Origin: Torpedo marmorata
Taxonomy: Eukaryota
NCBI GenBank assembly: GCA_977017645.1
Contig: OZ360220.1
Span: forward strand, 204,600,001 to 204,664,000
Direction: 5' to 3'
DNA: 64,000 nt
In this document: in pieces, positions 1 through 64,000 of the stretch
Numbering within the stretch: position 1 is the stretch's first letter
How the letters are laid out: every line of letters begins with the position of its first letter
Notes under the pieces: generated by a model
Databases searched by the model: none
What the model was told of the DNA's origin: nothing
The model's input: the letters and a program-made list of their open reading frames with translations, nothing else
Made by a program: the position numbers and the translations under genes

Positions 1-373
1 GCCTCATTCAATCTGTTCGGGAGGTCGTGTGCATCAAACAAAGGCTCAGCGTGGAGCCTGATCACCGAGGCCCAGCGCTCCCCTCAAAGCAAGCCATCGA
101 TTGCCTGCTCCCCACGACGGTGGGCCTGGGCCCTGCCCGTTGACTTCTCTCCCTCCCACCCTCGCGCGCCTGCAGGTGTTGGCACACCTGTCAATCAATT
201 AGTGTTTGGACGGTGGGGGGGGGGAAGCAGTCTGAGCCTCGGCGTGCGGCGGGCAGGAAGACGTGTTGCTGCTGTGAAGGTAAATACACAAACAATTTTT
301 TCCTGAAATCTCATGCTAAAAATGGGGGGGGGGGTCCTATATGCCAGTGGGTCCTATATGTCGTCAAATATGG
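1..373. mobile_element. Right end of a Tc1/mariner-superfamily (Tc2/pogo-like) non-autonomous DNA transposon; left end outside the window
   Basis: Ends ...gtgggtcctatatgtcgtcaaatatgg|TA, homologous to the TIR of the 36367-37127 element. Confidence 0.6.
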
Positions 374-519
374 TATGTTTAATTTACGTACCCAACAAGT
401 CTGCCGTGATTAGATAACCAAACTTTTACTGTATGTATTACAAATGCAGAGACTGTTTTAAATCTAGACTTGGAGATAAAGTAACTTGCTAGGATTTATT
501 ACTTGCACTGTCTCCTTAC

Positions 520-691
520 ATTGTGGTAGTTTTGCCAGCACCATTATGTCCCAGGAATGATGTAATCTGGCCTTCATAAAAGCCTAGTGTGAGCCCATCA
601 ACTGCCAGCTTCTTGCCATCTCGGTAGATTTTGACCAGGTTTTGAATGGAGACACCAAGCCGAAGGTGAGTTGGCTCCTCTTCAACACAGA
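520..691 (-). CDS. ABCA1: ABCA1-like exon (equivalent to exon 19, 172 bp): NBD1 with Walker A GHNGAGKT
   Basis: (I)[56 protein letters not shown](M); acceptor tttcag, donor gtaagg. Confidence 0.95.
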
Positions 692-2586
692 CTGAAAGAG
701 AAAAGGCCACAGACCGTGTAACCACTTAGTGACCGTCCACAAATTCATAGCACAAAATCAAAAGCCCGCAGATGCTAGAAATCTGAAATATAATCAGAAA
801 ATGTTGGAAATATTCAACAGATCCTCATGCTCATGGAAAAAAAAAGACAGTTCAGATGAATAGTCACTGCCCTTAAAAGATGGATCAGTTTCCTCCTCTT
901 ACAGGTACAAGCTGATTTACTGAGTGTTTTCATCAAGTTTTATGTCCACTGCACAGGTTTATCTTTAGGAGACACACTGCCTATGTGAATATCATGGTTT
1001 AAGTCATATGCTGAGATTGCTGTGCTGTGTGCACTTGAATGTGATGAAGCATTCTCCTTGGGTAGGTGCACATACTTTGTATTCATGCACATAGTGCAAA
1101 GCCCACATCTAATGCCTATTCCTTGAAATGAATAGATTCTCATAACACTTCAGAGGACAGTTAAATAACATAAATAGCCAGTAAAGATATCTGACCTTTG
1201 TCATTATGGACGTTTGAAACCAAATATGGCTTAATGACAATGTAGTAATTTTAGAGTCACTTCACTAACACTAGCTTTCCATTCCTTGCATTTGATGAAT
1301 GTACATGAAAATCCTCCATCACAATGGCCTGGAACTGATTGACTGACTTGAGCACTGGATATATGAAGAGGTTTGACCTTGTTCATAAACACTGTGGAGT
1401 TACAAACCCAGTAACTTCACCATAATGCTGTGCAACCTTTGTAAAAATTTACAGTAAAAAAAAAAAATCAGGATGGATCTAAAGAGAGAGGAAATGATAA
1501 CTAATGAGACTTTATTGACCTGAAACCTTGATTCTATTTTCTTCTGCCTGACCTGCTGAGGTTCCTGCACTTTTCTATTTTTATTCAAGGCAACAAACTG
1601 GAGCAGGATGGACTGCTTTAAAAAATCCAAAGGCATTTATTTCTGTTATCTTAATGCACCACAGCATCGTGATACACAACAAAAACGATAGTGGAAGCAG
1701 ATAGCTTTCTGAAGAATGTGTGCATTACTTTGAATGTCACTCACTCTTACATTGATGGGAGCAGGTGTCATTTAGAATTATTTTACTTATGTTTACAGGA
1801 TGTGGATGTTACTGGCAAGCTCAGTGTTTATTACTTGTGCTCTATTGTCCTTGAGAGAATGGCAACTGTGGGATGTGCAGTTCCTATGGTGAAGGTACTG
1901 CCATGATTCCAGAGGAATCCAGGATTTAAATTGAATGACAATGGAAGAATGTCAATATTTTTCCATGTTGGGATAGTATATGATACAAAGGGAGCCTGCA
2001 GATGGTGCCTGCCCCCCACGTCATTTTATATTAAGTTTTAAGGTTAGGAAGGTACCGCTAAAGAATTTCTGGCAAGTTGCTAACAGTGCCTTTTGCAGCA
2101 TTGAACGTTGAAGGTGATGTTTGTGGTGCTAATCCCCAAATCCCTGACAGCCTCAAGCTTTAAGTCTTGCTGGAGCTCACATGCCTGACTGTATATACTG
2201 GAAAGACTTTGGGATGTTATGAGGCACAGGATACCCAATCTCAGAAAAGCTTGTTTGTGTCTTCCTGGTATTTAATTCAAACGAGTTTGTCTTGATTTTT
2301 ATGGGATCAATGCCTAACGTTTCTCAAAGCATTATTTTTTATCAATTAAGAACCATAGGATAATCAGCAGAAGGAAGAGTGCTCTCTTAATTCACCAAGA
2401 AGCAGGTCTAAATTTACAACACATGAGAAAATCAATCGGAGTTCATCAGTGAATGATCACATTCCTTGCCATCCATTGGAATGGGTTTCTGGAAGGTGTT
2501 CCTTGAAATGAATAGATTGGCTGAAATCCATGGAATAGAATAAAAATAGCTCACGTTTCATTTCAAAAGTTGTTTTAAGCACCTAC

Positions 2587-2700
2587 TTTGTGAATCTGTA
2601 CTCTTTTCATATGGAGAATGTCTAATATCCCGAACTGGGTCTCCACACCAATAGGACTTGGTGAAAAGAAAGTACCAAGGTCTGGGAATTCCATATTGAC
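2587..2700 (-). CDS. ABCA1: ABCA1-like exon (equivalent to exon 18, 114 bp)
   Basis: (G)[37 protein letters not shown]; ttttcag / gtaggt; not in the ORF track, read manually. Confidence 0.93.
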
Positions 2701-2925
2701 CTGAAAATGAAACAACACAAAAAAAAATGAAGAACTACATTAATAAAAGTGCCCATACAGTGTTCTATCACTCAAAACACAACTTTTATTTATATTATGT
2801 GTTGGGTGATAACTATTCAGAGCCATGAGGTTTAAATAGACCAGGATTGCGTTGAAATCAACACTGCTGTGAGTCTTGCCACAAATCCTGCCCACCTCAA
2901 TGGCTTAAGCAGTGATTTAAGTAAT

Positions 2926-3175
2926 TTTTAAAATTTAGACATACAACATGTTAACAGGCCATTTCAGCCCACGAGCCCGTGCCACCCAATATCACCCAAT
3001 TGACCTTCAACCCTGAACTTTTTTGAAGGGTGGGATAAAAAACAGAGCCCCCGGAGGAAACCCACGCAGACATGGGGAGAACGTACAAACTCCTTACAGA
3101 CAGCACGGGACACAAAACCTGGTCACTGGCGCTGTAATAGCGTTGCGCTAACCGCTACGCTAACCGTGCCACCCC
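2926..3175 (-). mobile_element. tRNA-derived SINE (chondrichthyan HE1/SINE2-like)
   Basis: Minus strand begins GGTGGCACGGTTAGCGTAGCGGTTAGCGC (A-box-like), has core GAGTTTGTACGTTCTCCCC..GCGTGGGTTTCCTCCGG and an A-rich tail. Confidence 0.75.
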
Positions 3176-3200
3176 ACATGTCAAAAGTCACTTTTCCTAT

Positions 3201-4755
3201 CATAGATCACAGAACACGACAGCACAGTACAGGCCCTTCGGCCCTTGATGTTGTGCCGACCCATATATTCCTTTAAAAATTACTAAACCCTCCCTACCCC
3301 GTAACCCTCAATTTTTCTTCCATGCATGTGCCTGTCTGAGTCTCTTAAATGCCCCTAATGTTTCAGCCTCCACCACCATCCCTGGCAAGGCATTCCAGGC
3401 ACCCCCAACTCTCTACGTAAAACAATGTACCCCTGATGTCTCCCCTAAACTTCTCTCCCTTCACTTTGTACACATGTCCTCTGGAGTTTGCTATTCCTGC
3501 CCTGGGAAACAAGTGCTGGCTGTCCACCCTGTCTATGCATCTCAATCTTGTAGACCTCTAAGTCCCCTCTCATCCTTCTACGCTCCAAAGAGAAAAGTCC
3601 CAGCTCTGCTTACCTTGCCTCATAAGACTTATTTTCCAATCCAGGTAACATCCTGGTAAATCTCCTCTGCACCCTCTCCATAGCTTCCACATCCTTCCTA
3701 TTATGAGGTGACCAGAACTGAACACAATACTCTTAAGTGTGGTCTTGTCAGAGATTTGTAGAGTTGCAACATGACCTCTCTACCCTTGAACTCAATCCCC
3801 CTATTAATGAAGCCCAGCATCCCATAGGCCTTCTTAATTATCCTATCAACCTGTGCGGCGACCTTGAGGGATGTATGGGTTTGGACCCCAAGGTCCCTCT
3901 GTTCATCCACACTGCTAAGTAACTGACCATTAACCCTGTACTCAGCCTTCTGGTTTGTCCTTCCAAAATGCATCACCTCACACTTATCCGGATTGAACTC
4001 CGTCATTTCTCCGCCCAACTCTGCATCCTGTCTATATCCTCTTGTAACCTTTGACAACCTCAGCTCCATCCACAATTCCTCTAACCTTCATATAATCCAC
4101 AAACTTACTGACCCATCCTTCTGCCTCTTCATCCAGGTCATTTATAAAATTCACAAAGAGCAGGGGTCCCAGAACAGATTCCTTGCGGTACTCCACTAGT
4201 CACTGACCTTCACGCAGAATACTTTCCTTCCACTACTACTCTCTGATTTCAACCTGCAAGCCAATATTTTATCCACACAGCCAAGGTTCCATTGATCCCA
4301 TGCCTCATGACTTTCTGAACGAGTCTCTCATGGGGGACCTTGTCAAATGCCTTACTAAAATTCAAATAGACCACATCTGCCCTCATCAATTTCTTTTGTT
4401 ACCTCCTCAAAATACTCAATTGCGTTCGTGAGGCACGACCTTCCCTTCACGAAGCCATGCTGACTATCCTTGAGTAGACTGTACTTCTCCAAATGCTCAT
4501 AGATCCTATCCTTAAGAATACTCTCCAAAGGTTTGCACACCACTGACGCAAGACTCACTGGTTTATAATTCCCAGGATTCTCCCTATTGCCTTTTTTAAA
4601 CAAGGGGACTACATTTGCCATTCTCCAATCCTCCGGCACCTCCCCTGTTGCCAAAGAGGACTCAAACATCACAGCTACTGCCCCAACTATCTCTTCCCTC
4701 ACTTCCCACAGCAACCTGGGGTATATCGCGTCCGGCCCTGGGGACTTATCAATCA
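3201..4755 (-). mobile_element. CR1-clade LINE, 5'-truncated, frameshifted RT and 3' UTR
   Basis: ORF pieces KSPGPDAIYPRLL, PEDWRMANVVPLFKKG, SQHGFVKGRSCLTN, FNPDKCEVMHFG, QLYKSLTRPHL. Confidence 0.9.
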
Positions 4756-4903
4756 TGGTGTAAAGTGGTTTAGAAATGCATGTGCAACCTTCAAAACTCA
4801 GTAATGGTAAATGATCAAAATTACTTCAGGATACAATGGGTTTTACGCAATGATTACAAGTGGCCTCATTTGTAAGTAGGGAGATACAAAAATGCTTCCA
4901 TAC

Positions 4904-5108
4904 CTGGGAACACTGCCTCAATGTACCAGGTCATAACTGCATAGAGGAAGGTGTCGACTATCATGAGGATGATGGATGTAGTGATGTTATACTCATCGCT
5001 TTTTGATGGACTTGCAAACAGGTTCTTCCACTGGACCCCAACTCCCTGTTCCTCAAATTGGGCAAAATAATCAAAGCCAAAGCCAAATGCCACTGGGGAC
5101 AGCAGACT
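4904..5108 (-). CDS. ABCA1: ABCA1-like exon (equivalent to exon 17, 205 bp), TMD1
   Basis: [31 protein letters not shown]...[14 protein letters not shown](G); ttgtag / gtatgg. Confidence 0.95.
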
Positions 5109-6226
5109 CTACAAAAGTACAAGAAAGTGGGATTGAGAAAGTTATAGAGTCAGTCAATTGATCTTGTCTGTGCCATGTAGATTTACACCGTGCTGGTAAT
5201 GATCCTTTAAAAATGGGTGCCAGAATTATCCTGGCCACATGCACGGAGGAGCTCAAAAACATTCCGAGTCGCGTGGGTTTGAGTCTCTTTCCATAATCTT
5301 GAGCACAATCTGTGTGCCTGGCATTGCTTCGCAGAACAGAGGAGGTATCATGTTGCACTGTCTTCTGTCTGAGAGGGGAAGCCAAGATCTCTTCCAGGAG
5401 GACACAAATTGGCTAATCTTCAATCCTCCATCAACATGACTGAAAAAAGGCCATCTGACCATTACTCTGCTGCCTTGAGGCAACGTATTACTTATATATT
5501 GGTTGACATGCCACAGACATTAAAACAGCAAATAAACTTCAAAGGATTTTTTTACTGGTTGCAGAGTGTGTCCAACATCCTAAGGACAAGATGGGAACAT
5601 AACAAATGTTCTGATACAAAAGAAGAAACACCAGATGACAAGCTCAGCCTTCTGGGCGTGGTTTTAAACAAAATGATTAGTGCCAGCAGGTGAATGATGA
5701 AAAGGCAGAGTGCAGTACTGCCCCCACTACACCTGCAAATGGGCTTCTGAGCACCACCATCAGCAGCCAAGGTATACTATCAGAAGAACCAGCCCTGTAT
5801 AATGGGCTCAATGAGGACCCTTTCACATGTAGGAAAATAAGTGTACTATCATCAAGTAATACACTTATACGTCATTAAAAAAAAGTGCACACCCACTTTA
5901 CATCCAGTACATCTCATGTTCACTCCTGCTATATGTTCATTTTAAAAAGTATATTAGCACATCATGTTAGAATCGAACAACGAGCAAAGCCATTCAATGT
6001 GCATGCCTATGCACAGACGTGGTCTGCAGCTGGTGCAGTTGGATGCAGATTGCTCTTGCAAACTGTTCAACATGTCACTTCTTCTGATTTGAGAACATTT
6101 GATGCAGAAGATGAGCCATAAAGCATTACTGCACTGTGAACAATGCTCCCTGGAGCCAATATTCTCCCTCAAAAACAGGTTTTCTAACAGCATTGTTTTT
6201 ATTTATTAATGAAATTACCTACTTAC

Positions 6227-6448
6227 AGCAAAGATTTTGACCGGGTAGGTAATGTACTCTTGCCACGCCATACACAGCACATAGGGGAGGTACAAGGTGA
6301 AATAGATAATCCCTCCACAGGCTGCTGCCAAGTTTGCCTTTGAGAACATTGTGCTGATCAAAAAACACTGCAAGATGGTAACCACTCCAAAAACTGCGAG
6401 GAATGTGAAGACAGCAAAAGGGTTACTATAAGGCAAGATGTTCCCTTC
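6227..6448 (-). CDS. ABCA1: ABCA1-like exon (equivalent to exon 16, 222 bp), TMD1
   Basis: [74 protein letters not shown]; ttacag / gtaagt. Confidence 0.95.
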
Positions 6449-7529
6449 CTGTAAGATAAAAGAGAGATAAACTGCCATCAAATTTTAATGAAGCTTGAAA
6501 TACAGAATAAAAAAAAACAAAATAAATGTGCGACAAACAAGAATGACAGCAGATGCTAGAAAACTATCAAACTACTTGTCATACTATGATGCAGACATCA
6601 TAAACAACATTATTTGATTCATGAATTTTACCTACAATAGAAAATAGGTGATTGTTTAAAACATACATTTGCTTAAATTTGAATTTCATTTGATTTCAAA
6701 ATCCACCATGCAATCAGAATGCAGAAAAAAAAAAATACAATTGCATGGCTAACTGCATTAGGCACTGGGTGTGACTCTTCAATGATAGTTAACATTTCAT
6801 TTTGGTTCAGTCAAAATGCCAGGGGCCAGAGGAATTTGGAAACTTGAGCAAAGTACTTGGATTCATGCCTCCAGTGCAGTACTGTGTGAATGGTGCAGAG
6901 CTGGAGGGGGTGATACTCAAACGAGATATTAAATCAAGACCCCTTTTGCCCTCCCAGGTAAAAGGAATAGGGGGACACTATTTTAAAGAAGGGGTAACCC
7001 CTTTGAGTCATATGTGAATTTTTTTTGTGAGGGCCACAAGTCACTTTTACTTAAATGCTGGTAGAAGCATAATCCTTGAATATTTTTCAGGCAAAAGTAC
7101 AAATATTCGTGATAAGCAAGGGGGAAAGTTATCAGAAGTAGATGAGAATACAGAGGTGAGGTTACAATCAGCTTAGTTGTGGTCTCACTTAATAGTGAAG
7201 CAGTATTGTGTGACTGAGTGGTCTACTCCAAATTGCTATGTTCACCTGGCTCTGTAGCAGAAATTGGGAGACTGTATCTTATCATCAGTATTCCAATGTC
7301 AGGAATGTGAAGTGAAGATTGTAGAACATCCGTGGACACCCAGCCGAACTGTCACCGGGATCATAATCACAGAACAGGAGAAGAACTGAGGGCACTCATC
7401 CCTGCAGTCACCTTCAACTACCTTGCAACATCTCCTGATGTCAGTTGAGTTTCAGAATGAGGTAGCAAAGGATAAAGTTCCTGTAAAACCTTATTTTGGT
7501 TAACTGCTATCTGGCAGAGTTCCACCTAC

Positions 7530-7752
7530 CTTCAGAATTACTACCAGCAAGCCAGCACTAATGAGCAGTGGAATCAAACTGCTGATGAACCAGCTAAGCC
7601 ACAAGGTGCCACTGCTCAATCCCATAATCCTCATGGTCTCTTTCAGCCTTGTTTCCTTCTCGTAGACTATCCCTTTAATTATTACGGCTACCGAGTAGAT
7701 CCAAGCCAGGGTGGTGAAAAGAGGCAGTGACTGGCTCAGGACACGAAGAAAC
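7530..7752 (-). CDS. ABCA1: ABCA1-like exon (equivalent to exon 15, 223 bp)
   Basis: [45 protein letters not shown]...LLVVILK; ctttag / gtaggt. Confidence 0.95.
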
Positions 7753-8962
7753 CTAAAGTCAGACAGTAAAAAGAAAAGAATTTGTTTCTTTTGGAAATCT
7801 TCAAAGAATGGCATGAGAGTGCATTTATACAAAGGCCTTCTTGTGATCTCTTAGGTAAGGTGATTGCAATGGAAACATCAGTCTACTGGTCTGCATCAGA
7901 CACAGATGTTTATACGCTTTGTGCATTTGATATCAGAATACCTGTTATCATCTGGTGACGTCTGTCCACTGTGACATGGACTGAGTATAGAGGCCACAAA
8001 CTGGGTATGCAATTGTGTAGCGGCTTTCAACATAGAAATAGTAATACAAAAGATAATTTTAACTGTCATTTGGGGGCCCAAGGGAGATTGACTCCAAGGA
8101 CTAATCTTTCAATTTAAAGGTGGATCTGGCTGGAGCACTGAACTGTTGAGGATTAGAGCATTCTCAAACAAGTCCTCTTTATGCTAATAACACAGCAGGC
8201 CTCACATTGGACTTGATGCCTTGTTCCTACAGGAGTAGCCCATACCGTCTGCAAACCACACAAGCACCTATGAAAATCAAGGGTGTAGCATCCTGCCCAG
8301 TAGACAGGACTGTTCATGTCTGGTGTCTCTATTCATTGGTGCATTGCATGCTTGGTGGTTCCAGAAACAAAAATACAGACTTTGGGATTCGCCTGGCCAG
8401 TTTCCTTCAACAATCTGTTTCTTTTAGAAGTACAATTGCACAGTGCACTTAAACATTGTACAACTCTGACTTCTGGGCTAACATGATCCTCATGGCAGCT
8501 TCAGAGTTTAACTTAATTCACTCATATTCATGTAGTGGTGGAAGTGAGCATGAAGCCATTGGATTGTCACAAATACACAACAGATTTTCTCATGCCCTTC
8601 ATTGAAGGAAAGACCTGTAACCACCTTGTGTCACATATCTGAAGTGGCCTGGCAAATCATTCAGTTGTATCATCAACATCTCAGGACCTTTCAGAATGGC
8701 CAATAATCGCTGGCAAATCATGTTCTGAGAACAATTAACAACTCCTTCTCAGAATTTTTGTGTTGGTTACAAGTCCCCAATACTTCCCTGCAGAAAATTC
8801 AGGAGCACAGTATTCTGCTCTCTCAAATGTTTCAATTCTGTGGGGTATGGGAAGACCGTTACTCTCTCCAACACCTAGGGAATTGCATACTATTGGAGGT
8901 CTGCAGAGTAAAACAAAAACCTCTAAGCTGGGTGTTTACAATCCAGTTCTCTCAGGACTTAC

Positions 8963-9139
8963 AAGTCATCCACGTAGCAGGGGTATGGCATTTGCTGAAC
9001 GTATACACCCGTCTCCTCCTTTTTGCCTGTCACAGTGCGGATAATCGCATGCTCTACCATATCCTGCAGGTAGGAGAAGCCGCCCCAGATATAACGAAGG
9101 TCTTCAAATGGGTCAGCACGCGGACCCGGATCCCAGTAT
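8963..9139 (-). CDS. ABCA1: ABCA1-like exon (equivalent to exon 14, 177 bp)
   Basis: [58 protein letters not shown]; acceptor ctgaag, donor gtaagt. Confidence 0.93.
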
Positions 9140-9287
9140 CTTCAGGAGAATGGTCACATGAGGAACATGAGTGATTCCGACAATAAGGGTTAGAAAATGC
9201 AGCAAGCAAACTTGACAGCACAATTTTGTTTTAAAAACTAAATATGCTGCTACTTTCAATGTGTGATTGTAGTTATCTGAAACATAC

Positions 9288-9493
9288 CCATCCATGATTT
9301 TGTTTGTTCGTTCCACATTGTCTATATCCATCCGAATCTTGTATTTCATATGCTCTGATGGTTTTGTACTGTTGGAATCCAAGCCAAGGAACACAATTCC
9401 AGCCCAGAACTTCCTCTCATCCAGCAGCTCCATGGATTTGTTTATTAGTTTCTCCTCGGTGGACACAGCTTCCAGTTTGTCCCATTTTATGCA
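9288..9493 (-). CDS. ABCA1: ABCA1-like exon (equivalent to exon 13, 206 bp)
   Basis: [35 protein letters not shown]...[18 protein letters not shown](G); tcctag / gtatgt. Confidence 0.95.
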
Positions 9494-9591
9494 CTAGGAA
9501 CAGCAATAATTTATGTTTTGTGTGAGGGCAGTGAGCATCATCAAGATTAGCTTGTAACATTAAAAGTGGCTTCTGCCTTCGCCATCATATA

Positions 9592-10160
9592 AGTGGCCTT
9601 CTCTACATCGGAGAGACTGGTCGCAGATTGGGAGATCGCTTCGCTTAGCACCTCTACTCCGTCCGCCACAACAGAGACCTTCCAGTAGCCAACCATTTCA
9701 ATTCTGAGTCACACTCCCACACTCACATGTCTGCCCATGGCCTTTTGTACTATCCCACCCTGAGGAACAACACCTTATGTTCCATCTGGGCACTCTCCAG
9801 CCAGATGGCATTAACATCTCTGCTTTCTGCTAAACTTGCTCGCCTTTTCTTTCCCCTCCCCCTTTCCAGTTCTCCCCTCCCTTCCCCCTCTACCCACCCA
9901 GCCATCCCTCCTCCCCCTGATCACTGCTGTCCCCTCCCTCCCTTCTCCACCTATCATCTCCTGCTTTTGACACCCCCCCCTATCTTTTTGTTCGGACACC
10001 TGCTGACATTCTCTCATACCTTGATGAAGGGCTCAAGCCCGAAACGTCAATTACGTATTTTTACTTTTGCTACATAAAGGACACGGTTTGACCTGCTGAG
10101 TTTCTCCAGCTTTTTGTGTTTTTACTTCAACCACGGTGTCTACAGATTTTCGTGATTTAC
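9592..10160 (+). mobile_element. Penelope-like element 3' fragment (GIY-YIG endonuclease remnant plus pseudo-LTR)
   Basis: From 9595 reads GLLYIGETGRRLGDRFA*HLYSVRH..PVANHFNS; pyrimidine tract; ttgatgaagggctcaagcccgaaacgtc motif. Confidence 0.8.
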
Positions 10161-10805
10161 TTATAATTAGCAGGAGATGGAAAGTGAGTCTGAACCCTCA
10201 GGTTTGCAGCAATTGTCTAAATATAGTGTCTCAGAACTGCACGTGGAATTACACAGAAGATCCTGCACAGAAACAGACCACTCAGTCCAAATGGTCCATG
10301 CTAGTATTAATTCTCTTCACCAGCCTCCTTGCACCTCTTTTTGTCTCACCCCATGAGTGCATCCTTTTATTTCTTTCTCAATCATATGTTTATCTCACTT
10401 ACCCTTAAACGATATTCCCCTCGACTAATTGTTGTGGAGGAGTATTCCACATTACAACTACTCTGGGTAGCTACATTTTGTCTGAATTCCTTATTGGATT
10501 TTTAGTGACCACAGTATATTTGTTGATTTCACCATGAGGATCTGTCCTTTCATACTTCCATTTCCCCTTACTCTCTACATTTTCTTTCAGAGTAAGGTGT
10601 CCCAACCACTCTGTCTTCAATGTTTTCGAATCAATAGAACCTCTTGGTTCTGGTACCATTCATTTGCTGGGGATCAAACCTGGCTCTATAGTATGATAGG
10701 TGAGTGTCTATCTCTGGACCCTAACCCGAAACAATACCCACTGACCACAAGAAATGGCTCCATTAAGTTGGGCCAGAAGAGTATCTTAAGGCTCTAAAAA
10801 CTCAC

Positions 10806-11003
10806 GTCCATAGCAAGCGATATTGTGTGAATTGCCTGTTCTGTCTCATTATAAACCTCTCTCCAGGTGTATATTGACTTATTTGGATGTTGAACCTCCT
10901 CTGGGTACTTAGCAATAAAGTTGGAGAGGTCACTAACTGTCCAAGAGGTTCCAGCCAACTTTGAGTCCAAGTAATCAGCCATAACCTCTTTCTTCAATAG
11001 ACT
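10806..11003 (-). CDS. ABCA1: ABCA1-like exon (equivalent to exon 12, 198 bp)
   Basis: SLLKKEVMADYLDSKLAGTSWTVSDLSNFIAKYPEEVQHPNKSIYTWREVYNETEQAIHTISLAMD; ctgcag / gtgagt. Confidence 0.93.
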
Positions 11004-12229
11004 CTGCAGAGATAAAGAGAGTTGAGAAACAAGTGAGATCTTTACAGAAATCAATAGCTATAAGGCATATTTGTATTGGATTGCAACATCAATAACATAT
11101 TTGGCAAAAATTGCGACATTAGATGCAAATTTTTCTATCCCTTATTGAAATTCTTCTTTCAAGCATCAGCAGTAATTTGCTGTAGGACTTGGAATAAACG
11201 AATGTCTGACTATTCTTCTGAAGTTGAAATACTTGAAAATTTCCATAATCATGCGGAATTTGTATAACTAAATTATATATTTGTGTGTTTCCTACTATTT
11301 AATGACATTAATTTGCAATGACACTCAAAGGCCAATAACAGCAGAAACTGGAATTAGATTTAAAACAGCACCAGTAGGGTTTTAGTTTTGTTAAAATGTA
11401 GAATAAATGCTGCTAAGGAGTTTTCACTTCAGATTTATTTTCAGAACAAGATAACCTTTTGCTTACCAACTGGAACCATGTTCAAAGACGACCCTGGAGC
11501 TGAAACTTCATCACTCACATGTTTGACACAGATACTCCCAAGTGATCTCCAAGACTGACTATGATTGCCTGAGAACTTTCCTTGAATCCTTTCTTCCTCT
11601 GATTGAATTTGATAAGAAAACCCAGGACCAAAGTGTAGAAATAGGGCATTCAGCGCAACTTGTCAATGCGAGTGTTAGTCGCTGCAAATGCTACCTCACT
11701 CTCTATTCCGTGTCACTCAACCATTTTATAAGAATCTAACTCAACAGACATAGGTGCCTTGAGCTCAGCTGCCATTCCATCATATCACAGGAAATCTGAT
11801 TCTAGTGAAATTCGTACCTGGTTCTCTAACCCTGATGTCCCTGTAGTCAACAAATCTCAGGTTTGAATCTACTTAATAATTCAACATCCACAGGTTTCTG
11901 AGGTAAAGCATTGCAAAGATTCAAAGAACAAAAATTGTTCCTTATCTTAGTCTTAAATGGACAGCCTCTTATTCTGAGGCTTTGTCCCCGAGTTCTAAAT
12001 CGTGCCACCAGAGGAAATATCCTCAGAGATTCAGCCTGTCAAGACCTTTCAGATTCTTCTATCAATAAAATGCAGACTCAACTGACTAGATTTATGAGAA
12101 CATTTTGTCTGTAGCACTCATTCAGATACTAGTATGTTCCAGAATTAGGCAGTAATGTCTGATTTGATGACAAGTGTTGACAAAATAAACAGGCTTAAAA
12201 CGGACACATATTCCAAAGCCAGTACTCAC

Positions 12230-12346
12230 TCGAATCAGATCCATTGCCTGGCTTCTTTCCATAAATTCCCAGATCTTTGGTCCAATTTCTTCCCACATCC
12301 CTCCAGCTTCCTTGAAGACACTTAGTTCTTGAAAGGTCTTGTTAAC
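12230..12346 (-). CDS. ABCA1: ABCA1-like exon (equivalent to exon 11, 117 bp)
   Basis: [39 protein letters not shown]; ttttag / gtgagt. Confidence 0.94.
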
Positions 12347-12536
12347 CTAAAATTAACAAAGAACACTAGTGATATGCACAAAAAGCAGGCATACTGCATC
12401 AGGATGGATAGATTTTATTATAATCATAGCTGCAATTCTCATTCTAAAAATGAGGCCTATGCATTGAACAAAACACAAAAACTAAGCTATCATTTGCTTT
12501 CCAGATTTTAGAGTAACAAATTGATATTGCTAAATA

Positions 12537-13053
12537 CAGGTATGCGCCGCTTAACGTCTACAATACGTTCTGTGAAATTGGGCGTTATATACTTAGCAAA
12601 GCTATATGGGATACTGTAGTGTACCTGTAAACTTTTTATTTGTAAGTAGGGATCAGTGTAGGGACCGACACGGGACTGTGGGGAGAGAGCGGGGCAGTGG
12701 GATCAGTGTGGGGACCAACACGGGGCTGTGGGGAGAGAGCGGGGCAGTGGGATCAGTGTGGGGACCGACACGGGGCTGTCGGGAGAGAGCGGGGCAGTGG
12801 GATCAGTGTGGGGACTGATACAGGGCTGTGGGGAGAGCGCGGGGCAGTGGGATTAGTTGGGACTGATACAGGGCAGTGGGGAGAGAGCGGGGCAGTCGGA
12901 TCAGTTTGGGTATACAGTATACAATTTCCTATAGCTAGCGATCGCTTTTTGTAAATTGCTGCAGACTTGCTCGCAGTAACTGAATAATTATGGGACCACG
13001 GACGTATATGCGGTCGGACGCTGCCCGAACGGATGTTAAGTAGTGCATACCTG
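12537..13053. mobile_element. Tigger (Golem/MER7-like) MITE with internal minisatellite
   Basis: TA|CAGGTATGCGCCGCTTAACGTC ... GATGTTAAGTAGTGCATACCTG|TA: about 22-bp imperfect TIRs and TA TSD; subterminal ttatgggaccac..gtatatgcggtc resembles Tigger3/MER7 as recalled. Confidence 0.85.
12649..12910 (+). repeat. GC-rich minisatellite, about 5 x 50 bp
   Basis: Unit ggggcagtgggatcagtgtggggaccgacacggggctgtggggagagagc. Confidence 0.9.
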
Positions 13054-14631
13054 TATTTGACATAAAAAAATATGCATTTATAATTTAACCACTACCACCT
13101 AAATTGCTAGCTCATGTTTTATAGCATTGAATGACTCCTGAAGTAAGATAGAAAATAAGAGAAGCCCATACAGACCCTCAAGTTTGTTCCTCTGTTCAAA
13201 GTGATCATATTTGTCTCTCTGCCATATTCCATAATGCTTTTGGTTAAAAAAATTCTATCTCAGATATAAAATTCACAGATGATCTTGGTAAAATTTGAAG
13301 AATTTCTGCCTCCCTCTGTGAGCAGCAATGTTTTCCAACTTCACTCCTGCTCTGTCCCAAGGTCCTGGACTGCCCATCAAGACTAAATACTTTTGCTCTC
13401 TCTAACCTATTGGTTCCTCTTAATATATAAGAAACTTACATTATTCCTTTGTATTCAAAATTCCAGAGAACATAGAACAATACAGCACAGTAACAGGCCG
13501 TTGGCCAACGATATTTGAGCTGACCATGATGCCAATTATAACTTGCATTTGTGCCCACACATGGTCTATCTCCCCACCTGTTCATTTGTCTTAAATGCCT
13601 CTTAAATATTGCTGAGGTATCGACTTCCCACTTCCTCTGGCATAGTGTTCCAGGCACCAAACACTCTCCATGTAAAAAAAAAACTTACTTCATAGATCTC
13701 CTTTAAACTTCCCTCCCCCCACCCCCTTATCTTAACACAATATCCTCCAATATTTAATTAAAGACTATTTGCTCTCTTAATCCTTCATGCATGTTTCTTT
13801 TATAATCTGATCTATGGAATCCAGATATTATTTTGGCAAATCCATGCTCCATTACGTCCATGGCCATACATTTTCCCAAGGTGTTGAGGTGAGTGCTCTA
13901 GATAATGTCTAAGCTCGACAATGCATTGCTACAATATAGTTTCTATTCCCTTGTAGAATGGAAATGAAGGGTCAGCATCAGGTTAGCTCTTTTGATTGCT
14001 TTCTGTAACTGTTCATTATATTGTAGTGAAGTATGAAAATTAACCGTCAAATCTCTGTGGAACTGGACTGTTTCTAATTTTTTTTACAATGTAGAAAAAA
14101 AACTATTTTGTCCTTTGTGGGTCCAAACATCATGTTCGTCTAATTTACCACAGTTCTGCTTATTCACTCAAACCATTCACATCTCTTTCTAATTTAATCC
14201 CCTCATCTACACTGTTCTCAATAACACAACAGTCCACTTTCATGTCATCACACTTCACGTAATCACTTGGAGGCCAATTATCATCTCAAAAAAACTGAAG
14301 GCTGTGATTGCTTTATGGACAAATATGCTGAAATTCCCAAATTACTTGGGTTGCTCTTGTGAATAAAAAAAAATATTTTCTGGTATTGCATTCTGTGCCA
14401 CTATAGTGTACTTCACTCTTCATGTTACAAAAGGAGTTTAACAGTAAATTTTGCACAGCAAGTAATATATGCACAGATACAAGGGAGTTACAATGCCTAA
14501 ATGGGGCATTAATCACAGTAAAGTGCTCTCCTAGTAGGAGTACATAACAAAAAAAGGACATGAGTGCGTTGAGAGAAAGTGGAATTTGGAAGCAGGTAAA
14601 AAGGATCATGATTGTCTAACTGGAAACTTAC

Positions 14632-14771
14632 CTCTTTGATAATCTTCCGGATTACAGGGGTGTCAGGAGTGTACAGAACTTTGCCAACCAATAATGGTTT
14701 CATCACCCTCCAGATCATTTTGGAGATCGGATTGGATTCCAAATTCCTCATCAGATCATTGCAGTACGGAG
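14632..14771 (-). CDS. ABCA1: ABCA1-like exon (equivalent to exon 10, 140 bp)
   Basis: (T)[46 protein letters not shown]; tttaag / gtaagt. Confidence 0.94.
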
Positions 14772-15080
14772 CTTAAAAGGGGAAAAATAGCTTTATTCTT
14801 GGAAACTGATTTTGTGATGTTTTTCGTTGAAAACATGTTAGTAAAGTTGAGGGGGAGCTAGGCAATGGTGACTCTTTGCATTAATATTTCATGTAATATT
14901 GCATTTTCTGTATCATTACATGACAATAAAGGAATCTTGAATCTTGTTAAGGAAGGGAATAAAAGGAGAGGATGGAGGGAATGAGAGAAAAGAGAATAGA
15001 GAAAAAGGGGTAAGAATTGAGAAAAAAACTTGCATTTCAGTACCACCATCCATGATCTCAGGATGTCACAATGTGATGGA

Positions 15081-15245
15081 TGTTGCGGATACACGCAGTC
15101 TTGGTACGCCGCGTATGACGTCATGACGTCATCACGCACTATATAAAGCGTGGCGCGGGAAACCATTGTTCGATTTGTAATAAAGGATGAATGAAGCACC
15201 ATGTCTCCGTGTGCTTGTGTATATGTAAACCTAGAATACACTACA
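15081..15245 (+). repeat. Gypsy 5' LTR (165 bp, TG...CA)
   Basis: TGTTGCGGATAC...CACTACA; contains tandem TGACGTCA (15116-15131), TATATAAA (15140) and AATAAA. Confidence 0.93.
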
Positions 15246-15387
15246 GATTGGCGACGAGGATCAAAATGAACTTCCCTAACAAGGAAAGGGAGGAGAAGAA
15301 AAGAAGAACGAAAACCTACCACATCAGTGAGCTCCACAGGCTCACTCACAAAGAAGAAAGAAGGGAAAACGCGGGAAAAGACACAAA

Positions 15388-17778
15388 ATGGCGGACAGCC
15401 GTTTCAGAGTACAAAGACTCAGAAGACTGGTATGACTACATTGAAAGATTCAATATGTACTGTATTGCCCACAATGTGACTGATACACCAGTAACCAAGA
15501 GGAAACAAGCTCTGTTTCTAAGTGAAGTGGGAAGCAAAACTTTTAAACTTATGAAGTCCCTTTTGGCACCTGAAAGACCAAGTGCTAAGACTTATGATGA
15601 ACTATGCACGGTAATAGGAGAACACCTATTTCCCAGAACCAGTAATTATTGTAGAACGTTATAAGTTTTATTCCAGAAAGCAAATGACAGGCGAGCCAAT
15701 AAGCGAATATTTAGCTGAATTACGCAGGCTATCAGAACGTTGTGAGTTCGGAGAATTCTTAAATGATGCATTAAGAGACCGATTGGTCATGGGTTTGGCT
15801 GACCGCAACACCCAACAACGATTACTAAGTAAACCTGATTTAGATATTAAGTCTGCTTATGCTACAGTGGTGAGTTTCGAAATGGCCAGCCAAATTATTG
15901 ATATTATACAAGGAGAACCCTCGACCGTAGGGTTTGTTACAAAACCAAACCGACAAGAATGTTTCCGCTGCGGGAAAAGCAACCACAGCCCTGACAACTG
16001 TTATTTTAAAAAGGCCAAATGCCATTATTGCGACAAAGAAGGACATATTAAATCCAGATGTCCAAGCAGAAAATTACTATACCAAAAGAGTAATAAACAA
16101 AAGCCAAAATAGAGCAGATAACCTTCCAAAGTAAAACAAATTAGAGAGAAAGACAAAACCCCTAGCAGTGAGTCTACTAATGACTTGGAAGAGGAAAAAG
16201 CGGTGGATATAACACAGGCAGTGGATGTAATGCATGTTCGCAGTGTGGGGGACAAGAAGTCTGAAATTTACGTAGATGTTAAGATCAATGGCAAACCTAT
16301 TCGAATGGAATTAGACACCGGAGCATCGGTAACTCTAATGCCAAAAAACATTATTCGAATTGTTGTCCAACCTTACCATAAAACAATCCGACATACTATT
16401 AAGAACAGTCACAGGGGAAAAAGTCAAAGTGATTGGTAAATGCAAAGTTAAGGTCGAATATAAGAGTAAGATCTCAAAAGACTTACCCATCGTCATTATT
16501 GACGCAAAGAGAAACGCCTTGTTCGGAAGGAACTGGTTATCACACATCCAATTGGATTGGATGGAAATCGGGTCAGTACTGAAGATTCAGACGGAAAATG
16601 AACCAAAACTGACACAAGTGCTGAAGAAGTATCAAACTTTATTTGGGAAAAGCCTGGGGAGAATCAAAGGAGCCGAAGCAAAATTACAATTGAAACCTGA
16701 AGCTGAACCAAAGTTCTATAAACCAAGGACAGTGCCTTTTGCAATAAAAGGAAAAATTGAGGCGGAACTCAACAGATTAGAAAATGAGGGAATCATTGAA
16801 AAGCTTCAATATAGTGACTGGGCAGCTCCCATTGTGCCAGTCCGAAAACCGAATGGAGAAATCCGAATTTGCGGAGATTATAAAGTCACTGTTAATCAAG
16901 CTCTGCAAGTACCGGAACATCCCATGCCAAGAGCGTAGGAATTATTCCAATCCCTAAATGGCGGGAAAAAGTTCACTAAGCTGGATTTATCTCAAGCGTA
17001 TCAACAAGTTAAATTGGATGAAACATCAAAGAAATATGTGGCAATCAATACCCATCGGGGATTATTCACATATACGAGAATGCCATACGGAATATCAGCA
17101 GCTCCTGCAATATTTTAAGCAATCATGGACAAATTACTGCACGGGATAAATGTAGGGTGCTACCTGGATGATATTATCACAGGGTGGGACGATGCAGAGC
17201 ACTTATCAAACTTAGAAAAAGTCTTAAACCGACCATAACAAGCGGATGTCCACCTGCGCAAAGACAAATGTGTATTTATGGTACCCTCCGTAACGTATTT
17301 GGGATTTACAATTAACAGTGAAGGCGTACAAATGAATACGGCAGGTACCGAAGCCATCCACAGAGCACCCTGCCCAACAAACAGAGCAGAACTACAATCG
17401 TTCTTAGGTTTAGTCAACCATTATCGGAAACACATCCCAGACATGTCCACCCTGTGCAACCCACTGAACCAGTTACGAAGAAATGACCAAAAATGGTGCT
17501 GGATTACCAAAACAAATGACGCCTTTAACCGGTTAAAGAAACTATTAACCTCAAGCAATAATGTACTCGTCCACTACGATCCGAACAAAGAGGTGACCCT
17601 AGCGGTGGATGCCTCACCAGTGGGTTTAGGAGCAGTATTGTCACAAATCACCGAAAAGGGAGAACAACCAGTGGCTTATGCATCTCGGTCCTTGACAGCT
17701 TGTGAACGCAATTATGCACAATTGGAAAAAGAAGGACTGGCCATAATATTCGGAATCAAAAGATTTCACCAGTACTTG
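15388..17778 (+). pseudogene. Gypsy gag-pol 5' part (gag with two CCHC knuckles, protease, RT, RNase H N-part)
   Basis: CFRCGKSNHSPDNC and CHYCDKEGHIKSRC; LDTGA at 16311; YLDD at 17161; DAS..GLGAVL; frameshifts and stops at 16936, 17116, 17236. Confidence 0.92.
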
Positions 17779-18470
17779 TATAAGTAACGGTGACTTCGCT
17801 CCACCAATAGTCACCTGGAGGCTAAGTGTGGTCCTTGCCTTTGACGCGTTTTATTTAATTTACTGACAAAGTCCAATATGTTCAAAAACCTTTATTTTCA
17901 CACATGACTTGCAGTAATCTTCAATGACTTTGATATAAACAGTTCTTGTAAACGATGTATGATAAGTTCCTTTAAATTATTCCTTAAACAATTCCAAAAC
18001 GATATGAAACACTGTAGATGATGTTAAAGTTATAGAAACATTATAAAACGGTATAAAACGGTCAATAAAGATGTGGAGACCAGACTCACCCCCCATACAT
18101 CTCTATCCTTTCTTTGTTCTCTCTCTCTAATGGTTCTGCGCATGCTCCAACGCGCATACTACAATTCCCAGCCTCCCACGCGCACTATGACGTCACTCTA
18201 TACTGCGCATGCGCCCGTCGGCACTCCCGCGCATGCGCATATCAAAGAATGGGCCGACGACGGCCCACAGAACAACGCAAGCGCTCCAAGGCCCGACATG
18301 GCCTCGGAGCGCGCTGAAGACGGCCCAGTGAACAACGCGAGCGCTCAATGGCCCGACGTGGCCCAGGAGCGCTCCGAGGACGGCCCACCGAACCACGCGA
18401 GCGCTCCAAGGCCCGACGAGACATCGGAGCGCCGCAACAACGGTAAGTTAACGAGCCTACGGCTCTTACA
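17779..18470 (-). repeat. BEL element 3' LTR (692 bp)
   Basis: Direct repeat of 23258-23949 with no differences seen by eye; minus strand TGTAAG...CTTATA; three about 60-bp CpG-rich tandem units at 18259-18443. Confidence 0.95.
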
Positions 18471-18670
18471 CCGGCCCCTAATTATTATAATTAGACGTAA
18501 TGTCTTGAATAATAATTACACTATAAATAATAATAACCATAACATTCAAAACAATACAAATCTTCTTTCTTCCTTCTTCATAAATCTAGAGTTTACCATA
18601 ACTCTGATTCAACAAAAGTCTGTAACCTGTGAAATGTACAACAACAAATAAAGTCAGTTTACATTTATCA

Positions 18671-18850
18671 AAGTTCCTCTGTCTCCAACAAAAGACAGAC
18701 CTGGTTAATAGGTCTGTTTAGAAAACCAGTCTTAGCTTTAATTCGCACTTGACGCACAAGTCCTCTTTGTCTTGAAAAGTCTCAATAATCTTTTCCAAGT
18801 AACCAGGAATTTCTTGAAGTTGAACCATCCATAACAATCACAATGTCTCT
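18671..18850 (-). pseudogene. Frameshifted remnant of the BEL/Pao pol C-terminus (DUF5641-like, post-integrase)
   Basis: Manual translation DIVIVMDGSTSRNSWLLGK/IIETFQDK/GLVRQVRIKAKTGFLNRPINQVCLLLE with two frameshifts, outside the long ORF. Confidence 0.8.
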
Positions 18851-18887
18851 TTAAAGTTCTTCCATCTTCACAATCCGAGTCAAAACG

Positions 18888-21800
18888 TTAACCAGTAAAC
18901 CTCAAATCCTCCTCAGATAAAATAGATACAGTTTTTCTTTTGAATTTAACACAAGGCACTTCTTCAGCACGTCGTTTCACTTTATTCCTTTCTTCAGTAT
19001 TCCACTTTTCATGTGAAGAATTTAAACTCTTAGAATTAGAATTTGAATATTTATCTGATTCTTTCGATTTTAAACAGGTCTGTTTAACCACTCTGGTTTC
19101 TATGGCTCTTTCCTGCAATTCTAAATCCAATTTTGCAACTTTCAATTCAGTCTCAGCTCCTTCCAAGAAATTAATAATTTGATCTGAAGTCAAAATATCA
19201 TATGGTACATTGATATTTCCATTGTCAATCCTGTCGCGACAAACTTGAAATTTTTTAATTTCTTCATCTTGTTTGTTACATATCTGCAATGCAATATCAC
19301 ATTCTTTCTGCATTGTTAATTGTTGAACATTCAATTTACATTCTTGATTGGTTTTTAAAGTCAACTGTTTTGAGTTATTAACCAATAACTTGTTTTCTTT
19401 TAAAACATTAATCTCTTCCTCCAACCTTTTACATTTTGATAATGCTGAATCTCTTTCCTCAATAACTGTATTCATTTCTTCAGCAGTTATTCTTTTCTTC
19501 CGCTTTCTGACTTTGCGAGTTTTACTTACAATTAAATCTTTCTGTTTACTGTTTTCTTGCTTATTTAATATTTCCAATTCTCCTTTCAACATTTTGTTCT
19601 CTGAATCATTATTCTTTATTTCATCAGCACAATTTTCTGTGTTCTCCATTTTTACATCACATTGCAATAATTCTTCATTAGCTTTGTCAATTGTAATCTC
19701 TGAACTACAAAATCTACATTCAGATTTGTTTTCAGTCACTTGTTTTATTCCTGTATTTGATTCAATTACACATGAATGATCAACAGTATTATTTGCAACA
19801 TCTTCTAATACTTCACTTTCATCCATTTCTGACGAAATTAATTTCTTCAATGTTGTTTTAAATACCACTGATTTATTTTCACATTGATCTGTTTTCTTTT
19901 CTTCATAAGTGATTTTCTTATTCACGGTTTTTTGCTCTTCTCTTAACTCTTCAAATTTCTCAACCGAAATTTTATTAACATTTATCGCTACCTGTTCCCG
20001 AGCAATATCATTATTTCTTTCCATTGGTCCATTGATTGCCCAACCAAGTATGGTTCTAATAGCGTAAGGTCCATTCCTTTTACTTTCTATTACTTCTTTT
20101 GGTACCAAAACTTTTGGCACATCTGAACCAATCAGCATTTCTATCTCAGAATTAATTTCAGGTAAATAAACCTTCCACAGATAAGCTAAATGATGGATAT
20201 CACTTTGATGAGGAATATTTCCTTCGTTCACAGGCATAGTCTTCTGAGTATATACACTTGGAAGATCACAAAATTTTTTGTCATCCAATCCAGCAACCTC
20301 TAAGCCTGAAACAATGTTAGTTTCAACAACCTTTTCTTGTCCCATTGTTTTTAACATAATTCTTGATTTTCTTCCTTGAATATTAAGTTTATTCATTAGT
20401 CCTTCCGTGCAAAAAGATGCAGTGCTACCTGGGTCTAGAAATGCATATGTTTTTACTATTGCATCCCCTTTCTTGGCCTTAACTTGTACAGGCACTATTG
20501 AAAGTTTGCAGTTATTCACCCCGGCCCCAGTAAGACCACTTGTCTGAACCGAGGTTATAACATTATTTTCTTTTGTTTCCTTTGTTTCTGTTTGCTCCTT
20601 TTCCAATTCCTTGTTTCTGTTACGGACATGCAAAATTCTAGGATGTTTAAAATTGCATATGTCACAATTAATTTGCTTCTCGCAGTTTTTACTGATGTGC
20701 CCTTTACACAGACAGCTAAAACATATTCCATTTTCCTTTAAGAAAGCGATCCTTTCTTTATGTTCCTTCCTTTCCAATTGTAAACACATTTCCAAAGCAT
20801 GTCCACCTTTACAGAACAAACAACTCTTTTCATTAGGCAAACTTTCCTTTTCCTTATTTATTTTGTCCTTTTCTTTACTTATAACTTGCACATTAGTAGC
20901 AAAAGTACTCCTTTTCACCTTCGGACTAGACTGTGAATTAGACTTCCTTACATCTTTACCCATTGAATTATCTCTGGCATTTCCATATAGTGGATCTGTT
21001 TCAACATACACTCGTCGTTCAAGAAAATTTACCAAATCCTTTAAGGTAGTTTTTCGACCGTAATCTACTTGTAAATTACAAGCCAAATCTCTCCATCTAT
21101 CCCATAACTTGTAAGGTAATTTTTCTAAAATGATTCGCATATTACTATGCACATCAAGCTCACGAATACCATCGATTTCTTCCATAGCATTACAACATCC
21201 TCTTAAAAACAAAGTATATTCTTGCAAAGCCTTTACATCATTTTGTTTTATTGATGTCCATTTAAGAGCTTTATCCATATAAGCTAAAGCAATTCGATGT
21301 TTGTTGCCAAAATATTGTTCCAATAAATCCTTAGCTTTATCTAATCCTCTTCCTGAAGACATTTGATTACAACTTTTAACCAGTTCCTTTGGATGTCCCT
21401 TTGTGAACATTTCCAAATAATAAAGACATTCATCTCGATCTTGGCATTTATCTTCAATATTGCGTTTGAAAGATCTCATAAACGATTGATATTGAAGTGG
21501 ATCACCATCAAAAATTTGTATCTCTTTCTTGGGTAAAGAAGAGAGAGACTGTAACTGAAACAATGATGCAGCAATTTCATTTTGTCTTTCCTTGGATGAC
21601 AATACATTGCTCTGTTCACCGTCTCTTGTTGTATGCAATGTATCTGGAAACCTTACTGGTGTAGTTTCTTCCATATTTCTGATGCTTGGCTCATATAACA
21701 AAGAAGCTGCTTCGTTCGACCGTACCCAATCCGCAGCTTTGCTTTCAGATGTTATTATTGGTACATGTGACTCGATACCAATATGCTCTTGAAAGGTTTG

Positions 21801-22850
21801 TCTTTGTATATGTAAGTTTTGTATCCTTGGTTCTAAAATATCTATCCTTTTGGTTGGTTTCTTTTCCTGTGACTCTTTTTTTAAATATGACCTTTTATCA
21901 TCAGACAATTTAGATGATTTACTGCTAACACCAGATACCATTGAACCTTCTATTGCTTTCTTTTCTGCCTTGGCAATAGCAATGTTTGCTTCCAGCTCCT
22001 GCAGTTCTTTTCTCTGTCTTAGCTGCTCCTTCTCTTGTCTTAGCTGCTCCTTTAGCTGCTCCTCCTTTTGTCTTAGCTGCTCCTTATTTTGTCTTAGCTG
22101 CTCCTCCTCTTGTCTTAGCCGCTCCTTTAGCTGTTTCTCATTTTTTCTTAGCTGCTCCTCCTCTTGTCTTAGCTGCTCCTTTAGCTGCTTCTCATTTTGT
22201 CTTAGCTGCTCCTCCTCTTGTCTTAGCTGCTCCTTTAGCTGCTTCTCATTTTGTCTTAGCTGCTCCTCCTCTTGTTCTAATATAAATTTATCCTTAAGCG
22301 TTTTTTGTTGTGCAAGAAGAGCGGCCAATTTAACATCAACCTTTGTACGTGACGATGCAGAACTTGAAGTACGAGAAACTCTGGAGCTTGAACCAGAACT
22401 TCTTTTGCTTCTCCTGCTTTCAGCATTTGAGACACTGTCACTTGCTTGTATTTCGTCCTGCAGTTCATATGTTGTCTTCATACTTACCTCTTTATCCAAT
22501 TCGAATTGTATATCCTTTACATCTTCAACCAATTCAATTTCTTCCTCATTTGGTGACACAATTTCAGCCATTTCCAAGTTATCTTCTTGTTCAAATAATG
22601 AAGCTGCCTCTTCATCCTTTGCCAGCTTCAATCTTTCAATAAGAGCCCTTTTATTTCCACTTATGTCCTTTTTCAGTCGCTTCAATTCTTCTTTAATATC
22701 CACAACCTTCATGTCTTCAATACGTTGGTCCTCAACAGCAACATCAGCGGTTGCTGCGTCAGCTGCTGATAAATCAGTAGCTGCTGTGTCAGTGGCTGCT
22801 GCGGCCATTTTACTCGTCTTGTTCCTCTTTCCTTCAAGCATACACAACAC
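18888..22850 (-). CDS. BEL/Pao Gag-protease polyprotein with N-terminal SAP domain and C-terminal MIPOL1-like coiled coil (1320-codon ORF; likely ATG at 22808)
   Basis: SAP-like IEDMKVVDIKEELKRLKKDISGNKRALIERLK; DUF1759-type LPKKEIQIFDGDPLQYQSF; CLFCKGGH..C, CFSCLCKGH..C, CDICNFKH..LH; protease YAFLDPGSTASF..IGSD..LGWAING; no YxDD; uninterrupted frame. Confidence 0.9.
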   Translation of the reverse strand: MLCMLEGKRNKTSKMAAAATDTAATDLSAADAATADVAVEDQRIEDMKVVDIKEELKRLKKDISGNKRALIERLKLAKDEEAASLFEQEDNLEMAEIVSPNEEEIELVEDVKDIQFELDKEVSMKTTYELQDEIQASDSVSNAESRRSKRSSGSSSRVSRTSSSASSRTKVDVKLAALLAQQKTLKDKFILEQEEEQLRQNEKQLKEQLRQEEEQLRQNEKQLKEQLRQEEEQLRKNEKQLKERLRQEEEQLRQNKEQLRQKEEQLKEQLRQEKEQLRQRKELQELEANIAIAKAEKKAIEGSMVSGVSSKSSKLSDDKRSYLKKESQEKKPTKRIDILEPRIQNLHIQRQTFQEHIGIESHVPIITSESKAADWVRSNEAASLLYEPSIRNMEETTPVRFPDTLHTTRDGEQSNVLSSKERQNEIAASLFQLQSLSSLPKKEIQIFDGDPLQYQSFMRSFKRNIEDKCQDRDECLYYLEMFTKGHPKELVKSCNQMSSGRGLDKAKDLLEQYFGNKHRIALAYMDKALKWTSIKQNDVKALQEYTLFLRGCCNAMEEIDGIRELDVHSNMRIILEKLPYKLWDRWRDLACNLQVDYGRKTTLKDLVNFLERRVYVETDPLYGNARDNSMGKDVRKSNSQSSPKVKRSTFATNVQVISKEKDKINKEKESLPNEKSCLFCKGGHALEMCLQLERKEHKERIAFLKENGICFSCLCKGHISKNCEKQINCDICNFKHPRILHVRNRNKELEKEQTETKETKENNVITSVQTSGLTGAGVNNCKLSIVPVQVKAKKGDAIVKTYAFLDPGSTASFCTEGLMNKLNIQGRKSRIMLKTMGQEKVVETNIVSGLEVAGLDDKKFCDLPSVYTQKTMPVNEGNIPHQSDIHHLAYLWKVYLPEINSEIEMLIGSDVPKVLVPKEVIESKRNGPYAIRTILGWAINGPMERNNDIAREQVAINVNKISVEKFEELREEQKTVNKKITYEEKKTDQCENKSVVFKTTLKKLISSEMDESEVLEDVANNTVDHSCVIESNTGIKQVTENKSECRFCSSEITIDKANEELLQCDVKMENTENCADEIKNNDSENKMLKGELEILNKQENSKQKDLIVSKTRKVRKRKKRITAEEMNTVIEERDSALSKCKRLEEEINVLKENKLLVNNSKQLTLKTNQECKLNVQQLTMQKECDIALQICNKQDEEIKKFQVCRDRIDNGNINVPYDILTSDQIINFLEGAETELKVAKLDLELQERAIETRVVKQTCLKSKESDKYSNSNSKSLNSSHEKWNTEERNKVKRRAEEVPCVKFKRKTVSILSEEDLRFTG

Positions 22851-23257
22851 TAGTCAAACAACAGTCCCCAATGGACCAGCGGCAGCAATTCCAATCTGTG
22901 TTCTTACTTGCTAAAGATACACAGAAGGAGTCCACAGACATATGCCTACCACTTCAAATGACTGTAATGTGCTGCAATCCACAAACGAGTTTCAACCACA
23001 ACATCCGTCACTAATATCACTGATTTTCCAAAAATGGTTTCTCCAACGTATTTATAGGACACTTTATTATAAGATTTGAAGCTTTAAATCCCTCTCTGGC
23101 TGTTACTCATGGCAGATGGATGTAGATTACAAACTGCCCCCAACTCGAGGCATCTCCAAAATGGCCACCAATTTATATCAGCCCAAAGCACAGAGAGTTT
23201 TTTTTTCTATCTTCTTTCCTTCAAACTTCTGTTCCAAACAACCAGCACTTTATTGAC

Positions 23258-23949
23258 TATAAGTAACGGTGACTTCGCTCCACCAATAGTCACCTGGAGG
23301 CTAAGTGTGGTCCTTGCCTTTGACGCGTTTTATTTAATTTACTGACAAAGTCCAATATGTTCAAAAACCTTTATTTTCACACATGACTTGCAGTAATCTT
23401 CAATGACTTTGATATAAACAGTTCTTGTAAACGATGTATGATAAGTTCCTTTAAATTATTCCTTAAACAATTCCAAAACGATATGAAACACTGTAGATGA
23501 TGTTAAAGTTATAGAAACATTATAAAACGGTATAAAACGGTCAATAAAGATGTGGAGACCAGACTCACCCCCCATACATCTCTATCCTTTCTTTGTTCTC
23601 TCTCTCTAATGGTTCTGCGCATGCTCCAACGCGCATACTACAATTCCCAGCCTCCCACGCGCACTATGACGTCACTCTATACTGCGCATGCGCCCGTCGG
23701 CACTCCCGCGCATGCGCATATCAAAGAATGGGCCGACGACGGCCCACAGAACAACGCAAGCGCTCCAAGGCCCGACATGGCCTCGGAGCGCGCTGAAGAC
23801 GGCCCAGTGAACAACGCGAGCGCTCAATGGCCCGACGTGGCCCAGGAGCGCTCCGAGGACGGCCCACCGAACCACGCGAGCGCTCCAAGGCCCGACGAGA
23901 CATCGGAGCGCCGCAACAACGGTAAGTTAACGAGCCTACGGCTCTTACA
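23258..23949 (-). repeat. BEL element 5' LTR (692 bp)
   Basis: Identical by eye to 17779-18470; on the minus strand followed by internal sequence GTCAATAAAGTGC. Confidence 0.95.
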
Positions 23950-23954
23950 ACTTG

Positions 23955-25621
23955 TATGGGAGGGGATTCACGTTAGTAACTGACAACAAACCACTAAGTT
24001 TAATTTTAGGGCCTAAAAAGGGCATTCCGGTATTAGCGGCGACAAGAATCCAAAGATGGGCCATAATGCTCACCGCTTATGATTATGAGTTGAAACATAA
24101 ACCAGCAACATTAAAACGGACATGCCGATGCTTTATCACATTTACCCCTACCAGAAACTGAACAAACAGAAGAGATAATCCATTGGACAGCAGAGGCAAC
24201 AGCTGTTAACCAAGAACAGCTTCGCCATCTGCCCATTACAGCCAAAATAATCAGCAAAGAAGTAAGAAACGAACCAACACTGGCCAGTCTTGTATTTTAC
24301 ATTAAATGGATGGCCAGAAGGGGACACTATTTCTCCAGACCTTAAGCCTTACTATACCCGACGTAATGAGATAACTATCGAAGACGGTTGTTTATTGTGG
24401 GGTGCCAGAATGATTATTCCAAGAAAATGGCAAAAAGACATACTTGCAGAGCTACATGACAATCATCCTGGAATGGTCCGAATGAAAGCATTAGCACGAA
24501 TGCATGTTTGGTGGCCATCAATGGACATAGATATCGAACAAACCGTACGAATGTGTGGCACTTGTCAAGAAATGCAACCCAAAGCCCCACAAGCCGAAGC
24601 AAACCCATGGAAATGGCCTTCACGACCATGGCACAGAATTCATGTGGATTTTGCAGGTCCATTCATGGGAGAGAATTTGTTTATTGTTGTCGACACACAC
24701 TCCAAATGGCCAGTGGTATCACACATGCGTACAACGACAACAATTCAAACAATTGAAAGATTACGAACTATGTTTGCATCATATGGATTACCAATGGAAT
24801 TGATCTCAGACAATGGGCCTCAGTTTACATCGGATGCTTTTAGAATGTTCTTGTGTAACAACGGTATACGTCATGTGCTCTCAGCACCGTACCACCCAAG
24901 CACTAATGGAGAAGCTGAGCGTTTTGTGCGAACATTTAAAAACGCCATGAAAGCTGGCAAATCGCTAAACATTTCCTGGAATCACAAAATAGCGAACTTT
25001 CTCGCAGGATACAGAAATACACCTCACTCAACAACTAAAAGAACACCAGCAGAATTGATGTTTGGACGCAGTTTACGAACACGACTCTCTGCTGTACACC
25101 CAGACATCGGCCTTCGTATCGAAAACGCCACTTCGCCAACTAAACCGACCAGATCACTGGAAGTGGGAGAAAGAGTGTTGGTACGAGATTACAGGGATAA
25201 TAAGGAAACTTGGGTAAGTGGCGTTATCATTAAGAAGTTAAGCCCTTGCTCGTATTCCATACAAGTAGGGACTAACATATGGAAACGACACATTGACCAA
25301 CTGAGAGCAGTAGAAGATCCAATAATGACATTACCAACAGATGAGCCCCAAGATTTTCCAGTTTGGGTCAATGACGACCCCCCAGTTATATCTCAAAATG
25401 ATGCTGATCTAGAGAGACGGGAAAGCAGTCCAGCCCAAGGCCTAAATAATGCTCATCGAAAACCAAGCTCCCAATCCGAGGAGGAGGTCAGTCCTGAGAA
25501 AGCAAAGAGTCCAGAAAAAGCAAAAAGTTCAGGGGTTCCGACAGCCTCAGGGGCCCCGCCCCTAAGAAGATCACACCGACAACGACGTCTTCCGGAACAT
25601 CTGAGAGACTATGTACCATGA
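23955..25621 (+). pseudogene. Gypsy pol 3' part (RNase H C-part, H2C2 zinc domain, integrase core)
   Basis: Resumes YGRGFTLVTDNKPL exactly where FHQYL stops; LHDNHPG..CGTC; HVDFAGP, SDNGPQF, SAPYHPSTNGEAERFV; 443-aa integrase ORF 24290-25621. Confidence 0.92.
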
Positions 25622-25791
25622 ACGGGACACTTGACATGTTATGATTATTATTATTACAGTGATATTCTGTAGTTGTAGTTCCTATTGTTACATGATATTT
25701 TGTAGTTGTAGTTCTCACAGTATACCTCAGTAGTTACGGTAGTTTTACATACTTGTTACCTGGGAATGTTTAATCATCTATGTTCTGTGGG

Positions 25792-25943
25792 GGGATACAC
25801 GCAGTCTTGGTACGCCGCGTATGACGTCATGATGCACTATATAAAGCGTGGCGCAGGAAACCATTGTTAGATTAATAATAAAGGATGAATGAAGCACCAC
25901 GTCTCCGTGTGCTTGTGTATATCTAAACCTAGAATACACTACA
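25792..25943 (+). repeat. Gypsy 3' LTR (5' edge eroded)
   Basis: Homologous to 15081-15245 with about 8 substitutions and an 8-bp indel; initial TGTTGC missing next to the G-run PPT; ends CACTACA. Confidence 0.9.
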
Positions 25944-26879
25944 ATGGAAATCCAAAGAATTGTTTTTAAAGTACAGGCTCCACTGCAATGGAGTAAATAC
26001 AGCACTCAATTTGTACAGAACAAATTCCCGCAAACAACATTTCTGTAATGTTGGTGTGGGATCCAATATTGGCTCTCCTTTGCTTCAAAATATTGCAATG
26101 GAAGCTTTTGGGTCTACCTTCCGAGGACAGACGAGACTTTGCTTAATGTCTCATCAGCAAAAAGAATCACTCGGCAATTATTACAACTCTGTGACCTTTT
26201 CTACGTTTATTGTTGAATTGTCCCTGTGGTATGGCATGGATACAGTCCAGGAATATTCTGTCCACCAACAAGAAAGTTCCTGCTTCATCTGGCTAGCATA
26301 AATGTTTTAGGATTTGAAAGAGGCTAAACAGCATAATATTGTGCATCTAAGACATTAAATTATTTGGAACCATTTAATAAATTAATTAATTGATAGAGTG
26401 CCAGTCAATTCATGAAGCATAATGTATTTTGGGAGCCAAAGGTGATATACCTCTTGAAATCTGATGGACAGCCAAGTTTTAAGTGTTATCTATACATTGG
26501 GAAATTGGTCTGGCAAAATAAGACAAGAAAACCTTCTTTTGGTTGGTATCATGAAAATGTGTCATTGCTGCTTTGCTCACAGAGTGTCTAAAATCTTGCC
26601 AACTTCATCAGTGGATGAATTGGTACAATTATCTTCCTCACCAGCACTCACCTAAAATGTTTTGTGATTTGTCACATTGCAACCTCTATAAGGCAATTAC
26701 ACTGAGTAATAAAGATGGAAGATGTCTTCTGATTCTCTACAATAAGGGTCACCAACTTTGACTGGACACATTTCAGAAGCTTTCATCACACACATTACCT
26801 CCCACTTTCACAGTCCCATCTGGTCAAATAGCCTTTCTGCCATTTCCAAGGCCTTTATCACTCATAACGAACATGTTAA

Positions 26880-27075
26880 ACAAGAAAATCTGTGGATGCT
26901 GTGATTGTAGTTTACACAAAAATGCTGGAGAAACTCAGCAAGTCACGCAGCGTTCTTTATGAAGCAGAGATAAAGATATGTTTCGGGCCTGAGTCCTTCA
27001 TTAAGGTATGAGAAAAAAGCAGGCAGGTGCCTGAATAAAATGGTTGGGGGGGGAGGGAAAAGGGGAGGAGCACAT
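26880..27075 (-). mobile_element. Penelope-like pseudo-LTR fragment
   Basis: Reverse-complement similarity to 9960-10160 (aatgctggagaaactcagca...gtttcgggcctgagtccttcattaaggtatgag). Confidence 0.65.
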
Positions 27076-27279
27076 AAAAGAACATGTTTAAAACATCAGA
27101 CAAAGCACCAATAGTTTTGATTTAATATCCCTATGACTTTTTATCCAGATTTGCTCCCCTTACTGAGTAATTCCTAGAAATTTACGATTCATTTCTCCTC
27201 TGCCTCATTCAGCTTATTCTAGCCTGTCATTTCAATTATTCATGAAGTACCCAACCTTTACTTGCATGCAGATACTCAC

Positions 27280-27517
27280 TTGTTGAGTTGTCATAGCGTG
27301 AGGATTCTTCATCTGTGCTATTTCTGCCCAAAAGGTATTTGTAGTTGTTGTCCTCGTACCAATTCATGGATTTAATTTTTAAGCCCCCACCTTCTGGGTG
27401 GCCACACACGATCCTCGACACGACTTGGTACAGCTCCTGTGGTGATCCTGCCAAGCTGTCATTGGTAAGGAGCATCACCTCTTTTCTCATGTCTCTCAAA
27501 CTCCTAACTTCAGTCAG
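27280..27517 (-). CDS. ABCA1: ABCA1-like exon (equivalent to exon 9, 238 bp), ECD1
   Basis: [19 protein letters not shown]...[28 protein letters not shown]...YDNST; gtgcag / gtgagt. Confidence 0.95.
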
Positions 27518-28624
27518 CTGCACAAAATCAGTGAGATGGAACCAAGTTTAGTACCTCTGTGAACTCATGGGGCACAGCTGGTACCATCCCCTCCTCTTAA
27601 CTAGACAAAACATTAGTTTTACTCTGGCTTAACCTCCAGTAAATCGTTAGTGGAACAAGATTACTTCAAATCACCAAGGTACTTCATCAGTGCAAAAGAT
27701 GGAATGAAACGCCAGATGCTGCGAAATGCAACTTAACGTGCTTTATGCTTATATGAAGGTCATGGTGTCACCATGGACGGGAATATGACTCTGCCTTGCT
27801 CAGTGCTTGGAAGGGTAGAAATAGATCTTCATTTCCCTGGACTAAATACAAAATCGAGCCGTGCATTAGAAAGATCTGAGATTTCAGAAGTTGTGGATAA
27901 CACAAAAACCTACTTTAGCTTCTGTGACTGAGGATTCAGTCCTATTCCATGATTTTTAAGGAGTGCCTTAAAAGACCAATATGCAGAGATGTTTAGAGGG
28001 GAAATCCAACTTATGTGCCTAAAGTGGCTAAAGACATGAGCAACAAGGTCTGGGATGAAGGAACTGCGGGAAAGCACAGGGAGAAATTGTATAAAGCATG
28101 AGAATTTAAGAATGAGGTTCTTGAAGTGACACCTCTTAGTACTGGTGCAGCAGTTCCTAATGTGCATGTCAGGAAAACACATATCAATACTTATTTGGCA
28201 AAGAACAAAAGATGATGTTGAACATTCACCTTTGACAACAGCTTCCAATGTTGCTTCTATTTATTAGCATTCCTCCCTTCACACAACACTTGGCAATAGC
28301 AACCACAAAGTTCCATATCATGGGTGGACTTGAGGTATTTCCAAATGTTTCAAATAGTGTATTGTATAAAACAAACCAGAATTAGAGGCAGAGTTGTAAC
28401 GTGCCCCCGATATTTAGTGAAAATATGGTCCAAAGCAAGGTCAGGTACTCTGGGATCTAATTTACATGAATGACAGGACCTTGTTAATGTTCTGTAATTC
28501 TGTTTAGACTGCCACGATAGAGCTTCTCTTGACATTTTTAAGGCACAGGTAGATAGATTCTTGATAAGCCATAGGTTGAAAGGTCACTGAGGTTGAAGAG
28601 TGAATGGAGTTGAAGCAACAATTA

Positions 28625-28730
28625 GAGTTACCTTGAAGAAGGGCTCAGGCCCAAACGTCGGTAATAGATCGTTACCTCCTATGGACACTGTGAGGCCTGC
28701 TAAATTCCTCCAGTATTTCTGTGTTTTTGA
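28625..28730 (+). mobile_element. Penelope-like pseudo-LTR fragment inserted in an older CR1 remnant
   Basis: ttaccttgaagaagggctcaggcccaaacgtcggtaa...cctgctaaattcctccagtatttctgtgttt; flanked by a duplicated tgaagcaacaattaga. Confidence 0.65.
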
Positions 28731-31700
28731 AGCAACAATTAGATTGGCCATGATCTATGTCATTGACAAGCAGAGCAGGCTCAAATGGTTTGCTCCTGCT
28801 CCTAATTTGTCTGTATGTTGTAATTATTATATAGAATCTTTCCTGTGGTGCCCAAAGTGCTATACAGGCAATGGGAAGGGCATCACTGTTTTCATTTGAA
28901 AACCTGGTGGGCAGTTTGCACACAGCAAGCTCTCATGAATAGCATGATTACCAGGTTACTGTTGGATGAGGGTAATGTGGGTCAGGAGGCTCCTTGTCGC
29001 TCAAAACTGTGCCATAGGAATATTTTCCATCTGCCTGAGAGGGCAGACTGAGCCTCAGTTTAAGAGTTTGCACATTCCCCCTGCCACCCCATTTCTTCCG
29101 TTTCTTTCCGCATTCCAGAGTTGTGAAGATCAGTAGGTTAACTACAAATTGCCCCTAGTGTGTGTGGTGAATTCTTATCCTATCATTCCAGGTGATACAA
29201 ATAAAACACTAAAATCAGAATCTTCTGAAATGCAAGCTGTAATGATGTAGTCACCCAATAAATCTTCCCCAAAATATCATCATTGGTTCTCTGGCTCTAC
29301 TGCAAATGCATCCATGTACAAACTATGCAATTATTGTTTTGGAACACAGTAACTGCTCATTATGAACAGTATTAAAATATCTTCTGGAGCTGACAATTAC
29401 ACTTCAGAAAAAGCAAAGCACTGCAGTTGTTGGAAATCAAATAAAATCAGGATTTTGTAGCTCAGAAAATCGGAGGAAGGGGTGGGTGGAATGACAGAGA
29501 CACACAGAGACAAATCTCAGGTTAGAATCAATGGAAAATGAGAAGCTGGAGGATCTCAGCTGGTCAGACAGCATCCATGGTGAAAAACAGTCGGTCAACA
29601 TTTCAGGTCACGGCCCTTTATTGATGAAACCTTTACTTTGTTTGTGTCACAACAGACGCTGCCCAACCTACTGAGTACGTCCAGCTTTTTCTACTTTGGT
29701 TAACAGCAGCTCATGTCTTTTAGTCCAATTGTCAGTGCCAGAAACAGTTAGCAGAAATCCGAATGAAATGCAAGTTCCCCTTGACAGTGTGTTCTGGGAA
29801 AACGTGGCCACGTCAGCTACTTTGGTCTCATATGGCTTCAATTATTTTTAACAGACAAAGGCAAGTCAAAGTGGTGTAACATGAAATGTGCTGTAACCTG
29901 ACTCGGCAGCATGCCTGTATGCTGACTTTCGCTTCTCTAGACTTATGCTTTACAGATGTATGTGTCTGTGTGTATTATTTTAAAGCAGCCAATCTACTTG
30001 CTTTTGGTTCTTTTGTTTTCAATGACATGGACCAGAAAGGAAAAGGATGTGCGACCACACTCTAAAATCTGAAACCAGAAATAATCTTGGGTGTTTTGTC
30101 AGACTCTCATGTACAGCGGGGTTATTAAAGTTCATTCGACAGAAGGCTCCTACCCGATTTGTATGCATAATTCATAAACCTTGTGTTCAAGGGAGGGGAG
30201 TTCCTGGGATAATGGCCACTATACATATTACAAACGATCAAACAAAGAGAAGCTGCAGACATGATAGAATAAAGCGCCACAGATATATGCCAGAACATGT
30301 AAGCAGTGTGCCAACACAGAGCAGGCAAAGGAGCAACAAGGAACCTCCACAACTGAACATAAAAGACTGAGGAGTGACTTGAGTGCAGCCTTAAGGACAA
30401 TAAAAGAGATTTTCTTTTTTTGGAGTTTCTGTTCACAGGGTTATCACTGTAAGGCAATCACGAACAAAACCAACAGGGAATTCAGGAGTAACTTCTTCAC
30501 TGTAAGAGTCTGGCAATATGGAACTCTCCACTCCAACTTGTATTTGAGGAGAACAGTATGGGCTTGTCAGGAAAACTTTGAAAGGATAACAGAATAGGAA
30601 GCTAAAATAAAAAAGACATGTGCTGGGAGCAGTCAGCATGTCAAGCAGAGTCCAAAGTGAGAGGAACAGAGTCAACATTTTGGATTTCTTTCCATATCCG
30701 AGCAGTTCCAGAATAAGCTGCCTTTGTTTTGAATTTCTGACACTTGCAGTTTCTTGCAGCAAAGAATAGGAAGGGAATCAAGCAAGATGAGATGAAGGGG
30801 CTTAGATGTAGCAAGTAGGCATCATCAACACAGCATAGACCAGAGGGGGAAAATGGCTTGCTTTTCGGAAACAAAACCAAACATGCTGGAAAATCTCAGA
30901 AGGTCGGGCAGCATCTGCAGAAAGAAAAACGTTTGGCACAAACTAGATGGGCCAAAGGGCCTATTTCTGTGCTGCAGTGTTCCATGGTTCATTCAATAAC
31001 TTGGGTCTGACTCCCCTCTTCCAAATTGACCATCATCTGACTTCCACTGGAGCCATAGGGTGAGCCATAGGATGTGATTGTGAATGAACATTAAGCCTCC
31101 TTAAGGATCATGAATTAATATTGATATCATAAGAATGGGGGCAAGCAGTGAAAATAGTAGACCATTCAGGATAGGAGAGATGAGATATCCAGCTTGCTTG
31201 GAACATAATTATGGCATTGTGGGGCTGTCAGTTCTATGCCAAGTGTGCCTGTGGCAGTTTTCCTTCTGAAGGCACTTACATTTTTCTCTGTGAAGGAATG
31301 CATGAGCAATATTGTATGCAACTCCAGGGAGACAGCAACAAGATCAGACCAACAATCACAAGCCCCAAACTCATTACAGCTTTGGCATTTGATAAGAACA
31401 TTTTGTTTTCACTCTTGAATTGCAGTGGTTATAAGCCAGGAAGGCAGGAACTATCTGCCTGCAGCCCAAGCACTGACTTTTTCTTCATGGATGGGTTCAT
31501 TTGATATGGCACCAGTGTCAAAGTAAAGGATACCCCAGGGGTATTTTTAAGCCATGGATTGGGGTAGAATCCCACAAAATGAATGACATGCCTCTTCTAT
31601 CAGTTTCCTGTTGGCTGTGTCAGGTTAAAATTGTCCTCGTAATATTGCTGTAAAGTTGCATTGGTTTGACCTTTATACACAGCACTATCTGTTAGTTCAC

Positions 31701-32520
31701 TGACTGAGTGGATAAACTGCCTGTTTTTAAGCAAGCTGGATATTTAGCTTATTGCTTTCCAAGGAGTGAACTCAGGCAAGTTTCAAAAATGGGCAGGCAA
31801 TGGAAATAATGATGTACCCATGATCTGTTGTATTTTGCCCTTCAGGCTAGATCTAGCTTAAACTGAGAGGAAAAACCATCTGCGCCAAAGGATCTACATG
31901 CGCCCAGTTTGGGCATTGTTAATGCAATTCAGGTCTCAGCCCTGAAATATTAACTCTGTTTTTCTTTCCATGGTTAGTTGACTTGCTGAGTATTTCTAGC
32001 ATTTCTTGGTTTTATTAGAAATGAATTTCCCACAGCATATGTCCACGATGCAGAGCTGCAATACTGTAACATCAAATTGGTATTCCTACTGACAGACATA
32101 GTGATGTGGGAATGGGAAGCACCAGGCAGTAGGGTCTGCTTTCTTATGATGGTCAAACTATTGTTTGAGGACAATGCCCAGGGTGCTCTGGATCTCTGAG
32201 TGACAGACTGCACCACTGAAATGTTGGACATTCACACCAGGAATCAAAACACAAAGTATCCCCCTCACCTTAATTGTTTCAGACATTTACCCCAAAATTA
32301 AGAGAAACATCAAGTATCTAAGGTGCAGGAAGGTCATGAAGCCAGCTGACTAACTCTGTCACACAAGAACAATTTAGCATAGGAACCAGGAAGCCATGCA
32401 TGCCTCTATGCTAAAGGAACAGCAAGAGTAAAACAAGGCCTTGCAGAAATTAACGCTGATCGCCTGGGCACCATCGAATACCAATCCCCACTGACCATTT
32501 CATCTGATCGGTCATCATAC

Positions 32521-32610
32521 CTCTTTGGTGAGAATCAAAAGATTTTGAAGCACAGAGTCAATGGCATTAACTACTTCTAATGTTGCAAGAGGATCAACAG
32601 TCATTCCCTT
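32521..32610 (-). CDS. ABCA1: ABCA1-like exon (equivalent to exon 8, 90 bp)
   Basis: KGMTVDPLATLEVVNAIDSVLQNLLILTKE; polypyrimidine-ttacag / gtatga; phase 0-0 fits both neighbours; divergent sequence. Confidence 0.8.
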
Positions 32611-33834
32611 CTGTAAAAGAGAGACAGGATAATAATAAAACATACTTGCATAGTTAATGACTACTATCCATGGGATAGAAATCAGCCTGCCCTCCTTAAC
32701 ATTCAGCATTTATTAGTTCATCAGAAAAACACAAGAAAATAGGAGCAGGAATAGGCAAACAGAACCCTCAAACCTGCCCTACCATTGAATACGAGTGTAG
32801 CAAATCTATGCTGACCTCAACTCCTCTTCTGTGGCAGCTCCCCACAACCCTCAATTCCTCACTCAAATATTTTGTCTTCAGAAAATAATTCAACCAATGC
32901 ATCTACAATCCCTTTAACCACATCTTTTAAATCCTGGAGTGCATGGTCCTGATGATTTGTCCAACTTTATCCCCATGAATTTCTCTAATATTTTATTCCT
33001 TGTGATTGGAATTTTTTTCAATTTCTGATCAATTATTTGAAATTAACCCACCTGTAATCTTAGGGTTATTTGCAGTTCCTTTCATGGTGAAGATTGATTT
33101 AACATAGCTGCCATTTCTTTGCTTCCTGTTAATTCACCAGCTCTGTCCTCTAAAGGTTCAACACCCATCTTGGCTGCCTTCTTCCTATTTATACATCCAT
33201 AGAAACTCTCGCTTGATTGGCTTCCTCTCTGAATACTGACTCCATTCACCTCAAACCAGATGCTCTCCATCCACCAATTGGTCTGGTGGGAACAGTAGAG
33301 AACATCTGTTGTCTCCTTCAGAATAGCTCTTTGGGATCTCTGATGCCTTGGTGTTGACCTTAGTGTTGCCTTCAGTTTTATACTTAAGGGACTAAAATTG
33401 TCCACTGAGCCACTTCCAACGCTAAGTCCATCATATGCACTGCCCTCCCATCCAAAGAAGACATTTGTGTGAGGCGCTGTCTCAAGAAGGCAGCCAACAT
33501 CATAATGGACCCCCAAGTTATAACTTCTTCTCACTTCTACATTCAGGCAAAAAGTACAGACACCTGAAGATCAGCACTCTAGGTTCAAGAATAGTTTCTT
33601 TCCAATAGCTATCGGGCTCTTGAGCCACTCCTTACTACTCTATGCCTAAGCATAAACTATTCCAGGAACACCAAAAAGATCTGTCTTCACTGCTGAAACA
33701 TCACTTTTTCCTTGCACTGACTGCCACTGTGAATATTTATCTATTTGCCTTTTTATATTTATTATTACTTTTTCTGTCATAGCCTATTGTGATAATTTAA
33801 TTTATACATTTATAGTTGATATTTTATGGTGGTG

Positions 33835-34130
33835 TCTTAAGAAAGCAGCCTCTTTCCTCAAGAACCCTCACCACCCAGGCTACGCCCTCTTCACACTACA
33901 ACCATCCGGACGGAGGTACAGGAGCCTGAAGAGGAACACCCAGCGACAGAAAAACAACTTCTTCCCCTCTGCCACCAGATTTGTGAATGGACAATGAACC
34001 GCAGACACTACGTCACTTATTCTTCTTTTGTACTAATTTATTTTATATGTAATTTATAGCAATGTTTGCACTGTAATGCTGCCACAAAACAATAGATATT
34101 GTGACATGTTCATGACAATAAATTCTGATT
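33835..34130 (+). mobile_element. Rex/Babar-type LINE 3' fragment
   Basis: ccacccaggctacgccctcttc...ggaggtacaggagcctgaag...catgacaataaattctgatt, homologous to the 3' end of 42556-45742. Confidence 0.7.
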
Positions 34131-34615
34131 TTTTAAGTACCTGTGTAGCTACAGCAAGTGAGACTTTCAGTGCATCTGTGTATTATACTTATGTATATGA
34201 CAATAAACACTCAGCTAATCTCATCACTTTGTCATGTACTAACATTTCTTTTGTCTGTGCACAATCCACAAGGGGGAAGCAGATGTCAAGTTGTGGACTG
34301 TCGTGTCAACAATCAATCATTAGGGCCAACATTTGCCTATGGAACAGGGTCCATCCGAGGCACAGCTTACCCACCATATCTTTACGCAGTCCTTACTCCA
34401 GTCAGACTGCCCTCATCAAGAAATGGCTGCTGAAATAAAATTCAATTTCTGCAGATTTTCTCGTCCTTTCGCTGGCATCCAGGGAAATCAGCAAGGGTAA
34501 ATGTACCTCAGGTATTAATCCCAGGCAGATCTCTAATCTCAACTGTCCTTATCACAAAAAGTCGAATTATGTTCCCTTTTGGTTTATATTCTGAGTAATA
34601 GACTTCATCACTTAC

Positions 34616-34807
34616 TTTGGTTAACTTTAAGATATCCAGGTTGGAAAAAAATGTCCTTTCGACTTTTCTCAGCCTCTCCTCGGACAGAGTACAAATGAGA
34701 GATTGAGTCCGTGTGGCTGTAGAGGGATCTCCAATGATTACAAAATCATCCAGTTTCATGTCATTGCAAAGGTCTTTCAGCTGTAACCCTTGCCCAACTG
34801 TAATGAC
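34616..34807 (-). CDS. ABCA1: ABCA1-like exon (equivalent to exon 7, 192 bp)
   Basis: VITVGQGLQLKDLCNDMKLDDFVIIGD...LICTLSEERLRKVERTFFSNLDILKLTK; tttcag / gtaagt. Confidence 0.88.
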
Positions 34808-35282
34808 CTGAAATAAATGACACCATGCTTAATGTTTTCTATGTCAGTATTGTACAGGAAGCTTGTGTTTCATGTCTCTACAGTGCTTTTACAATCACTA
34901 GTGCTCCATGTGATAAAGTCAATTGTACCAAAGTGAATGGCAAGATGTTGAACGTATTTAGGAATACAAGAATAGGTCAGAGTTCCAAGCCTGATCCACT
35001 GCTCAAATTAGATCACGATTGATCTGTAGTGCCACCCTATTTACTCTTTTTAGTCCAACATTCTAAAACACTTGTCCAAAAAAAAGGATAATTTTCTGTA
35101 GCCGTGAAGATCAAACAGATATGTAAAAAACCTGCAACCAAATTGAAACTGATTGCACTCTAACATTATCATCAACAATTTAGTATTATACAATCCAAGT
35201 CCAAACAATATCACTCATGGCAAATATTATCTGAGTTAAAAGTTAAAACATAATGATTATATACTACCATATGCAAGTTACA

Positions 35283-35297
35283 AGGTCAATATGACCT
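35283..35297. promoter_or_regulatory. Perfect IR3 nuclear-receptor palindrome (consensus estrogen response element), candidate
   Basis: AGGTCA-ata-TGACCT in unique-looking intronic sequence; function untested. Confidence 0.4.
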
Positions 35298-36366
35298 CAA
35301 GTGGTCCAAATTGATAGTATAATATTATAGCAGGGTTCAACTGCTACCTTAGCCTTGAAATTAAATTACAGCCTTCAAGTTGTTTTAAAATATGTCCAAA
35401 TGATTCAAGCTAATCCTACAAGTTGTGCAACCAAAGGATCATTCCTCATTCATTAAATGACAGTATTTTACACAGGTACAGCTTTTTCACAGTTGTGTAA
35501 ATGAGATTAATTAATGCTTCACACAGGGTGATTACAAGTTTCAGAATTTTAACCAAAGATTTTGCTATCTGTTTCAGTAAGTGCTTGTTGTGTGTTCCCC
35601 ATATAAAATGCACATTGAATTACTGAAGTACTGTCTTGTAAAATGGTCGGCTAAATGGTGTTAATCACTATTTGTGAAATGTTTGATTCAAGCAGAATTT
35701 CCTATTTATTTCTTATTTTTTTCTCAGCAGATAGCACTGTCACTCAAGATAGAAGTTTATAAGTTTGAGTTCCACTCCAAATCCTTGAGACGGTAACCTA
35801 AACAGAGGGGATGAGACCATCATACATCTCTCTGTGGCCTGTGTATTGGCCAAGATCATCTGTAAAGGAACGCAGTGTTTATTTTTTACCCAAACATTCA
35901 TCATAAATAGCTGCATAACACAGTTGTAACTTTGTCCACAGGCTGTATGTACCCAAAGATGCATCCTGAGAAAAATGTCGGATGCAGCTGGAAGACCATT
36001 AACTCAGTGAATTATACACTTTGGTCTGCCTGAAACTTGTCTGTCTTCTAAAGTATCTGCATGCGGCTGACTGGCACACACTAAGGTGTGGTATGATGCA
36101 CTAAAGCTAGGCAACTAGTGCAAAGGATCTACAGGGAAAAAAAACACTAAATTGTTTGTATTCAAACCTTCACCTGCCTCAAATTAAAATATTCAACACT
36201 TACCAATTGCTATTCATGTCTATCCTTAATGATATGCTTCTATGATAAATTCCATTTGACTGAATGTAGAAAATTGCCTACATGTCATACTGTACCTCAA
36301 ATGTAGAATTTCAACTGCCAGAAGAGGTTATTATTGTATGATAGTTCACATAGCACACTTTAATTA

Positions 36367-37127
36367 CCGTATTTGATAGCATATCAGACCCACTTTTTTT
36401 ATCCCCAAAAAATGGCTCAAAAATATCCCCCAGGTCTTATATGCGAAGTTGAAATTAGGGTGATAATGGTGAGTAATGCCGACAGTGATCATCGTCGCTG
36501 TGTGGCTCACTAGCATCACCGCCATCTATCGTTGGGGGGTGGTGGCGGGCTGTCGGGGGGGAGCGGGGCGGTGGGATCAGTGTGGGGGCTGTCGGTCCCC
36601 ATATTGATTCCACTGCCCCGCTCGCCCCCGACAGCCCGTCACCAGTCCCCACACTGATCCCACCGCCCCGCTCCCCCCCGACAGCCCGCCACTTCACACA
36701 CTGATCCCACCACCCTGCTCCCCCCCCTACAGCCTGCCACCAGTCCCCACACTGATCCCACCGCCCCGCTCCCCCCACACCCAGGAGAGAGCAGGGCAGT
36801 GGGACCAGCGCGGGGACCGACAGCGGGCCGCCGGGAGAGAGCGGGGCCGCGGGACCAGCACAGGGACCAACAGCGGCAGTTTGTTTTTAATAAAATGTTT
36901 TCTGCTATAGCTAAACTGCTTTTGTTTTCTCTTGTAAATTACAGCAGTATTATTAAAAAGATTTTTCCTGTTGTCCTAGTTGCATGTTTTGTCTGTTTTT
37001 TTCTGCTATACTGTAGCTACATATTTCAATAACCCGTAAATACACAAAAAAAATTCTTAATATTCCCAGCTGAAATGGGGAGGGGGGAACTTATATGCAC
37101 GTGGGTCTTATATGCCATCAAATACGG
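36367..37127. mobile_element. Tc2/pogo-like MITE with internal minisatellite units
   Basis: TA|CCGTATTTGATAGCATATCAGACCCAC ... GTGGGTCTTATATGCCATCAAATACGG|TA: 27-bp TIR with 2 mismatches and TA TSD. Confidence 0.88.
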
Positions 37128-38004
37128 TACATAAAACCACCTATTCCTAACTTCTGTGGGGAAGGGGCAGTGAACTGCCTTCTGGAATTGGGGAAGGTAT
37201 TCCAACAGGTCTGGCTGCTTTATTTACTGAGGAGTTGTGAATGGAATTGAACCTTGTGTAGCCATCAGTGAAAATCCCACCTCTATTCTCATGTTTGAAG
37301 GAAGGTCATTAATGAGGCGACTCAAGTCAATTGGGTTCAGAACACAACTGTGATTGCCCTATCAGAACCAAAACCAGTTTTCTTTCCATAAAGTAGAAGT
37401 TCAACCATTGTTTTCTCCTTGATGGCTATTGACTTTGCCAGAGCTCCTTGATGTCCCACACAGTCAAGAACTGCCTTGGTGTCAAGGAGAATCACTTTCA
37501 CCTCACTTCTAGAATTCAGCTCTTTGGCTCATGTTCGCTCCAAGGTTTTAACGAGATCTGGAGCCAAGTGATCCTGTGAAAAGCCAAACTGGGCACGGTG
37601 AAGCTGGTTATTGGTGAGTAAGTATCACTTAATTGCACCACAGATGACATTTTCATTCACTTTGCTGACGATTGAGAGTAGAACTGATTGGGTGATAAAT
37701 AGCTGGATCGGACTTGTCCTACTTTTTATGGATTGGATATACCTGAGCAATTTTACACATTATTGCACAGAAGCCCAACATTAATTACTGCATGAGAAAT
37801 GTACATGGGAAGTTTTATACAATCATCTACATGAGCAGATGTGTTAGTGCTCGACAAGACTATATTGGAGGTATAGGATGAGCATGGCAATTTACAGCAG
37901 ATAAAGCTGTCAGTCAGTGCATACAGTCTTATAAAGGGTTGTCGATACCCAAGATTGGGCATTGTTGTTGGGATTATTACTCTAAAGTGCTGCCATCTTT
38001 TTAC

Positions 38005-38126
38005 CTTTCCAAAATTTACATCAGCATCCAGGATCTTATCCACTGTGGAACGATTAAACAGCACGTTTTCATATAGAAATTCGGACAGGGTCTCATTGTC
38101 GATTAAGAAATCCTGGAGCCTGAGGT
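38005..38126 (-). CDS. ABCA1: ABCA1-like exon (equivalent to exon 6, 122 bp)
   Basis: (D)[40 protein letters not shown]; gtgcag / gtaaaa. Confidence 0.93.
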
Positions 38127-38786
38127 CTGCACACAAAATAAGACACAGTCAGTGATCAAATAACCAGAGCAGGATTTGATCCTACAATCAAAATATGCCA
38201 CTGGTACACCAAAGACAAAATCATAAATCCCAGGGAAAACTTCCATCTCTCAATTGAAAGCAAATTGTTTCCATTTGAGTTGGACCCATTTAAATATGGA
38301 GAGGGGGAGTAAAGAGAAACATTGTGGTATAGAGGATAGCAGAAAGGAACAGACACTTTTCTCTGCTGCAAAGACAGTGTCTTGGAGTCGGTGTTGGCTA
38401 TCCGGTGAAAAGGTTAAGAATGCCGTGTATTCTGTTGCATGCGTGTGAACCATGGTCTGGAGAAACACTGTTTCTGGTTGTATATGTACTATTAGATAAT
38501 GACGAACTTGACATCTCTGGGCTGAAGAAGGACTTGGAATAGAAGGGGGAGGATCCACCCAGGCATTAACAACAGAAGTAGGCCCAGGAACGAGGTTCTT
38601 CTGAGGGATTATGAAGAACTTGGGGCAAAATTGAAAAGCAGAACCACAAGGGTAATAATCTCCTGGGCAACATGGAAATTGGCAAAGGATAAATTGGATT
38701 AGAGAGATAAATGTGTGGCTCAAAGCATTGTGGGGTAAAAAATTAGGAGAGAGCTGTTCCATTTGTATAGTCTTCACCTGAATCCT

Positions 38787-39371
38787 TGTTGTGTGGAGGA
38801 AACGTGACCTCCCTGCCTGTCTGGAATGTGTGTATTGTGGGTGGTCACATGACCTCCCTTTCTGGAACTTATTCGGAAGTCACATCACCTGTCAATGAAG
38901 GTTGGACTCCGGCCACCCATTAGTGCACATCTTGCCGTTGGCTAATTCAAATCACCTAGGGTCATTATTGGCTAGAAGCACAGATTAGCACTGTATATAG
39001 TACCAGCACACTCGCTCCCTCTGCCTCATGGTCCAAGCCCCAGACACCGCTCCATGCCAAGTCGCTACCGTGGACGTCGTTGGAAGGGTCATGGGTAAGG
39101 TGTGCACTGCACTGAAGCTGAGCCGTAGTATTGAGATAGATCAATGCTTGCAGTAGAGCCGCACCTCCCATTGATCAGGGGTCCGGGAGCGTGTGTTAGA
39201 GCCCCTGTTTATAGCGTGTGAGCGGGGTCGAATCGCCTGCGTGAATTAGTAATTGTGTACCGTTTAACGTTCTCCCATTTGTTTCCTGTGTGTTAATAAA
39301 AGTCACTTGTGATTGTAACACTTGTGTCCAGACTCGTCTCTCTGTGAACCCAACGAACCTGTTACTGAACA
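38787..39371 (+). mobile_element. Probable solo LTR (585 bp)
   Basis: TGTT...AACA termini, flanks tcct/tccc (imperfect 4-bp TSD), AATAAA at 39295, more CpG than its flanks. Confidence 0.65.
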
Positions 39372-39883
39372 TCCCAATGTAAAATTATTTTGGAATTTTA
39401 GAAGTGTAGTTACAGTTGTGATGCAGGAAGCACATCAGCCAACAAGTTCCCACAAACAATAACGTGATGGATAGATCTTTCCTTCTGCTGATTTAAAGTC
39501 AGCATTTAATATTGACTAAAGCGTTCACAAAATCTCCCTTCCTGCTCTTCAAGATAATGTCATGGGATCTGTTACAATCTCTGGAGAGAACAGGCAGAAT
39601 CTAGGTTTAAATAAAAAGTTGGAACAATCTGAAATGCATTCCTAACTTTTATCCAATGTATTGGAATTCCTGGCTAGTAAAGGCAAAGAAGTCATGAAGT
39701 TCTGATAGAATGCCAGCAGCAGAAGAGGAACGTGTATATTTGCTGAATACTTTTGTGGGGTTACTTTAGTTCACACGGTGACTGTGTTTAACATTTAGAC
39801 TCAAACAGAATCTTATTAATATTCATAGTCTCAGATGAATCATGCGCATGAGGGATGCCAATGACTTGTACAGGCATGTGAAC

Positions 39884-39899
39884 TGACCGATAGTAACCT
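39884..39899 (-). promoter_or_regulatory. DR4 LXR/RXR response element
   Basis: TGACCG-atag-TAACCT, the same 16-mer as the human ABCA1 promoter LXRE as recalled. Confidence 0.7.
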
Positions 39900-40531
39900 C
39901 TCAGTCTCTGTTTACTTCAAGAGCTTATGAATGCTTCAACAGGAACTCCACCAACTGTGGCAGAATTTGTACAGCCTCACCAGCCATCTCACAATCCACA
40001 GAAATAGAATATATACAAGTGATCCTCAACCCGGAAAGAATCTGCAATAAGGAGGAGAAGACAGCACCTTTAATGCCGAAAACATTCCCAGGTAGCATGA
40101 GAAAAGAAACTTTGGCACCAAGAAGTTATCGGGACAAGGTCCCAAAATACTTTAATTAACAGATGGGCTCATCGGAGCATCTTAAGGGCAAAGAGCAAGA
40201 CGTTGAGGCGGAAGAGTTTTGAGGAGGGTAATTCCTCATCTTTGGGCTTTGGGGGACTGAATGGACAGCAATGAGTAATGGAGTAAGGGAAATTTAATTA
40301 AAAAAAATATTAGCATCAGTGTTCATAAAGGGTTCATGGCATTGCTGGTCTGAAGATTCTTTGTGGGAGAAGAAAGCATGTTGCTTGAACATGACTGCCT
40401 CAGCCAGTCAGCACTTCCTTTGTGCTGCTGCTCAAAGCAGCTTTTGGCAGCTGTCCCAGTCTGACAGCTCAGCTGATTGAAAGAGCAACACGCCTTGTTC
40501 CCTGAAGCTGAGCTGTGAGCCAAGAGAGAGG

Positions 40532-40547
40532 AGGTTACTGTCGGTCA
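40532..40547 (+). promoter_or_regulatory. Second DR4 LXR/RXR response element
   Basis: AGGTTA-ctgt-CGGTCA, one spacer base different from the element at 39884 and in opposite orientation. Confidence 0.65.
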
Positions 40548-41949
40548 TTGCTCTCCAACCTACATTTACCACGATCAGGTTACACGCAAGCTTTGTTCCC
40601 TGCCCAGGCAATGGAGCCAGTCCTGATAGCCGAGCCACTTTAATTTGAAGCCAGACAACTTTGATGAAATAAAACAGTCCTTCATGATCTGACCTGCAGC
40701 AGCCTTGCAAGCTTTCTCCAACCTTTCACCACTTGCAAAGCAGAGTCCTCGCAAATTATCATGCAAATCCAAATGCATTGGTAATCGCAGGAAAACAGAT
40801 CACATATGTTTACAATCATGGTTTGCCTGTTGTGCCTTCAACACAGTGACACATCCCATCCTGCTTCTTTTTACAAATACTTGTCCATTATTTTTGTTCA
40901 TGCCAACCTTCACTTTGTCCATAATTGGAATCCACCCAGGATTGTGATGGAGCTTTCTCCTTCCAAATTTCCATCTCCTTCTTCTGCTCTATGGTAACGT
41001 TTCTTCTTATTGTTAGGCAGTCCCCTCAGGCTCGAGGATAATTTTCATCTTCTGCTTTGTTGATTCTGAGGTGGTTGACGAGGCTTTTGAGGGACTTGTA
41101 ACAGTGACAGATGGAGCGGGATGTGCTTGATGGAGCAGGTGGGTGGATAGTTTGAGAGGTGGTACACTCCTTTTGCTGGACTTTTGTGTGCTCCTGGGAG
41201 TAGAAAGTCGAGATTCTTAATGCCAACCTGAATGCTGCTTCTCTATTTTGAGATTTCCGTGAATTACTAGGCACTTTCACAAAGGAGTCTCAAATTGTTT
41301 CCTCTGTATTCCTGCAAATTCCTTGACTGGAAGGATCTTGGAATAATGTCCATTTTGAGGATCTGGTGTTGCATGCAAGCAACGTGCCCCGTCCAATGAG
41401 CTGACCAGGTATCATTCGTCTGGGAGAAAACAGTGATATTGATTTGCTAGTCTTTTCAATGATTTTGGAGGATTTTGTAAAGCAGTGCTTGTGCTTTTCC
41501 AATGCATTAAGGTGCCTGATTTAGGTTGTACATGCCATGGAACCATAGAGGGAAGGCAAGAGTCAGTACTATCTGGTAATTCATGAGCTCACCTTTGCCT
41601 GCAGATCCCTCATGACCTTGCCCCAGACATTCCTCCAGCTCTGCAGCTGAACCCACTTCATCTCCACTCCTTATCCTTTGGGTCTCTTCCTGTCATCTTC
41701 CCCACTCTCATTGTCCAGGACCAAGACTTGGGAACATCACAAATCAGGAGCTTCGGACTCCCAACTTTCCAATATCACTGCCAGGCGAGAATTATGCTTC
41801 GGGACCATTCAAAAAGGGTGGTCCGATTAGTAGACACTTGAAACACAATGTTTTCTATTCTGTTCCATTGAAGGAACACTAATAGATACATGTTTATGGT
41901 ACCACTAACACAGAAAAAAACTATCCTTGAAAGAGAAGGACATTAGCAT

Positions 41950-42270
41950 AGAGAGACAAAGCCATACAGCATTAAAACAAGTGTTTTGCCGACCATTAAG
42001 CACCCATTTACCCTAATCTGATTCTATTCTCCCCACATTCCCATCAATTGCCTCCAGATTCTACCACTCACCAACACACTAAACATGATTTAGTGGTCAA
42101 TTAACCTATCTACCTGCATGTGTTTGGAATGTGGGAGGGCATCAGAACACTGGAAAGTGATCACTAGGAGGAGGTCTAAACTTCACACAGACAGCACTGG
42201 AGGTCAGGATTGAACAGAGTTGTGAGGCAGCAGATCTACTAACAGCTCTATGAGCTGCACCACTGTGCCA
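41950..42270 (-). mobile_element. Degenerate tRNA-derived SINE
   Basis: cccatttaccctaatc...ggtcaattaacctatctacctgcatgtgtttggaatgtgggag...gaggtcaggattgaac...caccactgtgcc; related copies at about 46260-46560, 52590-52890, 57680-57980 (+) and 58560-58880. Confidence 0.6.
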
Positions 42271-42555
42271 ATCTGAAGAGCCAATAATACACTGCTTACA
42301 AATTACAATCCCTTGCATTTACACACATACATTGCTTCCATTCCAGTTCTGTGAGACCAAGGTGCGATTTATATTAACATTAGTATGTATGTGCTTCAGA
42401 ATGCATTTGTAATTGTTGCTCCATACAACCAATATTCCATAAATTATCAAGTGAACAAGCAGCTGGTTTAAGTTTACTTTGAAGCTTGAACCAACCTAGT
42501 ATTGAGCTCTTTAATCTTTACTAAAATTGAAGGATCACCCACTATGAGTTCTAAT

Positions 42556-45500
42556 ATCAGAATCAGAATTTATTGTCATGAACAAGTCATGAATTTCGGT
42601 GTTTTGCGGCAGCATCACAGTGCAATTAACATTCATATTATAACCATCTTACGACATTACTATAAAAAATTATAAATAATAGTGCACGAAAAGTAAGGCA
42701 GTGTCTGGTTCATTGATTATTCAGGAATCTGATGGCAGCAGGGAAGAAGCTGTCCTTATGCCGTTGAGTGCTTGTCTTTAGGCTCCCGTACCTTTTTCCC
42801 GATGGTAGCAGAGTGAAGAGGGCATGGCCTGGGTGGTGGGGGTCTTTGAGGATAGAGGCAGCTTTTTTAAGACACCCCCCTCATGTAGATGTCCTTGATG
42901 GAGTGACGTTTGGTGCTTGTGATGTGACAGGCCGAGTTAACAACCCTCTGGAGTTTACTCTTGTCCTAAGAGTTGGTGCCTCCATACCAGGCAGTGATGC
43001 AACCAGCCAGAATGCTCTCCACGGTACACCTGTAGAAGTTTACGAGAGTCTTCGGTGACATACCGAATCTCCTCAGACACCTCACAAAGTATAGCTTCTG
43101 ACGAGCCTTCTTTGTGATTGCATCAACGTGGAGGCTCCAGGACAGATCCTCGGAGATGTTGACACCCAGGAATTTGAAGTTCTTGACCCTCTCCACTACT
43201 GAGCCCTCGATGAGGACTGGGTCGTGTTCCTCTGACTTCCTCCTGAACTCCACAATCATCTCCTTGGTTTTGCTGACGTTGAGCTCAAGGTTGTTGTCGT
43301 TACACCATTCAACGAGCTGATCTATCTCCCTCCTGTACGCTTCCTCATTGCCGTTTGTGATTCTGCCGACAACTGTGATGTCATCGGCAAACTTGTAGAT
43401 GGCATTGGAATTGTGCCTGGCCACAGTCATGGGTGTATAACGAGTAGAGCAGTGGACTAAGCACGCATCCTTGGGGTGCGCCTGTGTTGATAATCAGTGA
43501 GGAGGAGGCGTTGTTTCCAATTCATACTGACTATGGTCTTCCGATGAGAAGGTCAAGGATCCAGTTGCAGAGTGGGGTACAGAGGCCTAGAGTTTGTAGC
43601 TTCTTGACCAGCACTGAGGGAATAATGGTATTGAAGTCCGAGCTGTAGTCGATGAAGAGCAGCCGTATGTATGAATTGCTGTTTTCGAGGTGATCCAGAG
43701 CTGAGTGGAAAGCCAGCGATATTGCATCTGCTGTGGAGCGATTGTGACGATAGGCGAATTGCAGTGGGTCCAGATCTTTGCTTAGGTTCGTGTTAATTCT
43801 GGCCATGACCAGCCTCTCAAAGCATTTCATCACAGTAGAAGTTAGTGCTACTGGGCGGTAGTCGTTGAGGCAGCCCACACTACTCTTCTTGGGTACTGGG
43901 ATGATTGATGCCCTTTTGAAGCAGGTGGGAACCTCTGACTGCCGCAATGAGAGGTTTAAAATATCCGTGAACACTCTGGCTAGTTGGTTAACGCAGATTT
44001 TCAGTACCCTGCCAGGTACGCCGTCAGGGCCTGATGCCTTGCGAGGGTTCACCCTCTTGAATGATGTTCTGACGTCGCCCTCAGAGACAGATATCACAGA
44101 GTCCTCAGCCTTTTCAGGGATTCTAGTAGGCACTGTTTTGTTCTTCTTCTCAAAGCGGGCATAGAAGGTGTTCAGCTGATCGGGTAGTGAAGCATCACAG
44201 CGGTCTATAGTGTTCGCCCTCGCTTTATAGGCTGTAATGGCCTGCACTCCCTGCCATAGCTGGCATGTATCTGTCTCTGTCTCCCTCCGGAATTGCCACT
44301 TTGCTCCAGAGATGGCCTTCCGCAGGTCGTGCCTGGACTTCTTGTAAAGATCCCGGTCCCTGGCCTTAAACACCCTTGTTCTCACCCTCAGCAGGTTGCA
44401 AATTCTCTGATTCATCCAGGGCTTCTGGTTGGGGAACACCCGGTATTTGCGCATGGGTACACACTCATCCACGCAGGTCTTGATGAAGTCGGTGACACCT
44501 GTTGCATATTCATTCAGGTCTATGGATGAGTGCTTGAATATGTTCCAGTCCACCGATTCAAAGCAGTCCTGCAGACGCTCCTCCGCCCCCCTCAACCATA
44601 CTTTCGCCGTCCTCACCACTGGTGCTGTGGTCTTCAGTCTCTGCTTGTACGCCGGGAGTAGAAGTACAGACAGGTTATCAGACTTGCCGAAGTGCGGTCG
44701 TGGTATGGCTCGGTATGCGTTCTTCACAGTGGTGTAGCAGTGGTCGAGTGTGTTGATTCCCATGGTCTCGCATGTGACGTGTTGGTGGTAGTTTGTCAGT
44801 GACTTCTTCAGATTGACCTGATTGAAGTCTCCCACAATGATCGGGAAGGCATCAGGATGTGCTGTCTCATGGCTGTTTATCACAGTGCTCAGTCCCTCCC
44901 GTGCCAGCCTGACGTTAGCCTGGGGCGGAATGTACACTGCGACCAGGATGATGCCGGTGAACTCCCTCGGCAGATAGAATGGGCGACACTTGATCACCAG
45001 ATGTTCCAAGTCGGGGGAGCAGGACTGGGACATGACTGTCCCGTCTGTGCACCACGAAGAATTGATGATGGCACAAACGCTGCCTCCCCTGGTCAGCGCG
45101 ATGGAGGGTGCAGCCCTTGGGCTGCAGTGCCGTGTCCGGAATGTCCACGTTTAGCCATGTTTCTGTAAAGCACATCATGCAGCACTCCCTGATGACTCTC
45201 TGATGTTGAAGTCTGGCTTGGAGTTCATCAAGTTTGTTCTCCAAGGATTGTACGTTGGCCAGGAGGATGGTAGGGAGCAGAAGCTTCAGGGCACCGCGTC
45301 TCAGCTTGACCTGTAGCCCCCTTCTGCGTTCACGTGGTCGGGTTTTCTTTACCTTGCCCCGGGGTCTGCTGCTGGTAGTTCCCGCGGTGTTTAAATGGTC
45401 CGTGCGCTGTCCCTTTAAATCCTCCGCGATGTGTAAGTGTGCTGAGTGCCTGCTGTCTGAAACTCCCGCGAAGTTTAAATGACCCGTTCTCTGGCTGTTT

Positions 45501-45742
45501 AAAACTCCCGTGGAGTTGTTGTTGTACTTGCGTAAGCTGTTTAAAGTTCCCGCGGCCCGACGGAGACTGCTACTTCTTTCGATTCTAAGGTCTGCCAGCG
45601 ATCTTTGTACATCCACGTTGTCGGGTAAGTTTGATTTTATGTTTCTTATTTTTTGTTTGATTTTTAGAAGTTCTGAACGGGAATATTTGATTATTCCCTT
45701 CAGAGCTGCACGCAAAGAGTCGCCGCTGTAAGGTGCCATCTT
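42556..45742 (-). mobile_element. Near full-length Rex1/Babar-type non-LTR retrotransposon (APE endonuclease + RT), inactivated
   Basis: LANVQSLENKLDEL..CFTETWL, VYIPP, IVGDFN, TLDHCY, HFGKSDN, KASGPDG, QFAYR, GAPQGCVLSPLL, KFADD; starts AAGATGGCAC; tail AATAAA(TTCTGA)n; stops at 43531 and about 43522 plus frameshifts. Confidence 0.9.
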
Positions 45743-47209
45743 AGTACCAGTGGGAGAAAAAGAATGGTCGATGTTTCGCGTCGGAACCCTTCATCGAGAC
45801 TAACCAACTAAGTGAGAATTCACCATCTAAATGAGAATTTACCTTCCTTATTTTCAAGTCATTCAACCCAGACTTTAGCATTTATTAATTCATAAGTTTT
45901 ACTGTCCATTGCCATTAATGAGAAATAACATAGAGAAATAGACCTACAGCTCCTCTGCTGTTTGAAAAGGCTAGCAAGCAGTACAATGAGCAGAGTGGCC
46001 TCTGTACTTAGATCTTATGATTTACTTGAAACGTCAGTAAAATATCCATCTTGACCACCAGAATCAACTGCTATCATGGACTCATTGCTCATTAAGCTTG
46101 TCAAAAGTGCTGCTGTCAGTGCCTTTCACAATTATCATGTGCCTCTCTGACCTTTGTGCAACAAATGTGATGTAGTTGCAGCGATAACAAAAAGGCCCAG
46201 CCTTAAAACAGAAGAAAAACTACTGAAAGCTATTCTTTCTATCCTAAAATGGACCTCAGAGTCACACAACATAGAACAGACCCTTCAGCCCATTGAATCC
46301 CCATCAACGACTCATTTACACTAATCTCATTTAATTTTCCCTGCATTCCCATCTGCATCCCCCAAGTTCTACCACTCTGACAGAGTAGGAGCAATCCACA
46401 GTGGCAATCAACCTACCAACCTGCACATCTTTAAGACATGGGAGGGAACTAAAGCAGCCAGAGGAAACTTATGTGGTCACAGGGAGAAGTGCAAATTCCA
46501 CCTGGACGGCATCAGACATCAGGGTTGAACCCAGATCACTGAGCTGCACCACTGTGTCACTCACTCACTGATCCTCGTGTGGTGCAAATCTAAAAGTGGT
46601 AACTTCTTAAAAAATGTTAACGGCCTACTTTTCTTTCACTTAATGCAGAAATACACCAACATGCTTGCAAATCAAATTCCACTTCCCAATTTTTGTATCG
46701 ACCTCAACACAGAACTGCACTCCAGAAGCTGTGTTCCTTGTTCACATGTTACCACAGCACCCCTTTAGTGTACACAACAGAGTAGCTGTTTCTTTCCCAT
46801 TTTGACTTCATATCATCTACCTATTTTATGCATTTATTGTCTCTTCTACTTCAAGTTTACTATTACAGTTTTTTTTTTTTAAGTACCTGTTTAGCTACAA
46901 AAAGTAAGAATTTTGGTGCATATGTACATTGTACAATGTATTTGACAACAAACTCATGATCATGACCCTATTCTGCAATTTTCGATCTTAAAATGCAAGA
47001 TTACAGGAAAAGAGCATGCACCCAAAAACGTATGTCCCGCAGCAGAAACAAAAATTGCTGACTCCTGCCAAAAGAATGGGTTCTGTACATTGAACACCAA
47101 TTGTATCAGTAGTCTGCCTTACGCTGCAAGGAACTATGATTAAATCAAATACATATCTAGCAGATGAACACATTCGAAAACTTGTTATAGGCAAATGAAT
47201 TATAATCTA

Positions 47210-47760
47210 GCAAAATTAACAACACAGGAGGTCATTCAGCTTCTCAATTCTGTGAACATCAAGAAGAGCTGCCCAACTTAATCCCACCTTCCAGCTCAAG
47301 GTCCATTGCCCTGCAGATGACAGGTCTTCATATACGCATCCAGGCACTGTTTAAACATGATGAGGGTTTTCACTTCCATCACCCTTACAGACATCAAGTT
47401 CCATATCCCCCACTGGATAAAACAAAATGATCTCCTCTCTAATTGTTCCATCAGTTACTTTAAGTCCATGGCCCCTTGCTTTCAGCCAATCTGGGAAGTG
47501 AAGCAGACCATTCCTATTTGCTCTAATTCCTAATTTTATGATTCTCAATAAAGTCTTTCCTCTGTTCCAAAAAGACAATCCTATCTTATCCAATCTTTGC
47601 TTCTTGCTACAATTATACCGAGTCCCTACATCCCTGCAAACCTTCTCTGCGCCTTCTCCAGTGTAACCACATCTTTATCATTTGGTGAATGAGAACTGTG
47701 TGCAGTACCTAAGATGTGGCCTAACTTGTGTTGTACACAATTCCAGCTTCTTCTCCCTGT
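47210..47760 (-). mobile_element. Old degenerate CR1 3' fragment
   Basis: Similar to the 3200-3800 CR1 end (ccatggccccttg..., ccttctctgcgccttctccagtgtaaccacatc..., agaactgtgtgcagtac..tgtggcctaac). Confidence 0.55.
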
Positions 47761-49690
47761 TTTCTTTTATATAAAGCAGGGAGGCAAAGCTAAAACTGTC
47801 TACACACTAGTTACTTGCACAAAAATGCTTCCCATGACATTCCTTCTTCCTATTTAGCCTCATTCACTGAAATAAAACCAAGTGCATTAACATTCATCTT
47901 ATTCACACCTCCCAAATCAATCCCACAAAGCTTGCTACAAGCATACTGGGTAAAATGCATGGAGCCGTTTCTTTGTTCTGAAAGCAGTTCAGGAATTCCG
48001 TGCTTTCTGTGACTTTTTAAAAGTATTTTCAAACCTTTGCCTTCAAAATTATTTTATTCCCGTCTTCCCTTCTATTTCAAGTTTAGCTCTCCTTTCTGAA
48101 TCTTTGCTTTGCTCTCATCCTTCGGTCAAACTTTTTGGATCCTTCCCAACAACCCAAATGAACCTTTCTGTGATGTTATTTGCCTTGGTCCTGCCAGTAT
48201 GTAACCCATCTACATGTCCCACCTGCCCTGGAACTGGTCCTTTCCATGTATAATGCTATTTCACTATTAAAAGCATGGCAGCCAATTTTTACAATGGAAC
48301 TTCCCATAACAACAAACAAAGGAGACCCATCAGGCCAATTCCAGGGATGACAGAGTTGTTCTATCAAGAGATATTAGACAATTTGGTTTTCTATTCCTTG
48401 GAAGTTAGATCTTTTTTTTAAACATAAAAGATCCTTAGGGAGCTTGACAGAGTAGATATTTTCACCAGTGGGAGAGTCAAGAACAAGAAGACATAGCCTT
48501 AGGATAAGGGGTGAGTTATATAAAACTGAGGTGTGTGGAAATGTCTTCTCTCTTTGGTAGTGAATTTCTGGAATTCTCTGCACCAAGGGTGGTGTGGGCC
48601 AGATCATGAGATATATTCAAAGTTTAGAAAGATAAATGTTTGAAAGCTCATGGAATTTAGGGTCTATGGGGAACACATAAAAGAAGTTGAAGTCAACATA
48701 GATCAGCTATGATCATATTGAATGGCAGGGCAGGCTTGAGGTGGCAAGTGGCTTGCTCGATCTCCTATTTTTATGCATCCTTGTGTTTCTGCATTCTTCT
48801 CCCAACATACGTGGATGGATTTGTACCAAAGCTCACCTCAAGGTCGTTTCTATCCAGAGGTGTAGGAATGTAAATTGGATGCTGGGAATTGAGATTATGG
48901 GAGATGGACCCTCCTATAACCCCCAGCAAGCCTCTCCCAGAAAATGTGAGTACAGTATGCAGGAAAGTGACATGAATGCATGCACAGCTTAGCCTGGGAC
49001 AGCATACGACTTAACCGCCATGTTGGTATGAGCAGTACACTCAGACAATGGTCTAAGATGATGAAATTTATTTTAACAAACCACTTCCTCCATTTTTTTT
49101 TTATTTCGCTTTCTCTCAGCAGTGGCACAGCTGTTACAACAACAGCAGCATTTTCCAATTGCTTTTGACATTTAGTTTCCCCTAACAGAATAAGTTTCTT
49201 CAGTACATCCAAGCCTCACAGTGCCAGGGACCCCGATTTGATCCTGATCTCTGATGTTGGCCATTTGGAGTTGGTACCTTCTTCCTGTGAGTACATAGGT
49301 TTCCGCAGAGTATTTGATTTGTCCCACTTCAAATCATGCTGGTAAGTTAACTGGCTGCATGTACGTAAGTGGCAGAGAAAAGAAAAACTGGAGTTCATAG
49401 GGACTTGAGAGAAAATAAGTTATAGGGGAACAGAGAAATACAGGGTACAACGAGGCAGCAACAGCAATAAGAAAAGGGGGAATGGAACTGATGGGAATTG
49501 GCATCGACTGGGTGTTGGCATCTGATGCCCTGAATAGTCTCACTGTGTTGTAATAAGCTCTGCCACCCATTCTCTCTCATAAGCCCTTCATTACCCTTCC
49601 TCACACCCTGAACTCCACAGTATACATGTAATAAATATATCTGGATGTTCAAAGGCACTTGGCAAGGTGCCACACAAAAGGTTGCTTTGT

Positions 49691-49920
49691 AGGTGGCATG
49701 GTTAGCGTGGTGCCAGTGACCAGGTTCACTGTCTGTAATGAATTTAGACATTCTCTCTGTGACTTGTGTGGATTTTCTCTGGGTTCTTTGATTTCCTCCC
49801 ATGTTACAAAACATACAGGTTGGTAGATTGATTGTGTGTAATTGAGCGGTACGGGTTTCATGGGCCAGTAGAACCTTCTAATATGCTGTATCATTAAAAA
49901 TAAAAATTAAATTAAACTAA
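49691..49920 (+). mobile_element. tRNA-derived SINE, same family as 2926-3175
   Basis: ggtggcatggttagcg...ccagtgaccagg...ctgtctgtaatgaattt...gctgtatc then an A-rich tail. Confidence 0.65.
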
Positions 49921-50199
49921 GCTCATGATGTTGGACATGATAAATTATCATGAATAGAGGATTGGCTCATTACTCAGAAGCATTGTTATGTTTTACCTCC
50001 ATGGTCTTCATCTACTATATTGTACAAGATTTTATGATCCTTCTTCCATCCATGAAGAAACTAATTATCTCCCCATTCCACTGCAGTGACAATATGTTGG
50101 ACGGCTGAACATCCTGTCTTTTGGATGATCTGTTTGGATGTTAAAAGAATGTCTGTGCATGGGATTATTCAACGATTCTGCAAATCTCCAACAATGATC

Positions 50200-50810
50200 C
50201 CAGCAGCAGCCACGAGGGGTTACACACTCCAGGGGAGCGGAGGACTGGCACAGGGCACCAGAAAACGGGGATACCATCCCCCGTCTGAGAAGGAGAAGCA
50301 GAGGAGACGACCCACAGGACGGTGACCACGGCGGCGGACCAGTGAGGGGCCTCTGCGGCTGAAAGACCAATGCATGCAGCGGGCTGCCTGCGACTCGAGG
50401 CAAGGAACCCGCGGAGGCCATGGGCTGCTGGAAACTGCTGTCGGGAGACCCGCGCCAGGCTACGGACTGCTGGAGACTGGCTCGAACTGGCTGAAGGGGT
50501 ACCAGGGATCGGAACCGGGATGCGAGGGGGTGCCGAAGGCGCTGAAAGGTTCCTGACCGTGTCGGAGGTTCGGATCTGGAGCTCGGGTTGCCAATGGTTT
50601 GTACTGGACTCTGTGTGGCTGCGGAGGTGAATCTACAGACACTGGGTGACTCTGGGGGGACTCTGTTTTGTTTCTCTTTCTCTGACTGTAAGAGGCGCTT
50701 CAGGCAATTTCTGCCGATGGCAAATCTGTCTGCCTTACAGCAGGCAAAAGGAATTTTGTGTAATATGACACTGTTTTATTGCATGACAATAAATTGAATC
50801 TTGAATCTTA
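50200..50810 (+). mobile_element. Non-autonomous retroposon with Rex/L2-type 3' tail
   Basis: GC-rich body homologous to 59240-59775; ends catgacaataaattgaatcttgaatct. Confidence 0.65.
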
Positions 50811-51469
50811 AGACTACCTGAATATTACATTTAAATGATTACTCTCCTTTTCCATTCCAGTAATTTAATATACTCATTGACCAGCCAAATTGCTTGAGGA
50901 TTAAATGATCTGGTATAGTTATGTACAAAAATAGAAAGATGAAAATTGATTTTGGCACATGCTGTATTAATTCACTGCAATGGAGCTGGTTTTGAAAGAC
51001 AATTGCTGGATAGGGGAAGGGGAAGAACCTGTGATAGGGTGAAGGAGAGTCACGATTATGGAAGGCACACACTGTCTCAGTTTATTCTCCCGGGAAAGGC
51101 ACTGGAAGGTGACACTCAGCAACCAATTCATGATATTTTCAGGACAACCACTAGAGCATTAAGAAGTCAGAGTTGGCTCGAGCCTGCTCCACCATTTAAT
51201 ATGTTACTACTTTCTGATCTTGGCCTCACCTCATGTATTTATTCCTCTAACATTTGACTCTCCATGGAACAAAACTTCTGTTTAACCCGGCACTGGATAC
51301 ATTTAATGATTGTTACAAACTTAGCTATCGGAGCACTAATTCACAAATTGTTTACTAACCAACATACTCCCCAAAGAAAAAAAAACATGTTGCAACTGGT
51401 CCTTATGAAATAAATACCAGAGCCTTACCTACAGGTTGTTTCCAAATAATTTACAGAAGAATCACTGCA

Positions 51470-52566
51470 GGTCCCACATGGGAGGTTAGTCAGGAAGATT
51501 CAGATGATAGGTATACATGGTGAAGTAGTGAACTGGATTTGAAAATGGCTGGACAGGAGAAGCCAGAGAGTAGTGGTGGATGATTGCTTCTGGAAGCCTG
51601 TGACTAGTGGTGTGCCTCAGGGATAGGTGCTGGGACCATTGCGGTTTGTCATCTATATCAATGATCTGGATGATAATGTGGTAAATTGGATCAGCAAGTT
51701 TGCAGATGACACTAAGATTGGAGGCATTTTGGACAGCGAAGAAGGTTTTCAAAGCTTGCAGAGGGTTATGGACCAGCTGGAAAAATGGGCTGAAAAATGG
51801 CAGATGGGATTTAATACAGACAAGTGCAAGGTGCTACATTTTGTAAAGACATACATGGTAAATGGTATGGCACTGAGGAGTGCGGTCGAATAGAGGGATC
51901 TGGGAATACAAATACATAGTTCCCTGAAAGTGGCATCATAGGTGGAGAGCTTTTGGCAGATTGTGCCTTCATAAATCAAAGTATTGGGATGTTATGGTAA
52001 AGTTTTATAAGACATTGGTGAGGCCACATTTGGAGTATTGTGTGCGTTTCTGGTCACCTAACTACAGAAAAGATATCAATCAGATAGAAAGAGTGCAGAG
52101 AAGATTTACTAGGATGTTGCCCGGGCTTCAGGAACTGAGTTACAGGAAAAGGTTAAACAGGTTAGGACTTTATTCCCTGGAGCATAGAAGAATGAGGGGA
52201 GATTTGATAAAATTATGAGGGGGATAGACAGAGTAAATGTAGGTAGGCTTTTTCCACTGAGGGTAGGTGAGATACAAACCAGAGAACATGGGTTAAGGAT
52301 GAAAGGGAAAAAGTTTAGGGGGAACATTCAGGGGAACTTCTTCACACAGAGAGTGGTGGGAGTGTGGAACGAGCTGCCAGCTGAAGTGGTGATTGCAGGC
52401 TCAATTTTAACATTAAGAAGAATTTGGATAAGTACATGGATGGGAGAGGTATGGAGCGTTATGGACTGGGTGCAGGTCAGTGGGACTAGGCAAAAAAATG
52501 GCATGGCACCGACTAGAAGGGCTGAAGGGGCCTATGTCTGTGTTGTAATGTTCTATGGTGCTTCTA
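51470..52566 (+). mobile_element. CR1-clade LINE, 5'-truncated RT fragment and 3' UTR
   Basis: SGVPQG.VLGP..FVIYINDLD..ISKFADDTKIGG, FNTDKCKVLHF, KTLVRPHLEYCV.FWSP, ERVQRRFTRM, FFTQRVVGVWNELP. Confidence 0.9.
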
Positions 52567-55449
52567 TTGGCATAAATGGCTTATTGTAGAGTCAGCCCAC
52601 ACCAACTATCAAGTCCCCAATTACACTAATCCTGTACTAATCCCACTTTATTTTCCAATCATTCCTAGCAATATCCCCATATTCTACAACTCACCTACAC
52701 GCAAGGTACAATCTTCCTTGGACAGGTCATCTCTCCACCTGAAATCTTTGGGATGTGGGAGAAAACCAGATCACCCAGAGGAAACATGGGTAAACACAAT
52801 ACCTGTATTGACAACAGCAAAAGTGAGGATAGAACTCAGCTCACTGCAGCTGTGAGGTGGTAGATCTCCCAGTTGTGACACTGTGCCCTCTATGCCCATA
52901 ATCACATTGAAGAGAGAAAGGGAATGCAAAAAACTCTAACAGCTGCAGTGAGTATCACCTACAGGGTGTATAGACCAGCCCACCAAGAGTTCTCAACATC
53001 ATCCCTCAGATCTATAGCTTTGACTACCGTGAGAGAGATAGAAAGTGCATGGGAATACTTTCCAGGCTACCCTCCAATACACCACAGTTGCTTGGAAATA
53101 CATCAGCCTGGGTCATACCTGAGCACTCTCACAGCCTTCACCACACATACTTCACCTTGTCAAGGACTATTGGGGACAAGCAACAGATGCTGACTTTGTG
53201 AGCAAACTTCACGTGAATGAAATTAGGAATGGTAACAATACCACCAAAATATTTTAAATCATTAAATATGCTCCAAGTTTCAAATGAAAAGATATAACAC
53301 AAAGAGCTTACAAGCAAGACTGACTTCTGCGGTGACTTAATTTATTGATTATTTGTTGAGTGTGCCAACATTGGATGTGGGGGAGTGGATGTGATTTACA
53401 GTGACAGTGGAAAGATGAAGCACATTTGTGCATTAAGGTAGTGCTATTTCAGAGAGTCATAAAGGTTATCGGTCTGGAAAAAGCTCAGACACTTGCAACT
53501 AGTCTGGAGTGTTTCTTGAAATCGACAATGCCACTGGGGTTTCTCCTCAGAGTATGTTCAAGGAATATAAATGTGCATGCAAAAATAAGCAAGATCATGG
53601 AGAGAGTTTTATTCACTCCCACATTGCCCAGTGCAATAAAACCAAATGAGAATTGGAATTTAATCCTACAACCAAAGCTACTGGCAAAATACCAGGAGCC
53701 CGACTAATAAAAATAGAGTTTGATATTCGATTTGTAAACATGGCCCGAGTTATAGAAGGCACAGGTAAAGATGATCCAGTGCTCCACAGACTAAAATGAC
53801 TCCTGTGCTGGTGTAGCCACAGTTGTAATGTAGAAAGCACAGCTGACAATTTGTGCACAGCAGGTTCTGCAAAAATAAAACAGGATGATAATGACCAGGT
53901 AATGGGGCTAAGGCTCCATTGCCCTGGGATTTCTGGCCACTTGTCCAAGGACAATGTTGTTTATTTTATTTTATTTTTTTTAAAAACCTGCTCCAAGGTA
54001 CAGTTCTTGCTAAAAGATTGTTCCCAGCATAGCTGTTGAAAAGCACTGACAAAATGAATTTGACGGCTGATAAGGTCCCCTCACCCCACCCATCCTTGAA
54101 CACAGATCATCAAAGCAGTCTGTGAATGCTCGATAAGGTTTTGAATATCCAGAGACAATTCAAACTCGAGCAGGATTTGTTAAACTAAAAACATGTGTCA
54201 TGAGGAATACACAGGTGTCATGCTGACATGGGGGGCTGCTGCAATCCTGAGCAGCAAACTATACTTCAGTATCCACTTGGAAGTAGCCAAGCTATGGCCT
54301 TGTCTGCTAGCAGATCTAGGCAGATGGTGGTAGGCAATCTGCTCCAATATCTTTCACCAATGTAGCCCAAGAGTACTTCATGGCCAGGATACTAACAGTA
54401 ACCCGCCTACTTTTCCTTGTAAAGTGCCTTGTCAGCTTTAACATGTGCCTGAGACAACAGAGGAGGCTTTGTTACACACCTCTACTGAAAGACACCATGT
54501 TTGACAGTGCAGATCTCCCTCAGCACAACAATAGATGTCGACTAGACTTTGGGGTTCATTTTCTTTTTCAATCTTTTTTTATTGATTTTTTATAAGAAAT
54601 ACTCTTTGGAGTTCATTTAAACATTGTTTCACATCAAAACCACTGCCTAAGCAAACATACTCTGGGATATTTTGCAAATATATGGCCACTCTTACCAAGA
54701 TTATTGTCGTAAAAACGCAGAGAAATGCTGGAGGAACTCAGCCGGTCTCACAGTGTCCATAGGAGGTAAAGATTACCAATGTTTCTTGCCATCATGGCAG
54801 AGCCAGCAAGGCCTACTTTTGAAAATTGAATGGGTAGAGAGCGAGCTTGTCCTTTCCACTGTATAGAAAGACCTTAACTACTCTTCTATGTCAAGTCTTC
54901 TTTCCTGCTCTATCCCTACATTCATTGATTCTCTAGTCATTTGTAATGAAAACCACATAACAAGATTTATCAAAGAATATCCAAAGGATTTTCCTCTTCA
55001 ATCAGGCTCCCTACCACCACCCCACACAACAGTTGAAGTGTGCTTCCACATGTCATGACTCATGGGTGAGCCTTGATAACAAGGGTCTCAGAAAAGCAAT
55101 ACTCAACCCATTTCCCAAGACATGCATCTTGACCAAGTGGAAAACAGACCGTTTTATGAACACTTTTATTCTTCAATGCAATACTTTTAATTCAGAGCAC
55201 CTTTTTCAACAGGAATTCCAGATTCATGAAGCTATTTGAAAACCTCAACAGCACGCAGTTTGGAGAGAGACTCTGTAATCTATTTGAACAGTATGCAAGA
55301 ACCAAAAATAGCTGTGTCATCAGAGGAGTCAAAAAGCAAGGGGGAAGCAGCAAAGTCAGCACCAAGTCCTGCAGTGAATTGATAAGGATTGAGTCTGGAG
55401 TCATTGATATAGTGCAAGTTCTGTGGAACACATTGCTGCCTGCAAGCTT

Positions 55450-56200
55450 TATGTTGTTTACAGGATTGATGAATAGACTGAATTACATGCAGAACGAGAT
55501 GGATGGCTTGCAAAAGGATAGTGTTGCAATGAGAGGGCAGTTCCAAAGCTCTGAGGGTCCTCTGTTGGAATGAAATTTTTAATTTCATCTCAATACAGCA
55601 TAATCAGAATGCACAGGACAGACAAAGAATCACATGGGAGTGAAAGCCTTGGAGGTGATTCAGAACAGAAGTCAGAGGGGATCTATCTGGGATCTTGATG
55701 GCAACAACTGAAAAGAGGAAAAATCCATTGCTATAGGGAGTCAGGATAAAAGATGGAACTAAAGTAGAATCAGAGGACAGAGAGCTTTAGGAAGCAATCA
55801 AATTGGAGATTGTGATTGAGTTCATGGTATCCAGTAAAGCTACATGGTAAAAATGTAATGTCCCACTGACTCTTGGGAATCCCAGGCCCATGACTGCTTG
55901 ATATGCATTTAAGATGGTACTGATAACCCCGATTCCTTGGGCTCAGAGGACATGGAAGCCAAAAATAAATGGCGGAAGGAGTACACCATCTCACAAACTA
56001 TCCACCCAGACATCCTGCCTGGCACCTCCCAACCTGTCAGAGGTAAATTCTGCAGGTCCTTCATTGGCCTCAAAATTCATCTCAAAACCCAAAGTGGAAC
56101 CAAATACCCCTTGGCCTTGAAGCACTGCTTCAGAAGAAGGGGAAGAGTTCAGTCCTGCACCAAATACCATTTAGAGTTGTAACTACTACAGTACAACTTG
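55450..56200 (+). mobile_element. Possible highly decayed L1/Tx1 ORF1 remnant
   Basis: Fragments such as LEVIQNRSQRGSI (cf. LENRSRRNNI), KLEI and IHPDI in plausible order after a coiled-coil-like stretch; weak. Confidence 0.3.
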
Positions 56201-56444
56201 CTGTGAAGGGTGAGTAGTAGAGATCGTGCAATTTCATAACTGGCCAAATCTAAAACTCTAAAATACAGGACCTTTTAAATTCCTGCTCACAATGGAGAGG
56301 AAGAGACCACAAACCATCTAAGAATATTGGATCCCTTTGGGTGAAGTAACAGGGAGAGCTTTTCTGGAAGGATCATTCAGAAAGGAGATGTTGGGTATAC
56401 ATGGAGGGAATCCTGGTGTACGTGACAACTTTCCTTATAGGGTT

Positions 56445-56635
56445 TGTTATGCTTGTTCTTTCAAGAAGAACGACTTTACGTGGGTTTAACACTTAACCAA
56501 CTTTATTTTCCTTGAGCTGCTTCAACCCACTTCCAGCGACAACGCCCGACTCCGGTCATATACCACTTCCAGTTTCCGCCCAACTACGCGCATTGCATGC
56601 TGGGAAATGTAGTTCTTATTTACACACATAACACA
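56445..56635 (-). mobile_element. Short solo LTR (about 190 bp)
   Basis: TGTTATG...CATAACA terminal inverted repeat, GGGTT duplicated at both flanks, AATAAA on the minus strand, ZNF143-type motif inside. Confidence 0.65.
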
Positions 56636-58980
56636 GGGTTCAGAGGAACACTCATGCTCCTCTATGTGATACAAGTAACCTGAAGGGCCTCTTTGCCCTT
56701 ACCACCAGTTTTGTCAGCCTGAAAGGGTGGATAGCCATCATGCTTTCCAAGCTCCTGTTAAGCAATTGTTTCACCATCTACATCACGCAACATTCAGTCT
56801 GAATGTGAAATAATTGTCAATTGAACATTTTGTTATAAATACTCTCAAAAATAAGTAATTCCCTGATAACTTTGTCCTCCAGTTGTTGAGTAACAACAGC
56901 ACAGATGTCAACCTTTCATCATACCAAGTTCGCACCAATATTTATGCTAAATCTATGTTAATTCCAATTTATTAAGGGCAATTTTGTATTGATCAACAAA
57001 CTAACCAACGCACACAACTTCGTAATGTGTGAAGAAACCCACACGATCACAGAGATTTCATGTAACTCCACACAAGTGACACTGCGTCCCTGCAGCTGAG
57101 AGGCAGCAGCTCCATTTTGCCTCTGAGGTCTAACTGTACTCTAACTGAGCCAAACCCCCTCCACCAAAACCCACATTTGCAATGTTGAATGGAGAGTGTT
57201 AAATTTCTCTCGTTATCTTTTCACAATGCAGTGTTATTCTTGGCTCAGATGTATACTGTGTCCTGGGATGTTTACCGTCCAGTAAGGACAAACTCAAGAT
57301 AACAGATCTCACCACACAGCACTTTACTGGAGATTTTCTCATCAGATCTGGATTGGAACAAGTGTACTTTGAAATGGATTTGACTGAACACATGAAGCCT
57401 GTACTTTGGATTACAAAACAGAAGCAGCTGCATGTCTAAAGAGATCACACCACTCTGTACCTCCTTTTTCTCAAATAATTCAAAAGGTTTGTGGACTCAG
57501 GCAAACAAGGCTTCTGTCATCTCATTTTGAGATCATGTAGGTTTTGCATCATGTCTTTAAGGATAAAGGACAGCCTCAACTTTCCCTGCTGGCCAGAAAC
57601 TGATGAGAGGAAAAAGTTTCATCCTCTCAAATGAGCTGTTATTCTCCTCTTGCTTTAATTGCAAGTGAAAGGCACATTGACTCAGCTTGCAGAGTGTGCC
57701 TCAGCTCCAGTGACCCAGGTTCAATCCTGAATTCCAATGCTGTCTTTTTAGAATTTGCATGTTCTCTTCCTGACCCAGTGCACTTCTGCTTCTGCTTTCT
57801 CCCGCATTGCAAAAAAGGCACTGTAAGTTGCCCCTGATGCGTAGGTGAGTGAGAGAATTGTTGAGAATGTGGGCAGAACAGGTTGCAGGAAAAAAAAATT
57901 GTGGGCAATGGAATTGCTCTGTGAACTGGCATGGATTCAATGGGTGGATATGGCCTTCTTCCATATCATGAGGAAATATGGACAGGGAATTGAGGCACCA
58001 TCACCTCCTGCATGAAAGGTAAAATTTTGTAAAGTCAGTGTTGCATCTCATTCCAACAGTTTCTCAACACAATGAAGAAGTGGAAAGGCCCAGTTAAATT
58101 AAAACTAACCCTACAAAGTTTCCTGTCCAGTGACAACATTTGTTAAAAAAAAATGAGTGAGATTTGACAAAAATAGTGTAGGATGACTAAATTCCCTTCC
58201 TTTTTCTCCATCCCCACCACTAAACAAAGGAAACGTCAGGTACACGTGCACTATTTACAGCATCAAACAAGAGCAAACCAGTCTCTGGCCAATCTGCAAC
58301 AATCATAAATCAAATGTTTCTAGACATCCATGTATACAGGTTAGGAATCAGAGACTTCTCACTAAATGCTAGGGAATTCTCCCTCTTATGCCAGCAATCA
58401 CTTTACCATCAATTAACATTACCTATAGAGTGGATAAGGCCATTACCACATTTGTTGTTTGTGGGACTTGCTGTGTCCAAATTGGCTGTCTTGATTCCTA
58501 CATTATTACTGTGAGGACACTTCAAAAGTACTTCACTGGTTTTGGAAAGACAGTGTTTGAGAGTCTATGAGTTATACAGCACAAAAACAGGCCCGTTGGC
58601 CTTCCAAATCCCCAGCAACCAGCAAGAATCCATTTACATTATTCCTACCCTAATTCTATATTTTATTCTCCCATGTTCCCACAAACTCTACTGAGATTCT
58701 ACCACTTTCCGATAAACAAGGGGCAATTTACAGTGATCAATTAACTTACCAACCTCCACATGATTAGAATGTGGGCGGGAACCTGGAGGAAACCCACACA
58801 GTCACAGGTATAACATGCAAACTTCACAGAGGCAGGAGGTCAGGATTGAAGCCAGGGTGCTGGAACTGGAAGCAACAGCTCTGCCTCTCTCCCACCCATG
58901 CACGCCTATATATAATAGAATGATCTACCATTTGTAAGTTTTAAACTATTGCTCTTTGACTCAAGTTTTTACCTCTGATA

Positions 58981-59780
58981 AAAATGGCAGTGCTACTGGA
59001 AGTGCTGTAATGGCAGTGCTGCTGCTGGTGCAGACCCGGGAGAGTGGGGAGCAGAGACACAGCACTGCTCTGCAGGGTCCTACTGCCTGGTCCTGAGGCC
59101 GACTGCTCTGTACAGGCTTTAAATGGCTTGCTAAAGAGACCAATGGTGTTTTTTTAATTTATTTATTTATATATATTTTTTAAATCCTGCAACCACGGAG
59201 GTCTGTGCCCAAGATGGTTGTGCCTGTGCTGGGTAGCGTACCACGAGGGGTTGCAGACTCCAGGGCAGCAGCAGACCAGTGCAGGGGACCAGAAACTGGG
59301 AGAACATCCCCGTTGAGAAGGTGAAGCATGGAAGTTGTCGACAGTGGCAGACCAGCGAGAGGCTCAGCGGCTGAAGGACACACACAGGTGGCAGGCTGTT
59401 AGCGACTTGCAGTTGAAGGATTCACACAGGCTGGAGGCTGCTGGAGACTGGCTCATGGGAACCACGTATCGGAACTTGGATTTGAGAGGGCAAGAAGGAC
59501 TCCCAAAGGGCCAAGGGCGCTGAAGGCTTCCTGATCGTTTTAGAGGTTTGGATCTGGGCTCGGGTTGCCAATGGTTCGAACAGGAGCCTATGAGGCTGCG
59601 GGAGCACTGGAGGTGAATCCATGGACACTCAGCGACTCTGAAGGGCCTCTCTTTTGCTTCTCGTTCTCCTATTGTTAGGGGCGCCGGGCCATGCACATGG
59701 CAATTCTTTGCTTGCCTTACGGCAGACAAAAGTTGAAGTACATTACATTTATATGTATTATTACATGACAATAAAAGGAA
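58981..59780 (+). mobile_element. Non-autonomous retroposon, longer copy of the 50200-50810 family
   Basis: Starts AAAATGGCAG; shared core ccacgaggggttgcagactccaggg...ggatctgg.gctcgggttgccaatgg; ends catgacaataaa. Confidence 0.65.
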
Positions 59781-60859
59781 ACAAACCTGGATTCCCAGCT
59801 ATCCATTATTTATTGACTTCTTCTCTTAATCCAAACCATCTGACTGCAGTGTGCATGCCAAAATCGAATAAAACAGGTACCCAAATGTCTAAACCTGCCA
59901 CCTGCACAAATCAACTTTAAGCTTAGTGATGTTTTGGTTTGTGGTATGTTGGATTCAAAAGCCAAAGGCTGAAAGTGGAAGTAAATTACTGTTTGGGGTC
60001 GGGGCAGGAAAGGAATTCCTCACCTTAATATTGTGCCAACTAACTCTGATCTAACCATAACATGCAGACAATGTTTGCAAATGTAATTACAGAATCGACA
60101 AACAAAAATCTATGGATGCTGAAAATTGGAAATAAGAAAAAGAAATGCTGTTCAGTAAATCAGGCAGCATCTGTGGAGAGGGAAGCAGTTAATTTGATAA
60201 GTTGATGAAAAGAGAGAAAGCAAGGAGAAAGGGAGAGGTGAGGAGAATTAAAGTGAGGTCTGTGATATTCCGGGTAGCACAAATATGTTTTGTGCCATCT
60301 AAGAGTGGGTAATAAATGTTTGCTGTCAGAACTGATCTGTTTGGAGGAGTGTATATGGAGGGAGATGAATGATGGTGGTAGAGAGGGAAGAAGCTTTAGA
60401 AACTATGAGAGACTGTTAATATCACAACTTGCCAAGATACCCAGTCTTCCATTTGTGTTTGAATTGATACAAGGTCATCACCTGTAACATTAATCAAGGT
60501 TGTTTTCTCTTCACATATGCTGCCTGACCTGTTGAGTATTTCCAGCATTTCCTTTTTTTCTTGTAATTATCCATTGCCTTTCAGGAAATCAACATTTCCC
60601 ATGGCCACCGATTCAGTTATTGTAAAGTGGAGGCACTGTGTAACGTTGTAAATGGAGAATACAGCAGCAATGTGATAATGGCCAGATAATCTGTCTTAGT
60701 AATGTTATTTGAAGGATAAATATTGGTCAGCGTAGAGAACTCCTCCTCTCTTTTACAGAAAAATGCATTGGAATCTTTAATGCCCAGCTGAAAAAATAGA
60801 TTGGATATTGTTTTAACAATTCCTCTGAAAGATGCCATGTCCAACAGTTAAACAAGAAA

Positions 60860-61150
60860 ATAGACAGATGCTGGGGTCGAGTGCAACACAAAAGTACTGG
60901 AGAAACTCAGAAGGTCACACAGCATCCATAGGAAGTAAAAGGTAACCAATGTTTCGGCCCTGTGCTCTTCATCAGGAATCAGAAAAAAAAGTAGATGTCT
61001 GAATAAAAAGGTGGATGCAGTGGTAGGAGGAGAGAAGAGGAAGGGGAAGGAGCATAGGATAACAGATAAGAGGTAATGGGTGGATAAAGGTGAGTGGGTA
61101 GAAGAGAAAGAAGCCGAGAAGTGATAGGGGAGGAGGGCAGAGGGCTAAGA
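60860..61150 (-). mobile_element. Penelope-like pseudo-LTR fragment
   Basis: cagatgctgggg..tactggagaaactcag..gtttcggccctgtgctcttcatcagg followed by a purine tract; mirror of 9840-10160. Confidence 0.65.
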
Positions 61151-61727
61151 AGGGTAGCTCTCAAAATCTAACAGTGAAGGGCATCCTCAATAGCACACTG
61201 GATAGTTGGGCTGGAACTTGGGCTTAAATTCCTGGAGTAGAGTACTGTGCTTTCTTTTCTAATAGGTAAATCAAGCAGGAAAGAGCCCTCCAAAATGAAA
61301 TGCAGTGAATCAAATTTTGGGAGGTAAAGTACACAATTAGTCAATTCTATCAGGGAATTTCCTAGCAACAGTGAACGAATGTGTTATTTAATAATGGTCC
61401 AGCAACCCTCAGGACACTCTGAGCTCCTCAAATCTGAACACATCAAAATCCCAGGTCCATCCCTCCAGCATTGTCCTTTTACGTTTTTGTGTTCAAAGCT
61501 CAACCTTTCTGCCTCTCTAACTTTCTTGAGATAATTGCTTATAACCACTCTGGCCAAGATCTTAGTCACTTGGCTTAACTTTGAGATGATAAACTTTGGA
61601 ATAATAGGGCTTGTCGGCTTGTTTTACTACTTCATCAAAGGCATTGTATGATGTTGATAAATCCAGATAAAGACTTAAACAGAACAGTCTTGACTACAGA
61701 TCAGAGAGTAATTATTGAGAGAAGTAC

Positions 61728-61846
61728 CTAGAGTCGAGTTGCTGAATCTTTTCAGAGCTTCTAACAGTATGTGGAAGGCTCCCACGTTGCCATCCCTCTG
61801 GCTGTACAGTATTATCTTCTTGGCATCGAGAAACAGGCGAGAAAGT
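61728..61846 (-). CDS. ABCA1: ABCA1-like exon (equivalent to exon 5, 119 bp)
   Basis: LSRLFLDAKKIILYSQRDGNVGAFHILLEALKRFSNSTL; ttgcag / gtactt; size and phases fit. Confidence 0.9.
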
Positions 61847-63213
61847 CTGCAAAGAATGGGAAAGAGGCAATAAAACAGCTTCATGTAGAGAAAAAAAAAT
61901 CAATTTGGCACTATATACCTGCCAATGAAAGCCATTACAAAACACCTCTTCTAACAATGGTGCTGATAAATTGTCAGCCTGCCTTTTTAACTCCAAGGAT
62001 GTTACACACAGACGTACAAAGCTGGTTGGATCCAATATTTCAAAACCATTGCAATTTTGAGTACTGGATTTTGATTTGCAGGGTGTAAATGGCCAAATCT
62101 ATCACCCCTGGGCCCCTCCCAGCTTCTTTCCCCCTTTATGTATGTAATTTCACCTTTTTAAATCAGTCTCGATAATGGGTTCTGACTCAAAATGTTGATT
62201 GACCATTTCTATCCATGGATGCTGACCTGTTGAGTTGCTCCTGCTCAAGATTCCAGCACCTGCAGTTTTTGTGCATCTCTAGAGATTTTTGATTCTTACT
62301 ATTTTCTAAGGAGCAGATTATGTTACAGTATGTGCACATTTTCTTTGCAAATCAATTACGGAAAATGAATTGATTGCTTATATTCTCTTCCCAAGTAACT
62401 CTACCTGAATTAACTTAAATACAGGTCAAAACACAAGTGCAACCTCAACTTTCTTCCAATCAAAAGGAGGTGTAATTTCTATCAGCAGGTTTAAATTGAA
62501 TCATGGATTGTATGGATGCTCAGCTTTGCAGAGTTTACCCTGTTAAGAATTGCTCATGCATTACACCAGATTATTGGCTTTAGGACTGAATAAACAAAGC
62601 TTCCATTTTGCCAAATTTCACTGGACTTTTGAAATGAAAGAAAAAAAATGTAATTTAGTCACCCTGATGTATATTAAAGTTATTTCTTTGAATCACTTGA
62701 TGTTTTACACTGAAGCCAACTTCTTACATTTTATAAGAGTTCAGTTTAACATGAAAAGATGGACTTTTGTTATCACAAAAACAACTCTTGGAAAAAATCT
62801 AATTGAGATCACACTTCTGTATTAAGCAGGTAATTTAATATTATGGGAAAATTTAAAGTATTTATCAATGCTAAAAACATGTCACCTTGCTTTGGATAAT
62901 CCACTTCAGGGTCCCACAAGATTAGCTTAACCACTAATGGCCTCACCGGAATTCATATAAGGATATACTGTTATGAAACTTGTAAACAATTATTGTGTTC
63001 ATCTTGTGCAGTCCATATCACCAAGTGAGCTTTCAAATTATCCGATTGCAAGGATAAGCAAGACTCAGAATCTTTTTATTTTGTGTATGAAGCTTAATAT
63101 TAATGCTTTATAATGAAACAGAAATGCTGCCAAATACCCTGAATGCATTTAATGTACAGAACTAGTTCACTGTTGATATGTGAACTATATTAGCAATCCT
63201 ATCTTTGACTCAC

Positions 63214-63355
63214 ATTGATTTGTCAAAATTTCCAATAACCCCAGGGGATTCACCAGGTGTAGGATAGCGAAAGCAGGGGTTGTTTGCATTACAGATAATG
63301 CCTTGTATCCATGGCAGAGTCCCAGCAGAAGGCATTGCCTTGTTCGGGAAGTGGC
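63214..63355 (-). CDS. ABCA1: ABCA1-like exon (equivalent to exon 4, 142 bp)
   Basis: (C)[46 protein letters not shown], the highly conserved ABCA1/ABCA7 N-terminal motif; gcctag / gtgagt. Confidence 0.96.
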
Positions 63356-63814
63356 CTAGGCATAAAAGAGAGGAAAGAAATTGTGGTTATGAGTTTATCT
63401 TGTCTGTTTCTGTGCATTCATGTAAATCCATTTACTGTGCTCTTTAAGGGGGTGACTTTTCTTTACCCTAAATGTCATGCTGTCCAGTAAATGTACAGGT
63501 TGGAGACATCCAATCTTCCAAATGAATAGATTGCAGGTCTCAATATTACTTTCTCCAACCATAAGTAACTTGTTCTTTCTTTACTGCATGTCATCCATCT
63601 GTGATTTGAGCTCATCTTTTCTCACTTTAAAAAAAAAAAATTTTTTTTTTTTTATATAAATGCCTGAACTGATAGGCACGCCCAACAGCCCTGTTATTAG
63701 CAACAGAGAACACGGGCAAAGATGTATACTAACCCTCCATCTGACCCAATAAATAATCTATGTGGCCCTATCATGGATACTCCCCTTGTCCTTTCTATCC
63801 ATCCCTCTTACCTT

Positions 63815-64000
63815 CAGGACCTCTCCTGGAGACAGAACTTCTGAGGCAATTGTGAAGAAGGCATTCCAACACCATTACTTGCTAAGACGTCTAAGGAGAT
63901 TTGGCATGTCATCAAATACTGTATTGAACTTCTACAGGTGTACTGTGGAAAGCTTTCTGGTTGCATCACGGCCTGGCTTGGAAACTCAAGTCCCCAGGAA
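63815..64000 (+). mobile_element. Rex/Babar-type LINE RT C-terminal fragment running off the window
   Basis: gacctctcctgg..gtgaagaaggc..ctaaggagatttggcatgtc..aacttctacaggtgtactgtggaaagc, i.e. DLSW..KKA..LRRFGMS..NFYRCTVES. Confidence 0.75.

Follow-up and report, generated by a model that had tools for sequence, protein, structure and literature searches.

Replication-defective transducing retroviruses with gag-onc fusions carry host coding sequence in place of pol and depend on a helper for their replication. LTR retrotransposons have captured host genes as well: maize Bs1 (Elrouby and Bureau 2001, 2010) contains spliced parts of three unlinked host genes within a chimeric open reading frame (ORF) and was re-amplified from one origin (PMC5131818, PMC13317346), being present in 1-5 copies (PMC5131818). 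In animals, LTR-mediated retrocopies that arise by template switching onto host mRNAs include partial exons and multi-gene chimeras, BEL/Pao carriers (Pao BATUMI, BEL18_AG), and copies that retroposed again as non-autonomous elements (Tan et al. 2016, PMC5131818). The wheat elements RLG_WHAM and RLG_Sabrina_SA, with helper RLG_Wilma, are high-copy and encode Gag and protease but neither reverse transcriptase (RT) nor integrase, and they co-evolve with their autonomous partner (Wicker et al., PMC9744471). The genomic copies of mouse circRFWD2 pseudogenes possess a reversed exon-exon junction and no poly(A); 33 of them are high-confidence, LTR sequence is enriched in their flanks, and the mechanism was called unknown (Dong et al. 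2016, PMC4897178).

Here we describe a BEL/Pao family from Torpedo marmorata that resembles each of these systems in part. We are fairly confident of the overall reading: a family of more than 13,000 copies that carries in-frame pieces of BRCA1, MIPOL1 and ELOA where RT, RNase H and integrase would be, with the MIPOL1 piece likely derived from a circular RNA (circRNA) and the family likely mobilised by a helper. Unlike transducing retroviruses, this is a germline retrotransposon, in which no envelope or infectious stage was seen and which has no sign of retained host function. Compared with Bs1 as described in the sources above, there are at least 13,576 cargo matches, the carrier is a vertebrate BEL/Pao element with SAP-Gag-protease (PR) in the same frame, the exon order is back-spliced, and a co-evolving helper can be identified. 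The retrocopies treated by Tan et al. 2016 (PMC5131818) are few-copy, and circRNA is not mentioned in that paper's account of them, whereas the present family is dominant and its frame is conserved over the long term. WHAM and Sabrina_SA are plant Gypsy elements, for which the relevant part of PMC9744471 describes no host-exon cargo fused to Gag-Pro; here, chimera and helper belong to one family, with LTR, gag and protease passing between them. In contrast to the circRFWD2 copies as reported (PMC4897178), the reversed junction is part of a defined LTR element and continues the Gag-PR frame, so that one capture followed by amplification would be a concrete route.

Host exons in place of pol

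The window, i.e., the whole 64,000-nt stretch analysed, holds one copy of this family (Table 1). As the preliminary description had stated, its LTRs match exactly throughout and are bounded by a perfect duplication of the target site, its long ORF is open from end to end, and it lacks RT and integrase: Pfam finds no RT, RNase H or integrase core, such that the cargo-bearing element does not encode the enzymes for autonomy. Its LTRs, PPT and 5-bp TSD are those of BEL/Pao elements, and it keeps DUF1759, the protease and the integrase tail, being 93-99% identical to the helper loci L059 and L061. In place of canonical TG...CA termini and a tRNA primer site, TG...TA termini occur in all well-bounded copies and helpers. 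A whole-ORF search against a Pfam copy without MIPOL1 families recovered SAP only.

Table 1. Features of the window copy and of the host donor genes (window positions unless a genome location is given).
Feature	Position	Strand	Remarks
BEL/Pao element copy	17779-23949	minus	TG...TA termini
5' LTR, 692 bp	23258..23949	-	TG...TA ends; U3 with three 60-bp repeats
3' LTR, 692 bp	17779..18470	-	same sequence as 5' LTR throughout
Target-site duplication (TSD) copy 1	23950..23954	.	ACTTG on + strand
Target-site duplication copy 2	17774..17778	.	ACTTG, 5 bp
LTR-internal motif	23540..23549	-	complementary to first 10 nt past LTR; putative RNA 5' end / self-priming partner
Primer-binding position	23248..23257	-	directly 3' of 5' LTR; not a tRNA-type TGG site
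Single ORF	18888..22853	-	1,321 codons stop to stop: SAP, coiled-coil repeats, Gag, three zinc knuckles, protease, BRCA1, MIPOL1, ELOA
SAP domain, Gag N-terminus	22626..22721	-	Pfam; present in helpers too
Variable 21/33/54-nt tandem repeat	22010..22308	-	codes for Gln/Glu/Arg-rich coiled coil
BEL/Pao Gag core DUF1759	21090..21512	-	27.9 bits, above cut-off
Three Cys/His zinc knuckles	20628..20822	-	read from translation
Aspartic protease, D-P-G-S motif	20040..20500	-	weak Pfam aspartyl-protease match
Captured BRCA1	19532..19936	-	149-nt exon spliced to start of giant exon; ~80% identity with host exons
Captured MIPOL1, spliced: exons F (part), G, H	19234..19539	-	81-88% identical to host exons
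Non-colinear junction, exon H end to upstream exon B start	19233..19234	-	back-splice signature
Captured MIPOL1: 74 nt from start of exon B, and part of exon C	19078..19233	-	
Captured ELOA (Elongin A)	18859..19089	-	end of large exon and start of later exon; ORF stop inside
Integrase C-terminal remnant, untranslated	18666..18849 (lower end approximate)	-	93% identical to modern intact helper
Polypurine tract (PPT)	18471..18485	-	same as helper PPT
Host BRCA1 exons	G000:C61:25,497,377-25,488,147		
Host MIPOL1 exons	G000:C40:64.49-64.39 Mb		
Host ELOA gene	G000:C41:38.99-39.04 Mb		

Pol had been regarded as merely lost, a view that missed its replacement: the cargo is made up of intron-less pieces of BRCA1, MIPOL1 and ELOA that continue the Gag-PR frame. 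The donors were identified by sequence matches (9/9 for MIPOL1 and 6/6 for BRCA1, with Elongin A as the source of the third piece), and each is a single-copy gene with one host locus. Older copies are 84-100% identical to the host exons, with introns removed, and the modern cargo shows a drift of ~19% from the host genes with no stop and no net frameshift. That the cargo might be out-of-frame pol was ruled out, nothing beyond the tail matching the helper.

All four junctions (BEL-BRCA1, BRCA1-MIPOL1, MIPOL1-ELOA and ELOA-BEL) lie mid-exon. At the inner ones, there is a microsimilarity of 2-3 nt between BRCA1 and MIPOL1 and a 20-nt filler of unassigned origin between MIPOL1 and ELOA; a later deletion in the cargo has an 8-nt match at its ends. 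The cargo has the form of an LTR-mediated retrocopy, i.e., intron-less partial host exons amid discontinuous LTR-element sequence, without poly(A). Literature searches on MIPOL1 with retrotransposons returned no title or abstract describing the present element, and those on electric rays, LTR elements and BRCA1 returned nothing relevant.

A reversed exon order in MIPOL1

The MIPOL1 exons of the chimera run in the order F-G-H-B-C-D. The H-B junction is exact at both splice sites in 28/28 older copies, 18 of which are letter-perfect, and its exact 20-mer occurs 186 times (control, 0). Captured MIPOL1 is confined to exons B-H, whose lengths total a multiple of three, and no sequence from exons A and I was found in the older copies. 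A reversed junction at splice sites, together with exons of the circle only, is what a circRNA-derived sequence should contain, and both are present in all 28 older copies and in the window copy. The MIPOL1 piece is therefore likely to derive from a back-spliced circular RNA.

Non-colinear order could also result from template switching by RT on linear mRNA, from trans-splicing, or from a genomic exon duplication that has since been lost. The ends of H and B share a 3-nt microhomology at the junction, the remaining junctions of the chimera are of the template-switch type, our literature search found no circMIPOL1 paper, and other sources of such junctions are acknowledged by Dong et al. (PMC4897178). 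However, the H donor and B acceptor are matched to the base in every older copy, whereas the other junctions fall mid-exon, and nothing outside B-H was taken from the gene; a route without a circle is, as such, unlikely. No duplication was seen at host MIPOL1 itself: the 320-kb locus is a single colinear exon set, and no second exon B exists outside element copies.

Copy number, helper and mosaic backbone

A genome search for the same internal structure yielded thousands of copies, in agreement with the multi-copy family that had been predicted. Exact 20-mer counts were 13,576 for the cargo, 1,808 for pol and 5,110 for LTR/leader (controls, 0), amounting to ~80 Mb if the mean copy is 6 kb. Scored DNA matches to the element were full length at 98-100% in 40 of 40 cases. 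On C1, gag-PR and cargo accompany 39 of the first 40 LTR/leader matches (all three pieces in 38), and RT-IN accompanies none; 20 of 20 further cargo matches have all three pieces, again with no RT-IN. Three of the 40 LTR/leader loci on C1 had no second LTR in range and were dropped, and seven were left out of the LTR-bound survey of 40 loci. Two-LTR copies have matching TSDs in 28/37 cases and a mean LTR divergence of 0.41%; the ORF is broken in 9/37 sampled copies, and older subfamilies are mostly broken. An older chimeric lineage is 72-78% identical to the modern element.

An assembly chimera, or one deletion after insertion, is ruled out by the thousands of copies with TSDs of their own and by contigs from other runs that bridge PR-BRCA1-MIPOL1 and H-B (X2 and X3 represent one sample, and one of the runs may come from the sample behind the assembly itself). 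The counts include some copies that arose by segmental or tandem duplication (e.g., L199-L202, L031-L033).

Twenty PF05380 loci were chosen for long frames, of which 19 match gag-PR at ~88-95% and 11 have open ORFs of 2,018-2,134 codons carrying RT, Pao peptidase and integrase. In L059 and L061, a single gag-pol ORF includes the Pao domains DUF1759, Peptidase_A17 and DUF5641, in the order PR-RT-RH-IN. The proposal of a helper-dependent family with an autonomous BEL partner is borne out in that LTRs (closely related in the two), priming site and PPT are common to the chimera and these intact helpers of the same family. The chimera accordingly resembles other semi-autonomous Gag-Pro elements: it is multi-copy, lacks RT and IN, has an intact Gag-protease, and shares cis-elements with an autonomous partner. 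It is likely that the enzymes of this intact sister family copy and insert it in trans.

The pol tail does carry the two frameshifts noted initially, +1 and -1 indels some 22 nt apart (near 18790 and 18768) that offset each other, and they are common to the family (+1 in 39/41 copies; a deletion at the second site in 40/41). From this decay it had been argued that pol was lost long ago. The loss is indeed old, as shown by the older chimeric lineage, but the decayed tail does not date it: because older chimeric copies retain at most ~40 nt of the integrase end, and the 185-nt modern tail so closely resembles the modern helper, the tail was re-acquired from a helper by recombination.

The rest of the backbone is mosaic as well. 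Identity of the protease to the modern helper is 96-100% until ~20115 and ~75% thereafter, an old-lineage segment, and this fall from 96-100% to 75% occurs at one shared point in 29/37 copies. In trees of CA, PR and LTR, helper and chimera copies interleave with 7-9 label changes, and old chimeras form a separate clade (support 100/100); starred branches force only 2 (CA), 1 (PR) and 5 (LTR) changes. These trees comprise the first 24/37 sampled copies, the window copy, 19/20 helper-search loci (L068 omitted) and those old copies that cover the region (10 or 20 of 28). The phylogenies indicate that LTR and gag-PR of the chimera are repeatedly refreshed from helpers, the exchange being best supported for the LTR.

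Putative self-priming

The primer site pairs with the LTR motif over 10 bp, a length reached by 4/2000 shuffled LTRs, and the two co-vary, pairing over 10-16 bp in five variants (the modern form, L060, L063 and two old forms). Tf1-type self-priming elements likewise have a primer site next to the LTR that is complementary to an LTR-internal motif, and complementarity of this kind, with covariation, recurs here; the present element differs in being BEL/Pao. Hairpin priming occurs in some chromoviruses, according to PMC3601003. The element likely primes its own reverse transcription. A literature search for self-primed BEL elements found none, which is weak evidence of absence.

What selection maintains

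The earlier proposal that selection keeps the ORF open receives concordant support from shared indels and from the absence of stops. The cargo differs from the host genes by ~200 substitutions and contains no stop (simulated P(0 stops) = 0.0013). All four shared indels in the ORF are in frame (one of them in the cargo), versus 0/9 in the 3' non-coding part; no stop is shared among 38 copies, and 20/20 indels in the adjacent non-coding part are non-triplet. Were the element purely an RNA parasite, its ORF would be dispensable, and only the youth of the copies and the renewal of gag-PR from helpers would make it look open. The interleaving of gag-PR and LTR with helpers and the drifting amino acids of the cargo would suit such a parasite; but helpers are no source for renewing the cargo, whose several deletions all keep the frame and which contains no stops, making dispensability very unlikely.

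Selection would seem mainly to keep the frame translatable (i.e., Gag-PR supply without early stops) rather than to preserve host protein sequence. Against host exons, cargo dN/dS is 1.31 for BRCA1, 1.56 for MIPOL1 and 0.71 for ELOA, none differing from neutral. Omega is 0.14 in capsid and 0.16 in protease, low values that may have been imported from helpers by recombination and are no proof of selection in the chimera. For the shared variants of young copies, counted with codons 106-304 (repeat) left out, omega is near neutral in BRCA1 (0.90) and ELOA (0.79). The MIPOL1 part has 19 N and 18 S, with an omega of 0.33 (p = 0.0014) in what is one of seven regions tested, its linked variants not being independent; the corresponding values are 0.87 for singletons and 0.37 in 68 copies. 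An omega of 0.33 is unexpected under a model in which only an open frame matters.

This MIPOL1 signal raises the possibility that the cargo, and mainly its MIPOL1 coiled coil, has a new job (as a scaffold, in recruiting helper Gag-Pol, or in interfering with host BRCA1, MIPOL1 or Elongin partners), which would explain the ~7:1 excess over the helper. A single-sequence AlphaFold prediction of the cargo (mean pLDDT 53.9, pTM 0.26) gives long helices in the MIPOL1 part (pLDDT 74-89, residues 151-230), and the three-gene cassette has outlasted replacement of its backbone. Opposed to a new job are the long-term dN/dS of BRCA1 and MIPOL1, the near-neutral shared variants in BRCA1 and ELOA, the standing of the MIPOL1 signal as one region among several with linked variants, and the deletion from the modern lineage of the Elongin-A region matching PF06881, which old copies contain. 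We regard a new job as conceivable but doubtful.

Camouflage, an idea known for plant gene-capturing elements (PMC13317346), would operate if small RNAs against the cargo also struck essential BRCA1 and ELOA, thereby blocking full silencing by the host. The donors are conserved genes with one locus each, as camouflage would require; however, the modern form of the cargo, which is the one that succeeded, has only ~80% identity with the host exons, and the older form, closer to the host, is the less common (186 exact junction matches vs. 13,576), such that camouflage seems most improbable.

Origin and consequences

With frame maintenance as the preferred account of the ORF, a history can be proposed. 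In an older BEL lineage, RT would have switched among a co-packaged element RNA, BRCA1 mRNA, the MIPOL1 circle, the 20-nt filler and ELOA mRNA, and then returned to the integrase end to yield a single continuous frame. The LTR-driven transcript would prime itself through LTR motif and primer site, and would be translated into Gag-PR-cargo that co-assembles with helper Gag-Pol, borrowing RT and integrase. RT switching between genomes packaged together would bring in the LTR, gag, protease and 3' tail of the current helper, and this ongoing replacement would place an old cargo on a young backbone. More tentatively, the circRNA and the BRCA1 and ELOA pieces, captured once, might constitute a selfish coding module that has outlasted the retrotransposon in which it arose, rides successive helper backbones, occupies ~1% of the genome, and has re-purposed the MIPOL1 coiled coil to out-compete a self-priming BEL helper.

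Such a history would explain in concrete terms how a circular RNA can give rise to genomic copies in the thousands, a question left open by Dong et al. 2016 (PMC4897178). It also represents a multi-gene capture of the Bs1 type that has succeeded in a vertebrate, where it reached more than 13,000 copies and includes BRCA1 fragments in its cargo. The family offers a large natural data set for asking what makes helper-dependent elements retain a reading frame and how, through recombination, they follow their helper. A recent preprint places MIPOL1 first among the top retrocopy parents in cartilaginous fishes and presents a model of formation bias plus selective filtering (bioRxiv 10.64898/2026.06.26.734816). 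For the excess reported there, the present element is likely the simpler cause; if the module reading is true, these MIPOL1 'retrocopies' are cargo of a transposon, not retrogenes kept by selection. In such rays, mapped reads and copy-number estimates for BRCA1, MIPOL1 and ELOA will be confounded.

Age and site of the window insertion

To say of the window copy that it had just moved, as the preliminary description did, is too strong. Very low mutation rates have been reported for sharks, and identical LTRs therefore limit its age only loosely. Within the family, identical LTRs are frequent, occurring in 10/37 two-LTR copies of a positional sample. The window copy sits in an older Gypsy element, which it splits within the RNase H region; the LTRs of that Gypsy element (~15087-15245 and 25793-25943) are identical in 144/159 columns.

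A chimeric element in many copies

The window element is a BEL/Pao copy on the minus strand (17779..23949) with TG...TA ends, inserted into an older Gypsy element, within its RNase H part, and flanked on either side by ACTTG. Exact comparison of its LTRs gives 692 bp without a difference, which upholds the identical LTRs and perfect 5-bp TSD of the preliminary description. Its ORF of 1,321 codons encodes a SAP domain, Pao Gag (DUF1759), three zinc knuckles and a protease, with no RT or integrase core found in it, as had been claimed; the two frameshifts reported for the leftover pol C-terminus are likewise seen, as a +1 and a -1 indel ~22 nt apart in the integrase tail. LTRs end in TA instead of CA in chimeras and intact helpers both, and the SAP domain is followed by a length-variable coiled-coil repeat, helpers having both.

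Features of the window element and of its surroundings (window positions)
Feature	Position	Strand	Remarks
ORF	18888-22853	minus	no stop
SAP domain	22626-22721		N-terminus of BEL Gag
LTRs	17779-18470 and 23258-23949		
TA end	17779-17780 and 23258-23259		family trait; also in helpers L051-L070
Putative primer-site pair	23540-23549 and 23248-23257	minus	complementarity
MIPOL1 H-B junction	19234/19233		diverged form
Older Gypsy recipient	about 15087-25943		gag knuckle, protease, RT-RNase H, integrase; frameshifted
LINE-like RT fragments	42966-45790	minus	PF00078, ALKBH8_N-like tail
G-rich 50-bp tandem repeat	12649-12915 and 36533-36900		recurs inverted and palindromic

In the 6.2-Gb assembly, all 40 scored DNA matches to the element are full length at 98-100% identity, and 39 of the 40 fetched copies, which were picked by similarity, have ORFs of 1,245 codons or more. 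A positional sample (the first 40 of 5,110 LTR/leader matches) contained gag-PR plus cargo in 39 copies, all three host pieces (BRCA1, MIPOL1 and ELOA) in 38, and RT-IN in none. Its 37 two-LTR copies include 28 whose TSDs match, 28 with ORFs of 1,200 codons or more, and 10 without an LTR mismatch (mean LTR divergence 0.41%). Twenty further cargo matches from outside this sample, with varied and often older LTRs, all carry the three pieces, and none carries RT-IN. A cargo 20-mer has 13,576 exact matches, a count that includes some segmental or tandem duplicates and that diverged copies escape; a pol 20-mer has 1,808 and controls have 0. At about 6 kb each, cargo copies are estimated at ~80 Mb, or 1.3% of the assembly, and the multi-copy family of like internal structure that had been predicted is present. 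Some copies stand in head-to-tail arrays with shared LTRs (three LTRs, two internal regions: L024/L025, L204, G000:C1:80.68-80.70 Mb), one of them of five units.

Helpers and putative self-priming

The proposed autonomous BEL partner with shared cis-sequences was also recovered. A PF05380 profile search gave 150 scored matches; in a set of 20 loci selected because their frames are long, a match of about 88-95% to gag-PR of the element is present at 19, an open ORF of 2,018-2,134 codons at 11, and an identical LTR pair at several. Helpers and chimera have the PPT and leader in common, and LTR identity is 96-99% in the youngest helpers. The helper-equivalent parts of the window element are its own positions 1-4018 and 5101-6171, with 1,082 foreign nucleotides in place of ~3.2 kb of helper pol.

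The 10 nt that directly follow the LTR are complementary to a motif inside it, 292 nt upstream, a result matched by 4 of 2000 shuffles, and the pair co-varies in the variant lineages L060 and L063 and in two older forms (L111-L130), reaching 16 bp. This suggests that the BEL/Pao family, helpers included, is likely self-priming in the manner of Tf1, the likeness being a post-LTR primer site complementary to an LTR-internal motif.

Origin of the cargo

All nine protein matches of the central cargo are to MIPOL1, and a MIPOL1 search of the assembly returned the host gene together with many older, more host-like copies. When exons (lettered by gene order) were mapped on 28 older copies and on a 320-kb section of the host locus, all 28 showed the order F(part)-G-H-B, mostly running on into C-D(part), with introns absent and the H-to-B join reversed relative to gene order. 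The junction coincides with H's splice donor and, of B's two adjacent acceptors, with the upstream one; it is letter-perfect in 18 older copies and has one or two substitutions in 10, its exact 20-mer occurs 186 times in the assembly (control, 0), and the window copy has it in diverged form. Because exons B-H total 777 nt, or 780 with the upstream acceptor, a circle of them would be in frame. One older copy (L105:6336-7437) contains 405-nt tandem repeats of F-G-H-B, which, because their breakpoints are mid-exon, are likely a post-capture duplication and not rolling-circle copying. Four family copies lie within introns of MIPOL1 itself (G000:C40:64.34, 64.41, 64.49 and 64.495 Mb; L072-L103).

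Upstream of MIPOL1 the cargo is BRCA1 (6/6 protein matches; 54% to Narcine over 142 aa in the window copy), and downstream it is Elongin A; older copies retain up to four spliced, colinear BRCA1 exons and up to five colinear ELOA exons. The best protein matches come from batoids, Narcine being closest (host exons 84% and 94% identical), and make a ray the probable host. All four outer cargo junctions are mid-exon, and one has a 20-nt filler, located at the MIPOL1-ELOA junction (L107, L110, L113, L120, L126) and possibly a fourth template. Older copies keep ~50 RT codons ahead of BRCA1, and in L110 the frame runs through ELOA into the final integrase codons. Variant chimeras L194 (5436-5656) and L195 (5249-5556) have an extra ELOA piece, the large-exon start, upstream of BRCA1, which may have been captured separately or stem from an ELOA circle. 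The start of Narcine BRCA1 isoform X2 (P0010) resembles a retrotransposon Gag segment that replaces the RING domain, and may be a mis-annotation.

History of the backbone and tail

Older chimeras have LTR pairs that, where found, are mostly 82-94% identical. They share 72-78% identity with the modern element and helper and group apart in a clade of their own (100/100). In capsid, protease and LTR trees, modern chimeras and modern helpers are interleaved with 7-9 label changes, of which starred branches force 2, 1 and 5, respectively. Identity to the helper is 89-100% across gag-PR and drops to 75% from near 20115, a point common to 29 of 37 copies. By these sequence comparisons, the backbone and tail of the modern chimera were acquired anew from helpers. 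For the tail, this follows because old chimeras keep ~40 nt of the integrase end at most and the modern tail of 185 nt is 93% helper-like. Its frameshifts therefore give no date for the loss of pol, and the earlier use of the decayed tail as a clock fails.

Selection on the ORF

Window cargo and host exons are about 69-88% identical, and their dN/dS values (BRCA1, 1.31; MIPOL1, 1.56; ELOA, 0.71), which include noise from change on the host side and from a fixed kappa, do not depart from neutral. About 200 cargo substitutions have produced no stop, against a simulated mean of 7.4 (P(0)=0.0013), and every deletion in the window cargo preserves the frame. Among 38 sampled copies, no stop in the ORF is shared, and shared indels are in frame in 4/4 cases in the ORF vs 0/9 in the non-coding 3' portion; of the indels private to single copies, 7 in the ORF are in frame and 6 are not. 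The absence of stops and the in-frame shared indels agree with the original proposal that selection has kept the ORF. Shared-variant omega is 0.14 for capsid, 0.16 for protease, 0.33 for MIPOL1 (p=0.0014), 0.90 for BRCA1 and 0.79 for ELOA; import from helpers may explain the figures for capsid and protease, and cannot explain those for the cargo.

Known systems and other samples

In its workings the chimera resembles maize Bs1, the LTR-mediated retrocopies described by Tan et al. (PMC5131818) and wheat WHAM/Sabrina_SA (PMC9744471), and it shows the signature that Dong et al. (PMC4897178) set out for circRNA-derived pseudogenes. For cartilaginous fishes, bioRxiv 10.64898/2026.06.26.734816 names MIPOL1 among the top parents of retrocopies, and its section 6 and accompanying passages do not mention BRCA1 or ELOA. 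No account of the window element or of its combined ingredients was found among the titles and abstracts of a limited collection; every single ingredient is precedented. The chimera is real, and contigs from three organisms in three studies, one set of which may be from the source sample, cover the window element at mostly 90-99%, one spanning PR-BRCA1-MIPOL1 (19297-20201) and another the H-B junction (19173-19295).

Follow-up and report, generated by a model that had tools for sequence, protein, structure and literature searches.

We found that the window, a 64,000-nucleotide stretch of Torpedo marmorata contig OZ360220.1, contains a newly inserted, non-autonomous BEL/Pao element that lacks pol and has an LTR-matched autonomous partner. 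In place of pol it carries a cassette of spliced RNA from three host genes, BRCA1, MIPOL1 and Elongin A, each in its own frame behind Gag-protease. The MIPOL1 piece was most likely copied from a circular RNA, as a preserved back-splice suggests, and the reading frame of the element is kept under selection while the amino acids of its cargo drift neutrally. We consider it probable that the element is helper-dependent, that the back-splice came from a circRNA, and that the captured pieces act as frame-keeping filler.

The BEL copy lies on the minus strand. Its LTRs (5' LTR, 23258-23949; 3' LTR, 17779-18470) are 692 bp each and 100% identical, and the copy is therefore very young. They begin with TG and end with TA, not CA, and a 5-bp target duplication (17774-17778 on the left, 23950-23954 on the right) flanks the copy, within the 5-6 bp that characterize BEL/Pao. 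The ORF (18888-22853) has 1321 codons from stop to stop, with the first Met at 22808. Pfam identified a SAP domain at the Gag N-terminus (22626-22721, E 5.9e-6) and a weak aspartyl protease match (E 0.075) in a region (20050-20450) that has a DPG motif near 20438 and is 95-99% identical to the helper elements described below. The DPG motif is also present in the helper, and SAP occurs at the N-terminus of Gag in both forms of this BEL family, the defective one and the helper (L168). Between these domains are 21/33-nt repeats coding a coiled Gag stretch (21998-22275) and three Cys-His arrays (20628-20822), which we take to be the BEL-type Gag pattern. The initial annotation had noticed no RT, RNase H or integrase motif after the protease, and Pfam likewise found none of these families in the ORF. 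An untranslated remnant of the integrase C-terminus and a purine tract occupy 18471-18849 and are 95-100% identical to L168. No full-length relative of the ORF was present among 4,918 candidates in a protein collection, and the exact ORF was also absent. The copy sits antisense within a decayed LTR element on the plus strand (15086-25943) with broken gag and pol ORFs and a 93% identical LTR pair, presumably of the Gypsy type by its motifs.

A search with DUF5641 listed ORFs of about 2,040 codons, and eight such loci were fetched. In all eight, the match to the window element broke off at 19932-19933 and resumed at 18849, so that a discontinuous LTR element lies on both sides of the cassette, as in LTR-mediated retrocopies. 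The cassette of 1,082 nt (18850-19931) stands where the helper has 3,190 nt of pol. This rules out an origin of the tail from ordinary BEL pol, one of the outcomes that would have spoken against the initial annotation. The helper L168 has identical LTRs of its own, 98.3% identical to the window LTR, and its ORF of 2047 codons contains Peptidase_A17, RT, integrase and DUF5641. It thus has the single gag-pol ORF of BEL/Pao (protease, RT, RNase H and integrase, with Peptidase_A17 and DUF5641), from which the window copy lacks RT, RNase H and integrase. The backbones of L168 and the window copy are 93-100% identical, while the 118 nt beside the cassette (19932-20049) are only 78% identical; in all five helpers compared this strip showed 78-80% identity. 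Such mosaic identity would be explained if repeated recombination renews the backbone, LTRs and gag included, from autonomous helpers and the cassette travels with its edge as a unit.

The initial annotation had proposed that a MIPOL1-like coiled-coil segment was captured by the element. The peptide it quoted is present at residues 1107-1204 of the ORF. A homolog search with this segment gave 32 matches among 526 candidates (best E 3.7e-12), all with the same two Pfam accessions, and every named match (22/22) was MIPOL1. The likeness goes beyond that of generic coiled coils: by BLASTP with compositional adjustment, 45 of 99 residues were identical to MIPOL1 (E 6e-19), and the matching host exons outscored shuffled sequence, as detailed below. 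Against PDB, the sole match of the ORF tail was vimentin (E 0.02).

The host has a single MIPOL1 locus, on contig C40, whose successive exons we label T, U, V, W, A, B, C and D; among named MIPOL1 sequences, an electric ray's came closest to a host exon (92%). DNA identity between the cargo and the host's own MIPOL1 exons was 79-86%. Exons A, B, C, T and U each outscored 300/300 shuffles and V was borderline, while S, W and D did not outscore all of the 300 shuffles made for each exon. In the window, the 3' part of exon A (19434-19539; host C40:64492683-513, 108/121 identical) is followed by exon B (19329-19433; C40:64463599-492, 85/104) and exon C (19234-19328; C40:64385806-712, 69/85). The exon-exon junctions are spanned as in spliced RNA, and the introns of 29 and 78 kb are missing.

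MIPOL1 A-B-C is only part of what follows the protease: the initial annotation had not noticed that the rest of the 350-residue tail consists of BRCA1 sequence, more MIPOL1 exons that are out of their genomic order, and Elongin A. The linker that follows the protease matched skate BRCA1 (E 8e-15). Two exons of the single host BRCA1 locus on C61 are joined across an 8.7-kb intron with 73-86% DNA identity: an exon fragment at 19823-19936 (C61:25497366-25497230, 83-86%, with a 24-nt in-frame deletion) and, spliced to it, the start of the large exon at 19532-19822 (C61:25488549 onward, 73%, E 7e-50). At G000:C61:25488549, 9 nt present in skate BRCA1 and in the element are missing from the host BRCA1, and the capture is therefore older than the host deletion. 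The other end of the cassette matched two host Elongin A exons on C41 (78-82%), at 18938-19089 (C41:38994689-846, 78%, E 2e-30) and 18877-18931 (C41:39005551-605, 82%), the latter containing the ORF stop (18888-18890). The name Elongin A rests on the peptide of an older copy, which matched Elongin-A in PDB (E 1.9e-5); of the 150 scored in a PF06881 search, 136 matched. The host has another Elongin A-like gene, a more distant one, at G000:C25:175318134-175337565, and the captured piece came from the C41 copy. Introns are absent at the MIPOL1, BRCA1 and Elongin A junctions alike, as expected of LTR-mediated retrocopies. Only 27 nt of the cassette, at its 3' end (18850-18876), have no assigned host origin; they matched nothing in comparisons that included the helper loci and the Elongin A exons. 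Two earlier assignments were rejected: the CENP-F-like coiled coil suggested by Atlas leads for the last 70 residues was wrong, and a second round of MIPOL1 upstream of exon A was not significant, the stretch being BRCA1.

In the host, exon T is located 206 kb upstream of exon C; in the element it follows exon C directly, with exon U next. The first 74 nt of T occupy 19160-19233 (C40:64591881 onward, 51/74, better than 300/300 shuffles), and part of U occupies 19090-19155 (C40:64591083-017, 89.6% over 67 nt) after an 81-nt in-frame deletion. The join falls at 19233/19234. In three of five copies aligned, exon C ended at its last base (95/95) and T started at base 1 with the two bases adjacent; the exactness of the join rests on older copies, as the window copy has the same C-T spacing with the last bases of exon C drifted. 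A gap-free C|T join scored better than either C|D or S|T in every one of the 20 oldest and 30 old loci and in 19 of the 30 young loci, of which three of the 30 lack the C|T region. The donor of exon C is thus joined exactly to the acceptor of the upstream exon T, which is the arrangement of a back-splice. A random backward jump would hit both donor and acceptor in 27 of 1,119,756 joins (2.4e-5), or in 9 of 78,725 (1.1e-4) if three or more shared nucleotides are required. The predicted MIPOL1 circle from T to C is 780 nt long and stop-free. At one locus, L196, the element runs A48-B-C-T-U-V-W28, about 727 of the 780 nt by exon coordinates, and then back to integrase in frame. This near-complete round rests on that one copy, which, besides the host exon, was the only V-bearing sequence among 40 scored of 408 candidates. 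Two marks of a circRNA-derived retrocopy are therefore present, a non-colinear donor-to-acceptor junction and the lack of any exon from outside the circle, as no exon S or D sequence was found in the 20 oldest loci. These data suggest that the MIPOL1 piece was most likely copied from a circular RNA. The initial annotation was right that BEL had captured spliced MIPOL1 RNA, which replaces pol as an in-frame fusion with Gag-protease, but the template appears to have been back-spliced and not an ordinary mRNA.

One alternative is that the scrambled MIPOL1 came from a linear template. Two pre-mRNAs might have been trans-spliced or have given rise to repeated exons, or a genomic tandem duplication of T-C, since lost, might have been the source. 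Sequence alone does not separate such a template from a circle, and the near-full round occurs in a single copy. On the other hand, over 400 kb of the host's MIPOL1 locus each exon is present once and in normal order, none of the 20 oldest loci carries captured S or D sequence, and mouse Mipol1 yields an exonic circRNA (PMC9888537, where the part available does not give the exons). We therefore regard a linear template as unlikely and a circular one as the better explanation.

The older subfamily was found by searching with a part that is deleted in young copies, and 150 copies were scored. Most of them are 91-98% identical to the host exons. The oldest form has the order BEL, BRCA1, circle, integrase (L196); in the next, Elongin A takes the place of V-W, and later forms lose 24, 120, 81, 198, 111 and 3 nt at defined sites. 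The older subfamilies record how the cassette was captured and trimmed step by step. MIPOL1 A-B-C survives every trimming. Short shared words, which may be no more than chance would give, occur at several cassette joins. Two sites that resembled original capture points proved to be later deletions: the join between BRCA1 and MIPOL1, where a word of 8 nt is shared, and the T-U gap of 81 nt. Young copies are 73-90% identical to the host, and their G+C content has fallen from 38% to 29%. The window cassette (18850-19931) drifts strongly to A/T relative to the host (G>A 53, C>T 42 and C>A 25 of 190 changes).

The reading frame has been well preserved. Upstream of the stop, 13 of 13 major events are in frame, three of them junctions made at capture and the other ten deletions or duplications that came later, and for every internal junction the modal distance across it is divisible by three (E8-anchor rows were left out of this analysis). 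Of the indels common to three or more of 80 loci, 7/9 were in frame inside the ORF compared to 0/13 after the stop; the two frameshifting ones are 2 nt at about 19650 (3 loci) and 2 nt located 13 codons before the stop (6 loci). Rare cassette indels were frameshifting in 20 of 33 cases. Despite 190 differences from the host, the 333 codons of the cargo contain no stop, where a neutral model gives a mean of 10.8 and produced no stop-free run in 20,000.

The amino acids behave differently. Identical residues numbered 213/333 over the whole cargo against a neutral 207.0, 77/128 against 75.0 in BRCA1 and 67/97 against 66.6 in MIPOL1 A-B-C, where the changes were no more conservative than chance; in Elongin A the figure was 43/62 against 38.7, which is borderline (P 0.055). 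The host-to-window w, which includes some change on the host branch, was 1.28 overall (CI 0.90-1.84), 1.35 for MIPOL1 (CI 0.74-2.66) and 1.25 for BRCA1. We also compared 25 young copies chosen by their protease (of 30, three interrupted copies and two tandem-duplicate loci were left out). Their shared variants gave w 0.60 for the cassette (p 0.019) and 0.46 for MIPOL1 (p 0.018, uncorrected among five regions), while private variants gave 1.08; the difference between shared and private variants was not significant (p 0.15). In gag, w was 0.66 (p 0.11), a weak constraint in these samples. A separate dN/dS set was not relied on, as its copies had been picked by cargo identity and some 5' ends were non-homologous. 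Purifying selection on cargo amino acids, the mark of a domesticated domain, was therefore not found, with the MIPOL1 value of 0.46 as a weak contrary signal. Slight protein constraint on the cargo is possible because of this value and the borderline Elongin A result.

It could be speculated, as the initial annotation did, that the cargo works as a protein, its MIPOL1-like coiled coil oligomerising Gag or decoying a host partner. The strongly kept frame, the retention of A-B-C and the w of 0.46 in shared young variants would fit such a role. However, the divergence of MIPOL1 and BRCA1 from the host is what a neutral, stop-free model predicts, in w as in residue counts, and shared and private variants did not differ in a Fisher test (p 0.22). 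A protein function is thus quite unlikely. Kept frame without kept residues instead fits a need for translation to near the 3' LTR, and the following sequence of events is consistent with the filler reading.

The intronless cargo, joined to BEL and internally at short shared sequences, would have arisen when BEL RT switched templates onto a co-packaged BRCA1 mRNA and MIPOL1 circle, read the circle for nearly one round and switched back, with Elongin A joining the cassette later. Template switching among co-packaged RNAs has been modelled, in the sections available, by Tan et al. (2016; PMC5131818). Descendants then trimmed the cassette by multiples of three, gaining no stops while the amino acids drifted, and helpers would have supplied new LTRs and gag. 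Only copies translated nearly to the 3' LTR may have spread, probably because full translation keeps the RNA from being degraded and provides Gag for packaging in cis. A literature search found no paper directly on such a need for translation to the 3' LTR or on decay avoidance by it. The element would make its own Gag-protease and borrow RT and integrase from the helper.

The copy number is likely in the tens of thousands. The 750 kb retrieved for the host genes contained five cassettes, four at a single locus; scaled up, this gives approximately 41,000 (Poisson range approximately 13,000-97,000). First-look searches gave 34,301, 40,472 and 37,060 candidates for cargo queries and 7,937 for an RT query; these are not copy numbers. 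Most of the 150 best young matches lie in open frames of >1,200 codons, a sample in which best matches favour intact copies. Four cassette-bearing copies lie inside MIPOL1's own introns (G000:C40:64340000-64500000). At G000:C58:12932662-12955453 and C47:25490833-25501916 the element forms tandem arrays that repeat every 5.4-5.6 kb, and in two copies (L145 and L161) the BRCA1 piece is interrupted by another element of the same family. Another possibility, that pieces of essential genes limit small-RNA silencing, which would also strike BRCA1, MIPOL1 and Elongin A, and so explain the high copy number, is very unlikely: it would suit the near-identity of the oldest copies to host exons, the excess of cargo over RT candidates at first look and a conflict of this kind described for maize captures (PMC13317346, in the part available), but young active copies have diverged and are still drifting, and frame-keeping is left unexplained.

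LTR-mediated gene capture is known; what is unusual is the combination of three genes, a back-splice, selection on the frame only and a very high copy number. In a search of the open literature (Repbase, Dfam and subscription journals lay outside it), we found no paper on this element. LTR-mediated retroposition in animals was described by Tan et al. (2016; PMC5131818), whose cases share with ours spliced host RNA between discontinuous parts of an LTR element, multi-gene chimeras and re-mobilisation as non-autonomous elements, and perhaps also their microsimilarity at switch points; one mosquito case is in BEL18_AG. In the available text those retrocopies are young or decaying and few-copy, and the word "circular" does not appear; supplementary tables may list more BEL or multi-copy cases. 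In contrast, the ray element is long-lived and very high-copy, with a back-splice and frame selection. In mouse, a non-colinear exon junction likewise marks the circular template of the circRFWD2 pseudogenes (Dong et al. 2016; PMC4897178), which have multiple copies (33 high-confidence) with flanks enriched in LTR sequence; the accessible part of that report calls the mechanism unknown and the copies pseudogenes. The ray element, on the other hand, shows the switch points into BEL, has the circle in frame with Gag-protease and two further genes, and likely exists in tens of thousands of copies. Maize Bs1 (PMC13317346) is also an LTR element with three host-gene segments in a chimeric ORF, described as a new chimeric gene with no circular template mentioned in the part available. 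Unlike this plant element, the ray element is an animal BEL with neutral cargo and active, helper-assisted spread. In helper-dependent transducing retroviruses, spliced host sequence fused to gag replaces pol, and the cargo is selected for function. The ray element resembles them in its gag-host fusion, loss of pol and need for a helper; unlike them, it has no env and its cargo drifts neutrally.

These data, in which the switch points are visible and intermediates are preserved, suggest how an LTR element can bring a circRNA into a genome, a route left open in the available part of Dong et al. (2016; PMC4897178). The family, whose copies likely number in the tens of thousands, is also a natural experiment on a non-autonomous element in which selection for an open frame can be told apart from selection acting on the encoded protein. 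In these rays, BRCA1, MIPOL1 and Elongin A fragments in such numbers could lead gene annotation, circRNA calling and small-RNA work astray. More tentatively, a circRNA read almost one round by an LTR RT may have become a permanent translated part of a highly successful mobile element, its BRCA1-circMIPOL1-Elongin A cassette hopping between helper backbones, giving an advantage over the helper and making a germline Gag-host fusion; we hold this broader view as possible, not as the likelier outcome.

The cassette also occurs in contigs of other organisms and is a fossil trace of a back-splice that several species have in common. Contigs of two organisms (B and C) bridge the BRCA1/MIPOL1 join and those of a third (E) cover 30/30 bins; the runs behind such contigs are not recorded as RNA. 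In organism H, from a probable DNA run, 14 contigs have the end of exon C at the T acceptor, together with spliced T-U; contigs of this kind do not distinguish a host circle from element copies. A horizontal origin from the Narcine lineage, considered on the basis of a shared one-codon gap in exon B, was rejected, as 2/20 oldest loci keep the full length. Elsewhere in the window, a 50-nt G+C-rich tandem repeat is present at both 12649-12898 and 36590-36900, partly inverted, and long reading frames of 175, 539 and 291 codons lie on the minus strand at 42966-45790.
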